Assembly (NCBI GenBank): GCA_002269645.1 | Contig: NIVC01000691.1 | Location: 1 to 64,000 of the forward strand | DNA: 64,000 bases | Reading direction: 5' to 3' | Origin: Macrostomum lignano | Lineage: Eukaryota | Shown: in pieces, positions 1-64,000 of the stretch | Layout: every line of letters starts with the position of its first letter | How positions within the stretch are numbered: the first letter of the stretch is position 1 | Translations under genes and position numbers: made by a program | Notes under the pieces: generated by a model | Database searches by the model: none | What the model was told of the DNA's origin: nothing | What the model saw: the letters and a program-made list of their open reading frames with translations, nothing else

Positions 1-1202
1 AGCCTTTCCAGATCCTCAGTTGCTGAGCCAGCCTTCCAGATCCTCAGTTGCTGGACCAGCCTCCCAGATTTCTCAGTTGCTGGGCCACAGCCTCCAGATC
101 CTCAGTTACTGAGCCACAGCCTCCCAGATCCTCAGTTGCTGGCCCAGCCTCCCAGATCCTCAGTTGCTGACCAGCCTCCCAGATCCTCAGTTGCTGAGCC
201 AGCCTCCCAGATCCTCTGTAGCTGGCCAGCCTCCCAGATCCTCAGTTGCTGAGCCAGCCTCCGAGATCCTTCAGTTGCTGTGGCCAGCCTCCCAGATCCT
301 CAGTTGCTGAGCCACCCCACCAGATCCTCAGTTGCTGGGCAGCCTCCCAGATCCTCAGTTGCTGGGCCAGCCTCCCAGATCCTCAGTTGCTGGGCCAGCC
401 TTCCAGATCCTCAGTTGCTGGGCCAGCCTTCCAGATCCTCAGTTGCTGAGCCAGCCTCCCAGATCCTCAGTTGCTGGGCCAGCCTCCCAGATCCTCAGTT
501 GCTGGGCCAGCCTCCCAGATCCTCAGTTGCTGGGCCAGCCTCCCAGATCCTCAGTTGCTGAGCCAGCCTCCGAGATCCTCAGTTGCTGGCCAGCCTCCCA
601 GATCCTCAGTTGCTGACCAAGCCTCCAGATCCTCAGTTGCTGGACCAGCCTCCCAGATCCTCAGTTGCTGGACCAGCCTCCCAGATCCTCAGTTGCTGAG
701 CCAGCCTCCCAGATCCTCAGTTGCTGAGCCAGCCTCCCAGATCCTCAGTTGCTGGGCCAGCCTCCCAGATCCTCAGTTGCTGGGCCAGCCTCCCAGATCC
801 TCAGTTGCTGGGCCAGCCTCCCAGATCCTCAGTTGCTGGCCAGCCTCCCAGATCCTCAGTTGCTGAGCCAGCCTCCCAGATCCTCAGTTGCTGGAGCCAG
901 CCTCCCAGATCCTCAGTTGCTGAGCCAGCCTCCCAGATCCTCAGTTGCTGGCCAGCCTCCCAGATCCTCAGTTGCTGAGCCAGCCTCCCAGATCCTCAGT
1001 TGCTGGGCCAGCCTCCCAGATCCTCAGATGCTGAGGCCAGCCTCCCAGATCCTCAGTTGCTGGGCCAGCCTCCCAGATCCTCAGTTGCTGGGCCAGCCTC
1101 CCAGATCCTCAGTTGCTGGGCCAGCCTCCCAGATCCTCAGTTGCTGGGCCAGCCTCCCAGATCCTCAGTTGCTGGGCCAGCCTCCCAGATCCTCAGTTGC
1201 TG
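1..1202. repeat. Minisatellite, about 28-bp unit, about 43 copies (runs off the window start)
   Basis: Unit CCAGCCTCCCAGATCCTCAGTTGCTGGG, head to tail with no spacers. Confidence 0.95.
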
Positions 1203-1956
1203 TGCCCTCTGTGCAGTCCCAGACCCTCAGACTATTTATAATTACTCAATTTCACACACCTAAAGCACAGTTTTTCAGTTCTCAGCACGTGTGTAAACTT
1301 CGGCAGAGCCAGCAAGGCACACTGAAAGCAACTACTCAAGTAGACTGTTTACGCTCCGAGTGGACTGAAACCCCTTAAAGCTTAAGCAATAAAATTGAGT
1401 AAACAAAATAGCTCTGCTCACATCAGCAGCTCCCGAGACCCAACAGACAGACAATTAGCTCAGGTCAGAAAGCTCCATATTCGAAACTGCGTTCTGTCAT
1501 CAAGATGAAACAAAATGAACTGACAAAACAGAAAGATGTCTGAGTGAGCACACGCAACTAAGATTAAAAAAACTGATTTAAGACAGTATAACAAAGTGTA
1601 TTTTTAAATCAAAAACTACAACCAAGATTAAATGATTAATCATCGAAAATACCCTTATTGTTTTAGGCTGAGATGAACTTTAAACGTTAATAGGCGACGA
1701 AAATTAGAATTTTCTGGTTTAATCTGTTGACTCGTGAATGGGTGCCAAATTTTCTAAGAATATTAAAACAAAATTTACGATATCGGGTAGAAAATAAAAT
1801 TATTATATATGGTCACAACAAAATGGCATTCAAAGTTCGATGTTGGAAAACGTCGACAGAAAAGAATAAACTCAACTTTTTTGTATTCATTTTTCCGAGT
1901 TTTTGTTTTAAATAGCATACATGTAGTTTGTTTAAAAACTGTTCAACTTTTGGCGG

Positions 1957-9471
<7,515 letters not shown>

Positions 9472-10003
9472 CTGAGAAGTCAGTGCTTGGGTAAGTCGGG
9501 TTAGTTATCAACTAAGACTCTGTCTCGAGTTTTTTGCCGCCCTCTCCGGTCGCTGCAGTTGCCTCAACTTTTCCGAGCTCTTGTAGACGTTGCGCCCTGC
9601 TTTCATTGTTCTTTCTGCCAGAGGAGGGCGGTGGGCAGGCGACCTCCCCCTCCAAAGCCCATTTCAATCTTCAATAGATGAATGATGTGTGTGAAAAGGA
9701 GAGCATTTTGGCAAGAGAAGTTTATCGCGAGTACGTATAAAGCACAGCCTTAAAGCCGTAGGAATGCTTCAATGCCTTTACGTAAACGTCTGCAGATTTG
9801 AGTAGGTGGCTGGCTGGCTGGCAGTGGATACGCCCAGTGAAGTTCTAAGTCTAACAAGGACCACTAAAGTAAACCTGGACTGGAATTCATTGAAAACAAA
9901 ATGAGCTACCTTATTACACAAATAAGCTTTCAATTAGAGATTCAATAGAAATGCAAGTATAGATCAGCCGTTACGACTACAAATGGCGTCCCTGAAATAA
10001 AAT

Positions 10004-10235
10004 GGCGCCCCCCATCAAATGAAATAGCGCCCTCCATCAAATGAAATAGCGCCCTCCATCAAATGAAATAGCGCCCTCCATCAAATGAAATAGCGCCCTC
10101 CATCAAATGAAATAGCGCCCTCCATCAAATGAAATGGCGCCCCTATCAAATGAAATGGCACCCCTCTTATGAAATGGCGCCCCTATCAAATGAAATGGCA
10201 ACCCTCTTATGAAATGGCGCCCTTCATCAAATGAA
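10004..10235. repeat. Minisatellite, 22-bp unit
   Basis: AAATGAAATAGCGCCCTCCATC. Confidence 0.9.
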
Positions 10236-10754
10236 TTTCAAAGGCATACGCCTAATACACCTTCAACCTCGTGAGATATAGAGATAGCTTTCCAATCCAA
10301 GTGCTTGCAAACAAGCACGCATTAAGCGGTCCCTGCTAAAGCCTACGCGACTACATGATGAGAAGATGAACCCCACCCTAGAATGCGGTGTACACCTATA
10401 GTAAGGCATGCTATCGGCCGCGTGGCCACGGACGGTCAACGCCCAGCGAAGCTCTCCGCTCAATGGCCAACCCCTCCTCCACTCTCCACTCAAGTCGTCT
10501 TTTCGTGTTTCACTTCGCCGACAGAAATGAAAAAGAAATAATAGACGAAGCTGATGTGGAGGTGGGGACGGGGCTCAATAGCCAGTTGGGCTCAAGTCAG
10601 AGAGACTTTAGTCTAGAATTTTGAGCTACTCACAGAACCAACAACTCTTTACCGAAACCATTGGGGTCGGAAAACTCAAGCCGGCGAAGCCGCGCTGTTG
10701 GGCCCTCGGGTCCTTTCAAACTTTGCAATAATAAAACCCGGTCAGCTCAAAGTC

Positions 10755-11195
10755 TGTCTCTTCTCAGTCTCTCTTCTCTCTCCCCTCTTCTCTCCTCTTT
10801 CCCGTCTTATCTACCCTCACCTCTCTCCTCTCTCCCTTTCTCTATCTTCTCTCCCATCATCTCTACTCTCTCCCCTCATCTCTACTCTCTCCCATCATCT
10901 CTACTCTCTCACCTCATCTCTACTCTCTCCCCTTGTCTCTACTCTCTCCTCTCATCTCTACTCTCTCCCATCATCTCTACTCTCTCCCCTCATCTCTACT
11001 CTCTCCCCTCATCTCTACTCTCTCACCTCATCTCTACTCTCTGCCCTCATCTCTACTCTCCCCTCATCTTTACTCTCTCACCTCATCTCTACTCTCTCCT
11101 CTCATCTCTACTCTCTCCCATCATCTCTACTCTCTCCCCTCATCTCTACTCTCTCCCCTCCTCTCTTTTCTCCCCTCCTCTCTCTTCTCTTCCTT
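10755..11195. repeat. CT-rich minisatellite, about 18-22-bp unit
   Basis: CTCATCTCTACTCTCTCCC variants. Confidence 0.9.
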
Positions 11196-11844
11196 TTCTT
11201 AATCTATTCTATTGTAAAACAATCTGTCACTCTAGAAACTTTTCCATGGGACCTCCTTGACACAGCAGTCTCTCAGCACACTATTGTATTGTATGGGTTT
11301 TTACGATTGTAAAATGCGCAATAAGGAAGAGAAGAAAATGAAAAAATAGTAAAGAGAGAATTTCCAAAAGAATTTCGGTTTGCCTTCGGTTCTTACCGGC
11401 GGCTTTTATTACACTTTATGAAATCTATATTATAAAATACCTGCCAATTAGAAGCAGTGGTCAGTAAGGAGAGAAATGTGCTAGTCATTAGAAATTATAA
11501 ATATATATATATATACGTATAATAATTGCTACGACATCTCAATAAAGCTGATCAAGCGTGCTCAGTCTGAGCCACACCTGGCCTGGCCATTGTTTCACAG
11601 AGATCAGCTGTCATTGTTCCAGTAAGGCACATCATTGATTCCCCTAGCAGTAAGGATCCACGCAATGAAGGGGGGAGGAACCACTTGAGTAGCGGGAGAT
11701 GGCGTGGCACGCATGAGGGTCCCCCCATCACCCAACCCCCCCCCCCGGAGCGACCCCCGCTGCGCCTAGCGGTTCGGAGTTCTGCTGGCGTGGAGTCTTA
11801 AACTACTGAGCAAGGACTACTCGGGAAACAAACGAGTAGTCGTA

Positions 11845-11905
11845 ACGTTTCTTGGACGTTTCTTGGACGTTTCTTGGACGTTTCTTGGACGTTTCTTGGA
11901 CGTTT
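11845..11905. repeat. Short tandem repeat, 11-bp unit
   Basis: GTTTCTTGGAC, about 5 copies. Confidence 0.9.
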
Positions 11906-12794
11906 CTCCTAAACGTTTCTTGGAAACTGCATAGGGAAGGTTTTCTTTTTTTCAGCATAAAAATTGTGATTAGTTTTCTTAGAAATGAGACCGAATTTTT
12001 CCCTTTTGATATGTCGTGTCTTTATTATAGCTCCATTGAGCTGTTCGTTGAGAAAATTTGAATTCTGTGTTAATATTGTAGCCTACGCACAATCGAACAT
12101 GTCCTGTCCTGCGCCTAAAAATCATACGACTATACGGTACAGCTCGACTCATTGATTTTATAAACCTATTCTTATCGTTCTTAGCTTAATGACTGTATAA
12201 CAAAATGATATCTCTCTAAACAGCTCTATGAATATCAATAGAGCTATGAGAGAGGCAAAAACCTATCGAAAAAACATTGCTTTATTTTCTACGAAATAAT
12301 CAAACTTCAATTCGCTTCTAATTTGATTCCGTTTTTTGTTGTGTTTTTTCTCACAATCAAAATTATGAATCAGTTAGTTGGCAACTCAGATTGTCGATTT
12401 AAGAATTCCATATAGATGAAGTTGTGGGCAATGAGGACACGCGACATTAATTATCATTGGACAGCGAACTGCAGGGCTGACTGTCGATCTCTCATCGCCA
12501 CTCAACTGCATGCTCTCTCCTTCCCTATCATAATTCATCTCAATCAATTCTAGCCATCCCCTACCCGCCAAACCCCAGAAATGTTTGTTACCTGGCGCAC
12601 CTGTCAAAACTTCACGGACTCGAGTGGGTTGTGAGGGCCTGGGAACTGCAGGAGGGAAAGGGGAGTTCTAATGAGACTGGGGGAGTCGCGTAAATGTATT
12701 TAAGAAGCCTCAATCAGAGCTGAAGATGTTTGGGTCTGAGACTCTGAGATACAAGACTAGAAGTTACTCCATTGATTGATCATTCACAGCCAGT

Positions 12795-14177
12795 ATGCCA
12801 GGCCTGTTCACCGTGGAGAGTCTGCTTTCGGATGGAACTACTGCTTCCGCTTCTGCTGCTGCTAAGACTACAGAGCAGTCCCTGGCACTGCGGCAGGCAA
12901 ATGCGTGCTTTGGTGGTAAGTTTGCTGACTCTATAATAGAACACTGGCGCTCCTCTATGGACACTCAATATTCTCTGTAGGTGCTGTAGATTCTCTGTAG
13001 GTGCTGTAGATTCTCTGTAGGTGCTGTAGATTCTCTGTAGGTGCTGTAGATTCTCTGTAGGTGCTGTAACTTCTCTGTAGGTGCTGTAACTTCTCTGTAG
13101 GTGCTGTAAATTCTCTGTAGATTCTGTAACTTCTCTATAGATTCTGTAACTTCTCTGTAGATTCTGTAACTTCTCTGTAGATTCTGTAACTTCTCTGTAG
13201 ATTCTGTAAGTTCTCTGTAGATTCTGTAACTTCTCTGTAGATTCTGTAACTTCTCTGTAGATTCTGTAAGTTCTTTGTAGATTCTGTAACTTCTCTGTAG
13301 ATTCTGTAACTTCTCTTTAGTTGCTGTAAGTTCTCTGTACGTGCTATAGACAATATTTTTTTTACTTCTTTATGTTAACACTGTCAAATCTTTATAGACG
13401 CTGAAAAAACTCTGTAGACACACAAGCAAATCTCTATAGACACATGGGCACATCTCTATAGACACACGGGCACATCTCTATAGACACACGGGCACATCTC
13501 TATAGACACCGGTACATCTCTATATATAGACACTGGACAATCTCCGTAGACTCTGGAATATCTTTACAGACACTGGCACATTTCTATAGGCACTAGGAGA
13601 TATCTATAGACACTGGCACATCTTTATAGACACTGCCGCCCCTCTCATCGACTCAGTCAGACAGTTGCGGGACCGAACGACTCACTATAGCTATCTTTTA
13701 CAAACAAAAATATCCCTTATTTACTCAGATCACGGAGGCCACACCAGACTCAGCTCGCAGTCGCAAGAACCGCCAGACCAGCAGCAATATGAGCAGCACC
13801 AGCAGCAGCAAAGGCGGCACCATCACAGGTCTCGCAGCAACTTCACAGCCAGTCAAACCTTAGCCCTAGAAACAGCCTTCAACCAATCGGACTACATCGC
13901 CAAGCCAGACAGAGACCGCTTAGCAATCAGCCTGGGCCTGTCCACCTGTCAGGTGAAAATCTGGTTTCAAAATCGACGTGCCAAGTCTCGACGAAAGCAA
14001 CAGCAGCAGCAACAGCAACAGCAAGAGGGCACCGCTGTAACTCCATACGGTGGTACAGAACCCGGATATGAGACAGATCAGCTCATGACTCATGCTCAGC
14101 AGCAGCAGCAGCAGCAGTTCTCTTACGCGGAGCAACTCAGACTCCTAGCGCTGGCTCTGCAGCAGCAGCAGCAATAG
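12795..14177 (+). CDS. Divergent ANTP-class (NK-like) homeobox protein, 2 exons, 189 aa
   Basis: Exon 1 is 12795-12915 (MPGLFTVESLL..., donor G|GTAAGT); exon 2 is 13729-14177 (acceptor TTTACTCAG|AT). The phase-1 join gives GAT and 570 nt in total. Homeodomain at 13821-14000: HHRSRSNFTASQTLALETAFNQSDYIAKPDRDRLAISLGLSTCQVKIWFQNRRAKSRRKQ (Q50). eh1-like FTVESLL near the N-terminus; poly-Q tracts. Confidence 0.9.
12971..13338. repeat. Minisatellite, 20-bp unit, in the homeobox intron
   Basis: TTCTCTGTAGGTGCTGTAGA grading into TTCTCTGTAGATTCTGTAAC. Confidence 0.93.
13425..13635. repeat. Degenerate minisatellite, about 22-bp unit, in the homeobox intron
   Basis: CTATAGACACACGGGCACATCT variants. 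Confidence 0.8.
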
Positions 14178-14424
14178 CTACCAAATTGTACGCTCAGCCA
14201 ATTAAATTTAACTTAAAATTTCAATCTAATCTGTGGAAGTTGCAGCTGGATAATCCTAATTTAACCATTTTTAACTGCTAATAAACCGATCGCGTAATTC
14301 AAACTATTAATGCCATTTACAGTAGTATTTGAAGTCTCTTGGTTGCGAATTCTTCAATTTATGTAAGTGCATTATGATCTGAGTACGATTTTACCTGGTA
14401 AAGTTCTACACGATCTCTTATCAT

Positions 14425-16230
14425 TTAATTTGGGATATTACAGCTTCTAAATCATGTGAGGTGGGATATTACAGCTTTTAAATCATGTGAGGTGGGATAT
14501 TACAGTTCTAAATCATGTGAGGTGGGAAATTAAAGTTCTAAGTCATGTGAAGTGGGATATTACAGATTCTAAATGATGTGATGTGGGATATTACAGTTCT
14601 AAATCATGTGAGGTGGGATATTATAGATTCTACATCATGTGACTTGGGATATTACAGATTCTACATCATGTGATTTGGGATATAACAGATTCTAAATCAT
14701 GTGATTAGGGGCATTACAGATTCTAAATCATGTAAATTGGGGTATTAAAGTTCTACATCATTTAATTTGGGATATTAAAGATTCTACATCATGTGATTTG
14801 GGATATTACAGATTCTACATCATTTAATTTCGGATATTACAGATTCTACATCATGTGATTTGGGATATTACACATTCTACATCATTTAATTTGGGATATT
14901 ACAGATTCTACATCATGTAATTTGGGATATTAAAGATTCTACATCATGTGATTTGGGATATTACACATTCTACATCATTTAATTTGGGATATTACAGATT
15001 CTACATCATGTGATTTGGGATATTACAGATTCTACATCATGTGATTTGGGATATTACACATTCTACATCATGTGATTTGGGATATTACAGATTCTACATC
15101 ATTTAATTTGGGATATTACAGATTCTACATCATGTGATTTGAGATATTACAGATTCTACATCATGTGATTTGGGATATTACATATTCTACATCATTTAAT
15201 TTGGGATATTACAGATTCTACATCATGTAATTTGGGATATTACAGATTCTACATCATTTAATTTGGGATATTACAGATTCTACATCATGTGATTTGGGAT
15301 ATTACATATTCTACATCATTTAATTTGGGATATTACAGATTCTACATCATGTAATTTGGGATATTAAAGATTCTACATCATGTGATTTGGGATATTACAG
15401 ATTCTACATCATGTAATTTGGGATATTAAAGATTCTACATCATGTGATTTGGGATATTACACATTCTACATCATGTGATTTGGGATATTACAGATTCTAC
15501 ATCATTTAATTTGGGATATTACAGATTCTACATCATGTGATTTGGGATATTACATATTCTACATCATTTAATTTGGGATATTACAGATTCTACATCATGT
15601 GATTTGGGATATTACACATTCTACATCATGTGATTTGGGATATTACAGATTCTACATCATGTGATTTGGGATATTACACATTCTACATCATGTGATTTGG
15701 GATATTACATATTCTACATCATGTGATTTCGGATATTACAGATTCTAGATAATGTAATTTGGGATATTACATATTCTAAATCATGTGATTAGGGGCATTA
15801 CAGATTCTAAATCATGTAAATTGGGGTATTAAAGTTCTACATCATGCAATTTGGGATATTACACATTCTACATCATGTGATTTCGGATATTACATATTCT
15901 ACATAATGTGATTTCGGATATTACAGTTCTAAATCATGTGATTTGGGGCATTACAGATTCTACATCATTTAATTTGGGATATTACAGATTCTACATCATG
16001 TAATTTGGGATATTACACATTCTGCATCGTGTGATTTCGGATATTACATATTCTACATCATGTGATTTGGGATATTACACATTCTGCATCATGTAATTTC
16101 GGATATTACATATTCTACATCATGTGATTTCGGATATTACAGTTCTAAATCATGTGATTTGGGGCATTAGAGTTCTAAATCACGTGATTTGGGGCATTAC
16201 AGATTCTAAATCATGTCATTTGGGATATTA
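14425..16230. repeat. Satellite, 31-bp unit, about 58 copies
   Basis: ATTTGGGATATTACAGATTCTACATCATGTG. Confidence 0.95.
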
Positions 16231-17092
16231 CACTACATCATGCAATGTGGGAGTGGGATATCAGAGTTCTGCAGCATGTGATGTGGGAGACAATTCAGTC
16301 TTAGTTAATGAAATTCTGGACTGGCATACTGTAAAAAGTCTTTGTAGAAGTAAAAAGGCAATTTAAAAGTAAAGCAAATTTTTATCTAGTAATATAAATA
16401 CTACTCACATTGAAAAAGTCAAACTGATTTATGATTTATATATTTGTTTTTTTACTCTAAGAAAACATAGAAAGTTCTCCACGCTCTCAACGCATTTCGT
16501 AGTGAAAAGCAATTTTACAAGATTATGATTATGCCACCTAAAAAACGTAAAAATTCCTGTTTGTTTCAAGCACTTGCAGGATTTTAAATATGTTTTTCTA
16601 ATATATAAATTGTTTAGTCTAGCTAGATCAATAGAGAAGCGATTGAAAACAAAATAAAAAATTGATAACAACAGAAGTGACAGCACAAATGAGTTAAAAA
16701 ATAAAAACATTCTGACAACATGCCAACAGCCTACTTACTTCAGTTGATTTATTAGTAGCAAAGATTGATTTTATTTTCGGAAAAAATGAAAAATCAAAAC
16801 ATGTGAAAGGATTCATTTTTGAAATTAAATTTCATTAAGAAAATCATACTAAAGGTACAGATTAGCTCAGAAGATTTTTTTGAAACGATTAATTCACAAA
16901 TGTCTGTATAATTGGGTGCAGGAACTCAAAGGATGATCTGATTTAAATAAAAATCAATAAAAATCAAACAATATATTGTGTTATAGCAAACGGAAAAATT
17001 AAAAATTAACAAGTAATTTATAGAACATAAAAAGCAAAATTTGCATAGAAAATAGGGTAAGACATTTTAGGGCTCCATGGTACACGGGGACA

Positions 17093-17598
17093 GTGGGTGT
17101 CAGGGAAGCCAGTGGGGTGTCAGGGAAGCCAGTGGGGTGTCAGGGAAGCCAGTGGGGTGTCAGGGAAGCCAGCAGGATGTCAGGGACGCCAGTGGGTGTC
17201 AGGGAAGCCAGTGGGGTGTCAGGGAAGCCAGTGGGGTGTCAGGGAAGCCAGCAGGATGTCAGGGACGCCAGCAGGATGTCAGGGAAGCCAGTGGGATGTC
17301 AGGGAAGCCAGTGAGGTGTCAGGGAAGCCAGTAGGGTGTCAGGGAAGCCAGCAGGATGTCAGGGAAGCCAGTGGGGTGTCAGGGAAGCCAGTGGGGGTGT
17401 CAGGGAAGCCAGTGGGGTGTCAGGGAAGCCAGTGAGGTGTCAGGGAAGCCAGTGGGGTGTCAGGGAAGCCCGTGAGGTGTCAGGGAAGCCAGTAGGGTGT
17501 CAGGGAAGCCAGCAGGATGTCAGGGAAGCCAGTAGGGTGTCAGGGAAGCCAGCATGGTGTCAGTGAAGCCAGCAGGATGTCAGGGAAGCCAGTGAGGT
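17093..17598. repeat. Minisatellite, 20-bp unit, directly 3' of the TRIM-NHL stop codon
   Basis: GGTGTCAGGGAAGCCAGTGG. Confidence 0.95.
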
Positions 17599-17613
17599 GC
17601 GGAATCAAACATT

Positions 17614-20600
17614 CTACACAGCAAAGATCTGCAGCCGATAGTTATAAAAATCGCAGACGTACAGGCAGCCGCTGACTGCATCGAAGCGCAGGCCAAGCGG
17701 GCAGTTCACTTGGCCCGGGGCGCCGCCTTTGGCGTCGGCTCCGGCAGTCAACTCTCTGCGGATTGGGGGCCGCACAATGACTGCTGGAAATCGAATGTCT
17801 CACATTGTCACACAATGGGCGAGAGGCATTACTGCCCATTCCACCGACTCCCCTGAGCAGGCACACAAGCGCGCGGATACGTACGCAGTCATACGCACAG
17901 GCACACACACAGGAGTGCACAGCGGCCCTGACTTTATTCATCGTTAGACATGTACACTTCACTGTGCCTTGGGGTTGGCCCTCAATTGCACTAGCAGAGC
18001 CAAGCCGAGATTCCAATTCAGCCCCAAATTAATGTGACTGCACTTGGAATCGAGCCTGGGCCGCAGGAACTCTGACGTTAAGCTTGGCGCCAACTCTGAC
18101 GTTATTCTTGGCGCCAACTCTGATGCATATACTTTGATAATGCTGTAACATTTAGAGGTCACACGTGGATGCCTCACCTGGGCGGTCCCTCGGCGTCGTC
18201 AGCCTCGGAGTCGACGTCCACTCCGATCACCGAATGCCGTCGAGACCGCGAAGCGAACAGCTGCCGGGCTGACCGACGCTGCTGAGCGAAAGCCGCCTGG
18301 TTCCGGCGCCTGCTAGCAGAGCTCAGAATGCCCACCTCGATAAACGAAGCGTCCTGACAGGCGAAGCTGCCGAGGTGCTGGCAGGACTGCGGGCCGCTGA
18401 ACAGGTGCACCAGGCCTTCGGCGCAGTCGGAGACGGCGAAGCCACCGTCGGGCCAAGCGGCCACCGCGTCGGCGCTTTTGAATGGTCGACGAATTGTCGC
18501 TCTGGTTGCCATGGTAACAGCGTCGAGCAGGTGCACGGCGCCCGGACTGGCTACGTAGATTGTCGCGCCTGAGCTGCCGAGCCCGCGCGGCTGCCAGATG
18601 CTCGCGCTGGCGGAACAGTCGCCGAGTTCGCTGTTGGAGCTGGCGCTGTCAGAAGGCGGCAGCCAAAGTCGGACAGAGCCGGACACAGCGTCGGCTAGTA
18701 CGAGGGCGCCGCGATAGGGGCACTCGCATAGACGAGAGGCCTAGCAAGGAGGTTAGGCCGTTTGTTATTGACTCACTGAAGGGGCCTGTAATTTACCCGC
18801 TGAAAGCGTTACCGTGACAAGAATCGCTTAAACTATTAAACTATTAGACAACGGCTACTCAAAAATAGCATGCAAAGTATGCAAAGCGAATCTGTGGTCC
18901 AATCAGTTCGACGGGTTCAACTCACCTTAACCCCAGGCAGAGCCAATCTAGCCAATTGTCTGCCGGCACCATCTAGAAAGTGCAACTCGCCAGAATCGCT
19001 GATGCAGGCCAGCACAGGCCGCGGCATGATCTGCCAACTATCGACTGCTTCATTGTGATTTACAGCAGCGATAGTACTGGCGGAGGCGACAGCTACGTCA
19101 GACACCGCCGTGGAAGAAGTTGGAGCTTCAGAACCGGCTGCAATGCCCAATACCGGATGACACCACAGCGGAGCGGGAAGGTGAGAAGCGATTGCCAAGT
19201 CTACGGGACGAAAGTCGCAAGGCAGAGCTCGAGGAGTTGACGTTGTAGCCGGAGGCAGCGGCACCTCGGCAGCAGAAGCTGGCTGAGAATTAACAGCATT
19301 AACGTTCAGCAACGAGTGCGGCTGCGAGTTTGGCGGCGTATCGACCAGCATTTCAGCAAGCGACGCCGGCGGAGTAAAGTCCAGCTCTTCACCGATGTTA
19401 GTCATTTCCACAGCTGTGGCAGCTTTCAATTGGCCTTCAAGGACATTCAGAGCGTCCAAATTGATGTCAAGTGAAGTTGGCAGTTTTGGCCGCTGACTTT
19501 CAAGCTTTGAAGCGATCAGCAGTTGCCTCAGCGAGTCCCGTTGCCCCTTTGCTGTCCGCAGATCTTCCTGTTCTGTAGCTTCCATCAGATGTCGACAAGC
19601 CAGCGACAGCTCAGCCAGCCGACTGGCAGAAAACTGACTTTGTCGCTGCAGTCTTTTAGCTAAGCTGACGGCTTGATTAGCTATCAACTGACGACGTTCG
19701 GCAATGATGTCGCTTAGTCGAGCAAGAGTGGCATCTGCCATTGAAGCCTGATTCTTCAGCGAGTCTAACTCTAGTTTTAAGCTATTCGAACTTCTCTCTT
19801 GGGCTTGTTTTCCGGCTCGAATCAAAGCATCCGCTTCATCTAGAACAGTTTTACAATCGGATAGCAGGCTATTAGAATGGGAGTTGAGATGGCGCAGGCA
19901 CAGCGCACCGGAGCAACAGTCGCAGAATGCTACAGGCTTGTTGGAGCATTCGGCACAACTGTGCACCCGAGCTGGACTTTTACCGCCTCCACTGGCCTCT
20001 CGCAGCTGGTCCAAGTAGAAATTCTTAGGCAAACTGGCTGGATCAGCGATGTAGTGCCTTCGACGGCACATGGGACAAGTGAGACTATTATTGTAGTCCG
20101 CTTTTAGGCCCTTAATACAGCTGGCACAGAAAGTGTGCAAGCATGGCAGAGCTCTGGGATCTGTGTACTCGGACAGGCAGATGCCACACTGAAATGCCTG
20201 ATCAACAGCTTGTTGATCCTGGCTTAACTGAGACCCAAGAATTGACTTCTGCAGCTGCTGCTGCTGCCAAGATGATAACCTGGCAGAGTCCTGAAAGAGT
20301 TAGTAATGTTAATTTATCGATAGTTGAGTTGTGAAATATGAAAAGGCAGAGTGTCTACTTAAATGATTAAAGTTAAATAAACAAAACTGAGCGTGGGGAG
20401 GGGGCAGGCATAATCTAGCTTAGCCAATAGGAGAGCAGTAAGGAGAAAGGTTAATGTTAGATGAACGAAACTCACTCTAGGGGGCAGGCATAATCTAGCT
20501 TAGCCAATAGGAGAGCAGTAAGGAGAGAGGTTAATGTTAGATGAATGAAACTCACTCTAAGGGGGCAGGCATAATCTAGCTTAGCCAATAGGAGAGCAGT

Positions 20601-21496
20601 AAGGAGAAAGGTTAATGTTAGATGAACGAAACTCACTCTAAGGGGGCAAGCATAATCTAGATTAGCCAATAGGAGAGCAGTAAGGAGAGAGGTTAATGTT
20701 AGATAGACAAAACTTAGCCTAGCCTAGGCGAGAAACAGGCCTAAGCTAGCTCAACCAAGGGGACAGCAGTAAAAAGAGTGGTTAAAGTTAGACAGACAAA
20801 AACTAGGGGTAAGCCTGATCTAAATTAGCCAATTAAAAAACTTTTTAAAAGCTAAAAAGCATTTAAAACATTTTAATATATAATTTTTATAAAATTCAAT
20901 ATATATTAGTATAAATCTTTATTTGATAAGAATTTTTTACAAAGCAAAAAATATAATATAGGGAGTCACTTTTTGAGCATACTATGTAATATGAAACAAA
21001 TTTGAGAGTATGAGGTTTATATATGTTAACTTTTTTACTATAGTATAACTTAATATTTATTTTTATACATTTTTTAAACTTTAATAGAGATCTATGCAAT
21101 ATGAATCTTTAATTAGAAGATTAGCCTATGAAAGTATGAATATAAAAATCCATCTCCATAAGGAATTTCCCTATACTAAAAACCCCTGCTCCCTAGGCCC
21201 TATTCTCTATATCCCAACCAATACCAATGGCTAGTTCAAAGGTTGATTCAGGTTTATTTTAAGTTATATATTATATATTAGAAATAATAGTTCATATTAT
21301 TCAAGATCCTTAAAAACCCACAACACAACTCATAAAAGTATGATCCTATCAAAACTGTAATTTGCTATGCTATGCAGTTATACCAAAATGCAAAACTGGC
21401 CTAGGCCCTAACTGGCCTGGCTTAAGCATTAAATGATCTACAAGCCATTTAAAATATTGAGAATAGATAGTGGCCTAGGATTACCTGCATCTCCAT
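17614..21496 (-). CDS. TRIM-NHL-like protein (RING, B-box, coiled coil, NHL-like repeats)
   Basis: Exons 20290-18926 (acceptor TTTCAG|GAC, donor AAG|GTGAGT), 18740-18178 (TAG|GCC, CAG|GTGAGG) and 17755-17614 (CCGCAG|A, stop TAG) join in frame. C3HC4 RING: CGICLSEYTDPRALPCLHTFCASC...CPMC. B-box: CAECSNKPVAFCDCCSGALCLRHLNSH. Last exon is an NHL repeat: PGQVNCPLGLRFDAVSGCLYVCDFYNYRLQIF. The start exon 21496-21485 (ATG GAG ATG CAG|GTAAT, phase 0) is only a candidate. Confidence 0.82.
20399..20705. repeat. Tandem repeat, about 80-bp unit, about 4 copies, each with a CCAAT
   Basis: GGGGGCAGGCATAATCTAGCTTAGCCAATAGGAGAGCAGTAAGGAGA.AGGTTAATGTTAGATGAA.GAAACTCACTCTA. Confidence 0.92.
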
Positions 21497-22372
21497 GCTT
21501 ATAAGGCCTAATAGTCATATACTTTAGGCAGTGGAACCTAAACAGGCAGAATGTATATATAGGATAGGCTGAGGCTTAAAGTAGGGGCCTATGTGTTATG
21601 TTTTAACACATGTCAAATATCTTTGTGTTACTAATTAAATATCAATCCTACTGGCCTAATGTTGGAGCTATCGCTATTAGCTATCTGATATTGGGAAGGC
21701 AGTAATTCTGAAAGGATAATTTGTAAGTTAATTTTTCTCTTTGTACCTAAAGCAGGCTCTAGGCCTAAGATTTTTTGCATTCGGTCGGAATTTCGGAAAG
21801 AACAATTTATCACCAAATTAAATTTGCGCCATTGCTAATAATACGCAATTACCGTGTAAATTAGTGATTTATTTATTTATTTATTAAAGTGGTGCTATAT
21901 AATTTCGAAATTATGCCCTACAAATTCCATACTCCACTGCTGCCTCATTCATTTAGCGATATGTTTTAATTGGCTGTGGATTCTAATTAGTTTCGATTCA
22001 CTGTACAGTGAATACGTTTTTAATTGTTAGTCCTCAGATAAAAAAATATTTTGACTCAAGACTACATCCTGTAATCTTTATCTCATGTTGCTAATGCATT
22101 GCAGAAATAATCAGAGGCGTATTTACAATATAAAATGAGGAGGCGGATTTTAACTATAAGAGTGCATGGGGCGCCATAAAATAGACGAGAGGGGCGCCAT
22201 ATATGATTAGAGGGGCGCCGACGAGACGGGCGATAACACACAGTAGAATGGCACCATACTGAGCAGACTTAGGGTGGTGAGGACCTTTTTTGCCCAAAAG
22301 GAAAAAAGGGCGCCATCATCGCCAGCAATAAATTAAAGGGGGTGGCCGGCCCCCAGCTATCAGCCTCTGAAA

Positions 22373-22646
22373 AAATACTCCAACATTGAGCCGAAAGCGC
22401 TCGCCATATTTTAGACAGCCCATCCTCTCCGATCAGTATCTCGATCCTATGGTAGGAAGTTGAAGTTCACCATCGCCACTGATTACCAGCCATTGATACG
22501 TCTGTTTTGGCCAATCTCACAACATTTCGACAAATACATTAGCTCAAACCTTCCGATAGGCGCTAGCTAAGCCTGATGCATATCGACCACGAGATATACG
22601 CCAGGGACGTCAAATTAATTCCCCATCTCGATGCCCTCTCCTTGGC
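22373..22646 (+). mobile_element. Degenerate Ty3/gypsy pol fragment (RNase H)
   Basis: Broken frames read KYSNIEPKALAIF*, YGRKLKFTIATDYQPLIRLF and RR*LSLMHIDHEIYARDVKLIPHLDALS. These follow the order of the gypsy RNase H motifs YSxxERExLA, FxxxTDHxPL and RWxLxL...HADALS. Confidence 0.72.
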
Positions 22647-25274
22647 TTACAACTAGGGGGGTTTGGAAGCTCGAAAACCCCATGCAACCTACATGTACAT
22701 GTACGTGTCCCCAACCAACATTATGTACGTACCTGTAAACTAGGATGAATTGTGCTTGCATATAAAAGCTGCAAATGTATACGTAATGTTACATGTAATA
22801 ATATAAAGTACGACTACGCTCTATATTTGTCTTCAAAAGAGAATTTTTCTATACTTCTTGGCTGAGAAAAAAGTTTAAAATAAAGTTTACCTATGCCTGA
22901 ATCACTTGGTTTTTAGTTCATCAATTTGTAAAGCCAAGAATTACGTGCACATTATTTCGATAATAGCAATCATTTTTGGCGCCGAAGGCGCTGTATGTTG
23001 ACACATTGAAGCAAAATTACTGATTCCCACAATACGCCACTGTCGATTCCCGCGGCCCCATACATGTAGCTTTCCCCCAGCTGTCCCCCCCGGTGGTGAC
23101 GCCTCTAAATAACCTACTGTGGCAGGGCTAATAGAAAGTTGTCGTTATTACGTGAAGTTATTAATTACGAATATTTATTACTAACAGTTCACTGACTCAA
23201 AGGGTGTTACTAACTGAAAGCTCTTGCACATGCGAAAACGATTAGGTTAACGTATTTTGTGCCAGGAGGCCCACTAGTTGTTTTAATGCACTCATTCTGC
23301 GAGTATATAAATACCGTGCGCACCATTTCGAATCTGCGCTCGTTTTGCCGTTGGCCCTTTGCTCTTGCCTGAGTTGCAACTTAGCCCGGACTGTGTGCTC
23401 CGATAGTTATTGACTTGTAAGATCGGCCCAGTGTGCCTGTTAATCTAATAGTTCATGGCTAGTTATTAGCAAATGTCAAGTCTTGGTTGAGCGCTGCTCC
23501 TAAGTACTTATAGTTAGCTTAGCAAACTAAATCTTAGCTCTAACATACTGTGTTAGTAAGGACACAGGAGGCCGAGCTTATATTTGTGTTTTATTAATTA
23601 TTATTGTTAAGGTTGATTATTATTGTTTGCTGTTGCGTTAGTTTCCAACTTGCTAACTTATCGTTTAATAATTATTATTACAATTGCCAAGTTCATTAAG
23701 TTCTATTTATCCAGCTTGAGTGTTAGCTCTAATATTCAAATCTTCTTTGATAGCGGTTTTTGTCTCAGTCAATTTAATCATAGCTTCGATTGGTGGCAGC
23801 GACCTACCTTTCGTGACAATAATAATTTTGGGATTGAAACTGAATATCGATACATTGGGGAACGTAATTTATCAAGAAATTAGTGGCATTACTCTATCAG
23901 ACCATCTCAGGGTACCGCTCTTCGGCTGGTGCAAGATAAGCAGTATTGCCTTAGGCCACATATCTGAAAGCTACCATAAGTTAGGAATATTCGAGAACTC
24001 TTGTCACTCGGGAATAGAGGGAATAATCACTCTGCTCGCTAAGAGTTCGATACCAAGAGACCCGTCTGGACTAGGTCCGACGCTGAGTCATAGTAGTCTT
24101 AAAGTGCCAGTGAGTCAGAGTCTACTGGAGAACAAAGACGCTAGTAACCAAGAGGCCCGTAGGAGAAGTTCTATTTCCGCAACCAAGAGGCCCATAGGAA
24201 ATTAGAGGTCACTCGCGCCAAGAGGCCCGTCTGACTTCCTCGCTAGGTTTTTATGTTCGCTGTAGACTACTAGCCAGCAGTAGCCAGTTTAGCGTCGATA
24301 GTCAGTTCGTAGCTAAATTCATACTTAACATCGTGAAGTCGTTAGAAGTTCGAATCTTTTACAATTGGTGTTCCAGCGTTGGGAGTAGTAAAGCACATTT
24401 TACTAACGACGTCGTAAAACCGGCGACTTTTGACACCTTTTACACTACTACTCTTAGTAGAGATGCTATAGAATCTCTGTTAAATTTTCTATGAAAGATA
24501 CTTATAAAACGCCTGAAATGTTTTCGTGCTTTAGAAATTTGGCAAGTGCAGAAATAAAAATTTGTTTCTTTCAAACATGTTTTATTGAATAAATCCGCAT
24601 TTAGCCTTTTAAACTGGGTACATGCACATTGCACACACACCGGAAAATACCAACAAACAGATAATTAATAACGAAATGTACAGTTTTAAATTGATCGGGC
24701 TAACACAATTGCCTAGCACTATAAATATTTCTAGCTTATTATTTGTTTAAATTTTTGGTCTCGTAAAATCAAAATCAATTTGCGAGTACAATTGTAACTA
24801 ATGCATAACTCGGAAGCATGTGATCGTATACCTCGCATATATTATTGAATTCCCCATATGAGTACAAAATCATGCAGTCATTCTTCTTCTCGAGACTTTT
24901 TATTCAGATTCTGAAAGACGTGAAAAGAGCACCAAATAGGAAGTCTGCCCACATACACACGACTCAATATAACTACAAGTATGGGGCATACTAATCGCAT
25001 ATGTTGCATAAGCATCATGAAATATAACATGACGAGACGGCTGGTGCGGAAGAAGTGAAAAGCTGTGTAGGGGGCATGCGGCTTATTGATGTCGAAATGC
25101 CACAGGGCGCGCCGGCGCAAAAGAGAGACGAAGAAAAGGCTGCGGAGTGGGTGGGGGCGGCGGCATGGCGGCGGAGGCTGCAGCGAGCTGATGAAGTAAT
25201 AAGACTGATCAGGAGAGAAAGCCCAAGCGTATAATGAAAGCTGCCCGATTCTTCTGTGAGCACACTAGCGTCCA

Positions 25275-25800
25275 CTAACCTCTCTTCCCTGCCTCCCATC
25301 TCTCTCTTCCCTGCCTCCCATCTCTCTCTTCCCTGCCTCTCCTCTCTCTCTTCCCTGCCTCCCCCCTCTCTCTCCCCTATCTTCCCTCTCTCTCTTCCCT
25401 GCCTCCCCTCTCTCTTCCCTGCCTCCCCTCTCTCTCTTCCCTGTCTCCCCTCTCTCTCTTCCCTGTCTCCCCTCTCTCTCTTCCCTGCCTCCCCTCTCTC
25501 TCTCTCCCCTGTCTCCCCTCTCTCTCTTCCCTGCTTCCCCTCTCTCTCTTCCCTGCCTCCCCTCTCTCTCTCTCCCCTGTCTCCCCTCTCTCTCTTCCCT
25601 GCTTCCCCTCTCTCTCTTCCCTGTCTCCCCTCTCTCTCTTCCCTGCCTCCCCTCTCTCTCTCTCCCCTGTCTCCCCTCTCTCTTCCCTGCCTCTCCTCTC
25701 TCTTCCCTGCCTCTCCTCTCTCTCTTCCCTGCCTCCCCTCTCTCTCTTCCCTATCTCCCCTCTCTCTCTTCCCTGTCTCCTCTCTCTCTCTTTCATGTTT
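25275..25800. repeat. CT-rich minisatellite, about 22-bp unit
   Basis: CTCTCTCTCTTCCCTGCCTCCC variants. Confidence 0.92.
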
Positions 25801-28004
25801 TCCCCCTAAATCTCTTCCCAGCTGTCTACTCTCCCTCTTTTCTCTGTCTCCTCTCTTCATTTATCTTCTTCTTCCCTGTAGTGCCTCTTAGGAACTGTAA
25901 GATCAGACGCAAAAATGGAAATTTTGTCAAAGAAAATTTCGCGCACTCCTCGAACCATGCAGCCCTGTTAGGACTGTTATGGAACATTAATATCCAACGA
26001 ATAACAGTAATACATGCATTCAGTAATGTTTTTCTATTGTATAGAAAGTGCCCCAAAGTCCGGAAGGAAGCCATGGTCGCCACTCTTGTCGTATAGCCTT
26101 GAAAGTCCGATTGACTACTGTGTGGGCCAATCATGCGTGACGGCTCGTCGCATTCCTTTGAGAAATTTTCTCAGAACTCTTTCTCCCATCTACGCACTTT
26201 AATTTGGTCGGCAGCTTCATCTGGGCTACTCCGATTGAATCGACTAGAGCTTTCATAATAATATTTAGCAGCGCCAGTTCGCTATAAGATTAAACCTCAA
26301 ATCAATCGAAAGGAAAAAATCTTAAAAGTTCACGATCGTACTGCAGTATACAGTGCAGAGAGCTAGCCAATAGTTTCAATAATTTCCAAGGCAGTCGAAC
26401 GACTTTCCGACGTGCTTGACCGATAAGAACTCCAGCCAAATCCGGGATTATTCGGCACAAGCTGATTGGATTATCTTATTCTCTCTGTGCTTGTAAGATT
26501 AGCTTTGATCGTTTATTCTGTGTGCAAGACCAGATAATTTTTTATACACTTGAATGCAGTAAAAAACTTACAGAGATCTACCCGTTTAAAAGGACAGATA
26601 TATATTTTTCAATAGAAAACTCTCTAGCAAGCAGTACATGACAATGCATGCATCAATTAACTGCAGTTTTGTTCTGGAGTGTTTGCTGACGATGTTTGAC
26701 GATGTGTACGTGTTTTCATGTGATATTTTGTTTAAATGGCGTGTTTTCTGACGGAACTTTAATTGTTTATTTGAAATATCAGCTTATCAGTGTTTTGTTT
26801 AACTGTAGTCTCACCGGGTTGTTTTTTTCAGTGGAATTTCACTACCATGTTCTATGCATTTAGGACTATAATTAGGAGTCGGTGACATGCATATATTACC
26901 TTAATTGTAGCGCTGATCCATGTACCTGCACCTGTACAAAAGCTCACGGCTTCCAAAGTTTACTTTGAGACCAACGGTGTCCGAAAATGAGATTTATATT
27001 TTGAAATACAGCTCATTAATATATGCATGTATTAATAACATAAATGTACATAACATTAAAAATTAATGTATATTAATTCTCTTGCAAGCTAATTAAAATT
27101 GTTTAACAGTGCGTTAACACAATTACATTAACTGGAGCAGATTCTAACAAAGTACATTAATTGACCCGCCACCTGTTCCGATAAAATTTCCGGACAAAAA
27201 TTACAAACAAATTAAGCGCGAGTAGTTACTTTAGTAAACAAAAATATACCACAACTGCACCAAAAAATAGATACTAAAAATACAAGTGTTTCTTCATCAA
27301 CAAACTGGATCATTGCGACGAAGTTAGGGGGTGGCATGAAATACGATGTAAAACATCGAGTTACAAGCAAAATAGAAACTTTTGTTAATGCCGTTATATT
27401 TTTTACGTTAATTCAATTCGATTTTTTTCGCACTAGCTCTACAATTAATGTAAAAAGCGTTTTTTTAAATGAATAAAAGTTTTTATTTACAACACGAGCT
27501 AAACGTAAGTTATATGGAAATTCAATTTTAATAAATATGCCTTTTTGACAAGAACGGAACAAAGCAAAACAATTAATAGCAAAAACCTGCTGTCTAACGG
27601 AGAAGTTAAAAGCAGTGCAGTTAATTTGACAAAGTATTCAATAGTAGACCAATTGCTTACGAATAGCCGCGATTTACATGGAACTTTCAAAGTTTTAGAA
27701 ATTTAGTTGAAGGCTGGACTTTTAAAATATATTTTGGAATCTCGTTTGCACAGACGTTTTGCAAGTCAATGTATTCGCAGATGCCGACATGTATAAAGCT
27801 AGTTTTCCTTAATTCTTCGCAACTTGAATGAAGGTTATATTTCAGTTGACTGCCACAACTTGATAGTTGAGCCAACCAAGTTGGAAATTCCCTTTGGCAG
27901 CAGTCGATTTGGTCTTGCCAATAAGTCGGGATCGGAAGCCTGTCTGGGCCACTGGGAAGTCGATGTTTAAGCATGATTCAAGGGGCTCAAAAATTTAATA
28001 ATAG

Positions 28005-28460
28005 CTTTGCGCCCCCCTTTCCAGCAGGCTTGGCGCCCCCTTTCCAGCAGGCTTGGCGCCCCCCCCCCCTTTACAGCAGGCTTGGCGCCCCCCTTTCCAG
28101 CAAGCTTGGCGCCCCCTTTTCAGCAGGCTTGGCGCCCCCCCCCCTTTCCAGCAGGCTTGGCGCCCCCTTTCCAGCAGGCTTGGCGCCCCCTTTTCAGCAG
28201 GCTTGGCGCCCCCTCTCAAGCAGGCTTGGCGCCCCCCCCCTTTCCAGCAGGCTTGGCGCCCCCTTTCCAGCAGGCTTGGCGCCCCCTTTCCAGCAGGCTT
28301 GGCACCCCCCTTTCCAGCAGGCTTGGCGCCCCCCCCTTTCCAGCAGGCTTGGCGCCCCCTTTTCAGCATGCTTGGCGCCCCCCCCCTTTCCAGCAGGCTT
28401 GGCGCCCCTTTCCAGCAGGCTTGGCGCCCCCTTTCCAGCAGGCTTGGCGCCCCCCCCCAA
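28005..28460. repeat. GC-rich minisatellite, about 23-26-bp unit
   Basis: CAGCAGGCTTGGCGCCCCC(C)TTTC with a variable C-run. Confidence 0.93.
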
Positions 28461-30190
28461 AAATCATGGCTTATTTGTGCTGATGTCTATGGCCGTATTA
28501 GCTCGTATGAATTCGCTTCCTCTTCTATTCAGAACTTGGTTGGCTTAACCATCAAATCAAATGGGGTTTTACCAGAGACAATCTTGAGACGAGAAGTTAT
28601 AAGATCTATATAAGATATTGAGACTAGACATAAATTGTCTAGGATTTCGCTATTAGAATGGAATTAATTGTTGAAGAACGTCTCTTGAAGCCCTGAGGTC
28701 TAATTTATTAGATTCTGCTACACTTACAATCGGCTATAAATAAGCCCTTCCGGTTGCCTCCATCCGCATCAAGTCCAGTTTTTGGATTAGGGGCTTCACG
28801 GGGGAGCGAAGCCATTGCTGGGGGGGGGCGAAACAACTGCACCCCAAGGCCTCAAAGAGAAATGGATCACACAGGCATGGAGCTGGTATACAGAAACTCT
28901 GAGATGGGGACTGGGAAAAGTTATTTTTTTGGGAGTTGCCATTCTCCTGGCCCGCGTAGAGCTCTGGTTCAGCATAATTTGATTAGAGTGGTGGGCAGTT
29001 AAACTCTGTCCAGTGCTTCGGCAGAACTGCACTTTCCCTAGAGCTCAGCGAATACTCCAACTGAACTCGATGAGTCATCCGTAAGTTTTGCAACATGGTC
29101 AGGTTTTGTTTTTTTCTTAAGAAAGACACATTTTGCCTGTTGCGGTTTATTGTACTCAGAAGACTGCATGTGTACCCTGTCTCAGCTCATCTTGATTGGC
29201 CACTCGCTCTCAGTCCGATGGAACCCCTACCTCACTCCAAATTTGACCTTGAACAGGCCGACCAATCAGGGGCGATTAAAACAGAAAGAGAAGAACTTTT
29301 AGGCTCGAAAGGGAATGAGTGTACATTTCGTGTTGCTATTTTTAGAATAGGTCAAAATAAAGCCAGGAATGTTAGAAAGCAGAATAGCTTCACAAAGCGA
29401 TTTGCAACCAAGAGTAGTGTACATTCCTGACGATTAGAAAGTCAGGGCCGCTGTACAGCCTGTGTGAGCGTGTGTAATTCATAAGTGCGTGCCTGCATAA
29501 CAGAATTTCCGCGCTGGTATATGGCCAGGAGTCAGTGGAATGGGTAAAATGCATCAGCGCTGTCTCCGAAGTCGTTGCGATAGGGAGCCCACGGCCCTTC
29601 TAGCTCGTAGGAATGGAAGCTGCAAGACACTGGGGGCTGCCCTGTCTCTCCCCTACTAATTACGCCTTCGAAGGATGCATCGGAGCAGGGCACAGATTTT
29701 TAACGCCGAATCGGACACACAGGCTGCGGGTCTGAGATATGGGTAGGAAAATAAAGGCCTAGCAACAGTTATGGAAGCTGCTGCATGCTTCGCTGAGCTT
29801 AATCCCTTACTGTACCCCGCTATCTCCCTTTCTCTCTATTACAGGCAAAGGCAATCTTTTATAATTACGCATTATCTTGATGCATCTGGCATTCAATTTC
29901 AGTGTCCAGCCTTCTTAGGACTATCGGGTTGGACAATCCCTACGAGGTAAAAGCTTTTGTCCAACTGAGAAAATGAGACAGCCAACTCTGATCGTCCACT
30001 TTCATTGCACTAGGTTTTGTGATTTTTTCAAATTAACAAGAAACAGGAACTCGCCATAAGTATCTATGCGGAACTACATGTAGATCTATTGAGCTCAGTG
30101 GCTCACGGCAATACTGCTCTCGCACATCCTACCCATCCAACATGGGAGCATCAGCGCTAGAGTACTAGACTCAGGCCTGACTATCGTGGG

Positions 30191-30683
30191 TTACTTCTCT
30201 GCCTGGTCCGGTTCGATCTTGATCACCAGCACCAGATAGTAGAGCCAGTAGAAGCAGTTGTAGAGCAGGAAACAAGCTGGGAACAAAAATCGACTGTAGG
30301 CGTCAATGTCGGAGTCGGGTGCGGGCACCGGCGATGAGGCTGGTACGCCTTTGGCCATGCCTCCTCCGTCCTCGATGCTGACCGCCAGAAGGTCTTCAAG
30401 CTCCTCTGGGAAGCCGGGATATCCGCCGCCTCCCATCATCTGGTGGTGATGCGCGTTGACTCCGCCAGTTGTTCCCGTTGTCTGCGGCAACTGCAGCGGC
30501 GGGCCGCGGATGACAGCCAGCCGTTGCAGTTCGGAGCGAACCACGCAGCGAATCTCCTGCTGCCAGTTCTCGATTTTTGTGCGACGAGCTCGAAAGGAAG
30601 CGACAGCGAATTCGATTAGAGCTCCGATGACGAACATGATGCTTGCGATGATCCAGATGTCTATGGCTTTGATGTAGGCCACT
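30191..30683 (-). CDS. Constant exon C (M2-M3 linker, M3, intracellular loop, M4) of the Cys-loop channel locus
   Basis: The only M3-M4-encoding exon found in the window; starts in phase 2 after CACCCACCCACACGCAG. Confidence 0.9.
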
Positions 30684-33449
30684 CTGCGTGTGGGTGGGTG
30701 GGAGACCATGTCAAGGATGCTAAATACTTCATGTAGATACATATTTCCTTAAAAAACCTAATTAAGCACTAATTCCTTTCCTCTGCTAGTTGAAGCTTGA
30801 AGGGTTTTTGTAGCCTGTAGTTTTTTGAAAGTCGGGGGTTCGATTCCGGGTCGCACTGGAACAATTTTGTTCTCCAGCAAGACATCTAACTCTGCATTGC
30901 TTCAGTTCACCCAGCTGTAAAATGGGTGCCAGCATTAGCTGGGATGATTGAGGGTGTGTGACGACGGCCCCCAGTCCTTGGACTGAACAGCCGTACGCAG
31001 CCTTCAGATGCGCCGCGCAATAGCTGCGGCTGAGCTGTCGGTTGCACATCTGGCCCAATTGAGGGCAGGTGCTATCAGTTACTATTAATATCTGCAAGTC
31101 AGTTAGGAACTAATTGCTACGAGCATCTTGATTTGTCAGAACATCAACTGACATCCAGCATTGTAAAAGAGGGCGTGGTCTGTTTTTGTGTTGTATTCTC
31201 AGAAACCCAGTGTCATTCTAACGCTTAGTTTCGCAAGCATAAGATGAAGATGTTTGAGACGTTTGCCCAAGATGATGACTTTCTTTATTTACTTGAACAA
31301 ATGTACTTCTTTCCCGTTGTCCGGAATTCCTTCAGCTTGCCTCTCACTTGGCACTTCAAAGACGCCAGGGCTAACACTCAACAGAAGAAGTTCTGGCCCG
31401 GGGATTGCGGATATGGAAACTCCTTGGGCAGGGTGCAGACTTCCGGGCAAAAGATAGGGATAGACTAACGGACTAGTGCAAGGTGTCCCTGCTTCTCCTC
31501 TCCATCATATCTAGCCCATCCCCCTGAGATTCAGATGTATACCTAAGAGATGTCAAATAATGACTAATTATTCATTAGCAATGTTTTATTGGAAGATTGT
31601 TAACATTTTTTATTCAATCAAGTCTACAATCCCAGATGAATTTCGATTCCCACAGAAGCTAACGAGAGCTGTGCTGCAGTAGATGTAGATAAGAACCCTG
31701 TCTGGGGTCTGAATCTGCATAAATTTATAAATATATTTGCATCCTTGAGTCTCTACAGCCTCTCTGTCCCCGCCAGTCTCTCTTATCTCCTACAAAGCAC
31801 TTTCCGTCTGAGCAGTACAGAGACTAAAAACCTGTTTGCCGAGCACAAGCTCTTTGCATCAGCCAGACAGTCCGCATATAAACTTTACTGTCCCCAAAGC
31901 CCCTAAGCGTAAGTCCCTCATATTTGAGCGAGTTGGCAAGTAAAGCATGTTCGAAATCTCATTCAAGATGAAGGACTGCTGGGAGATAAAATTTAGATTT
32001 TCCCAGCTGTGAAATATAGGCTGCACCCTCCTCTAGCGAATTCCTTTAATCTATGAAGACCCGCAGAATCTGCAGGAAGCCAGGCTTCTACTCGGGTTGA
32101 AAATCTGTTTGAGCTGAGCAAGGCTAGATTTTAAGCCCGAAATGAGAAGTCTGCAAATTAGAGTCTTGCAAAGTTTCTTTGATCAGTGAGAGGCACGTCT
32201 GAGTCTTACTTTTTTGGGGGATCTTTTTCAGGCCGGGAAATTTGCTGTCTCCTCTGCTTTTTTGCCTCTCAGTCCTCCACTGAACTGATAAGAATTGCTT
32301 AGCGGTAAATCGTCTTTCAAACTGCACCATTTTCCATCTCTCTCTCCTCATCATCCGCTGTCTCCGCGCTCTCTTTTCTTATTAATGCGCCTTTCTCTTA
32401 TTCTGTGAAATTATTTTTTCTCAATTCTCCCCAAGCCTCAGAGTTCCCGCAGAATCCCGCCGCTCCCCAAGACCAGCGGCTGACCTTGGCAGACTGGCCA
32501 TCACGGTGGACGCCTGAGTCAGGATGCCCAGCAGAGTGAGCAGCCCCAGGGTCACCCTGGCTGGCACTGCCTCAATGCTGACCCAGAAGTTCAACCAGCT
32601 GACTGTGACGATGAGTATAGCGGGAATGTACGTGCCCGCCAGGTAGCTACTCAGCTGTCGCTCCAGTCTGAAGATGGCCATCAGGCAGGCGTAATTGCCA
32701 GTGCTGGTGGCGCTGCCTTCCGTGCAGTCCTTCACTTCAACGTATTTCGGCGTGTTGAACTCCGAGATCTGCATTTGGTCCATTTCTACGGCGCTTTTCA
32801 ACTTGTCCCGTTTCCACTTGAACAGCAGATTGCGAGTTGTGTACCCGTAGCTGCCGATGTTCATGAAGCAAGTCTGCGTGTCCATTGGGAACGTCTGCAG
32901 TTGCATCTGGCAGGAGAACTTCATGGTGATTTTCTGCGAGTACAAAATGCTTCCGTCCGGGTCCACCCTGATCAGGTAGTTGGGCTGGGTCATCTTGTGC
33001 AGGTAGCCCTCCTTGCCGTTGCGGAAAAACAGATCGGGTAACCAAAGGTGCTCCTTCTTAGCCGGGATTGCGATGGAGTCATTGTAGAAGCTGAACTCCC
33101 TCCTGGTGTCCCACTCCAGTCGGTGGTCCCGCCAGAATTGCCGCAGGTACATGTCGACGCTGAACTCCATATTGATGACGTCAACTTTGGTAATGCTGAG
33201 GATTTTCATGTTCACTTTGACTTCGGTTGGCGGCTCCACGGGTCGCTTAGAGCTGTCATACTCTGTCAGCGGCAGGTGGTGGGCAACGGGCCTCTGGTGC
33301 TTGTTGTAGTTCTCGAATATCGTATCCACGATGCGATCGACAATGTTCGTGTAGTTGTCAGGCCTTCTGATGGCGCTCGCTGGCTGAAGCAGTTGGACGC
33401 TGAGTGAAACGAGTTGAAAGACCACAAGGCAGAGACTGCGGACTCGCAT
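30191..33449 (-). CDS. Cys-loop ligand-gated chloride channel subunit (GlyR/GluCl-like), isoform V1+C, 485 aa
   Basis: Exon V1 33449-32485 encodes signal peptide MRVRSLCLVVFQL..., WLPDLFF, Cys-loop CQMQLQTFPMDTQTC, loop C, M1 and M2 PARVTLGLLTLLGILTQ; donor CCAAG|GTCAGC. Exon C 30683-30191 has acceptor ACGCAG|A and encodes VAYIKAIDIW (M3) and IDAYSRFLFPACFLLYNCFYW (M4). 965+493=1458 nt, in frame. The PAR motif indicates anion selectivity. Confidence 0.92.
30808..31061 (+). mobile_element. tRNA-derived SINE, second copy with deleted head, inside the channel intron
   Basis: B-box GGGTTCGATTCC at about 30837; the body is the reverse complement of 63181-63420. Confidence 0.75.
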
Positions 33450-35239
33450 GGCTGATGGAGAGGCGATAAGAGAGGCGCACCGCGTGCTCCCTTCCAGTCT
33501 CCTTAGTCCTGCTTTTATACAAGCTTCTCCCGATCTGAGCTGCTCCTCGGGAATAATAGGAAAATCGGTGAGACAGGAGCCGAAAGCTGCCCCGTTACAC
33601 GATCTTTCTTTTGCTTGTCTCGAAGTTGTGTTTCGCGGAGACAAGGTTGTTTGAGATCCTCACCTAAGGAGGAATAAAGCAGCCCCCTGCCCAGCGGTAA
33701 GGGTTGGCAGCAGCGGATTAGCTAATCCTGCAGTTCTTTGTACGCCGCTCGCTCGCCAGCGAAACTCGTGTGCAGTCGAATTCCAGATCGAAGCATCAGC
33801 CGAGAGCCGTGTCGCTAATCTTTACCTCTGGCTACTCGACCTAGAGGCAGCCACGGAGAGTCCATCAGCCCGAGCAGCCAATCACGGCCAATCGTGCAAT
33901 GCGAGACGGGTGGGCTGTCGGGGACTGATTTGGCAAAGTCAGTTTTTCATCAAGCCGAGTAGCGGCAGCAGCAGGGGCGGGGCATGGCGGACTCGGAAAG
34001 AAAGGCCGAGGAAAGAGAGAAACCTAATCCAGGGGGGGGAGGGGATTTCAGAGGCCCCGCCACCCGAGGCCACACCCAATGGATGGAGTCCCATTCGGCC
34101 CGCAGTCCTAGATATAGATAGAAAATAAAAAGGCCAAAAACAACTCTGGCCAGCTAATTGCATCAGCAGAAAGGCTCTTTCAGAATCGCTTTACCGCGAA
34201 GCGTATCACACTAATGCTCAATAGTATTGTTGTACGGCAACTTACTAACATATATAAATGCTATGATATGTGCAGTTAGATGCTAATAGATTGCAAATTC
34301 CAGTTAATTTGTCACAGATTTCTCTGATTAGTCATGCGAAGAAGCTAATTTCGATACAGTTTTTGATGCTGCCATCCTGTATCAATGCACTGATACCAGA
34401 GCAATCTGGGTGATCTTCTATTGAACGCTTTCTAGTTTTCAAATCACAAGGCGTATGTCATTATAAATAGCAATTTTTAGATCCTCTTCAATAAAACTTT
34501 AACCAGACTTAAACAAAAGCGAGTTAACTGCTAACTGGGATTCAAGCAACAATGGCTATAATTAGACCTGCTGCACGGATCAGGTGAGTGCCCCCCCCCA
34601 TAAAAAATTGCGATTAGTACGAGTTTCTAAATTTAGACCGTATGGGATTAAAGACTTTAGGGATGTATCGGAAAATCTGAAATCCCGATCCTATCGTCTT
34701 AGTTATAATGCGATTTTTTTAGCGAGCAAGCAAAAATTAAATAAAAATGCTAAATAGTCTACTGACTAAGTAGACGCTACGGCATTTTAATCTTTATTTC
34801 CTTGCAAATCAATTACAACCGCAGTCTCAGTTTTAATTCAATTAGAAATATGATATTCCCTAAAAAGATTAATAATGAGCTTTCTTGAGCAGAAATTTTG
34901 AAATACTACTCATGAAATCTAATTGACTATAAGTGCTACTATTAGGCTGAAGTCGAAATTCGACCAAGTCCAGAATGGAGAAACTGGATCTCAGAACAGT
35001 AGAGATGGGATTAGGCAAAATTTATGGATGAAATAAAGGCTGAAGGGTGAGGCTATGTAGGTACAATGTACTCAAGTTAGTAATGATGTAGAAGGATTGT
35101 CACTTTTTATGGTCTTACGGGCGTAATCAGCTTTGAGAAGTTGCATTGGAAATCAACGATGAGCTCAGATGCCTTAACCTCAGCAATACTTTCTTTTTGA
35201 ATGCCAATAGTTCTAGAAAACTCGCTAAATGCTTACTTG

Positions 35240-35873
<634 letters not shown>

Positions 35874-36275
35874 AAGGACATTCCAATTTGATTTATGCGA
35901 TAGAAAACCAGTTTCCAACTCCGCCTCATCACTCTGCCTAATTCTGTTGAAGATTTTAAGTCGCTTGCGAAAAGGCCTCCTCATGGGGGAATTAGTTGAC
36001 TATTAACAGCCAGCACAAGCCGATGCCCCGAGCAGCAAGCCCGTATCACTGCTGTTTCAACGGGAGCCTCCCAGGCTTCTGGGCAGGGACATTTCCAAGG
36101 GGATTTTGCTATCGCGTAAGGGCGCGGCTATAAAATTCTATGTGGAAGCGGCTGCATCCGGCATATTTTTGATTCGAGGGCGGCCGCGGCTTGTCAGCCT
36201 CAAGCTACCCGCGGGAAGGATTTGCCTGGGCGGCCCAGTTTTTCTGGGATAGAAATATGTAAGCCTAAAATACAT

Positions 36276-36793
<518 letters not shown>

Positions 36794-38007
36794 TTATTTC
36801 CAGACATGCGAGACAGTCAGAGAGGCTCTGCCATTTAATAACTACCCAACTAGCACACAGCACAATCACAAGTAGCTAAAGACACATTCTTCATGCCCCG
36901 TAGACTCAAGAGATTACAGCTGTTCATTTTCCCCACCCCCATCCCACTGTAGCAGCGGCCTGAGCCCGCGAGCGACTGCTGGGGAGGGCGGGGGGCGGCC
37001 AGGTGAGTCACGCGGGATCAAGGAAAAAAAATTACCGACTTCCGGGGAATGGGGAGAATTTTTTCACCGTATTAACACCTGCTGTCGCTGTGCAGATCAT
37101 CTTCCTCACCTTGCTAATCAGGGTCATTGCTGCCTCACTGTAGCTGCTGACTGCTCTGCTATCCGTTGCCGTCAGTCTTCCTCTCATCATTTGCACATCC
37201 ACGAAAAAATAATTTACTCCCCAGATGCTGTCCGTCATCAGCTTAGCGTGAGCTGACGACCCGTCGAAATTCGAGCAAATTCATCTTTTTTGTTTATCTG
37301 CCTGGCATAACAGCGTTGTTAACAAGAGACTATTTGAAAACCCACCTACTCAGCCAATATCTACCTACTGGTAGTTGGCTATCTACCGATATGTTGACAA
37401 CCCCATTCCATTCCTACAAAGAGCAGAAGCTACGGCACTGCAGCACTGCGCAACATGAGTTCCCTCGTTAAGCCTGAAGCCCGACGAAGGCCTTCCAATG
37501 GCAAAGGAAAAAGTGCCTAAAAAACTGACCAACTCAAGTGGCCCATCGGCTCGGCCGACTCAACCTCGAGACCGAAAACTTTTTTAGCAAACAGAAAGAG
37601 GCTCTAATGCAGCCAGTCTGCCCGCACTCTCTCACTCAATTGGTTTATTTGCTGCTCAGCAGAGCTGCGGCTGAGCTGTTCTCACACCTCCCGAGATCGG
37701 GACTCACTCTTCTTAACGGGCTCCACTTCAGCGGTCAGAAGCACCTTCAGCAGTCAGAGGGTGGGGTGGGGGGCTGTGTGCAGAGGTGAACGGAAACTCA
37801 ACAGCTGCGGCGAATGCCATGATCCTCCCGGAATGAGCCGCTTCCCAAAATGATTCCCGAATCCTCAAAATGGCCAAGCAGCAGGGCATGTTTTGCTTCG
37901 ACTATAATTTTTTTCCCGATTTTCACCCCAGCAGCCAGGCAGACGGGAAGTCGACTGGCTTGACGATAAAGTTGGAAGTCTAGAGTTGAAGAATATAGTT
38001 TAGGAGA

Positions 38008-38655
38008 GTGACAGATGACAGATGGTGAGAGTGACAGATAATAACAGATGGTGAGAGTGACAGATATTAACAGATGGTGAGAGTGACAGATAATAACAGA
38101 TGGTGAGAGTGACAGATAATAACAGATGGTGAGAGTGACAGATAATAACAGATGGTGAGAGTGACAGATAATAACAGATGGTGAGAGTGACAGATAATAA
38201 CAGATGGTGAGAGTGACAGATAATAACAGATGGTGAGAGTGACAGATATTAACAGATAGTGAGCGTGACAGATAATAAGAGATGGTGAGAGTGACAGATA
38301 ATAACAGATTGTGAGAGTGACAGATAATAACAGATGGTGAGAGTGACAGATAATAACAGATGGTGAGAGTGACAGATAATAACAGATGGTGAGAGTGACA
38401 GATAATAACAGATGGTGAGAGTGACAGATAATAACAGATGGTGAGAGTGACAGATAATAACAGATGGTGAGAGTGACAGATAATAAGAGATGGTGAGAGT
38501 GACAGATAATAACTGATGGTGAGAGTGACAGATAATAACTGATGGTGAGAGTGACAGATAATAACAGATGGTGAGAGTGACAGATAATAACTGATGGTGA
38601 GAGTGACAGATATTAACAGATGGTGAGAGTGACAGATAATAAGAGATGGTGAGAC
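38008..38655. repeat. Minisatellite, 26-bp unit
   Basis: GAGAGTGACAGATAATAACAGATGGT. Confidence 0.95.
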
Positions 38656-39224
38656 GGACAGATTGCAGCTGTCAGAAATTCATTACCACTTAAAGCTAAA
38701 AAATCAATGTATTTACAAATACATTGGGAAAATTTGTGGACAAAGTGTCAAACTAGAAAACAACATCTCGTGATGCGAGCAGGACGGGCATAGATAAGAG
38801 TGTTGAGCACGACATGAATCAATATATTTTTAGACTTTTGACTAGAGCGTCGCTTGGTTAATACAAAAGGATGAAATCCCCGTTGAAGATGTAAACGCAC
38901 ATCTAGCGATAACAGAGCATGGATGATAATTAAAGCAAGTCAGAATTAGATGTTTTCTGTCTTTCTAGATGTTAAAGATGTTTCTTAAAGAGATCTTAGT
39001 AAATTTTGGCACAATATGCTTATCACAATCAAGAGCTTTTGCATCTGCTTTTTCAGCACCAAGGAAATCTTAATGGAAAAACTATTTTTAGTGGAGTTGC
39101 AAGTCGATGCAACAAAATCTAATTCAATGCCTTTCAAACTCATATCTGTAACTCACTCCCTGTCCGAATACGTCCAACACTGCCAATGAACCCTTTCCCA
39201 GCTGCGAGCTTAACGCCTCAATCC

Positions 39225-39560
39225 CTACCATAAACACCCCGAACAGACAACCCCCTCACTCCCTGCCATAAACACCCCGAACAGACAACCCCCCACTCCC
39301 TGCCATAAACACCCCGAACAGACAACCCCCTCACTCCCTGCCATAAAACACCCCGAACAGCGACAACCCCCTCACTCCCTGCCATAAAACACCCCGAACA
39401 GCGACAAACCCCTCACTCCCTGCCATAAAACACCCCGAACAGCAACAACCCCCTCACTCCCTGCCATAAAACACCCCAAAAGCAACAACCACCTCAATCC
39501 CTGTCCAGAAACACACCCCAACAGCAGAAGCCACCCCACTCCTTGCCATAAAACACCCCA
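39225..39560. repeat. Minisatellite, about 36-40-bp unit, just downstream of the V2 donor
   Basis: CCCCTCACTCCCTGCCATAAAACACCCCGAACAGC(G/A)ACAA. Confidence 0.88.
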
Positions 39561-39608
39561 CCTTCCGAGACTGCCCACCCTAACTCCTGAAAAGATTGAC
39601 AGACTCAC

Positions 39609-40573
39609 CTGGGCAGATTGTTAATAACCGACATGCCCTGGGTGAGTATGCCCAGCAAGGTGAGCACGCCCAGAGACACCCTGGCCGGTACAGCTTCCAC
39701 GCTAATCCAGAAATTGAGCCAGCTAACTGTGACGATCAGAATGGCAGGTATGTAGGTACTGGACAGGTAACTACCCAGCTGTCGTTCCAGCTTGAAGATC
39801 ACTTTCAAGCAGGCGTAACTTCCGGTACTGGTTGCGCTACCTTTGGTGCAATCCAGCGCTTGAATCTCCTTTTCGCGTGGCGTATTAAACTCTGAGATCT
39901 GCATTTCGCCCAGCTCAACGGGCACTTTGTTGCCATCCTTCTTCCACCGGAATAGCAGCTTGGATGTGGTGTAACCGTAGCTGCCGATGTTCATATCGCA
40001 AATTTGCGTGTCCATCGGGAACGTCTGCAACTGCATCTGGCAGGCGAATTTGACTGTGACCTTCTGCGAATAGAGAATGTTCCCGCTGGGATCCACTCTG
40101 ATCAGGTAGTTCGGCTGCGTCATCTCGTGCAGATAGCCCTGCTTGCCGTTCCGGAAGAACAGATCCGGCAACCAGAGGTTGTCCTTCTTAGCTGGAATCG
40201 CGATGGAGTCATTGTAGAAGCTGTACTCCTTGTCGTCCCATCGAAGCCGGTCGTCCTGCCAGAACTGTCGCAGGTACATGTCCAGCGTGAACTCCATGTT
40301 GATGACGTCAACTTTGTTGATGCTGAGGATCTTCATATTGACGTCAACGGCTGTTGGATCCTCTTCGATTTTGCCGTCCTTCGACTGTCGACTCATCGGC
40401 ACTGGACGATGGTGCTTATTGTAGTTGCGGAAGATCGAGTCCACTATTCTGTCCACAATGTTTGTGTAGTTGTTCAACGACGGCTGGCGTGCGGAGGCCT
40501 GCAGCGGCAGCAGCAGCAGCAGCTGGTGCAGCACCAGGAGAAGCGACAGCACCTGCAGCTGCAGCACCTCCAT
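39609..40573 (-). CDS. Second Cys-loop channel exon V2 (signal peptide, extracellular domain, M1, M2) with no M3-M4 exon of its own; probable alternative first exon spliced to 30683
   Basis: Intact frame from ATG 40573 (MEVLQLQVLSLLLVLHQLLLLLPLQASA) to ...NNLP AG|GTGAGT, a phase-2 donor at the same codon as in V1. Roughly 70-80% amino-acid identity to V1 by eye. No M3/M4-like sequence seen between 33450 and 39608. Confidence 0.85.
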
Positions 40574-42732
40574 GTGCCAGTTGGGCAAGTTGCCGACTTT
40601 CTCTCTAATCCGAGAGTGCTGGTTTGGTTTGGTTGAAAACTTGCCAAGCCCAGAACGTCGCGTCGCAAAGAATACAGATCAGAACGTCAATTTGAAGGCT
40701 CTTCAGTTTGCAAGCCGATTCAAGGCCGCTGGTTGGCTGTGCGAGAGAGGGGTCAGCCTTTCATGTCTGTTAATTGGGAATAGGAATCTGCCCGGTTCTG
40801 ATTGGCTAGGAGTTGATTTTGGGAGTAAGGAAATGGCTGGAGTGGCCTAAGTATGATAAAGTAACAGATAAATTACCCAGCAGCAAAGAGTTTTGCATAC
40901 GTAAATGCTGAATACTTTTCTGGAGTCCATAATGAAGTGTAATTATTAAACAGACGCTGGTCAAAGCAAAAATCAATCAACTTATTAAAATATAAGCATC
41001 TTTTAACAGAAAAATACCCGTGTAACCAAATCAACATGGTAGTCTGGCCTCTATAAAGGCCTTTTAAAAACCCTATTAAACAATCTTAATTTCCCTAGAG
41101 GAAAACTTAGTGTCGCCAATGCAAGACATGACAAATCATGGCCCACTGCAATGTCCTCATATGCCCTGATGAGTCGCGATAATCTTGCTGACAAATAACG
41201 ACCGATAAATTTCAGACTAACCGTGAACTTTTTTAAACTCCTAATTTAAAAGCCAGCCAGCGCCAGCAAAGATGCATCGCTTTCAACTTTGCCATTTTAA
41301 AGAACCAAGCTAACGAAAACGCAGTTAAAGTACGGTAAAGATAAGTGAACAGAGTATCGAGTTCCCCAATTAGACTGGCGAGAGGCGCAGACCCTGTTTT
41401 ACAATTTTGTTTAAATTCGAAAACAAGGAAAGAGCATTTTACCGGTATGGCTGTTGCATGGACCCAACTTTAATGGCTACTGGCCAGAAGCCTGGCTAAA
41501 CAAGACTGCAACATGCTCTGCCGTTTTTATGATCTAACGAGTATATTTATGACAGGGCCCAGACGGCCTCTTCGTGTTTACCAAAATATCAAGAGAAAAT
41601 ACAAAAATCTGGTATACCGGTGCCTGGGAGCACCGGTACGCAAGGCAAACATCCTGGGGTTTTCTTCTTCTTCTAGAAAGTTCTTAAACTTCAGCGGTCA
41701 AGTCTGGACAAGTCTTGACAGTTGCCAAGCGAGTCAATGGGCCAACAGTCAGGCTAGCCAGCTGCCTCCAGTGCGCGTCATCATTCATGCGGCTCTCGGT
41801 GTTGCATCCACCAACCAGACTGCAAGCTGTCTGATATTAGCGCTGCCTGAGATATCTGCCACCATCGGAGGCAGCGAACTGACAAGTTGTGAAAGGTAAC
41901 ACAACGCAGCAAAACTGAAGCAACAAGCCGGCTTAGGATAGAGGAGGAAAGTCGAGGAAAGAATGGGAAAAAATTTGCAGTTGTTAGTGTGTTGCTTTTT
42001 TGGGGTGTTTTTTCTTCAACTGCGGCATGACAGATTCTGGACAGGGAGCGGGGCACAGGCAGGCTGACGGATTCGAGGTTAATAAGAGACTTTCGCAGCG
42101 GGGAAAAGAGAGGAGGCGTCCTCAGCGACGCGACAGTCGTGAATAAGCTAACGACCTGAAGGAATCGAGAAGCTGGCTAAGCTGCACTGACATTGCAGGG
42201 CTTCCCTTGCGTGGCTCAGGACTGCGGACTGGTTTTGGCCAGTCACCAGCTGCACGCTGCCCGCGACGCAGCTCCCTTCTCTTGTTTTCTCTTCTGCAAG
42301 AGATGAAGAAAGCAGATTTCGCCAGGAAAAATTTATAGTTAGCTAGCTGTCCTGCCGAAAGCTGCAAAAGTGAATACGCCATTTTTTTCAACATTCCACA
42401 GATCAGATTTTTGACCTCTGGCATTGTTTATATATAAGTTATTGTTTATAATCTACTAGTGTAATCGAATTCCGCTGTTCTATTTCTGGGATTTAAAGAT
42501 CGTGTCGAGTTTGAATATTTACGAAATCCAAGCCGATGCAGAGAATTTCGATTTTCTGTCGCGATCAAATTTCAGCGCATCGACAAGGCAGGCCTCAGAA
42601 GGAATCGAACTTTTTTCAGAGTTCAATTTAGCGTGCTGATATTCATCTGGATAATTTCTTATTTGATGGTTCGAAGTGGATTCTTGTTATAAAAACCGCG
42701 TCTCTATGTGGGCAAGAAAAGAAAGTGCTCAG

Positions 42733-42883
<151 letters not shown>

Positions 42884-43239
42884 AGAAAGCAAGAAACAGA
42901 AAGAGACTGCCAGAGAAGAGCAAACAATGGCTTAAGAAGGGGTTGCAACTCGTTGGCATCCTTGAGGTATATAGAAGGCTAGACATTGAGGTTGTGCACT
43001 CTGTTTGCCATATAGGAGTCCTTCTTGACCTCAGAATTACAAATTTTGGTCTCTTAACCCCGTATGCTTCACCCCAATTTCTCTTTCCTTTTCTCTCTTT
43101 CTTACATGCAATCTTACAGTACTTTTAAAGAATGCAATTGTAGTTTAACAATCGAACATTATCCCACGATGTATTCTACTAGAAATACATTCGTGAGAAA
43201 ATGTGCTTGTGCATATGGTTCTGTCATAGACAATGTCCA

Positions 43240-44665
43240 AAACCATAGACATAATCCGCCATTGTCTGACTCCAGAACCATAGACACAATCTGCCATTGT
43301 CTGACTCCAAAACCAATACAGACACAATCTGCCATTGTCTGACTCCAAAACCAATACAGACACAATCTGCCATTGTCTGACTCCAAAACCATAGACACAA
43401 TCTGCCATTGTCTGACTCCAGAACCATAGACACAATCTGCCATTGTCTGACTCCACAACCATAGACACAATCTGCCATTGTCTGACTCCAGAACCAATAC
43501 AGACACAATCTGCCATTGTCTGACTCCACAACCATAGACACAATCTGCCATTGTCTGACTCCACAACCATAGACACAATCTGCCATTGTCTGACTCCACA
43601 ACCATAGACACAATCTGCCATTGTCTGACTCCAGAACCAATACAGACACAATCTGCCATTGTCTGACTCCACAACCATAGACACAATCTGCCATTGTCTG
43701 ACTCCACAACCATAGACACAATCTGCCATTGTCTGACTCCACAACCATAGACACAATCTGCCATTGTTTAACTCCATAACCATAGACACAATCTGCCATT
43801 GTCTGACTCCAGAACCATAGACACAATCTGCCATTGTCTGACTCCACAACCAATACAGACACCATCTGCCATGTCTGACTCCAGAACCAATACAGACACA
43901 ATCTGCCATTGTCTGACTCCACAACCAATACAGACACAATCTGCCATTTTCTGACTCCGGAACCAATACACACACAATCTGCCATGTCTGACTCCAGAAA
44001 CAGACACAATCTGCCGTTGTCTGACTCCAGAACCATAGACACAATCTGCCATTGTCTGACTCCACAACCAATACAGACACAATCTGCCATTGTCTGACTC
44101 CGGAACCAATACACACACAATCTGCCATGTCTGACTCCAGAAACAGACACAATCTGGCATTGTCTGACTCCAGAACCATAGACACAATCTGCCATTGTCT
44201 GACTCCACAACCAATACAGACACAGTCTGCCATTGTTTAACTCCATAACCATAGAAACAATCTGCCATTGTCTGACTCCAGAACCATAGACACAATCTGC
44301 CATTGTCTGACTCCACAACCAATACAGACACAATCTGCCATTGTTTAACTCCATAACCATAGACACAATCTGCCATTGTCTGACTCCAGAACCATAGACA
44401 CAATCTGCCATTGTCTGACTCCACAACCAATACAGACACAATCTGCCATTGTTTAACTCCATAACCATAGACACAATCTGCCATTGTCTGACTCCAGAAC
44501 CATAGACACAATCTGCCATTGTCTGACTCCACAACCATAGACACAATCTGCCATTGTCTGACTCCACAACCAATACAGACACAATCTGCCATTGTTTAAC
44601 TCCATAACCATAGACACAATCTGCCATTGTCTGACTCCAAAACCATAGACAAAATCTGCCATTGT
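43240..44665. repeat. Satellite with 35-bp and 39-bp unit variants
   Basis: GACACAATCTGCCATTGTCTGACTCCAGAACCATA and the ...ACCAATACA variant. Confidence 0.95.
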
Positions 44666-45287
44666 GGAAGTCTATGACCATGCAATTTCATAGAATTCAT
44701 GGAGATATTGTGAAATATCGTCAGTTTGATGCTGCGAGCGTAAAAACGAAAAATGACTTTCTATATTTTGGTGATTAATTTTTCAATTGAGAATGGGTCT
44801 CTAGTGAAATTCACACAATTCAGAAATTTAGGATTCAGTATTTCGCTGTCAACCGCTTCTTTCACTTTCGTTAGTCAGGCAACCGACGAAGAAAAACCGC
44901 TACAGAGAGCCCCCTCTGTTCGTGACAGACTGCAGAACCGGGCCAATTACTATTTTGTCGAGTTTTATATTTCAAACACAACATGCAGCCAGAATCCAGT
45001 TCGGCATGTCGAATATTCATTACTACAGTTGCTATATACCAAATGATGAGTTGCTTAAATTCTGTCTACACGTGACTTCAAGGCGAAATTATATTCAGAA
45101 TGAAACATATAGGCCTACTATTGGGAAATATTTACGCTTTGAATAATAAAGACAGTTGCAAGGTTTTATAAGGGGCACATGGACAGTGAGAAAGGAAGAA
45201 TTCTGTAGAGCACATATATAGACACTAAAATCTCGTTTGCAATGCCATCGTGGGAAGCCAACTTTTAATAATTGAAAGTCAGCCAGC

Positions 45288-46217
<930 letters not shown>

Positions 46218-49043
46218 TACAAACTCTGAATACGGACAGGCCTGGCGGAAAAGACACACAGGATGACAGTATATCAAATAACTGCATATGACAAGAGACT
46301 TACAAAGGGTGCCGCTGTATATAGAGACTCACAAAGATTCGATAGCATAGTATTTACAGAAGTGCGAGAGTCGTTGATTCAAAAGATTGAAAACGAAGAA
46401 CCATGGCTGCCCTGTGAGACAGGGAGGCAGATTCTGAGGCAGAAGAAAAGCATCATCCAGCTGCATGTCTGCATGAGACGAACACAGAGTTTTCGCCTTC
46501 ATCTAACCGTCCCAGCAGCTATCGGATGCCCTTCGGGGACTCAAAAGGCAGGGCATGCAGAGCAGAACCAACCAACTATCTGGCAGCAGTCCAGAAGGGA
46601 TTGAAGACAATCGATATGCCTGTGCAGTCCCAGGCCAAGGAGATCTGGAACTAAGAGTCTGGAATAGCAGCTATAGGCGAGCAGAAAGGCGAATTGCTGT
46701 GCCTGATTACAATTTTTATTGTTGTGAATCAAATTTTAAAACATTCCGAAATCTCAACAAAGAAAACACATGAGATTTTTAAATAAAATTTAAAATTAAG
46801 TTTTTATTTTAAACTTAAATTCAAAATTTTAAGCGATTTTTTCCGTGAGATTAACTGCAAAACAAGGAATTGTTTTTATTGACGGATTTTATCTGATGGT
46901 GCAGCTTCCAGCTGGTATTCCAGTTTCTTAGTTCTAGAATTCCTTGGCACAGATTTCTTCCAACTGAAATCTCTTATATAGCCAAGCCCCATAGCCTGTC
47001 TACTCCACCAGTCTTAATGGCAAGAGCGCGAGTTTATGAGAGAATTTTGAATATCAGCATGTGGCTGCTGCTGGTGGATGCTATAAATTGATAGATAGAA
47101 GTTTCTCTACTTGTCTCTATATTAGGCATTTAACAATCTCCCTTAGAAAGTATTGATTCGGTTTCGAAGAAAACTGAGTTGTAGATTTATCAAACCCTGC
47201 GACTTTGATAATTAATAAACTAGAAAATTTAATAAATACATGTATTGATCAGAAACTATAAGCACTTCTCCCATGAGTGCCATTGCACTGAAAAAGTATA
47301 AGTCGCTTTCTGATCGAATACAATAAACAAAAACAGTTCAATATCCTATAGTAGTCCTTATTTTAGACAAGCATTCGGTCTAAAAATAGTAAATATATTT
47401 CTTAAACTAGCTTTCATAAAAAAATTGATTCCATTTGGAAAACATATCGTAACTATTCTATAGTAGTATGAAGTAATTACTTAAAAAATTATTTGTTGTC
47501 AAAAGAGCCGATACACGACAAGATAATTATCTTTAACCAATAATAAAACTTGTGATTGGTGACCATTAATAAACATTTGTTTCATGCTTTGCTTTTTTTA
47601 AATGCAAAAAGTGCGCAGCAGAACACAGAAAATTTACAGATTATGCTTCGTTTTTCCTTTCTAATTGGTAGTTTAAATTAAAATTTGCGCGTAAGCTACT
47701 GTTTGGATGGAGAAAATGAATATAAGTAGTATGTCCCGTAGACAATTTCAAACTGGATCAACAACATACACGGCTATTAGTAAATTTTTTTGCAAGGTCT
47801 GGTGTATATGTAGCTTGTAGTCTTGTTATTGCCATAGCAAGACTCCTGTTTTTCTTTTATACTGTACTGTATGTACTGTAATAAAAGTTTTGGTTCGTTT
47901 CTGTATAAAGTACATGATACAAACTGAACTATAAATTTTCAAAGTTAAGCACATCTTATTTGCCTTTATTAAATCTCTTCAACCATCGAGTCTTTTTGGC
48001 GTCACCGGGATTAAGAGGCTGACATAACCTTAATACTGTACATGTCTCCTTTGAGATCTTCGTTGACACTTTGATTCTACTTATACAGTAGTATATACGG
48101 CATGTTTCCGATCTACTTCACTCTTTGAAAAATTCACCAAGTCTTGAAACACGCTTCTCAATATTCAGTTAAAAAACACTAGTCTCTGATCCTGACAAAA
48201 TTTGCGTTTATTTATACTAATCTTTTGGTCCGTTTAAAACAAAAATACATATGCATATGTAAAGCATTTTACGGTAAAATAAACAGAAAACTCCAAATAA
48301 ATATTTTGTATAATCATTACAACGTGCTTCGGCGTACTTTGACCATTCTTAATTTTGTTGTCTAAGGTTGAACAGAACTTATAGCATAATCACATGCTCT
48401 CGTACCACGACATTTCATTGCCCGCAGTGCCAGCTTTTTGCGCCACACTCTATACTGCCTACTTATTAGTAGGTGAACTCTGACAGAAGCTGCGACTCCC
48501 CAGTTCTCCCCCAGTCGGGAGCTCGCCGACTCGTGCTTTCGAGAGTAGCAGAAAAACACAAAAACTCAAGAATATTCGTAAAATTCATAGGAAAGCGTGA
48601 GATCATTCGAAAATAAATATAATTTCAGAGACAGATAAGGGCAGACAAAAATAGAATTTAACGAATTTAGGGCTACAAGGCGAGGCAAATGTGATTAAAC
48701 TTACATCAGGATTAGTAGTAGGAGGGTGGCGTACTTTGACACAGAGGAACTCAATGAGGGACTAAAAAACCGGAGGAGAAATGCGAATATGGTATTTAGC
48801 GTCCAGCTGAATTCTTTAAGCAAATAGCGATCGCACCTAATTCTTAGAATATGGTTCTTCCCCAGATAACTATTCAATACGAGGCAAACGGAATTCCCAC
48901 TCGTCAATATATAGTAAAATAAGAAATAAGAAGGCCAAAGTGCATTTGTGTCTAAAACTAATCGTGGAACGTTATTCAACAAAAATAGAGAAAAAAACTA
49001 CTAAGAAAAATATAGTGAATCCGTAGAAAAAGATAAATAATAC

Positions 49044-49435
49044 CAGGGTGTCCCATAAGTAACTTTACAACTTGTTTCGTGAATAACTCTGTGATTAATG
49101 CTTGGATCCCCACCAGATTTTAGCATAGGAAAATATATAGAAAAGGGATTTCTTTGACACCAAAAGCATGTTCGTACGTTAAAAAATACAGTCCGTTCAG
49201 GGTCCTTCGATGTGGCCACCGCCGTTTGTAAGGCAGGCCTTCAGCCGCCGCGGAAAAGTACAGCAGGGCTTTGGTAAGCGTCTCAGGCGAAATCTGGGCC
49301 TGATATGAACATGCTTTTGGTGTAAAAAAGTCCCTTTTCTATATATTTTCCTATGCTAAAATCTGGTTGGGATCCAAGCATTAATAACAAAGTTATTAAC
49401 GAAACAAGTTGTAAAGTTACTTATGGGACACCCTG
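49044..49435. mobile_element. Tc1/mariner-type MITE, about 390 bp
   Basis: Terminal inverted repeats of about 130 bp (49044-49177 and 49304-49435) begin CAGGGTGTCCCATAAGTAACTTTACAACTTGTTTCG. TA lies on both sides (one extra C at the left end). The paralogous site near 54041 carries a single TA and no insert. Confidence 0.9.
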
Positions 49436-50166
49436 TATTTTTTTCTACTGCATGAAGTCTCGTCAGAGAGCGAATGCTCACTATAACAGAAAAGCAGGTT
49501 GAGAATTAAAAAAGGAACAACATGCCCTGGGTAAAAGTTTTTAAAGCCGAAAAGTCGGCCTAAATCAATATACTGAGTAAAACGCACCATAAATAAAAAT
49601 AAAAATAGGGCTCTCATTTAAAACAAAATGTTTCATGAAAGTAGTTGTCTTAGAAACCCAGGAAGCATCAAAGTTAATAAAAGCGATGTGAATAATGTTC
49701 GTTCATGCACGTAGAAAAAAGAATAGAATAACAAATAAATCATATTTCACTAATTTCAGTTCACATAAGGCATTTCTTATAGAAAGTTATGGAAGGACCG
49801 TTTGCTTAAAAATTCCATTTACAAATTTTTGTGCATGATCCATTGGAAGTTCTTGGTAGGCCAAGCCAAAGGAACTCGCAGATCAAAAGGGAGAGTTTGG
49901 GTTAAAGCCCAAATGATTGGTTATTTGGGTTGCTGATGTCTTAGGCTACTTCAAGTAGATCATCGATAGTATATCTCCTAGATGGGCTTTCAGGATTGAT
50001 ATTTTTTCCCTGGGATACTAACAATACAGGGTAAAAATCTAAACTCAGGGTCAAAATATAGCGATTTCTAAGAAAAATATTCAAAATATAAACGTTTATT
50101 AAACACCATGCATATGCACAGTAAATTTAAGTGATAAAGGGATCACAAGTATCTAGTCGAAAAAAG

Positions 50167-53100
50167 TTAATACATACATTTGTGTGGGTGTGACGAAGAG
50201 TAAATTATTCGCTTGCAAGTAGGACAGGCAAGATTCGAACATTGTTTGCACCAGAGGTACGAATGGCCTTTGCGTGCCGGTTTCAATCCGTGCCCACAAT
50301 CTCCAACCAACTGCCGACTTGAATTTTGCGGCAAATCCATAGGCACAGATTCACTGCGGAAATCACTTTCTTGACGATGACCAGCAGAAGCAACGGAAGA
50401 ACCAGGATTGCCGACCAACGATCGCAGGTGATTAACAGCAATTCTTCGCTTATAAACAGACCAGTTTGTCGATTTGCTTCCCCAGATGCAATCTTCTAAC
50501 CACTTTGCATGTTTTGAGCAGTCAGAAGTACGAGTACTTGCAAAAACGCATCTATAACATACCGGACACTGAATGTCGAACTTGTCACGGCATCCATCTA
50601 CCAGCTTACGAAAAACATAAGTGGAAAAGCAATATTGGCACAGAGAACAAGAGCATGTCGGAAAATCAATTTTGTAAAGTTGGTCTATGTCTAGACGGCA
50701 GTTCGAACAATAAAATTTAGAAGCATCATCTTTGACAGCGGCAGATGGATCAGAAAAGCCCTTCAATCGCCTCCAGATAGACAGCTCGTGATCGAAGCGT
50801 TCAAGGATTGATGCCGATTCTGCCCCACCAAGCATACTTTGAATTCGAAGCCGTGCAAATTCGTAATGCTCATTCTCGATTCTTTTCTCAATAAAAGCAC
50901 GCGAACAGAAGCAAATAAAGTCACCGAGAACAAAATAATTGCGTCCGATTGCTTTCCAGAAGCAGTCCACGCATATTTTGCAGCCACAAACTTTTACTTC
51001 AAACGGATCAGTCTCCTCAACCTTGCGTCGGCATTTACAGCAAGTAAAAGAGACCACTAGTTCCGAACTTTCTGGCACAAATCCAATTTCCGTGGCGCTA
51101 TTTGAGAATTCAGTTGGCCTGGCAGATGTACCATTTACTTGGTCCGATGCAGCTCTGCAAGCTTGCTCATAGGAAAGGCCGTGATCCCTCATAAGTTTAT
51201 CAATTCTATCGTCAATTTGATGTCGCTGAAAATAAACTTCAGTAAGTGACATATTCCTTCCAACGCTCAAATGACTTGCCGGTTGGATTTCAAAACTGCA
51301 CACTTCACAAAAAGTGGCAGTTAATGAGTTTTTTAAAGTACACTGCGGACACTGAACAGCTTCTAAAGTTTCAGCATCGGTACCACCATCCGGCACACTG
51401 CTCGTTGCAGACTGCGCATCAGTGTTTCTAGCAGCAGCTTCATGACCTGCAGAATCACCGCTTCTATAATAATGAGCAGTTTCAGCTCCACAGAGAGGTC
51501 TGTTGTAATCATTAGCGACAGCTCCACCACTTGAATACTCGGGGGGCTGGGATCCTGCCGAAGAAGCACCTTGAATAGGAACAGCATCAAGCCGTTCATC
51601 ACAACCTTTACACTTTACTGAATGCGAGTCGTTCAGCAATGTGCATTTTACACACAGGACTTTGCCGGTAGAAGCCTTGACGCTCTCTACAACATTCGCC
51701 AGGCTGCTGGTCTTCGAGCACACTTGGCAGGTAAGGCGATAATTTTTTGTCGTGTCAGAGTTACAGCTGAACTCATTCATTGTAGTGCAATGAGCACATG
51801 TCCAAGTTAGACCAGTCACCTGGACTGGGTTGTGACGGCTGACGTATAAGCCTTCTTTCGTTTGGTTGACAGAAAAAACACGTTGAACCATTACTGGCTG
51901 GCCAGAATCGCGTTCTCTTATCGGCTGGCCACAATTGCGTTCTCTCATTGGCTGGCCGAAATTGCGTTTTCGCGATGGCTGGCCAGAAGCGCGCTTTTTC
52001 TTTGGCTGGTCAGAATTGCGTACTCTCATTGGCTGACCAGAATCGCATTCTCTCATTGGCTGACCAGAATAGCGCTCTCCAATTGGCTGGCCAGAATCGC
52101 ACTCTCTCATTGGCTGGCTAGAATCGTGTTCTCTCATTGGCTGGCCAGAATCTCGTTCTCTCATTGGCTGCCCAGAATCGCGTTCTCTCATTGGCTGACC
52201 AGAATCTCGTTCTCTCATTGGCTGGCCAGAATCGCGTTCTCTAATTGGCTGGCCAGAATCGCGCTCTCCAATTGGCTGGTCAGAATTGCACTCTCTCATT
52301 GGCTGACCAGAATCTCGTTATTTTATTGGCTGGCCAGAATCGCGCTCTTTAATTGGCTGGTCAGAATTGCGCTCTCTCATTGGCTGGCCAGAATCGCATT
52401 CTCCTATTAGCTGTCCAGAATTGCTTTTTCTCATTGGCTGACCGGAACTTTCAATGTGCATCTCACAAACAGTGACAGTTAATGGATTTTCTAAAGTACA
52501 TCTCGGGCACTGACCGGCTTCTAAAGTACCACCATCAGTACATCCATTCAGCCCATTGCTTGTTGCAGACTGTACATCAGAGGTATCGTCCCACTCGTCC
52601 AGCAACTGAAGCATTCTGTTAGTCTCGTCAACTCCGATCTCAGACTCCAACTCGAGCACTTGAATCTTCATCAACTCGCGAGCCTCAAAATCGCCAGTCC
52701 ACGCCACTCCGCACACCTGACATTCCAAGCGGCTGGGCAGAGATCGCACGAAGCTGCCAAAACAAGCTGAGCACAGCTCACAGCCGCAGCTACTCATGCT
52801 AGTCAGCTTCAGTTGTGGCATCTCATTGTTGCACTTGCTGCACCTGCATTTCAGCTTGCTAAGCAGCTCAGCAATGTCAAAGCAGGCAAAATCGCTGTTC
52901 TGAATCGCATTGATGAGATCAGAGTCGTTGAACTCTTTGAACTCGACCAGATCTTTGAGCTGGTAGAATCGCTCAGCCACGACTGGGTCGCAGCGGTCCA
53001 ATGCAGAGGGCAGCTTCAGCTCCACAACCTTATGATTCAAGTCTCCGTGACGCAGCTGGTAACACAGTCTGCACATGAAGCCGTAACGACACTCGGCATC

Positions 53101-53169
53101 GATGCACTTGAAGCTGCCAGTGTTGCGAAAGCAGATGTGGCACAGACTTGGGCCAGCTCGAGCGGCCAT
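50167..53169 (-). pseudogene. RNF31/HOIP-derived zinc-finger gene C (B-box, UBA-like, RING, partial NZF, 9-aa repeats, 3 NZF, 2 RING-like, IBR-like tail); one in-frame TAA splits it into 283-aa and 710-aa ORFs
   Basis: ORFs 53169-52318 and 52299-50167 are in the same frame. The junction reads AAA TAA CGA GAT TCT GGT CAG CCA ATG, where the repeat consensus is GAA/GAG (K-E-R-D-S-G-Q-P-M). It could be a pseudogene, two genes, or a base error. Confidence 0.7.
51895..52445. repeat. Coding 27-bp tandem repeat (about 21 units, MRERDSGQP)
   Basis: Unit TCTCATTGGCTGGCCAGAATCGCGTTC; each unit contains CAGCCAAT on the coding strand. Confidence 0.92.
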
Positions 53170-53361
53170 TCTGAGCTGAAGTGAGTTGAATAAAAATTAG
53201 AACATATTGTCACTGTAGCGATTGTCTACAACTAGACCTACTTGGGGAGCTGCCAGATGGCTAAAAGTGGAGTCAAACCGAAATGATACTGCCAGGACAG
53301 GTTGCTGCCCTCTGCCCTGTGCAAGGCTAGACTCCCCCACTAGCTAGGCTGATCAGAACGA

Positions 53362-56300
53362 TTCACGTCTCTCATACCGCAACATTTCTTTGCCCACAGC
53401 GCAAGCTTTTTGCGCCACACTCTATACTGTCTACTTATCAGTAGATGAACTCTGGCAGAAGCTGCGACTCCATTAGTGGGAGCTCCGACTCGTGCTTTCG
53501 AGAGTAGCAGAGGAACACAATAACTCAAGAATACGCTCGTAGTCGTGAAAGTGATAGTAAAGAGCGCGATTTTTTTGAAAATAATATCTATTTTTCAGAG
53601 AAAGGTCAGGGCAGAAAAATAGAATGTAACGAGTATAAGGGCTACAAGGTGAGGCTGGTGTGATCAAAATTACATCTGGGTAAGGAGATGGTGTGCTTTG
53701 GCGCTGAGGAACTCAATAAGGGACTCAAAAGCTAGATGAAGAATACAAAAAGGGCACTTAGGGCGTTGGGCTGATATCGGTCCTCCAAGCTTAATTAGCA
53801 CTTTTATGAACAGATTTTAGTGACACAGGTACGAAAGATAACACCTACTACTTAGAATATGGTACTTTCACAGAGAATTAATATGATCGGCAGATACAAT
53901 TCCTACGCGTCAATATATTGCAAAATGAGAAGGACAAAACGCATTTGTGTCTAAAATACATAATGCAACGTTTTTTTAAATAAAAATAGAAAAAACTACT
54001 GCTAATAAATCTATAGTGGATATAGGAAAACGATAAATAATATCTATTTTACTGCGTGAAGTCTCACCAGGGACAGGCACTGTAACAGAACACTAGGCTT
54101 AGAATAAAAAAAGGAACAATTCCTCTGGATAAAAATTTTCACACAGCCGACAAGTAGGCATTAATCGATTATACAACACATATGAATTATTTACTACAAT
54201 ATAACGCGCATCTCACGTATTTAAAAAATAAGTCTCATTTATAACAACAAGGCGTTTAATTAAAGTTGACCAACACTCAAAAAGCAACAAATTCAAACAA
54301 CGTGCCGATAATGTTCGTAGAAATGAGAAAATAATAACAAACTAATTATACTTCAAATTGCATTAGAAATTAATTATAGAAACTTGCTTTCGTTACATAA
54401 GAAAGGTTTTCTCAAGTTTTTGCAAAAAAATGGTTCATTTAGTGCTAGCCATTTGCGCATGATCAATTGAAAGTTGTTGTTAGGCCAAGCCAAAGGAACT
54501 CACAGATCAAAGAGAGAGTTTGGGTTAAAGACGGCTTAAATTGAGGCTTTGACGCCAAAACTGATAGGGGATGCTGATATTTTAGGCTGGATAGCAGGCT
54601 TTGGGGGCTGATTATTTTTTTGCTTTAACATCGTTTACTTAATAAGATATAACTATACAGAGTAGAAGCTTACATGTTTTTTAGTTTAAATATTTCATTC
54701 ATTATTTGATTATAGAAGCTATAAAGTTACCAATAGAATAACAACCGATATATAGCGAGTTCTTAGATAAGTAATCAAAATATAACATTGCTTATTAAAT
54801 ATCATGCATGCACAGTATATGTGTTCAAGTGATCACATCACAAGTATCTAGTCTTAAAAGTTAATACATACATTTGTGTAGGAATTTCGAAGTGTAAATT
54901 AGTCGCTTGCAAGTAGGACAGGCAAATTTGACACATTGAATGCACCAAAGGTAGCCGTTGTTTGCCGGTCTCAATCCGTGCCCACAATCTCCAACCAACT
55001 GCAGACTTGAATTTTGCGGCAAATCGCGATGCAAATATTCACTGCGGAAATCACCTAGACGAAGACCGCCAGAAGCAACAGAAGAACCAGGATTGCCGAC
55101 CAACGATAGCAGGTGATTAACAGCAATCCTTTGCTCATTAACAGACCAGAATGTTGGTTTGTGTCCCCAGATGCAATCTTCCAACCACGTAGCATGTTTT
55201 GAGCAGTCAGAAGTAATAGAAAAAAAGCATTTATAACAGACTGGACAACTTAGTTCATACTTGTCACGGCATCCATTGACCAGCTTGCGAACAACATAAG
55301 TGAAGAAGCAATCTTGGCACAGAGAACAAGAGCATGTCGGAGGATCAATCTTCTCAAATTGGTCTTTGTCTAGACGGCACTTCGAACAAGAAAATTTAGA
55401 AGCATCTTTGACAGCGGCAGATGGATCAGGAAGGCCCTCCCGTTGCCTCCAGTCAGACAGCCTCTGGTCGAAGCGCTCAAGGATGGACGCCGATTCTGCA
55501 TCACCGAGCTTTTGGCGAATTTGAAGCCGTGCGTCATCGTAATGCTCATTCTGATCTATTTTCACAAAACAAGCGCGTGAACAGTAGCAAAACAAGTCAC
55601 CAAGGTAAAAACCATTGTTTTCTATTAGTTTAATTGTTTTCCAAAAACAGTCCACGCATATTTTGCAGCCGCAAACTTTTATCTCAAACGGATCAGTCTC
55701 CTTAAACCTAAACTTGCATTTACAGCAAGCAAAAGAGACCACTGGTTCCGAGTTTTCTTGCACAATTCCAGCCATTTCTGTGGCGCTACTTAAGAATTCA
55801 GTTGGCCTGGCAGAAGTACCATTTATTCGGCCCGATACAGCTCTACAAGCTTGCTCATAGGAAAGGCCGTGATCCCTAATAAGTCTATCAACTGTATCGC
55901 CCATTTGTTGTCGCTCGAAATCAACTTCACCAGGTGACCTATTCCTTCCAACGCTCAAATGACTTGCCGGTTGGATTTCAAAATTGCACACTTCACAAAA
56001 ATTGGCAGTTAATGAGTTTTTTAAAGTACACTGCGGACACTGAACAGCTTCTAAAGTTTCACCATCAGTACCACCATCCGGCACACTGCTCGTTGCAGAC
56101 TGCGCATCAGTGTTTCTAGCAGCAGCTTCATGACCTGCAGAATCACCGCTTCTATAATAATGAGCAGTTTCAGCTCCACAGAGAGGTCTGTTGTAATCAT
56201 TAGCGACAGCTCCACCACTTGAATACTCAGAAGGCTGGGATCCTGCCGAAGAAGCACCTTGAATAGGAACAGCATCAAGCGGTTCATCACAACCATCACA

Positions 56301-56790
56301 TTTTACTGAATGTGAGTCGTTCAGCAATGTGCATTTTACACACAGGACTTTGCCGGTAGAAGCCTTAATGTTCTCAACGATATCCGTCAGGCTGCTGGTC
56401 TTCGAGCACACTTGGCAGGTAAGGCGATCATTTTTTGTTTTGTCAGAGTTACAGTTGAAGTCATTCTTTGTCGTGCAATGAGCACATGTCCAAGCTAGAC
56501 CAGTCGCCTGGCCAGGATTGTGACCGCTGACGCTTAAGTCTACATTCGCCGGGTCGACAGGATTAACATGTTGACCTCTGATTGGCTGGTCAAAATCGCA
56601 TTCTCTCATTGGTTGGCCAGAATCGCGCTCTCTCATTGGCTGGCCAGAATCACGTTCTATCGTTGGCTGGCCAGAATCGCGTTCTCTCATTGGCTGGCCA
56701 TAATCGCGTTTTCTCATTGGCTGGCCAGAATCGCGCTCTCTCATTGGCTGGCCAGAATCGCGCTCTCTCATTGGCTGACCAGAATCACGC
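53362..56790. repeat. Segmental duplication copy 2 carrying most of HOIP-like gene B and its 3' flank
   Basis: Direct repeat of 48390-52445; lacks the MITE. Confidence 0.9.
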
Positions 56791-57020
56791 TCCTTCGTTA
56801 GAAAGTTAGATTGACGCCCGTCACTCGATAGTCCAGAGTTTAAACCTGTATGAGTCGCATTTTGCTGAATATCAATTCGTTGATGATCTTTCCTGGCAGG
56901 ATGTCCATGCCAAATGTTATCGCAGCTTAAGCACAGCCGCTTCCTACTGCAACTAGCAACGGAGCACTCTTTTTCCGCTGGGTCGTCGCCGCAAAATTGG
57001 CACGGCTCGGGTTCTGACAT
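54861..57020 (-). CDS. RNF31/HOIP-derived zinc-finger protein B, single exon, 719 aa (HOIP-type B-box, 8 x 9-aa repeat, 3 NZF, 2 RING-like, IBR-like tail; no RING2/LDD)
   Basis: ATG at 57020 (the ORF track starts at an upstream TTG). B-box CQFCGDDPAEKECSVASCSRKRLCLSCDNIWHGHPARKDH. NZF-like motifs WTCAHCTTKN...CQVC, CVKCTLLN...CDGC and CPQCTLKN...CEVC. RING-like CSKCRLD...CSCSLCQDC...CPVC. Confidence 0.85.
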   Translation of the reverse strand: MSEPEPCQFCGDDPAEKECSVASCSRKRLCLSCDNIWHGHPARKDHQRIDIQQNATHTGLNSGLSSDGRQSNFLTKERDSGQPMRERDSGQPMRERDSGQPMRKRDYGQPMRERDSGQPTIERDSGQPMRERDSGQPMRECDFDQPIRGQHVNPVDPANVDLSVSGHNPGQATGLAWTCAHCTTKNDFNCNSDKTKNDRLTCQVCSKTSSLTDIVENIKASTGKVLCVKCTLLNDSHSVKCDGCDEPLDAVPIQGASSAGSQPSEYSSGGAVANDYNRPLCGAETAHYYRSGDSAGHEAAARNTDAQSATSSVPDGGTDGETLEAVQCPQCTLKNSLTANFCEVCNFEIQPASHLSVGRNRSPGEVDFERQQMGDTVDRLIRDHGLSYEQACRAVSGRINGTSARPTEFLSSATEMAGIVQENSEPVVSFACCKCKFRFKETDPFEIKVCGCKICVDCFWKTIKLIENNGFYLGDLFCYCSRACFVKIDQNEHYDDARLQIRQKLGDAESASILERFDQRLSDWRQREGLPDPSAAVKDASKFSCSKCRLDKDQFEKIDPPTCSCSLCQDCFFTYVVRKLVNGCRDKYELSCPVCYKCFFSITSDCSKHATWLEDCIWGHKPTFWSVNEQRIAVNHLLSLVGNPGSSVASGGLRLGDFRSEYLHRDLPQNSSLQLVGDCGHGLRPANNGYLWCIQCVKFACPTCKRLIYTSKFLHKCMY
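56570..56790. repeat. Coding 27-bp tandem repeat (8 units), same family as 51895-52445
   Basis: Same unit; encodes RERDSGQPM in gene B. Confidence 0.92.
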
Positions 57021-57287
57021 GCTTTGCAAGGTTTCAGGAAGGTATTAACTTTTATTATAGAGGCTATGGTTTTTTAAGAAAAGCAACGAAAAAATGTTAT
57101 TAACTGTACCATGCATAGAGACTACTCCAGTGTATTTTATGACATCACTACTAGTACTCTGATGGAGATAGGCTAATTACCTAAATATATAAGACAAGCG
57201 TATAACTGGAATGTTTCTGTTCTGACTATTAGTGCTTCTGGCAGTTAGTGTCAGAAGGCTTGCGATCAGATGCTAAGGCTCATGGGG

Positions 57288-57555
57288 AATCACTCAGATG
57301 CTAAGGCTCATGGGGAATCGCTCAGATGCTAAGGCTCATGGGGAATCGCTCAGATACCAAGGCTCATGGGGAATCGCTCAGATGCTAAGGCTCATGGGGA
57401 ATAGCTTAGATGCTAAGGCTAATGGGGAATCGCTCAGATGCTAAAGCTCATAGGGGAATCGCTCAGATGCTAAGGCTAATGGGGAATCGCTCAGATGCTG
57501 AGGCTCATGGGGAATCGTTCAGATTCTAAGGCTCATGAGCGAATCGCTCAGATGC
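57288..57555. repeat. Minisatellite, 28-bp unit, upstream of HOIP-like gene B
   Basis: GATGCTAAGGCTCATGGGGAATCGCTCA. Confidence 0.92.
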
Positions 57556-58608
57556 CAATTTAATTTAAATTAAATTGAAAAGAAACAAACGCAATAACAA
57601 TATAGTCAATTCTAAAATACATGTTCTGGAATATCTGGTATATTTGATTTCAATCAGAGAAATAAATTACAGACAAATTTGTGAAATAAAATATTTAATC
57701 TGACACAATTACCGGTAGCTGATTGGCAGCAAGAAAAGGCAAGTTTGCCTGCTTAGCAACATGTGATAACAAGACAAGTACATTAATGTTTTCCACCATT
57801 TTGACCTTTTGTAATAGCCGAGTAAATATCCAATCACTGAAGTCAGCATAATAGGAACCTATAGTAACCATATAACATTATACATAGTATATAAACTAGC
57901 AATCTAGTACCCCCCTTCGGGGCACCCAATAAGCAAGGAGCAAAAATTATTCATGCAAATTTATTAAAAAACCACATTTTCTTAAGAGCCAATTCCTTCT
58001 TCAGTTTCATAAATCCCCTTATTCTAGTAAGACTGTCACAGAAAGAGATGTATGCTATAAATATCTTTTTTCTAAAAAAAATAACTAAAACAGCAAAATA
58101 AAGCCTTCACTAAGATAGCAGGCATTTCCCCTACATAAAAAGCATCCCCAAGACCTCCTAACCCATAAATGAAAAAACCAAATAAATTAATGCTCAAAAA
58201 TAGCAATTGAAAGCAAAATAGAATTATCTCAAAGCTACAATTATTTAAGCATTTTCCCGCATAATAAATCATTTAAAATTATATTAGGAAGTACTTTATA
58301 ATAACGAAGCCATAGGAAGTTATTTCCAATTAAATAAGCATTGCTGAAAGCCTAGCTAGATCGATAGATAATTGAGCAGCAAAATAAAAACTAATAACAA
58401 ACTTTCGGTACGTGATGACAACAGCTATAGCACAGATGGACAAGATTGGTATTGGAATATCGCAACCTACTAAATTTGGAATGATATTACATGAAACTGA
58501 AAGAGTATATACGTCAGCATTTAATATCAACTGAATTATTTGATTAACAGGAAGCACTCTGATCCTTAGGATCAAAATCTGAATAAAAAAGCTGGAAAAT
58601 TTTACGTA

Positions 58609-59577
58609 CGAGGGGTGTCCAAAAAGTAGTGATACTTTTGCCTCTAGATCTTCACTGCATGCTTGAAATTCAATGAGTTTGGTGTCATTGGAAAGCGGAA
58701 AGTTTCATATTTTATTTGACTACTAAATATGACGAAATTCGAACTATTCAACAAGTTACAACTAGAAACATAGAACAAGGTCCACCATAGAGTTACAATG
58801 AAATCCACAAGACGCAACAGGTCAGCTCACAAAGTCCATGCTGGTCAGGCAGAGATGAATTGTTGATGGCGGGGTGTCGAGTCTATCCGCCATCTCACGA
58901 ATTGTCAGCCTGCAGTCTTCTTCTAGGAGGTCCAGAATCCGGTCAGCTAAGGCTTCTGAACCTGGTGCCAATGGTCTTCCTGACCTCTGCAAGTCAGCCA
59001 AATTTGTCCTCCCTGACTCAAAATTTTCGATTCAGCGGTACTACACCGTCATGCGACTTATCGCTTCAGCTCTATGAATGCTGCACAGATGACGGTGGAT
59101 CTCCGACCCACTCTTTCCGATGCTCCACAAAGTGAAAATTGCATGTCGCTGCCCTTCCTTGGAGTGCACATTCATAATTTGCATTTGTGCAGAAACTGCT
59201 CAGTCTTGAAAGAAGCACTCAATCAAGCTGGTACCTCAAAGAAATTTTGTCATGAATTTTAACCATAGACAGAAGCAGCACTTGTCAGAAATCTATTCAC
59301 TATTGACTCATCAATTATTCAGCTGCATTCATGCCAAAATTTGGCATGCAAACATGTCAAACAGGGTTTCCTTTTGATATGCACCATCTTTTGTAACTCT
59401 ATGTGCCTCAATGTGCCAAATAAGTTTGCGCAACTTCTTGTAAAATGAACATATAAACTCTAATTTGCAGTCAAATTAAAGATGAGACTTTCCGCTTTTT
59501 CAATGACACCAAACTCATTGAATCTCAAGCATGCAGTGAAGATCCAGAGGCAAAAGTATCACTACTTTTTGGACACC
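58609..59577 (-). mobile_element. Internally deleted mariner element with transposase HTH remnant
   Basis: Inverted repeats of about 95 bp (left TA|CGAGGGGTGTCCAAAAAGTAGTGATACTTTTGCC; right copy ends ...CTTTTTGGACACC, truncated). Minus-strand 59136-58822 translates GKSGSEIHRHLCSIHRAEAISRMTV*YR*IENFESGRTNLADLQRSGRP...ILDLLEEDCRLTIREMADRLDTPPSTIH, a mariner N-terminal HTH with stop codons. Confidence 0.88.
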
Positions 59578-59994
59578 ATTTTTGGAAACCAAAAAGCTTT
59601 GCTGCTCGTAGAACTTCAGTTTCCTCACTGGCTATATTTCAGAGACGTTTTTAGTGATATATCCAAGTGGCAAGTGGCAAATTTTACATAGAAGTAGCTT
59701 TGTCTCTAAGAAATAAGACAGATTTGAGTTTGAATTTTTTTTTAAATTTGTTTAGTTTAAAGTAGTGGGTTTATCAAATATTGAAACTGAGCTCAAGAAA
59801 TTAAATTACTGAAAATAGTTCTAAAGATGATGTGCTGGCAGGAATTTATTATAATGTAGAGAATATACGAGATTGAAGGTTCTAATGCGTGTTTAAGAAT
59901 ATATGTAGCCCATTGAGTAGGCGTATTTGTATATATCCGTTTCCAAATTACACTCATACTTGAAGTATTTTACACTCTTCATTGTTTCAATAAC

Positions 59995-62943
59995 CTAAAC
60001 CAGAGTTACTTTCATTTTGCTACTCCGCAGAGGTGGCACCGTTTTCTTCAGCCGCTCGCGATAAATTCTCACCTTCTCTCTCGCAGCAGAAGCAGGGTTG
60101 GAGGCGTTGACTTTCGGCAGGGCCAAACCAAACCTTCTGAACATCTCCAGCAGCTCATTTTCATTGGCAACATCTACCAAATCAAGCGCGTTTGCATTGA
60201 TGAGCTGAATTAGATACTCACGGTAGTGCCTGTCACATATACCTGGCTTGTTATGAGTAACTTTTTCGGTACAAGGACAGATTGTCAACTTTCCGTCCAT
60301 CTTCAAGTCAGGAAGCTCACAAGCTTTGCCAAACTTTGACCACACGTCGCTCACTTTGATCTTACTTTTCTTCAGCAAATCAAGTAGAGTCGTCTGTTTC
60401 ACTTGCTTCAAATTAAAGTAGCACTGGCGATGGTGGTGCACATGAAGTCCCTTAATCGGGCAGAAGTCGTGTGGTCTAATCTGAGGGCTTCGACAAAATG
60501 GACAGAATGAATGCCCACATCTGCAGTGAAACACAGGAACTCCAGATTTGGACACGCGTTGGTAGCAATGATTGCAATTTGGGCAAACCAAATCAAAAGT
60601 CAGAAGCTCCATCATCTGATCGTGCAGCTTTGCGTCAGTAGGCGAGAGGACTTGCTTCTGGGCAGCTACGTGCATTTTATTATCTCGTTTTTGACGAATG
60701 CGTGCTGCATGAACACGATAACTGTTGCAGTCCATCCGATAGTGATCAGTCCAGAACCCGAAGCATTGCTTGCAGACATCCTGTTTGCAATGTTTGCAGT
60801 AAATTTCGGACTGCCGAGTGTCCCTTTTCGGTAGTCCACTATTCCCATGGGGACAATAACCATTCGAAGTGTTTGATGGAACTGTCGAGGCATCTTTTGA
60901 GGCTTTTGGTTTTTTTCTTTTCGTGCCTGGGGCTTCGACCACTTCCCAACCTTCGTCGCTATTTTGGCTTGAATTATCTTCAAGGTGCGCCACTGCATAC
61001 TCCACAGTGTCAGAGCCAAGCACATCCGCCATTTCCATCAGCTGCATCCTCATGAAATCCCGACTGTCTTCATCATCGCACACACCCTGGCAGACAGGGC
61101 ACTGAATTCTGCTGCTTTTCAGATCAAGAAGAAATTTCCGAAAACACTCTGGACACATCTGGCACTCGCATGCTGCCATGGCAACAAGTTTGTGACGCGG
61201 TAACTCATTCGAACAGCGGTTGCACTTGCGACGCAGTTGGCTCATCAGAGCATAGTCTTCGAACGCCAGGCCGCCACACGACTCAATCGCAATCGCAAGG
61301 TCCGATTCAGAAAACTCTTTAAACTTGGGCATGCTTTTGACAACCAGAATTCTCTCTGCTACCCAGTCTTCCACTCTGAGCTGCGAAGCCAGGTTTTGAG
61401 CTCTATCGGACCATTCGGTAGAATCGCTTCCAGCCGCTCCGACTGCATCACTGGCGGCTGCTGCGGCTGCGGAGGTCAGCATGGACGCTGCAGCAACGGC
61501 TTCACTGCGAGCGACTGCGCCTCCTTTAGTGGCGCCGCCACTGAGTTCGGTAGTCTGTGAGCAAGCAGAGCAAATTGCAAGGCTATTTTCTGGCTGCGAT
61601 GGAGCCGGGTTCACCAGCGTGCAGTGCTTGCAGACCCAGTTGCCATCACTTTGAGAATTGTTTTCTTGGAAATTTTGAGAGGCTACTTTTGACGGAATAT
61701 TTGTTGCATGATGCTCATGTAGTTGCCGATTCTGTTCTTGCTGTTGCTCTCTCTGCTGCTGCTCTCTTTGCTGTTGCTCTTTCTGCTGCTGCTCTCTTTG
61801 CTGTTGCTCTCTCTGCTGTTGCTCTCTCTGCTGTTGCCCTCTCTGCTGTTGCTTTCTCTGCTGTTGCTCTCTCTGCTGTTGCTTTCTCTGCTGTTGCTCT
61901 CTCTGCTGTTGCTCTCTCTGCTGTTGCTCTCTCTGCTGTTGCTCTCTCTGCTGTTGCTCTCTCTGCTGTTGCTCTCTTTGCTGCAGCTCTCTCTGCTGTT
62001 GCTCTCTTTGCTGCAGCTCTCTCTGCTGTTGCTCTCTCTGCTGTTGCTCTCTCTGCTGTTGCTCTCTCTGCTGTTGCTCTCTCTGCTGTTTCTCTCTCTG
62101 CTGTTGCTCTCTCTGCTGTTGCTCTCTCTGCTGTTGCTCTCTCTGCTGTTGCTCTCTCTGCTGTTGCTCTCTCTGCTGTTTCTCTCTCTGCTGCTGCTCT
62201 CTCTGCCGTTGCTGAAGATTATTGAGATACCGTCTCTGCTGCTCATAAGAATCATTTGCTCTATCTTGACCTTGAAATTGACCTTGCTGATTTTTTACGT
62301 CTAAAAGTGAATTCTGGTGCGCATTCTTATTGCTTTTAAAATCTTGGTCACTACCATTAGTATCTGTACGGCCAACACTGTGAGCAGCATTGCCAGGCTT
62401 CTGATGAGCCGGTGCCCGAGAATCGAATGTTCCGCTCGATCCTCGATCAGACTCGCCAGGCGAAAGAGCTGACGAATAAGAAGCAGACTGAGCGGAACCA
62501 CCAGGTACTGTCGGTTTAGCAACACCTGTGCCAGAGTTTGGCCAATTATTGTTGCTACCCGCAGGAGGACTGGCTTCCTTCAACTCAATCGGAGGTGCTC
62601 CATCACTCTTGCCACAAACGCTGCATATCCTTCGCGTAGAATCCTCGTTGATGAAAGTGCAGAATTGGCACTGCCAGCCACCGCTGCTGCTAGAAGCAGG
62701 TGGCGGAGATGTTGGTTGAGGCGGTGGCGGTCGTTTTGGCGGCGTGCGGCCTGACTGGGGAGATCGTGAAGGACCAGCGGCCGGCCCGGGCTGGTAGGGT
62801 CTGGTCTGGTGATTTTTCCGATTCGGATGGTTGTGCCAAATCTGGTCGCAGCTTTTGCACAGCAGATTCCGGCTGCAGCCGGCTGTTTCGCACTGCACTT
62901 CGGCTGGGTAATCGCCACAAAAGCTACAGTCTACTGTAGCCAT
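59995..62943 (-). CDS. RNF31: RNF31/HOIP (LUBEL-like) RBR protein A, single exon, 982 aa; predicted catalytically dead
   Basis: B-box CSFCGDYPA...CKSCDQIWHNHPNRKNH; NZF WQCQFCTFIN...CSVC and WVCKHCTLVN...CSAC; UBA-like region; RING1 CNRCSNELPRHKLVAMAACECQMCPECF...CPVC (HOIP as recalled: CAVCGWALPHNRMQALTSCECTICPDCF); IBR; RING2 CPNC...FHCRCGHSFCPFC; LDD HHHRQCYFNL...GICDRHYREYLIQLINANALD (HOIP: GLCQAHYKEYLVSLINAHSLD). No PUB domain seen. Confidence 0.9.
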   Translation of the reverse strand: MATVDCSFCGDYPAEVQCETAGCSRNLLCKSCDQIWHNHPNRKNHQTRPYQPGPAAGPSRSPQSGRTPPKRPPPPQPTSPPPASSSSGGWQCQFCTFINEDSTRRICSVCGKSDGAPPIELKEASPPAGSNNNWPNSGTGVAKPTVPGGSAQSASYSSALSPGESDRGSSGTFDSRAPAHQKPGNAAHSVGRTDTNGSDQDFKSNKNAHQNSLLDVKNQQGQFQGQDRANDSYEQQRRYLNNLQQRQREQQQREKQQREQQQREQQQREQQQREQQQREQQQREKQQREQQQREQQQREQQQREQQQRELQQREQQQRELQQREQQQREQQQREQQQREQQQREQQQREQQQRKQQQREQQQRKQQQRGQQQREQQQREQQQREQQQKEQQQREQQQREQQQEQNRQLHEHHATNIPSKVASQNFQENNSQSDGNWVCKHCTLVNPAPSQPENSLAICSACSQTTELSGGATKGGAVARSEAVAAASMLTSAAAAAASDAVGAAGSDSTEWSDRAQNLASQLRVEDWVAERILVVKSMPKFKEFSESDLAIAIESCGGLAFEDYALMSQLRRKCNRCSNELPRHKLVAMAACECQMCPECFRKFLLDLKSSRIQCPVCQGVCDDEDSRDFMRMQLMEMADVLGSDTVEYAVAHLEDNSSQNSDEGWEVVEAPGTKRKKPKASKDASTVPSNTSNGYCPHGNSGLPKRDTRQSEIYCKHCKQDVCKQCFGFWTDHYRMDCNSYRVHAARIRQKRDNKMHVAAQKQVLSPTDAKLHDQMMELLTFDLVCPNCNHCYQRVSKSGVPVFHCRCGHSFCPFCRSPQIRPHDFCPIKGLHVHHHRQCYFNLKQVKQTTLLDLLKKSKIKVSDVWSKFGKACELPDLKMDGKLTICPCTEKVTHNKPGICDRHYREYLIQLINANALDLVDVANENELLEMFRRFGLALPKVNASNPASAAREKVRIYRERLKKTVPPLRSSKMKVTLV
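61735..62205. repeat. Coding 15-bp tandem repeat (QQREQ, about 30 units) in HOIP-like gene A
   Basis: Plus-strand unit CTGTTGCTCTCTCTG. Confidence 0.95.
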
Positions 62944-63180
62944 ACTGCGCTCAGTGGGAGTATTGACTGCTTGGTTAATATTTGATTGACTTAAAAAAGG
63001 TTGGCTCTAAATAATCCCAGACTAAGCTATTTAGAACCAGATGAAACCTCGTTTGAAAGTTGTAAAACTGTGAGCCTTGGTGAACTTTTTTTACTGTCGT
63101 TACTATTTGAAATCATTATGGAGTCTCAAAAAATAACACCTCAGAACAATAAAATAACTAATATTTGATTAAACCTGCCC

Positions 63181-63469
63181 CAATTAGGCCAGATGTGCAA
63201 CCGACATCTCAGCCGCAGCTATTGCGCGGCGCATCTGAAGGCTGCGTACGGCTGTACAGTACAAGGACCTGGGGGGTTACTCCACACTCCCTCAATTACA
63301 CACTGAATTACCCTAGCTAATGCTGGCACCTATTTTACAGCTGGGTGAACTGAAGCAATGCAGAGCTGAGTTTCTTGCTCAAGGACACAAATCCCCCCGA
63401 GTAGGTCGAGAATCGAACCCCCGACCTTTATCTCGTGCGTCCGACGCTCTATAACCACGAGGCTACAAC
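63181..63469 (-). mobile_element. tRNA-derived SINE, more complete copy
   Basis: The minus strand begins with A-box-like TAGCCTCGTGG and B-box GGTTCGATTCT. The body (CAGCTGGGTGAACTGAAGCAATGCAGAG; GCCAGATGTGCAACCGACA...TGCGTACGGCTGT) is shared with 30808-31061. Confidence 0.75.
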
Positions 63470-64000
63470 CTTCATTGATGAATTTATTATTATGACCAAA
63501 TAATGCGGTACATATTTCTACTCTAATGCTTGTGCTATTATTAAGTGGAAGCTAAAAAACTACATTTAATGTTGCCTGTTGGAGTAAAACTATTAAAAAT
63601 CTGAAAATCATTTCAAACCAACATCCGTTTGGTACACATAAGAATCTCATTAAATACGCACATTTATTTAACATATTCAGCACATTGATTGCAAATATTG
63701 GCAACAGTAAGCAAATAGAAAGCGCGTTTTTTCATCGACTGGCTAATATTTCCGCGAGTTATTTATTCAAAACCTCATGTGAGGTTTTGAGGTCTATTTG
63801 TACCTTTACCATCAGTATAGTATCATCAGTCTGTAACAGTCTATTTTAATTTATTGATATATTGCTCAATAGTAAAAATCTTCTAAACAGACTGATAATC
63901 AAAAAAGTACAATACGAGTATTGATTTCCTATTTAAGGCTGCGATCAACGACCAGCTTGCATCAATCAGGTCGAGTCCATTAGATGCAGTATAACAGAAT

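What the first reader, a model, noticed from the sequence alone, without database searches (positions are those of the whole stretch)
50167..62943. Tandem array of three intronless HOIP-derived genes with reshuffled domains and no intact catalytic module
Seen: gene A has B-box, 2 NZF, UBA-like, RING1, IBR, RING2 and LDD. Gene B has a HOIP-type B-box, 9-aa repeats, 3 NZF, 2 RING-like domains and an IBR-like stub. Gene C has a different B-box, then a UBA-like/RING1 block homologous to gene A (EFKEFNDSDLINAIQ...CSKCNNEMPQLKLTSMSSCGCELCSACF versus KFKEFSESDLAIAIE...CNRCSNELPRHKLVAMAACECQMCPECF), a truncated copy of gene B's third NZF, and then the rest of gene B. All are on the same strand, about 1.7 and 3 kb apart. 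Known: HOIP/LUBEL builds Met1-linked ubiquitin chains in immune and cell-death signalling, NZFs bind ubiquitin, RING1 binds E2, and RNF31 is normally single-copy. Inference: a lineage-specific family of non-catalytic ubiquitin or E2-binding decoys or adaptors modulating linear-ubiquitin signalling, evolving by duplication and chimerism.
Basis: partly seen in the sequence, partly recalled or inferred. Interest (0 to 1): 0.8.

Follow-up and report, generated by a model that had tools for sequence, protein, structure and literature searches.

The report
Dead and truncated HOIP gene copies
Three neighbouring genes in the flatworm Macrostomum lignano are reshuffled copies of the linear-ubiquitin ligase HOIP that have lost the catalytic site, but they are only the tail of a larger gene cluster whose upstream members are still catalytically intact.

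Summary
The described ORFs and domain contents are real. The window is Macrostomum lignano contig NIVC01000691.1, bases 1-64000.

- **Gene A** is a full-length RNF31/HOIP paralogue whose catalytic Cys and His are both Val.
- **Gene B** is a truncated HOIP derivative: B-box, 9-aa repeats, three NZFs, two RING1 copies from an internal duplication, and an IBR. It has no RING2 or LDD.
- **Gene C** is a chimera of a B-box2/RING1 cassette, a partial NZF3 and a B copy.

Two things were missed. Gene C carries an in-frame TAA at 52318-52320. The array also continues upstream of the window with at least five more single-ORF HOIP genes. Three of these keep the GGC[ML]H active site, and the nearest starts 3.2 kb upstream of A.

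The same gene order recurs on two other contigs at 85-96% identity, which rules out a haplotig artefact. A and B ORFs are intact in all three copies, zinc ligands are invariant, and transcript-derived gene models exist. dN/dS is 0.45 for A, 0.65 for C and 0.88 for B. B and C show mosaic gene conversion.

Duplication and chimerism are shown. The decoy or adaptor function is only inferred. No publication on it was found.

The parts
59995..62943 (-). Gene A: single-ORF, full-length HOIP/RNF31 paralogue (982 aa) with a dead active site (pseudoligase).
   Evidence: ORF. phmmer to RNF31 structures 5edv (E=1.6e-17) and 4ljo (E=4.7e-14). A transcript-derived gene model of 984 aa lies on this contig. 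dN/dS is 0.44-0.48 between subgenome copies.
62806..62928 (-). Gene A B-box of HOIP type (aa 6-46).
   Evidence: 36% identity over 45 aa to the B-box of Owenia HOIP P0017, E=2e-9. 66% identity to the B-box of gene B. Pfam ANCHR-like_BBOX E=0.015, below threshold.
62605..62682 (-). Gene A NZF1 (aa 88-113).
   Evidence: Matches RNF31 NZF chains 7tv4_K (E=0.01) and 4owf_G (E=0.1). 50% identity over 30 aa to the Owenia HOIP NZF, E=2e-7.
61739..62213 (-). Gene A (REQQQ)n repeat: 15-nt unit, 31.7 copies, encoding a charged Q/E/R-rich spacer.
   Evidence: Tandem Repeats Finder.
61555..61647 (-). Gene A NZF2 (aa 433-463), with a long insert loop.
   Evidence: Read from the translation (W-x-C-x2-C ... 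C-x2-C). Weak Pfam Vps36-NZF-N hit, E=0.44.
61087..61377 (-). Gene A pre-RING1 helical segment ('UBA-like') plus RING1 (aa 523-619). All eight Cys ligands are present.
   Evidence: Aligned to RNF31 RING1 in 5edv and 7v8f and to HOIP orthologues.
60727..60855 (-). Gene A IBR (aa 697-739). The first ligand pair is C-x-H instead of C-x2-C.
   Evidence: dN/dS 0.26-0.38.
60493..60585 (-). Gene A RING2 (aa 787-817). The catalytic Cys is replaced by Val802 (codon 60538-60540) and the catalytic His by Val804.
   Evidence: MAFFT with 19 HOIP sequences. The column is at least 90% Cys in 149 sequences and Cys in 139 of 148 representatives. dN/dS 0.27-0.42.
59998..60492 (-). Gene A LDD-like C-terminal domain (aa 818-982). 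Zinc ligands are kept.
   Evidence: Aligned to RNF31 RING2-LDD 4ljo residues 18-203 and. dN/dS 0.43-0.47. Pfam PF18091 was not reported.
57266..57555 (.). 28-nt minisatellite, 10.3 copies, 240-530 nt upstream of the start of gene B.
54861..57029 (-). Gene B: single-ORF truncated HOIP derivative (722 aa from TTG; the first ATG is codon 4).
   Evidence: ORF. Collinear BLASTP to the intact HOIP paralogue P0013. hhalign 92% probability. B-type genes have transcript-derived models P0010 and P0011. dN/dS 0.87-0.89, yet the ORF is intact in all three loci.
56880..57002 (-). Gene B B-box (aa 10-50), A type.
   Evidence: 66% identity over 41 aa, E=8e-15.
56576..56786 (-). Gene B 9-aa repeat (RERDSGQPM): 27-nt unit, 7.8 copies.
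56289..56492 (-). Gene B NZF1-NZF2 tandem (aa 180-247).
   Evidence: 37% identity over 68 aa to the NZF pair of the intact HOIP P0013, E=1e-11.
55983..56039 (-). Gene B NZF3 (aa 331-349).
   Evidence: Pfam DZR E=0.018, below threshold.
55569..55727 (-). Gene B RING1-like copy a (aa 435-487), followed by a HOIP-type linker helix.
   Evidence: hhalign alignment 1 to HOIP RING1 plus helix. BLASTP E=2e-4. Cys ligands are invariant in 5 sequences.
55227..55388 (-). Gene B RING1-like copy b (aa 548-601), an internal duplicate of copy a.
   Evidence: hhalign alignment 2. Copies a and b are mutual best hits at 88 bits. Cys ligands are invariant.
54870..54986 (-). Gene B terminal IBR-like stub (aa 682-720). 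The protein ends here, without RING2 or LDD.
   Evidence: hhalign alignment 2 places it on the HOIP IBR. Ligands are conserved, except the last Cys in one of five copies. It is the only moderately confident part of the AF2 model.
52318..53169 (-). Gene C, first ORF (283 aa): B-box2, pre-RING1 segment, RING1, helix, partial NZF3 and the start of the 9-aa repeats.
   Evidence: 45% identity over 193 aa to the N-terminus of the upstream gene P0004, E=2e-51. 33% identity over 184 aa to A. B-box2 matches the CPEB1 ZZ domain at E=8e-4.
52459..52581 (-). Gene C truncated copy of B's NZF3 region (aa 197-237). The fourth Cys is missing.
   Evidence: 61% identity over 41 aa, E=2e-11.
51895..52447 (-). 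Gene C 9-aa repeat: 27-nt unit, 20.5 copies, spanning the stop codon.
52318..52320 (-). In-frame TAA that interrupts gene C. The base at 52320 is T on the gene's strand, and the 99.9%-identical copy on contig NIVC01000110.1 has G there (GAA, Glu).
50167..52299 (-). Gene C, second ORF (710 aa): repeats plus a near-complete copy of B from the NZF pair to the IBR stub.
   Evidence: 70% protein identity over 702 aa. 85% DNA identity over 2070 nt, extending 110 nt past the stop.
48650..54950 (.). A tract of about 6.3 kb (gene C plus flanks) that is 99.9% identical to contig NIVC01000110.1, flanked by 88-93% identity. Either recent gene conversion or assembly chimerism.
   Evidence: 8 differences in total.

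Best explanation
**What is shown.** The three ORFs are the distal, non-catalytic end of a tandem array of at least eight single-ORF RNF31/HOIP paralogues in the flatworm Macrostomum lignano. The window holds A, B and C. The upstream 23 kb holds five more ORFs:
- a 1325-aa double-RBR gene;
- a 1114-aa chimera;
- a 667-aa RBR gene;
- a 533-aa canonical HOIP;
- a 117-aa B-box-only ORF.

Gene A keeps the whole HOIP layout: B-box, NZF, spacer, NZF, pre-RING1 helices, RING1, IBR, RING2 and LDD. Val replaces both the thioester Cys and the catalytic His, so A cannot pass ubiquitin through RING2.

Gene B keeps the B-box, three NZFs, a duplicated RING1-helix cassette and an IBR, and stops there.

Gene C is a B copy whose B-box was replaced by a B-box2/RING1/helix cassette. 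The same cassette heads an upstream gene.

**What is inferred.** A, B and C are maintained pseudoligases or adaptors. Their NZFs would bind ubiquitin chains. Their RING1 cassettes would bind E2~Ub or allosteric ubiquitin. They would then scaffold, sequester or compete with the active paralogues encoded next door, tuning linear-ubiquitin signalling.

**Evolution.** The family evolves by tandem duplication, cassette exchange, repeat-number change and gene conversion between paralogues and subgenomes. The copy of C in this window is either freshly inactivated or carries a base-call error.
For: **Identity and active site**
- The organism and contig are identified.
- A is a HOIP homologue.
- The Cys-to-Val and His-to-Val changes occur in all three A copies. 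The column is Cys in 139 of 148 family representatives.
- Neighbours keep GGC[ML]H and pass the Pfam thresholds for IBR, IBR_1 and PF18091.

**Origin of B and C**
- B descends from HOIP.
- C is a chimera.

**Evidence of maintenance**
- The same gene order recurs on three contigs at 85-96% identity.
- Under neutral substitution an intact ORF would survive one branch with P of about 0.002-0.004. A and B are intact in all three copies.
- All zinc ligands in the RING1a, RING1b and IBR stub of the B/C family are invariant except the last IBR Cys, which is Phe in one copy.
- dN/dS is 0.44-0.48 for A, with RING2 at 0.27-0.42 and LDD at 0.43-0.47.
- The GenBank gene models are RNA-seq-derived, and models exist for A-type and B-type genes, including A in this window.
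- A second cluster on another contig again pairs an active HOIP with a Cys-less A-like gene and a B-box/NZF/IBR-only gene. This suggests the active-plus-dead combination is old and retained.
Against: - No binding, activity or expression-response data exist.
- dN/dS for B is 0.87-0.89, close to neutral.
- C carries a nonsense codon here and a frameshift in its near-identical copy.
- A, B and C fall below every Pfam threshold, and the AF2 model of B's C-terminal half failed (pLDDT 39.6). Folded, functional RING1 and IBR domains in B and C are therefore inferred from ligand conservation and a 92% hhalign probability only.
- The dN/dS estimates are blurred by gene conversion.
- The annotated model for B and C in this window is a B-to-C join that looks like a mapping artefact. 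Separate transcription of B and C here is therefore not shown.
Confidence: 0.55

Rival explanations
1. B and C, and perhaps A, are decaying relics of duplication: transcribed but functionless pseudogenes drifting neutrally in a duplication-prone neopolyploid genome.
For: - dN/dS for B is 0.87-0.89 and for C 0.64-0.65.
- C has a nonsense codon in the window and a frameshift on contig 110.
- All four SNVs in the C coding sequence between those two copies change the protein.
- No catalytic module remains, and no Pfam hit is significant.
Against: - ORFs of 700-1050 codons are intact for B in all three loci and for C in L002, despite 10-15% nucleotide divergence. The neutral expectation per branch is about 0.002-0.004.
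- All indels between copies are in frame except one homopolymer base.
- Every zinc-ligand Cys and His but one is invariant while surrounding residues vary.
- dN/dS is below 1 in most zinc-finger blocks of B and C and 1 or more in most linker segments.
- Each lesion in C is private to one of two 99.9%-identical copies, so their common ancestor was intact.
Confidence: 0.17
2. B and C are hypervariable bait or sensor proteins under diversifying selection. They mimic HOIP surfaces and are kept polymorphic by conflict with pathogen effectors or by sexual conflict.
For: - Divergence between subgenome copies is 10-21% across A's 3' half, B and most of C. The genome mean is 2.2%, or 1.1% in coding sequence (PMC10733133). 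The adjacent active 533-aa HOIP differs by only 1.2%.
- Linker dN/dS exceeds 1 in several segments.
- Gene conversion among paralogues is mosaic.
- Repeat copy number differs between copies.
Against: - dS is elevated too (0.13-0.18). Much of the divergence therefore reflects old coalescence or conversion from diverged paralogues, not adaptive change.
- No site-model test was possible with 5-6 recombining sequences.
- No expression or infection data exist.
Confidence: 0.15
3. A, B and C are still active E3 ligases through a non-RBR route, for example RING1 acting as a classical RING E3, or another Cys in A's RING2 (Cys793) serving as the acceptor.
For: - A keeps a complete RING1 and an extra Cys in 'CPNCNHCYQ'.
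- B and C each carry two or three RING1 cassettes with full ligand sets.
Against: - The catalytic column is Cys in 139 of 148 family representatives, and the catalytic His is also lost in A.
- From established knowledge, RBR RING1 domains hold E2~Ub in an open, non-discharging state (HOIP/UbcH5B~Ub structure 5EDV).
- Cys793 has no counterpart in any aligned HOIP.
Confidence: 0.08
4. The array is an assembly artefact: uncollapsed haplotypes or mis-joined copies.
For: - Mlig_3_7 is known to contain chimeric scaffolds (36% of its length) and mis-represented paralogues (PMC10733133).
- A 6.3-kb tract is 99.9% identical between two contigs.
Against: - Within the window, B and C differ by 15% in DNA and have different N-termini.
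- A, B and C have distinct architectures.
- The same six-gene order is found on three contigs that differ by 4-15%. This fits the three known subgenomes and does not fit duplicated haplotigs.
Confidence: 0.03

Closest known systems
RNF31/HOIP (vertebrate LUBAC catalytic subunit) and Drosophila LUBEL
   Same: Gene A has the same domain order: B-box, NZF, pre-RING1 helices, RING1, IBR, RING2 and LDD. It aligns to human RNF31 structures 5edv and 4ljo. The neighbouring 533-aa gene is a clear orthologue, E=6e-93 to RNF31 of other animals, with Pfam PF18091.
   Different: - A lacks the thioester Cys and the catalytic His (Val/Val), and no PUB domain was detected.
- B and C lack RING2 and LDD entirely.
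- The genes are single-ORF and in a tandem array of at least eight. RNF31 is usually a single, multi-exon gene (general knowledge). M. lignano genes average 4.9 introns (PMC5730564).
Pseudoenzymes of the ubiquitin system, such as the RING 'pseudoligases' described in the TRIM family (bioRxiv 10.1101/2024.10.15.614675)
   Same: These are enzyme folds retained under selection without catalytic competence. They are presumed to act by binding or scaffolding.
   Different: Here the dead copies are RBR-type and HOIP-derived, and they sit beside their active paralogues. The literature searches run here turned up no described RBR or HOIP pseudoligase family.
Spider LUBEL/RNF31 paralogue with Cys replaced by Ser (P0054, Caerostris darwini; member P0271, Trichonephila)
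   Same: It is the only other full-length family representative in the 148-cluster survey that lacks the catalytic Cys (GGSLL).
   Different: It is an independent lineage with Ser rather than Val. No array or domain reshuffling was examined.
Second M. lignano HOIP cluster on contig NIVC01001484.1 (L005)
   Same: It holds an active HOIP followed by a Cys-less A-like gene (P0021, 'KSTADHIAC') and a B-box/NZF/coiled-coil/IBR-only gene.
   Different: - Identity to the window genes is only about 39%.
- The active HOIP there has introns.
- It has no 9-aa repeats and no duplicated RING1.

Membership tests
RNF31/HOIP (RBR-LDD linear-ubiquitin ligase): gene A | RING1-IBR-RING2 in order, homologous to RNF31. 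| tested here: met
   phmmer to 5edv_A E=1.6e-17, with RING1 at 572-629 and IBR-RING2-LDD at 710-955. MAFFT with 19 HOIPs.
RNF31/HOIP (RBR-LDD linear-ubiquitin ligase): gene A | Catalytic Cys (human C885) and His (H887) in RING2. | tested here: not met
   A has Val802 and Val804 ('SKSGVPVFHC'), the same in all three subgenome copies. The column is Cys in 139 of 148 representatives and at least 90% Cys in A3.
RNF31/HOIP (RBR-LDD linear-ubiquitin ligase): gene A | C-terminal LDD (Pfam PF18091). | tested here: inconclusive
   A aligns to the RNF31 RING2-LDD crystal chains over 783-955 at E=4.7e-14, with zinc ligands kept. PF18091 was not reported by hmmscan even at E up to 1.
RNF31/HOIP (RBR-LDD linear-ubiquitin ligase): gene A | N-terminal B-box-type zinc finger and NZF ubiquitin-binding fingers. 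| tested here: met
   B-box E=2e-9 and NZF E=2e-7 to Owenia HOIP. RNF31 NZF chains at E=0.01-0.14.
RNF31/HOIP (RBR-LDD linear-ubiquitin ligase): gene A | PUB domain and UBA pair (vertebrate HOIP). | tested here: not met
   No PF09409 or PF16678 hit in A. Only the short pre-RING1 helical segment is conserved.
RNF31/HOIP (RBR-LDD linear-ubiquitin ligase): gene A | Makes Met1-linked chains. | not testable with these tools
   Needs an in vitro ubiquitination assay.
RBR E3 ligases: genes B and C | RING1 homologous to an RBR RING1. | tested here: met
   hhalign of the B family against a HOIP profile gives 92% probability, E=6e-7, for each of the two RING1-like copies. BLASTP to P0013 gives E=2e-4, collinear. 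For C's N-terminal cassette, E=7e-25 to A. The PDB profile search alone was not significant, E=0.34.
RBR E3 ligases: genes B and C | IBR after RING1. | tested here: inconclusive
   The terminal stub aligns to the HOIP IBR in hhalign alignment 2 and its ligands are conserved. There is no Pfam IBR hit, and the AF2 model is only locally confident.
RBR E3 ligases: genes B and C | RING2 with a catalytic Cys. | tested here: not met
   The proteins end 2 residues after the IBR-like stub. No RING2 or LDD is present in any of 5 B/C sequences.
Pseudoenzyme (maintained, catalytically dead paralogue): gene A | Homologous to an enzyme, lacks catalytic residues, and is kept by purifying selection. | tested here: met
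   Homology. Loss of Cys and His. dN/dS 0.44-0.48, with RING2 0.27-0.42. The ORF is intact in three copies against a neutral P of about 0.002 per branch. A transcript-derived model exists.
Processed pseudogene or dead duplicate: gene C in this window | Disabling lesion in the reading frame. | tested here: inconclusive
   A TAA lies at 52318-52320. It is a single G-to-T difference from a 99.9%-identical copy, and the L002 copy is an intact 1049-aa ORF. Raw reads are needed to tell a real mutation from a base-call error.

The most novel reading that the evidence does not exclude
The HOIP array may be a fast-recombining, hypervariable locus. Its non-catalytic members (B, C and perhaps A) would be decoys or sensors that mimic the ubiquitin-, E2- and partner-binding surfaces of the active HOIP paralogues. 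Conflict with pathogen effectors or mating partners would keep them diverse. That would make it an invertebrate 'integrated decoy' system built from a linear-ubiquitin ligase.
Probability: 0.15. Interest if true: 0.75.

Novelty: new variant of a known kind. Interest (0 to 1): 0.5.

Why it matters
HOIP is the only known E3 ligase that makes Met1-linked ubiquitin chains, and it is normally a single gene. This species has a dozen or more HOIP-derived genes. They include natural catalytic-dead full-length copies, RING1/IBR-only truncations, cassette chimeras and a protein with two complete RBR modules.

Together these form a natural dissection of the HOIP domains. They could show what the NZF, RING1 and LDD modules do without catalysis, and how pseudoligases regulate their active paralogues.

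M. lignano supports RNAi and transgenesis, so the hypotheses can be tested. If the genes prove to be drifting duplicates, the locus would remain a clear example of domain shuffling and gene conversion in a neopolyploid genome.

Tried and rejected
- **Pfam scan of A, B and C.** Nothing reached threshold, so domain calls rest on PDB phmmer, BLASTP and hhalign.
- **phmmer of B against the PDB, and a B/C profile against the PDB.** No significant hit; RNF31 RING1 scored only E=0.34.
- **AlphaFold2 of B's C-terminal half with a 4-sequence alignment.** Mean pLDDT was 39.6 and pTM 0.19, which is unusable, so no fold search was run.
- **First protein search with full-length A.** It was swamped by Q-rich low-complexity hits. 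I used the RBR-LDD part for the exhaustive search instead.
- **The annotated 725-aa model as a real B-to-C splice.** Rejected. The junction lies in 18 identical bases without an in-frame GT-AG, and the same join appears in L002 (P0011). It is probably a mapping artefact.
- **Uncollapsed haplotypes.** Rejected on 4-15% divergence and three-fold synteny.
- **Expression data by gene ID.** Searches of papers and one supplement set found nothing.
- **Literature on Macrostomum RNF31.** None found.
- **D936-to-Q in A's LDD as extra evidence of inactivity.** Dropped, because that position varies (D/N) across orthologues.
- **Alignment A3.** It was too large to export, so the survey was redone by pairwise alignment.
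- **Look-up of P0256.** No contig is on record.
Full report
**Source of the window.** The best protein hits to gene A are Macrostomum lignano proteins. The last 144 bases of the window are identical to the end of locus L001, which is contig NIVC01000691.1 (GCA_002269645.1) positions 63857-87162, reverse-complemented. The window is therefore bases 1-64000 of that contig. L001 read on its plus strand is the sequence directly upstream of gene A.

**Check of the observation.** One search lists the three minus-strand ORFs at the stated coordinates: A 59995-62943 (982 aa), B 54861-57029 (722 aa), and C as two ORFs, 52318-53169 (283 aa) and 50167-52299 (710 aa). The two C ORFs are in the same frame. 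A TAA at 52318-52320, inside the 9-aa repeat array, separates them. The spacers are 2965 and 1691 nt. The repeats are real: 27-nt units with 7.8 copies in B and 20.5 in C, and 15-nt units with 31.7 copies in A. No Pfam model reaches threshold for any of the three proteins.

**Gene A.**
- phmmer against PDB sequences gives human RNF31/HOIP as the top hits. 5edv scores E=1.6e-17, with RING1 at 572-629 and IBR-RING2-LDD at 710-955. 4ljo scores E=4.7e-14 for RING2-LDD. The RNF31 RING1 chain and NZF chains also match.
- The B-box and first NZF match those of a full-length annelid HOIP in the same order, E=2e-9 and 2e-7.
- In a MAFFT alignment with human HOIP, eight orthologues and the M. lignano paralogues, the catalytic motif GGC(885)MH(887)F reads SGVPVF in A. 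It reads the same in both other subgenome copies, SGYSVF in the upstream chimera P0004, and STADHI in P0021.
- In a 149-sequence alignment the column is at least 90% Cys. By pairwise alignment, 139 of 148 family representatives have Cys. The exceptions are mostly fragments, plus P0021 and a spider paralogue with Ser.
- A is therefore a full-length HOIP paralogue that cannot use the RBR thioester step.
- The 'UBA-like' block gave no UBA hit. It is the helical segment that HOIP orthologues carry just before RING1.

**Gene B.**
- The B-box is 66% identical to A's.
- Against the intact neighbouring HOIP (P0013), the NZF pair matches at 37% over 68 aa, E=1e-11. The stretch NZF3, helices, RING1 and linker helix is collinear at 21% over 277 aa, E=2e-4.
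- hhalign of five B/C C-terminal halves against a 36-sequence HOIP RBR profile gives two alternative alignments, each at 92% probability and E of about 6e-7. One puts RING-like copy a plus helix on HOIP RING1 plus helix. The other puts copy b on RING1 and the terminal stub on the IBR.
- The two copies are each other's best match at 88 bits, which indicates an internal duplication.
- All presumed zinc ligands are invariant across the five sequences, except the last IBR Cys in one copy.
- The protein ends two residues after the IBR-like stub, with no RING2 or LDD.
- Direct PDB searches were not significant, and the AF2 model was unusable.

**Gene C.**
- Residues 1-192 are B-box2, the pre-RING1 segment, RING1 and a helix. 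They are 45% identical (E=2e-51) to the N-terminus of the upstream gene P0004 and 33% identical (E=7e-25) to A.
- Residues 197-237 copy B's NZF3 region at 61% identity, without the fourth Cys.
- The rest is 70% identical to B in protein and 85% in DNA over 2070 nt. The duplicated unit extends into the 3' flank.

**The array is larger and includes active copies.** L001 carries, in order:

| Position in L001 | Product | Content |
|---|---|---|
| 913-4890 | 1325 aa | Two complete RBR-LDD modules, both with GGCLH; Pfam PF18091, IBR_1 and IBR each hit twice |
| 9962-13306 | 1114 aa (P0004) | C-type N-cassette, Q-repeats, then an A-type dead RBR-LDD |
| 15226-17229 | 667 aa | NZF, RBR with GGCLH, short LDD, NZF |
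| 19444-21045 | 533 aa (P0013) | AKGGCMHF; Pfam IBR, IBR_1 and PF18091 |
| 22686-23039 | 117 aa | B-box only |

P0013's best hits are RNF31 of molluscs, fishes and mammals at 39-42% identity, E down to 6e-93. It starts 3.2 kb upstream of A. Genes A, B and C follow the 117-aa ORF. 'No intact catalytic module' is therefore true only of the three genes inside the window.

**Not an artefact.** Two other contigs carry the same order:
- L002 (NIVC01000762.1) holds 666 aa, 533 aa, 112 aa, A, B and C.
- L003 (NIVC01000110.1) holds 533 aa, A, B and C.

Both are collinear with this locus at 85-96% DNA identity. This fits the three subgenomes (S, L1, L2) reported for the Mlig_3_7 assembly (PMC10733133). 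Within the window, B and C differ by 15%.

**Selection.** Nei-Gojobori dN/dS between subgenome copies:

| Gene | dN/dS |
|---|---|
| 533-aa HOIP | 0.15 |
| B-box-only ORF | 0.17 |
| 667-aa gene | 0.31 |
| A | 0.44-0.48 |
| C | 0.64-0.65 |
| B | 0.87-0.89 |

- By domain, A's IBR, RING2 and LDD give 0.26-0.47, while most linkers in A, B and C are near or above 1.
- In a substitution-only neutral simulation, an ORF of this length survives one branch with P of about 0.002-0.004. A and B are nevertheless intact in all three loci, and C is intact in L002.
- This argues against simple decay. It suggests constraint on the zinc scaffolds with relaxed or diversifying change elsewhere.

**Unusual divergence and mosaicism.**
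- Mismatch between this locus and L002 is 1-2% over the 533-aa and 667-aa coding regions and over C's N-cassette. It is 10-21% over A's 3' half, B and most of C.
- The genome means are 2.2% overall and 1.1% in coding sequence (PMC10733133).
- dS is also high, at 0.13-0.18. Adaptive protein change alone therefore cannot explain the divergence.
- A six-sequence B/C matrix is star-like at 84-88%, with segment-wise switches. For example, B here is 96% identical to C here in one 350-nt block and 91% identical to L002's C in another. This indicates repeated gene conversion among paralogues and subgenomes.

**Status of gene C in this window.**
- A 6.3-kb tract (window about 54950 to 48650) is 99.9% identical to L003, with 8 differences, and is flanked by 88-93% identity.
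- Among the differences, 52320 is T here (TAA) and G there (GAA).
- L003 in turn has a one-base deletion in a C6 run that shifts the frame. P0012 is that L003 product.
- L002's C is an uninterrupted 1049-aa ORF.
- Each lesion is private to one copy. The gene was therefore intact until very recently, or the lesions are assembly errors. Raw reads are needed to decide.

**Transcription and introns.**
- The GenBank annotation of Mlig_3_7 derives from a genome-guided RNA-seq assembly, and the species averages 4.9 introns per gene (PMC5730564).
- Transcript-derived single-exon models exist for A-type genes (P0001 in this window; P0002), for B-type genes (P0010) and for the 533-aa gene.
- In this window B and C are covered by one 725-aa model. 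It equals B residues 1-664 joined to C's last 60 residues. The junction lies in 18 identical bases without an in-frame GT-AG, and the same join occurs in L002 (P0011). I regard it as a mapping artefact, so separate transcripts for B and C here are not demonstrated.
- The uniformly single-exon state of the cluster, set against an intron-containing HOIP in the second cluster, suggests a retrocopy origin followed by tandem duplication. This is an inference.

**Genome-wide context.** A second cluster on contig NIVC01001484.1 holds:
- an intron-containing 720-aa HOIP with UBA_HOIP, IBR and LDD hits;
- the Cys-less A-like P0021;
- an 801-aa B-box/2xNZF/coiled-coil/IBR-like gene;
- a 354-aa NZF/coiled-coil gene.

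P0021 has a near-identical copy on yet another contig. The pairing of active and dead HOIP genes is therefore recurrent and old: RING1-cassette identity between the clusters is about 39%. B-type proteins were found only in M. lignano. No paper mentions Macrostomum together with RNF31, or these gene IDs.

**Interpretation.**
- Shown: ancestry, loss of the catalytic residues or module, chimerism, gene conversion, ORF maintenance and the presence of active neighbours.
- Inferred from established HOIP biology: NZFs bind ubiquitin, and RING1 binds E2~Ub (the RING1-IBR region also binds an allosteric ubiquitin in 5EDV). On that basis A, B and C would act as non-catalytic binders that scaffold or compete with the active paralogues.
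- The main rival is drift towards pseudogenes. It is strongest for this window's copy of C.
- A more novel variant, hypervariable decoys under conflict, fits the divergence pattern but remains untested.

Noticed in passing
L001:913-4890 (contig NIVC01000691.1, about 82.3-86.3 kb, upstream of the window): A 1325-aa single ORF carries two complete RBR-LDD modules, both with GGCLH. They are joined by an E/R/Q-rich repeat. Pfam IBR, IBR_1 and PF18091 each hit twice. I do not know of any E3 ligase with two RBR catalytic units.
   Followed up: partly
L001:15226-17229 and L002:556-2556: A 667-aa paralogue keeps the catalytic Cys and His, but its LDD is short and divergent ('HHGSEC' in place of 'HHPRDC'). 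It also has an extra C-terminal NZF. It may have a different linkage specificity.
   Followed up: no
window 48650-54950 versus L003 12330-18615: A 6.3-kb tract is 99.9% identical between two otherwise 88-93% identical paralogous loci. This is either recent gene conversion or assembly chimerism. All four SNVs in the coding sequence are non-synonymous or nonsense.
   Followed up: yes
window 50167-57032: The GenBank-type gene model here (725 aa) joins B residues 1-664 to the last 60 residues of C, across about 4.7 kb. The same join is annotated at the paralogous locus (P0011). There is no in-frame GT-AG at the junction.
   Followed up: yes
window 57266-57555: A 28-nt minisatellite (10.3 copies, 90% matches) lies just upstream of the start of gene B.
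   Followed up: no
L005 (contig NIVC01001484.1, 138014-160107): A second HOIP cluster holds an intron-containing active HOIP, the Cys-less A-like P0021, an 801-aa B-box/NZF/coiled-coil/IBR-like gene and a 354-aa NZF/coiled-coil gene.
   Followed up: partly
P0054 / P0271 (spiders Caerostris darwini and Trichonephila inaurata): A spider RNF31/LUBEL paralogue has Ser and Leu in place of the catalytic Cys and His ('GGSLL'). This is an independent loss in another lineage.
   Followed up: partly
window 30191-33644 (-) and 39605-40588 (-): Two paralogous Cys-loop ligand-gated ion-channel genes lie here, with Pfam Neur_chan_LBD E=1e-48 to 5e-50 and the start of the membrane domain. They look like another local duplication.
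   Followed up: partly
window 13665-14177 (+); 3303-8842 (-); 18174-20140 (-): These are a homeodomain exon (PF00046, E=4e-21), filamin-repeat exons (PF00630), and a RING/B-box/coiled-coil-like ORF pair. The last looks TRIM-like by eye but has no Pfam hit.
   Followed up: partly
window 35146-36869, 43145-46277, 25015-25891, 10661-11312: Long microsatellite and minisatellite tracts generate spurious ORFs of 150-480 aa in several frames. One is a roughly 1.5-kb array encoding 'MADCVYGxGVRQWQIVS' units at 43145-44681.
   Followed up: no
window A, B, C versus L002 and L003: Repeat copy number differs between subgenome copies. B's 9-aa array is clearly longer in L003, C's is longer in L002, and A's REQQQ array also varies.
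   Followed up: partly

What the first reader, a model, noticed from the sequence alone, without database searches (positions are those of the whole stretch)
60405..60580. HOIP-like gene A is a predicted pseudo-ligase: catalytic Cys and His both replaced by Val
Seen: RING2 reads CPNCNHCYQRVSKSG-V-P-V-FHCRCGHSFCPFC, with Val codons at 60540-60538 and 60534-60532; the later motif is HHHRQC. Known (human HOIP, from memory): CPKCKFSYALARGG-C885-M-H887-FHC and HHPR935D936C, where C885 forms the ubiquitin thioester, H887 is the general base, and R935/D936 position the acceptor ubiquitin. Inference: it cannot catalyse RBR transfer, yet keeps its zinc ligands, the LDD and an intact 982-codon frame. 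This suggests selection for a scaffold or dominant-negative role. The Cys in NHCY is not at the catalytic position.
Basis: partly seen in the sequence, partly recalled or inferred. Interest (0 to 1): 0.8.

Follow-up and report, generated by a model that had tools for sequence, protein, structure and literature searches.

The report
Catalytically dead HOIP paralogue in flatworm
This flatworm (Macrostomum lignano) gene is a diverged copy of the linear-ubiquitin ligase HOIP that has lost all four residues needed for catalysis but is still kept as an intact protein next to normal HOIP copies, so it is most likely a natural "pseudo-ligase".

Summary
The sequence observation is correct. ORF 59995..62943 (-), 982 codons, is a HOIP/RNF31 homologue from Macrostomum lignano. 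Val802 (60540-60538) and Val804 (60534-60532) sit at human C885 and H887.

HHHRQC corresponds to H925-C930. R935/D936 lie seven residues later, where gene A reads K846/Q847, so they are also replaced.

About 140 HOIP-family representatives are ~98% Cys/His/Arg/Asp at these four positions. The main exceptions are this M. lignano subfamily and a second, distant M. lignano subfamily (Cys to Ala).

The gene lies in a tandem cluster of at least seven HOIP-like genes. The cluster includes canonical copies (C-M-H, FYLRD; 41% identical to human HOIP).

Evidence for retention:
- Four intact ~1000-codon copies differ by 8.5-10% at the DNA level.
- 27 of 31 conserved Cys/His positions are kept and invariant.
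- dN/dS is 0.4-0.6, against 0.15 for the canonical neighbour.
- The AlphaFold model matches HOIP RING2-LDD structures.

Evidence against: one copy has decayed, and constraint is weak.

Loss of catalysis is well supported. A scaffold or dominant-negative role is untested. New variant of a known kind; moderate interest.

The parts
59995..62943 (-). Gene A: single-exon 982-codon ORF for a HOIP/RNF31-like protein of Macrostomum lignano (start of contig NIVC01000691.1)
   Evidence: ORF list. 100% match on a 476,613-bp M. lignano contig. Window end overlaps L002 from that contig. HOIP RBR-LDD is the best PDB match, E=1.6e-17.
62803..62928 (-). N-terminal B-box-like zinc domain (aa 6-47)
   Evidence: Weak Pfam PF22586 hit, E=0.0023, below the curated cut-off. 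The motif is shared with genes B and C and with P0092.
62605..62682 (-). NZF-type zinc finger 1 (GGWQCQFCTFINEDSTRRICSVCGKS), with the T-F ubiquitin-binding signature
   Evidence: Weak matches to HOIP NZF chains 7tv4_K (E=0.01) and 4owf_G. The T-F/hydrophobic signature is read from the sequence and interpreted from my own knowledge of Npl4-type NZFs.
61735..62211 (-). Low-complexity (Q-Q-Q-R-E)n repeat, about 160 aa; a homologous repeat occurs in the 1325-aa active-type paralogue
   Evidence: Translation. 1325-aa ORF in L002.
61555..61644 (-). NZF-type zinc finger 2
   Evidence: Pfam PF00641 E=0.0067, below cut-off. Aligns with the P0092 NZF.
61231..61410 (-). Four-helix domain directly before RING1; aligns with human HOIP ~640-696, not with the 564-615 UBA
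   Evidence: AF2 pLDDT 90-97. Alignment with human, canonical 533-aa and P0092. No PDB sequence match.
61078..61230 (-). RING1, all eight Cys ligand positions kept (C574...C618)
   Evidence: PDB alignment to HOIP RING1. Foldseek 7v8f_B/7v8g_C TM 0.61-0.67. pLDDT ~90.
60868..60960 (-). Lys-rich insertion absent from other HOIPs, predicted disordered
   Evidence: Alignment. pLDDT 35-38.
60718..60861 (-). Degenerate IBR: 7 of 8 ligand positions kept. Human C802 is Gly700, with His699 next to it.
   Evidence: No Pfam IBR hit. pLDDT 63-85.
60484..60591 (-). RING2 (Rcat) with zinc ligands C787, C790, C807, C809, C814, C817 but no catalytic Cys or His
   Evidence: No Pfam IBR_1 hit, whereas the canonical paralogue hits at 1e-15.
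60538..60540 (-). Val802 (GTT) at the position of catalytic Cys885
60532..60534 (-). Val804 (GTG) at the position of general-base His887
60565..60567 (-). Cys793, a spare Cys specific to the subfamily (aligns with human S877)
   Evidence: Invariant in 5/5 subfamily copies. Other HOIPs have R/K/Q/S/V/H/T/W there.
60040..60483 (-). LDD (linear ubiquitin chain determining domain) fold
   Evidence: Pfam PF18091 E=2.4e-10, 40.8 bits against a cut-off of 23. AF2 model pLDDT 77, and Foldseek's top 18 hits are all HOIP RING2-LDD, 4ljp_A E=3.7e-13.
60421..60438 (-). HHHRQC, equivalent to human H925-H926-P927-R928-D929-C930 (not R935/D936)
60403..60408 (-). Lys846-Gln847 at the positions of the acceptor-ubiquitin contacts Arg935-Asp936
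   Evidence: Role of R935/D936 from PMC7125101.
59845..59850 (-). AATAAA, candidate poly(A) signal ~150 nt after the stop codon
   Evidence: sequence only.

Best explanation
Gene A is a lineage-specific, fast-evolving paralogue of the linear-ubiquitin ligase HOIP/RNF31. It lies in a tandem cluster of HOIP-like genes in Macrostomum lignano.

Shown: it keeps the HOIP domain order (B-box, NZF, repeat, NZF, helical domain, RING1, IBR, RING2, LDD) and the zinc scaffold. It has lost the RING2 nucleophile (C885 to V802), the general base (H887 to V804) and the acceptor-ubiquitin contacts (R935/D936 to K846/Q847).

Inferred: it cannot accept ubiquitin from an E2 as a thioester at the canonical site, and it cannot orient an acceptor ubiquitin for Met1 linkage. 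It is therefore a pseudo-ligase.

Shown: the protein is still maintained. There are four intact ~1000-codon copies, the zinc ligands are invariant, and dN/dS is below 1 and lowest in RING2-LDD.

Inferred: it works through binding rather than catalysis. Possible routes are ubiquitin binding through the NZFs, E2~Ub docking on the well-kept RING1, and possibly association with the active paralogue that carries the same Q/E/R repeat. Through these it would modulate or compete with the canonical HOIP copies encoded a few kb away.
For: - Family membership. HOIP is the best PDB match. The best non-Macrostomum representatives are RNF31. Pfam finds the LDD at 2.4e-10. The AF2 models match HOIP RING2-LDD and HOIP RBR.
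- Loss of catalytic residues. Alignment. Family-wide counts are C 139/141, H 139/141, R 139/141, D 137/141. The roles of these residues are given in PMC7125101.
- The loss is shared by every copy. The window, L001 and L004 copies read V-P-V, L002 reads Y-S-V, and the decayed L003 copy reads V-F-V.
- A second subfamily. P0092 has the same architecture and Ala at the Cys position. It is ~29% identical and sister to gene A with 100% bootstrap.
- Active copies nearby. A canonical 533-aa gene (AKGGCMHFTC, FYLRDF) hits human RNF31 at ~1e-85 with 41% identity.
- Retention:
  - With 5% random substitutions only 2 of 2000 simulated ORFs stay open, while the copies differ by 8.5-10%.
  - The 27 retained Cys/His columns are invariant in all four copies, against 242 of 377 other columns (p=2e-5).
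  - dN/dS is 0.50-0.61 over the C-terminal half and 0.40-0.60 in RING2-LDD, significantly below 1 (p=1.5e-4).
- Transcription. The GenBank gene models of the paralogues come from a transcriptome-based annotation (PMC5730564).
Against: - Constraint is weak. dN/dS is ~0.5, against 0.15 for the canonical neighbour. CDS divergence (8.5-10%) is no lower than that of the 800 bp upstream (5.8-9.2%).
- One copy (L003) has stops and frameshifts, so the family turns over.
- No expression or protein data were found for this copy.
- No counterpart of the human HOIP UBA at 564-615 was detected.
- The IBR and RING2 are too diverged for Pfam, and the catalytic-loop region has modest pLDDT of 51-67.
- The invariant spare Cys793 leaves room for a relocated nucleophile.
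- No activity was measured.
Confidence: 0.6

Rival explanations
1. Gene A and its copies are non-functional duplicates on the way to pseudogenes. Catalysis was lost after duplication made it dispensable. The open frames are a transient state in a birth-and-death family.
For: - dN/dS is ~0.5, three to four times that of the canonical neighbour.
- CDS divergence is about equal to that of the upstream flank.
- The L003 copy is already broken.
- Neighbouring gene C in the window carries an in-frame stop.
- A Cys-to-Ser copy of another paralogue exists.
Against: - Four independent ~3-kb ORFs remain open at 8.5-10% divergence. Simulation gives about 0.1% survival at only 5%.
- The zinc ligands are invariant, p=2e-5.
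- dN/dS is significantly below 1 and lowest in RING2-LDD.
- A ~29%-identical Cys-less sister subfamily with the same architecture shows long persistence after the loss.
Confidence: 0.2
2. Gene A is still an active ligase using a different mechanism. Either the nucleophile has moved to Cys793 (or the zinc knuckle has shifted and freed Cys787), or RING1 promotes direct E2-to-substrate transfer as in a classical RING E3.
For: - Cys793 is invariant in all five subfamily copies and is never Cys in other HOIPs.
- In the L001 copy the first knuckle reads CPDKDCSLC. There, only the second and third Cys keep CxxC spacing, which hints at a shifted zinc site.
- RING1 is the best-conserved and most confidently modelled RBR part.
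Against: - Cys793 lies next to the zinc knuckle, nine residues before the catalytic position.
- His887, Arg935 and Asp936 are lost as well, which is not expected if transfer chemistry were kept.
- From my own knowledge, RBR RING1 domains hold E2~Ub in an open, non-discharging state, and no RBR with a relocated nucleophile is known.
Confidence: 0.08
3. The Val codons are an assembly or sequencing artefact, or a mis-alignment of a normal HOIP.
For: None found.
Against: - The same GTT-CCT-GTG codons occur in three separately assembled contigs, with variants in two more.
- The flanking FHC is identical to human, which fixes the register.
Confidence: 0.01

Closest known systems
Human HOIP / RNF31 (catalytic subunit of LUBAC; structures 4LJO, 5EDV, 6SC6)
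   Same: RING1-IBR-RING2-LDD order, NZF fingers upstream, a helical domain before RING1, most zinc ligands, and the LDD fold. PDB phmmer E=1.6e-17. Foldseek TM ~0.7 to RING2-LDD.
   Different: C885V, H887V, R935K and D936Q. IBR C802 is lost. A Lys-rich insertion precedes the IBR and another insertion precedes RING2. No PUB domain and no 564-615 UBA were detected. It has an N-terminal B-box and a Q/E/R repeat. Only ~27% identity in RING2-LDD.
Canonical M. lignano HOIP paralogue, 533 aa (BOX15_Mlig033604; L001 5267..6868, L002 19444..21045), about 3 kb upstream of gene A in the cluster
   Same: Same cluster and strand. NZF, helical domain, RBR and LDD.
   Different: It keeps C-M-H and FYLRD. It is 41% identical to human RNF31 (E~1e-85), hits Pfam IBR, IBR_1 and LDD, and has dN/dS of 0.15. 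Gene A is ~30% identical to it in RING2-LDD and has dN/dS of ~0.5.
Engineered catalytically dead HOIP (C885S/A) used in LUBAC studies
   Same: A HOIP scaffold without the thioester-forming Cys. This is the laboratory analogue of what gene A is by nature (own knowledge; the role of C885 is in PMC7125101).
   Different: Gene A has in addition lost the general base and the acceptor contacts, and it has diverged throughout. It is a natural, duplicated gene rather than a point mutant.
M. lignano BOX15_Mlig012393g2 / Mlig019305g1 (P0092, P0162)
   Same: B-box, NZF, helical domain, RING1, Cys-less RING2 and LDD. Sister to gene A in the NJ tree with 100% bootstrap.
   Different: Ala at the Cys position with His retained. 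The IBR appears to be absent. ~29% identity. It sits at a different genomic locus.
Non-catalytic RING partners (BARD1, MDMX, BMI1/PCGF), which are known pseudo-E3s
   Same: Ligase folds retained without own catalytic output, acting as partners or regulators (own knowledge).
   Different: Those are RING-type proteins that never carried a catalytic Cys. Here a thioester-forming RBR has lost its nucleophile. No partnership has been shown for gene A.

Membership tests
HOIP/RNF31 (LUBEL) family | C-terminal LDD domain unique to HOIP (Pfam PF18091) | tested here: met
   PF18091 E=2.4e-10, 40.8 bits against a cut-off of 23. Foldseek's top 18 PDB hits are all HOIP RING2-LDD.
HOIP/RNF31 (LUBEL) family | Closest relatives are RNF31/HOIP proteins | tested here: met
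   Best PDB hits are RNF31. Best representatives outside M. lignano are fish, bird and annelid RNF31.
HOIP/RNF31 (LUBEL) family | RING1-IBR-RING2 zinc scaffold | tested here: met
   RING1 keeps 8/8 ligand positions, the IBR 7/8 (C802 to Gly) and RING2 6/6. The whole-RBR model matches 6sc9, 6sc6 and 5edv. Caveat: Pfam IBR and IBR_1 models do not hit.
HOIP/RNF31 (LUBEL) family | Catalytic Cys in RING2 (human C885) | tested here: not met
   Val802. The column is Cys in 139/141 other family segments.
HOIP/RNF31 (LUBEL) family | General-base His two residues after the Cys (human H887) | tested here: not met
   Val804. The column is His in 139/141.
HOIP/RNF31 (LUBEL) family | Acceptor-ubiquitin contacts Arg935/Asp936 in the LDD | tested here: not met
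   Lys846/Gln847. The columns are R in 139/141 and D in 137/141. Role from PMC7125101.
HOIP/RNF31 (LUBEL) family | Ubiquitin-binding NZF fingers upstream of the RBR | tested here: inconclusive
   Two CxxC...CxxC fingers with W and T-F/T-L motifs. Only weak matches: 7tv4_K E=0.01 and PF00641 E=0.0067.
HOIP/RNF31 (LUBEL) family | UBA that binds HOIL-1L/SHARPIN (vertebrate LUBAC assembly) | tested here: not met
   No counterpart of human 564-615 in the alignment. It is also absent from the canonical M. lignano 533-aa paralogue. No Pfam UBA_HOIP hit.
HOIP/RNF31 (LUBEL) family | Assembles Met1-linked ubiquitin chains | not testable with these tools
   Needs an in vitro ubiquitination assay.
Pseudoenzyme (pseudo-E3 ligase) | Homologous fold of an active enzyme family | tested here: met
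Pseudoenzyme (pseudo-E3 ligase) | Essential catalytic residues replaced | tested here: met
   C885V, H887V, R935K, D936Q.
Pseudoenzyme (pseudo-E3 ligase) | Maintained by selection rather than decaying | tested here: met
   Four intact copies against ~0.1% simulated ORF survival. Ligand invariance p=2e-5. dN/dS is 0.4-0.6, below 1 with p=1.5e-4. Constraint is weak and one copy has decayed.
Pseudoenzyme (pseudo-E3 ligase) | Expressed as RNA and protein | not tested
   Only indirect: the paralogues' GenBank models derive from a transcriptome-based annotation. No data were found for this copy.
Pseudoenzyme (pseudo-E3 ligase) | Demonstrated lack of activity | not testable with these tools
   Needs biochemical assay.

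The most novel reading that the evidence does not exclude
Macrostomum lignano carries a tandemly expanded, rapidly evolving family of HOIP-derived proteins. At least two old subfamilies in it have given up catalysis (Cys to Val/Tyr and Cys to Ala) yet persist as proteins. This would be a natural pseudo-RBR family. Its members would regulate, antagonise or act as decoys for the linear-ubiquitin machinery encoded by the canonical copies beside them, in the manner of fast-evolving innate-immunity gene clusters.
Probability: 0.35. Interest if true: 0.7.

Novelty: new variant of a known kind. Interest (0 to 1): 0.5.

Why it matters
HOIP is the only ligase known to build Met1-linked (linear) ubiquitin chains. 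It is usually a single, highly conserved gene. In about 140 family representatives the four catalytic positions are ~98% conserved.

A genome that holds canonical HOIP copies side by side with retained copies lacking all four positions gives a natural separation of HOIP's scaffold and binding functions from its catalysis. It also suggests an undescribed layer of regulation of linear ubiquitination in a flatworm that is tractable by RNAi and transgenesis (PMC5730564).

It is also a practical warning for annotation. UniRef names the paralogue P0002 an 'RBR-type E3 ubiquitin transferase', although it cannot work as one at the canonical site.

I found no paper linking Macrostomum and HOIP.

Tried and rejected
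- **Pfam on the full-length protein** gave no significant hit. Only the C-terminal fragment revealed the LDD.
- **Word-index homologue search with the full protein** was swamped by the QQQRE repeat. With the C-terminal part it found only one extra paralogue. The exhaustive representative search was needed.
- **Exact-sequence look-up of gene A** in assemblies and transcriptomes found nothing on record.
- **Expression data.** I searched paper texts and the supplements of two M. lignano transcriptome papers for the paralogue IDs and found none.
- **AlphaFold coordinates.** I hoped to measure where Cys793 sits, but coordinates are not exposed. The 'another Cys at the active site' test stays open.
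- **Pre-RING1 helical domain against PDB sequences:** no match. It aligns with human HOIP ~640-696, not with the human UBA at 564-615. I therefore dropped the idea that gene A sequesters LUBAC partners through that UBA.
- **Deep placement of the Cys-less clade** in the NJ tree is unresolved, with bootstraps of 6-34%. I do not claim which canonical paralogue it came from.
- **Assembly artefact or mis-alignment:** rejected.
- **tRNA-like stretch upstream of gene A** (~63395-63465): not called by ARAGORN.
- **More RING2-LDD copies in the window:** none besides gene A.
Full report
**What is there.** The window is genomic DNA of the flatworm Macrostomum lignano. The 982-codon ORF at 59995..62943 (-) is 100% identical to a protein on a 476,613-bp contig of assembly GCA_002269645.1. 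The last 144 bases of the window overlap locus L002 from contig NIVC01000691.1. The window therefore appears to be the start of that contig. The ORF has no introns and is followed about 150 nt later by AATAAA.

**Check of the observation.** Every sequence statement holds.
- RING2 reads LVCPNCNHCYQRVSKSGVPVFHCRCGHSFCPFC.
- GTT at 60540-60538 is Val802 and GTG at 60534-60532 is Val804.
- HHHRQC lies at 60438-60421.

phmmer against all PDB sequences gives human HOIP/RNF31 as the best match (5edv_A, E=1.6e-17). It aligns 'ksgVpVfhc' with 'rggCmHfhc'. The following F-H-C is identical in both, so the register is fixed.

One recalled item is wrong. With the 5edv numbering, the human motif HHPRDC is H925-C930. 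R935/D936 lie in FYLRDW, seven residues later. In gene A those positions are Lys846 and Gln847, at 60408-60403. PMC7125101 confirms three points: Cys885 is the active site, Arg935/Asp936 contact Glu16/Thr14 of the acceptor ubiquitin, and their Ala mutants are inactive.

**Is it more than chance?** An exhaustive HMMER search with the RBR-LDD part found 151 family representatives at 50% identity clustering. I extracted 141 RING2 segments outside the gene A subfamily. The counts at the four positions are:
- C885 column: Cys in 139.
- H887 column: His in 139.
- R935 column: Arg in 139.
- D936 column: Asp in 137.

The only other proteins lacking the Cys are a spider protein (Ser/Leu) and P0092, another M. 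lignano gene (Ala, His kept). Gene A thus departs from four ~98%-conserved functional positions at once.

**Family membership and fold.**
- Pfam finds the HOIP-specific LDD (PF18091, E=2.4e-10). It finds no IBR or IBR_1 match. The canonical M. lignano paralogue hits all three.
- An AlphaFold2 model of aa 745-982 (pLDDT 77, pTM 0.76) has HOIP RING2-LDD structures as its 18 best PDB matches (4ljp_A E=3.7e-13, TM ~0.7).
- A model of aa 512-982 matches whole HOIP RBR structures and HOIP RING1.
- That second model shows a very confident helical domain plus RING1 (pLDDT 90-97), a disordered Lys-rich insertion, a moderately confident IBR, and a weakly confident catalytic-loop region.

Of 31 Cys/His columns shared by human HOIP and two canonical M. 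lignano paralogues, gene A keeps 27. The four lost are H738, IBR C802 (Gly, with a His next to it), C885 and H887.

**Context.** Gene A is one member of a tandem cluster on the minus strand. Read from L002 into the window, the order is:
1. A 1325-aa ORF with two RBR modules. The second is canonical (AKGGCLHFTC, FYLRDF).
2. A gene-A-type copy with Y-S-V.
3. A 667-aa gene with C-L-H.
4. A canonical 533-aa HOIP (AKGGCMHFTC, FYLRDF).
5. A B-box fragment.
6. Gene A.
7. Genes B and C, which have B-box, NZF and RING1-like parts but no RING2-LDD.

The same arrangement recurs on two other contigs (L001/L003 and L004). This fits the known redundancy of this assembly (PMC5730564).

The 533-aa gene is a bona fide HOIP orthologue. 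It is 41% identical to human RNF31, at E~1e-85. Active-type enzymes are therefore encoded within a few kb of gene A.

**Is it maintained?** Four gene-A-type copies are intact: window 982 aa, L001 1011 aa, L004 ~998 aa and L002 1114 aa. A fifth, in L003, has stops and frameshifts.
- The intact copies differ by 8.5-10% at the nucleotide level over the non-repeat half.
- About 5.2% of single substitutions in this CDS create a stop. After 5% random substitutions only 2 of 2000 simulated ORFs stay open.
- The 27 retained Cys/His are invariant in all four copies, against 64% of other columns (p=2e-5).
- Nei-Gojobori dN/dS is 0.64-0.80 in the N-terminal part, 0.56-0.68 in the middle and 0.40-0.60 in RING2-LDD.
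- Over the C-terminal half dN/dS is significantly below 1 (p=1.5e-4). The canonical 533-aa gene gives 0.15.

Selection therefore acts on the protein, and most strongly on the 'dead' catalytic module, but it is relaxed.

The former catalytic positions themselves drift (V-P-V, Y-S-V, V-F-V), as expected once chemistry no longer matters.

A caution: CDS divergence is no lower than that of the 800 bp upstream (5.8-9.2%). The three cluster copies are also mosaics of blocks of different divergence. For example, the 533-aa CDS is identical between L001 and L004, while gene A differs by 9.75%. Gene conversion or unequal histories may distort the pairwise estimates.

**An older Cys-less lineage.** P0092/P0162 lie on other contigs. 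They have the same architecture, with the IBR apparently missing and Ala at the Cys position. They are only ~29% identical to gene A, yet group with it at 100% bootstrap. This suggests the nucleophile was lost well before the recent duplications and that Cys-less proteins persisted. Long-branch attraction cannot be excluded, and deeper nodes are unresolved.

**How it most likely works.**
- Shown: it has a HOIP fold and zinc scaffold, lacks the nucleophile, base and acceptor contacts, sits beside canonical paralogues, and retains its ORF and ligands.
- Inferred: no thioester intermediate and no Met1-directed transfer, hence a pseudo-ligase acting through binding.
- Candidate surfaces are the NZF fingers (ubiquitin), the well-kept RING1 (E2~Ub), the remodelled LDD, and the Q/E/R repeat. 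The repeat is shared, with its flanking sequence, with the 1325-aa active-type paralogue.
- A dominant-negative role through LUBAC partner sequestration has no support. Neither gene A nor the canonical 533-aa protein has a counterpart of the human UBA at 564-615. From my own knowledge, that UBA binds HOIL-1L and SHARPIN.

**Rivals.**
- *Decaying duplicate* (confidence ~0.2). It is favoured by the weak constraint and the broken L003 copy. It is disfavoured by ORF survival, ligand invariance and the old sister subfamily.
- *Still active through a relocated nucleophile or RING-type transfer* (~0.08). It is prompted by Cys793, which is invariant in the subfamily and never Cys elsewhere, and by the shifted CxxC spacing in the L001 copy. 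It is disfavoured by the simultaneous loss of His887, Arg935 and Asp936.
- *Artefact.* Excluded.

**Novelty and score.** I found no paper connecting Macrostomum with HOIP. A search for RBR pseudo-ligases returned only general human E3 surveys, which I did not open. I rate this a new variant of a known kind: a HOIP-family member by homology and fold that fails the catalytic membership criteria. Interest is moderate (0.5). The loss of catalysis is solid and unusual for this family, and the organism is experimentally tractable. Function, expression and inactivity are all unmeasured.

Noticed in passing
window 50167..53169 (-): HOIP-like gene C is split by a single in-frame stop inside its DSGQPMRER repeat (…SGQPIK*RDSGQP…). 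The corresponding gene on another contig (L001 19113..22262) is an intact 1049-aa ORF.
   Followed up: partly
window 54861..57029 (-) and 50167..53169 (-): Genes B and C carry a B-box, NZF fingers, DSGQPMRER repeats and RING1-like or IBR-like zinc modules. They have no RING2-LDD at all: tblastn with the canonical RING2-LDD finds only gene A in the window. They are a second kind of non-catalytic HOIP derivative in the same cluster.
   Followed up: partly
L003 15882..16376: One copy of the 1325-aa-type paralogue has the catalytic Cys replaced by Ser (AKGGSLHFTC), with His and FYLRD kept.
   Followed up: no
L002 913..4890: A 1325-aa ORF holds two complete RBR modules. The first has C-L-H with HCHHGSEC and the second is canonical. 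They are separated by the same QQQRE repeat and flanking sequence as in gene A, which suggests exon or domain shuffling within the cluster.
   Followed up: no
P0092 / P0162 (BOX15_Mlig012393g2, Mlig019305g1; other contigs): A second Cys-less (Ala) HOIP-like subfamily in M. lignano. It has gene-A-like architecture and an apparently missing IBR, and is ~29% identical to gene A.
   Followed up: partly
L001 / L004 / window cluster copies: Mosaic divergence between cluster copies. The canonical 533-aa CDS is identical between L001 and L004, while gene A 3 kb away differs by 9.75%. Window versus L004 is 88.8% identical over gene A but 96.7% over genes B and C. This points to gene conversion or recombination between homeologous or duplicated blocks.
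   Followed up: partly
P0065 (Caerostris darwini GIX67345.1): A spider HOIP-like protein has Ser/Leu at the C885/H887 positions. It is the only non-Macrostomum representative lacking the Cys, and it may be a gene-model artefact.
   Followed up: no
window 30191..33644 (-) and 39605..40588 (-): Two Cys-loop ligand-gated ion-channel genes (Pfam Neur_chan_LBD 1e-48 and 5e-50, plus transmembrane exons).
   Followed up: no
window 13665..14177 (+); 3303..8842 (-): A homeodomain exon (PF00046, 4e-21) and a run of filamin-repeat exons (PF00630).
   Followed up: no
window 35146..36869 and 43145..46277: Kilobase-scale microsatellite or short tandem repeat blocks that produce long spurious ORFs on both strands.
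   Followed up: no
window ~63395..63465 (-): A tRNA-like stretch (…GGTTCGATTCTCGACC…) upstream of gene A, possibly a tRNA-derived SINE. ARAGORN calls no tRNA there.
   Followed up: partly
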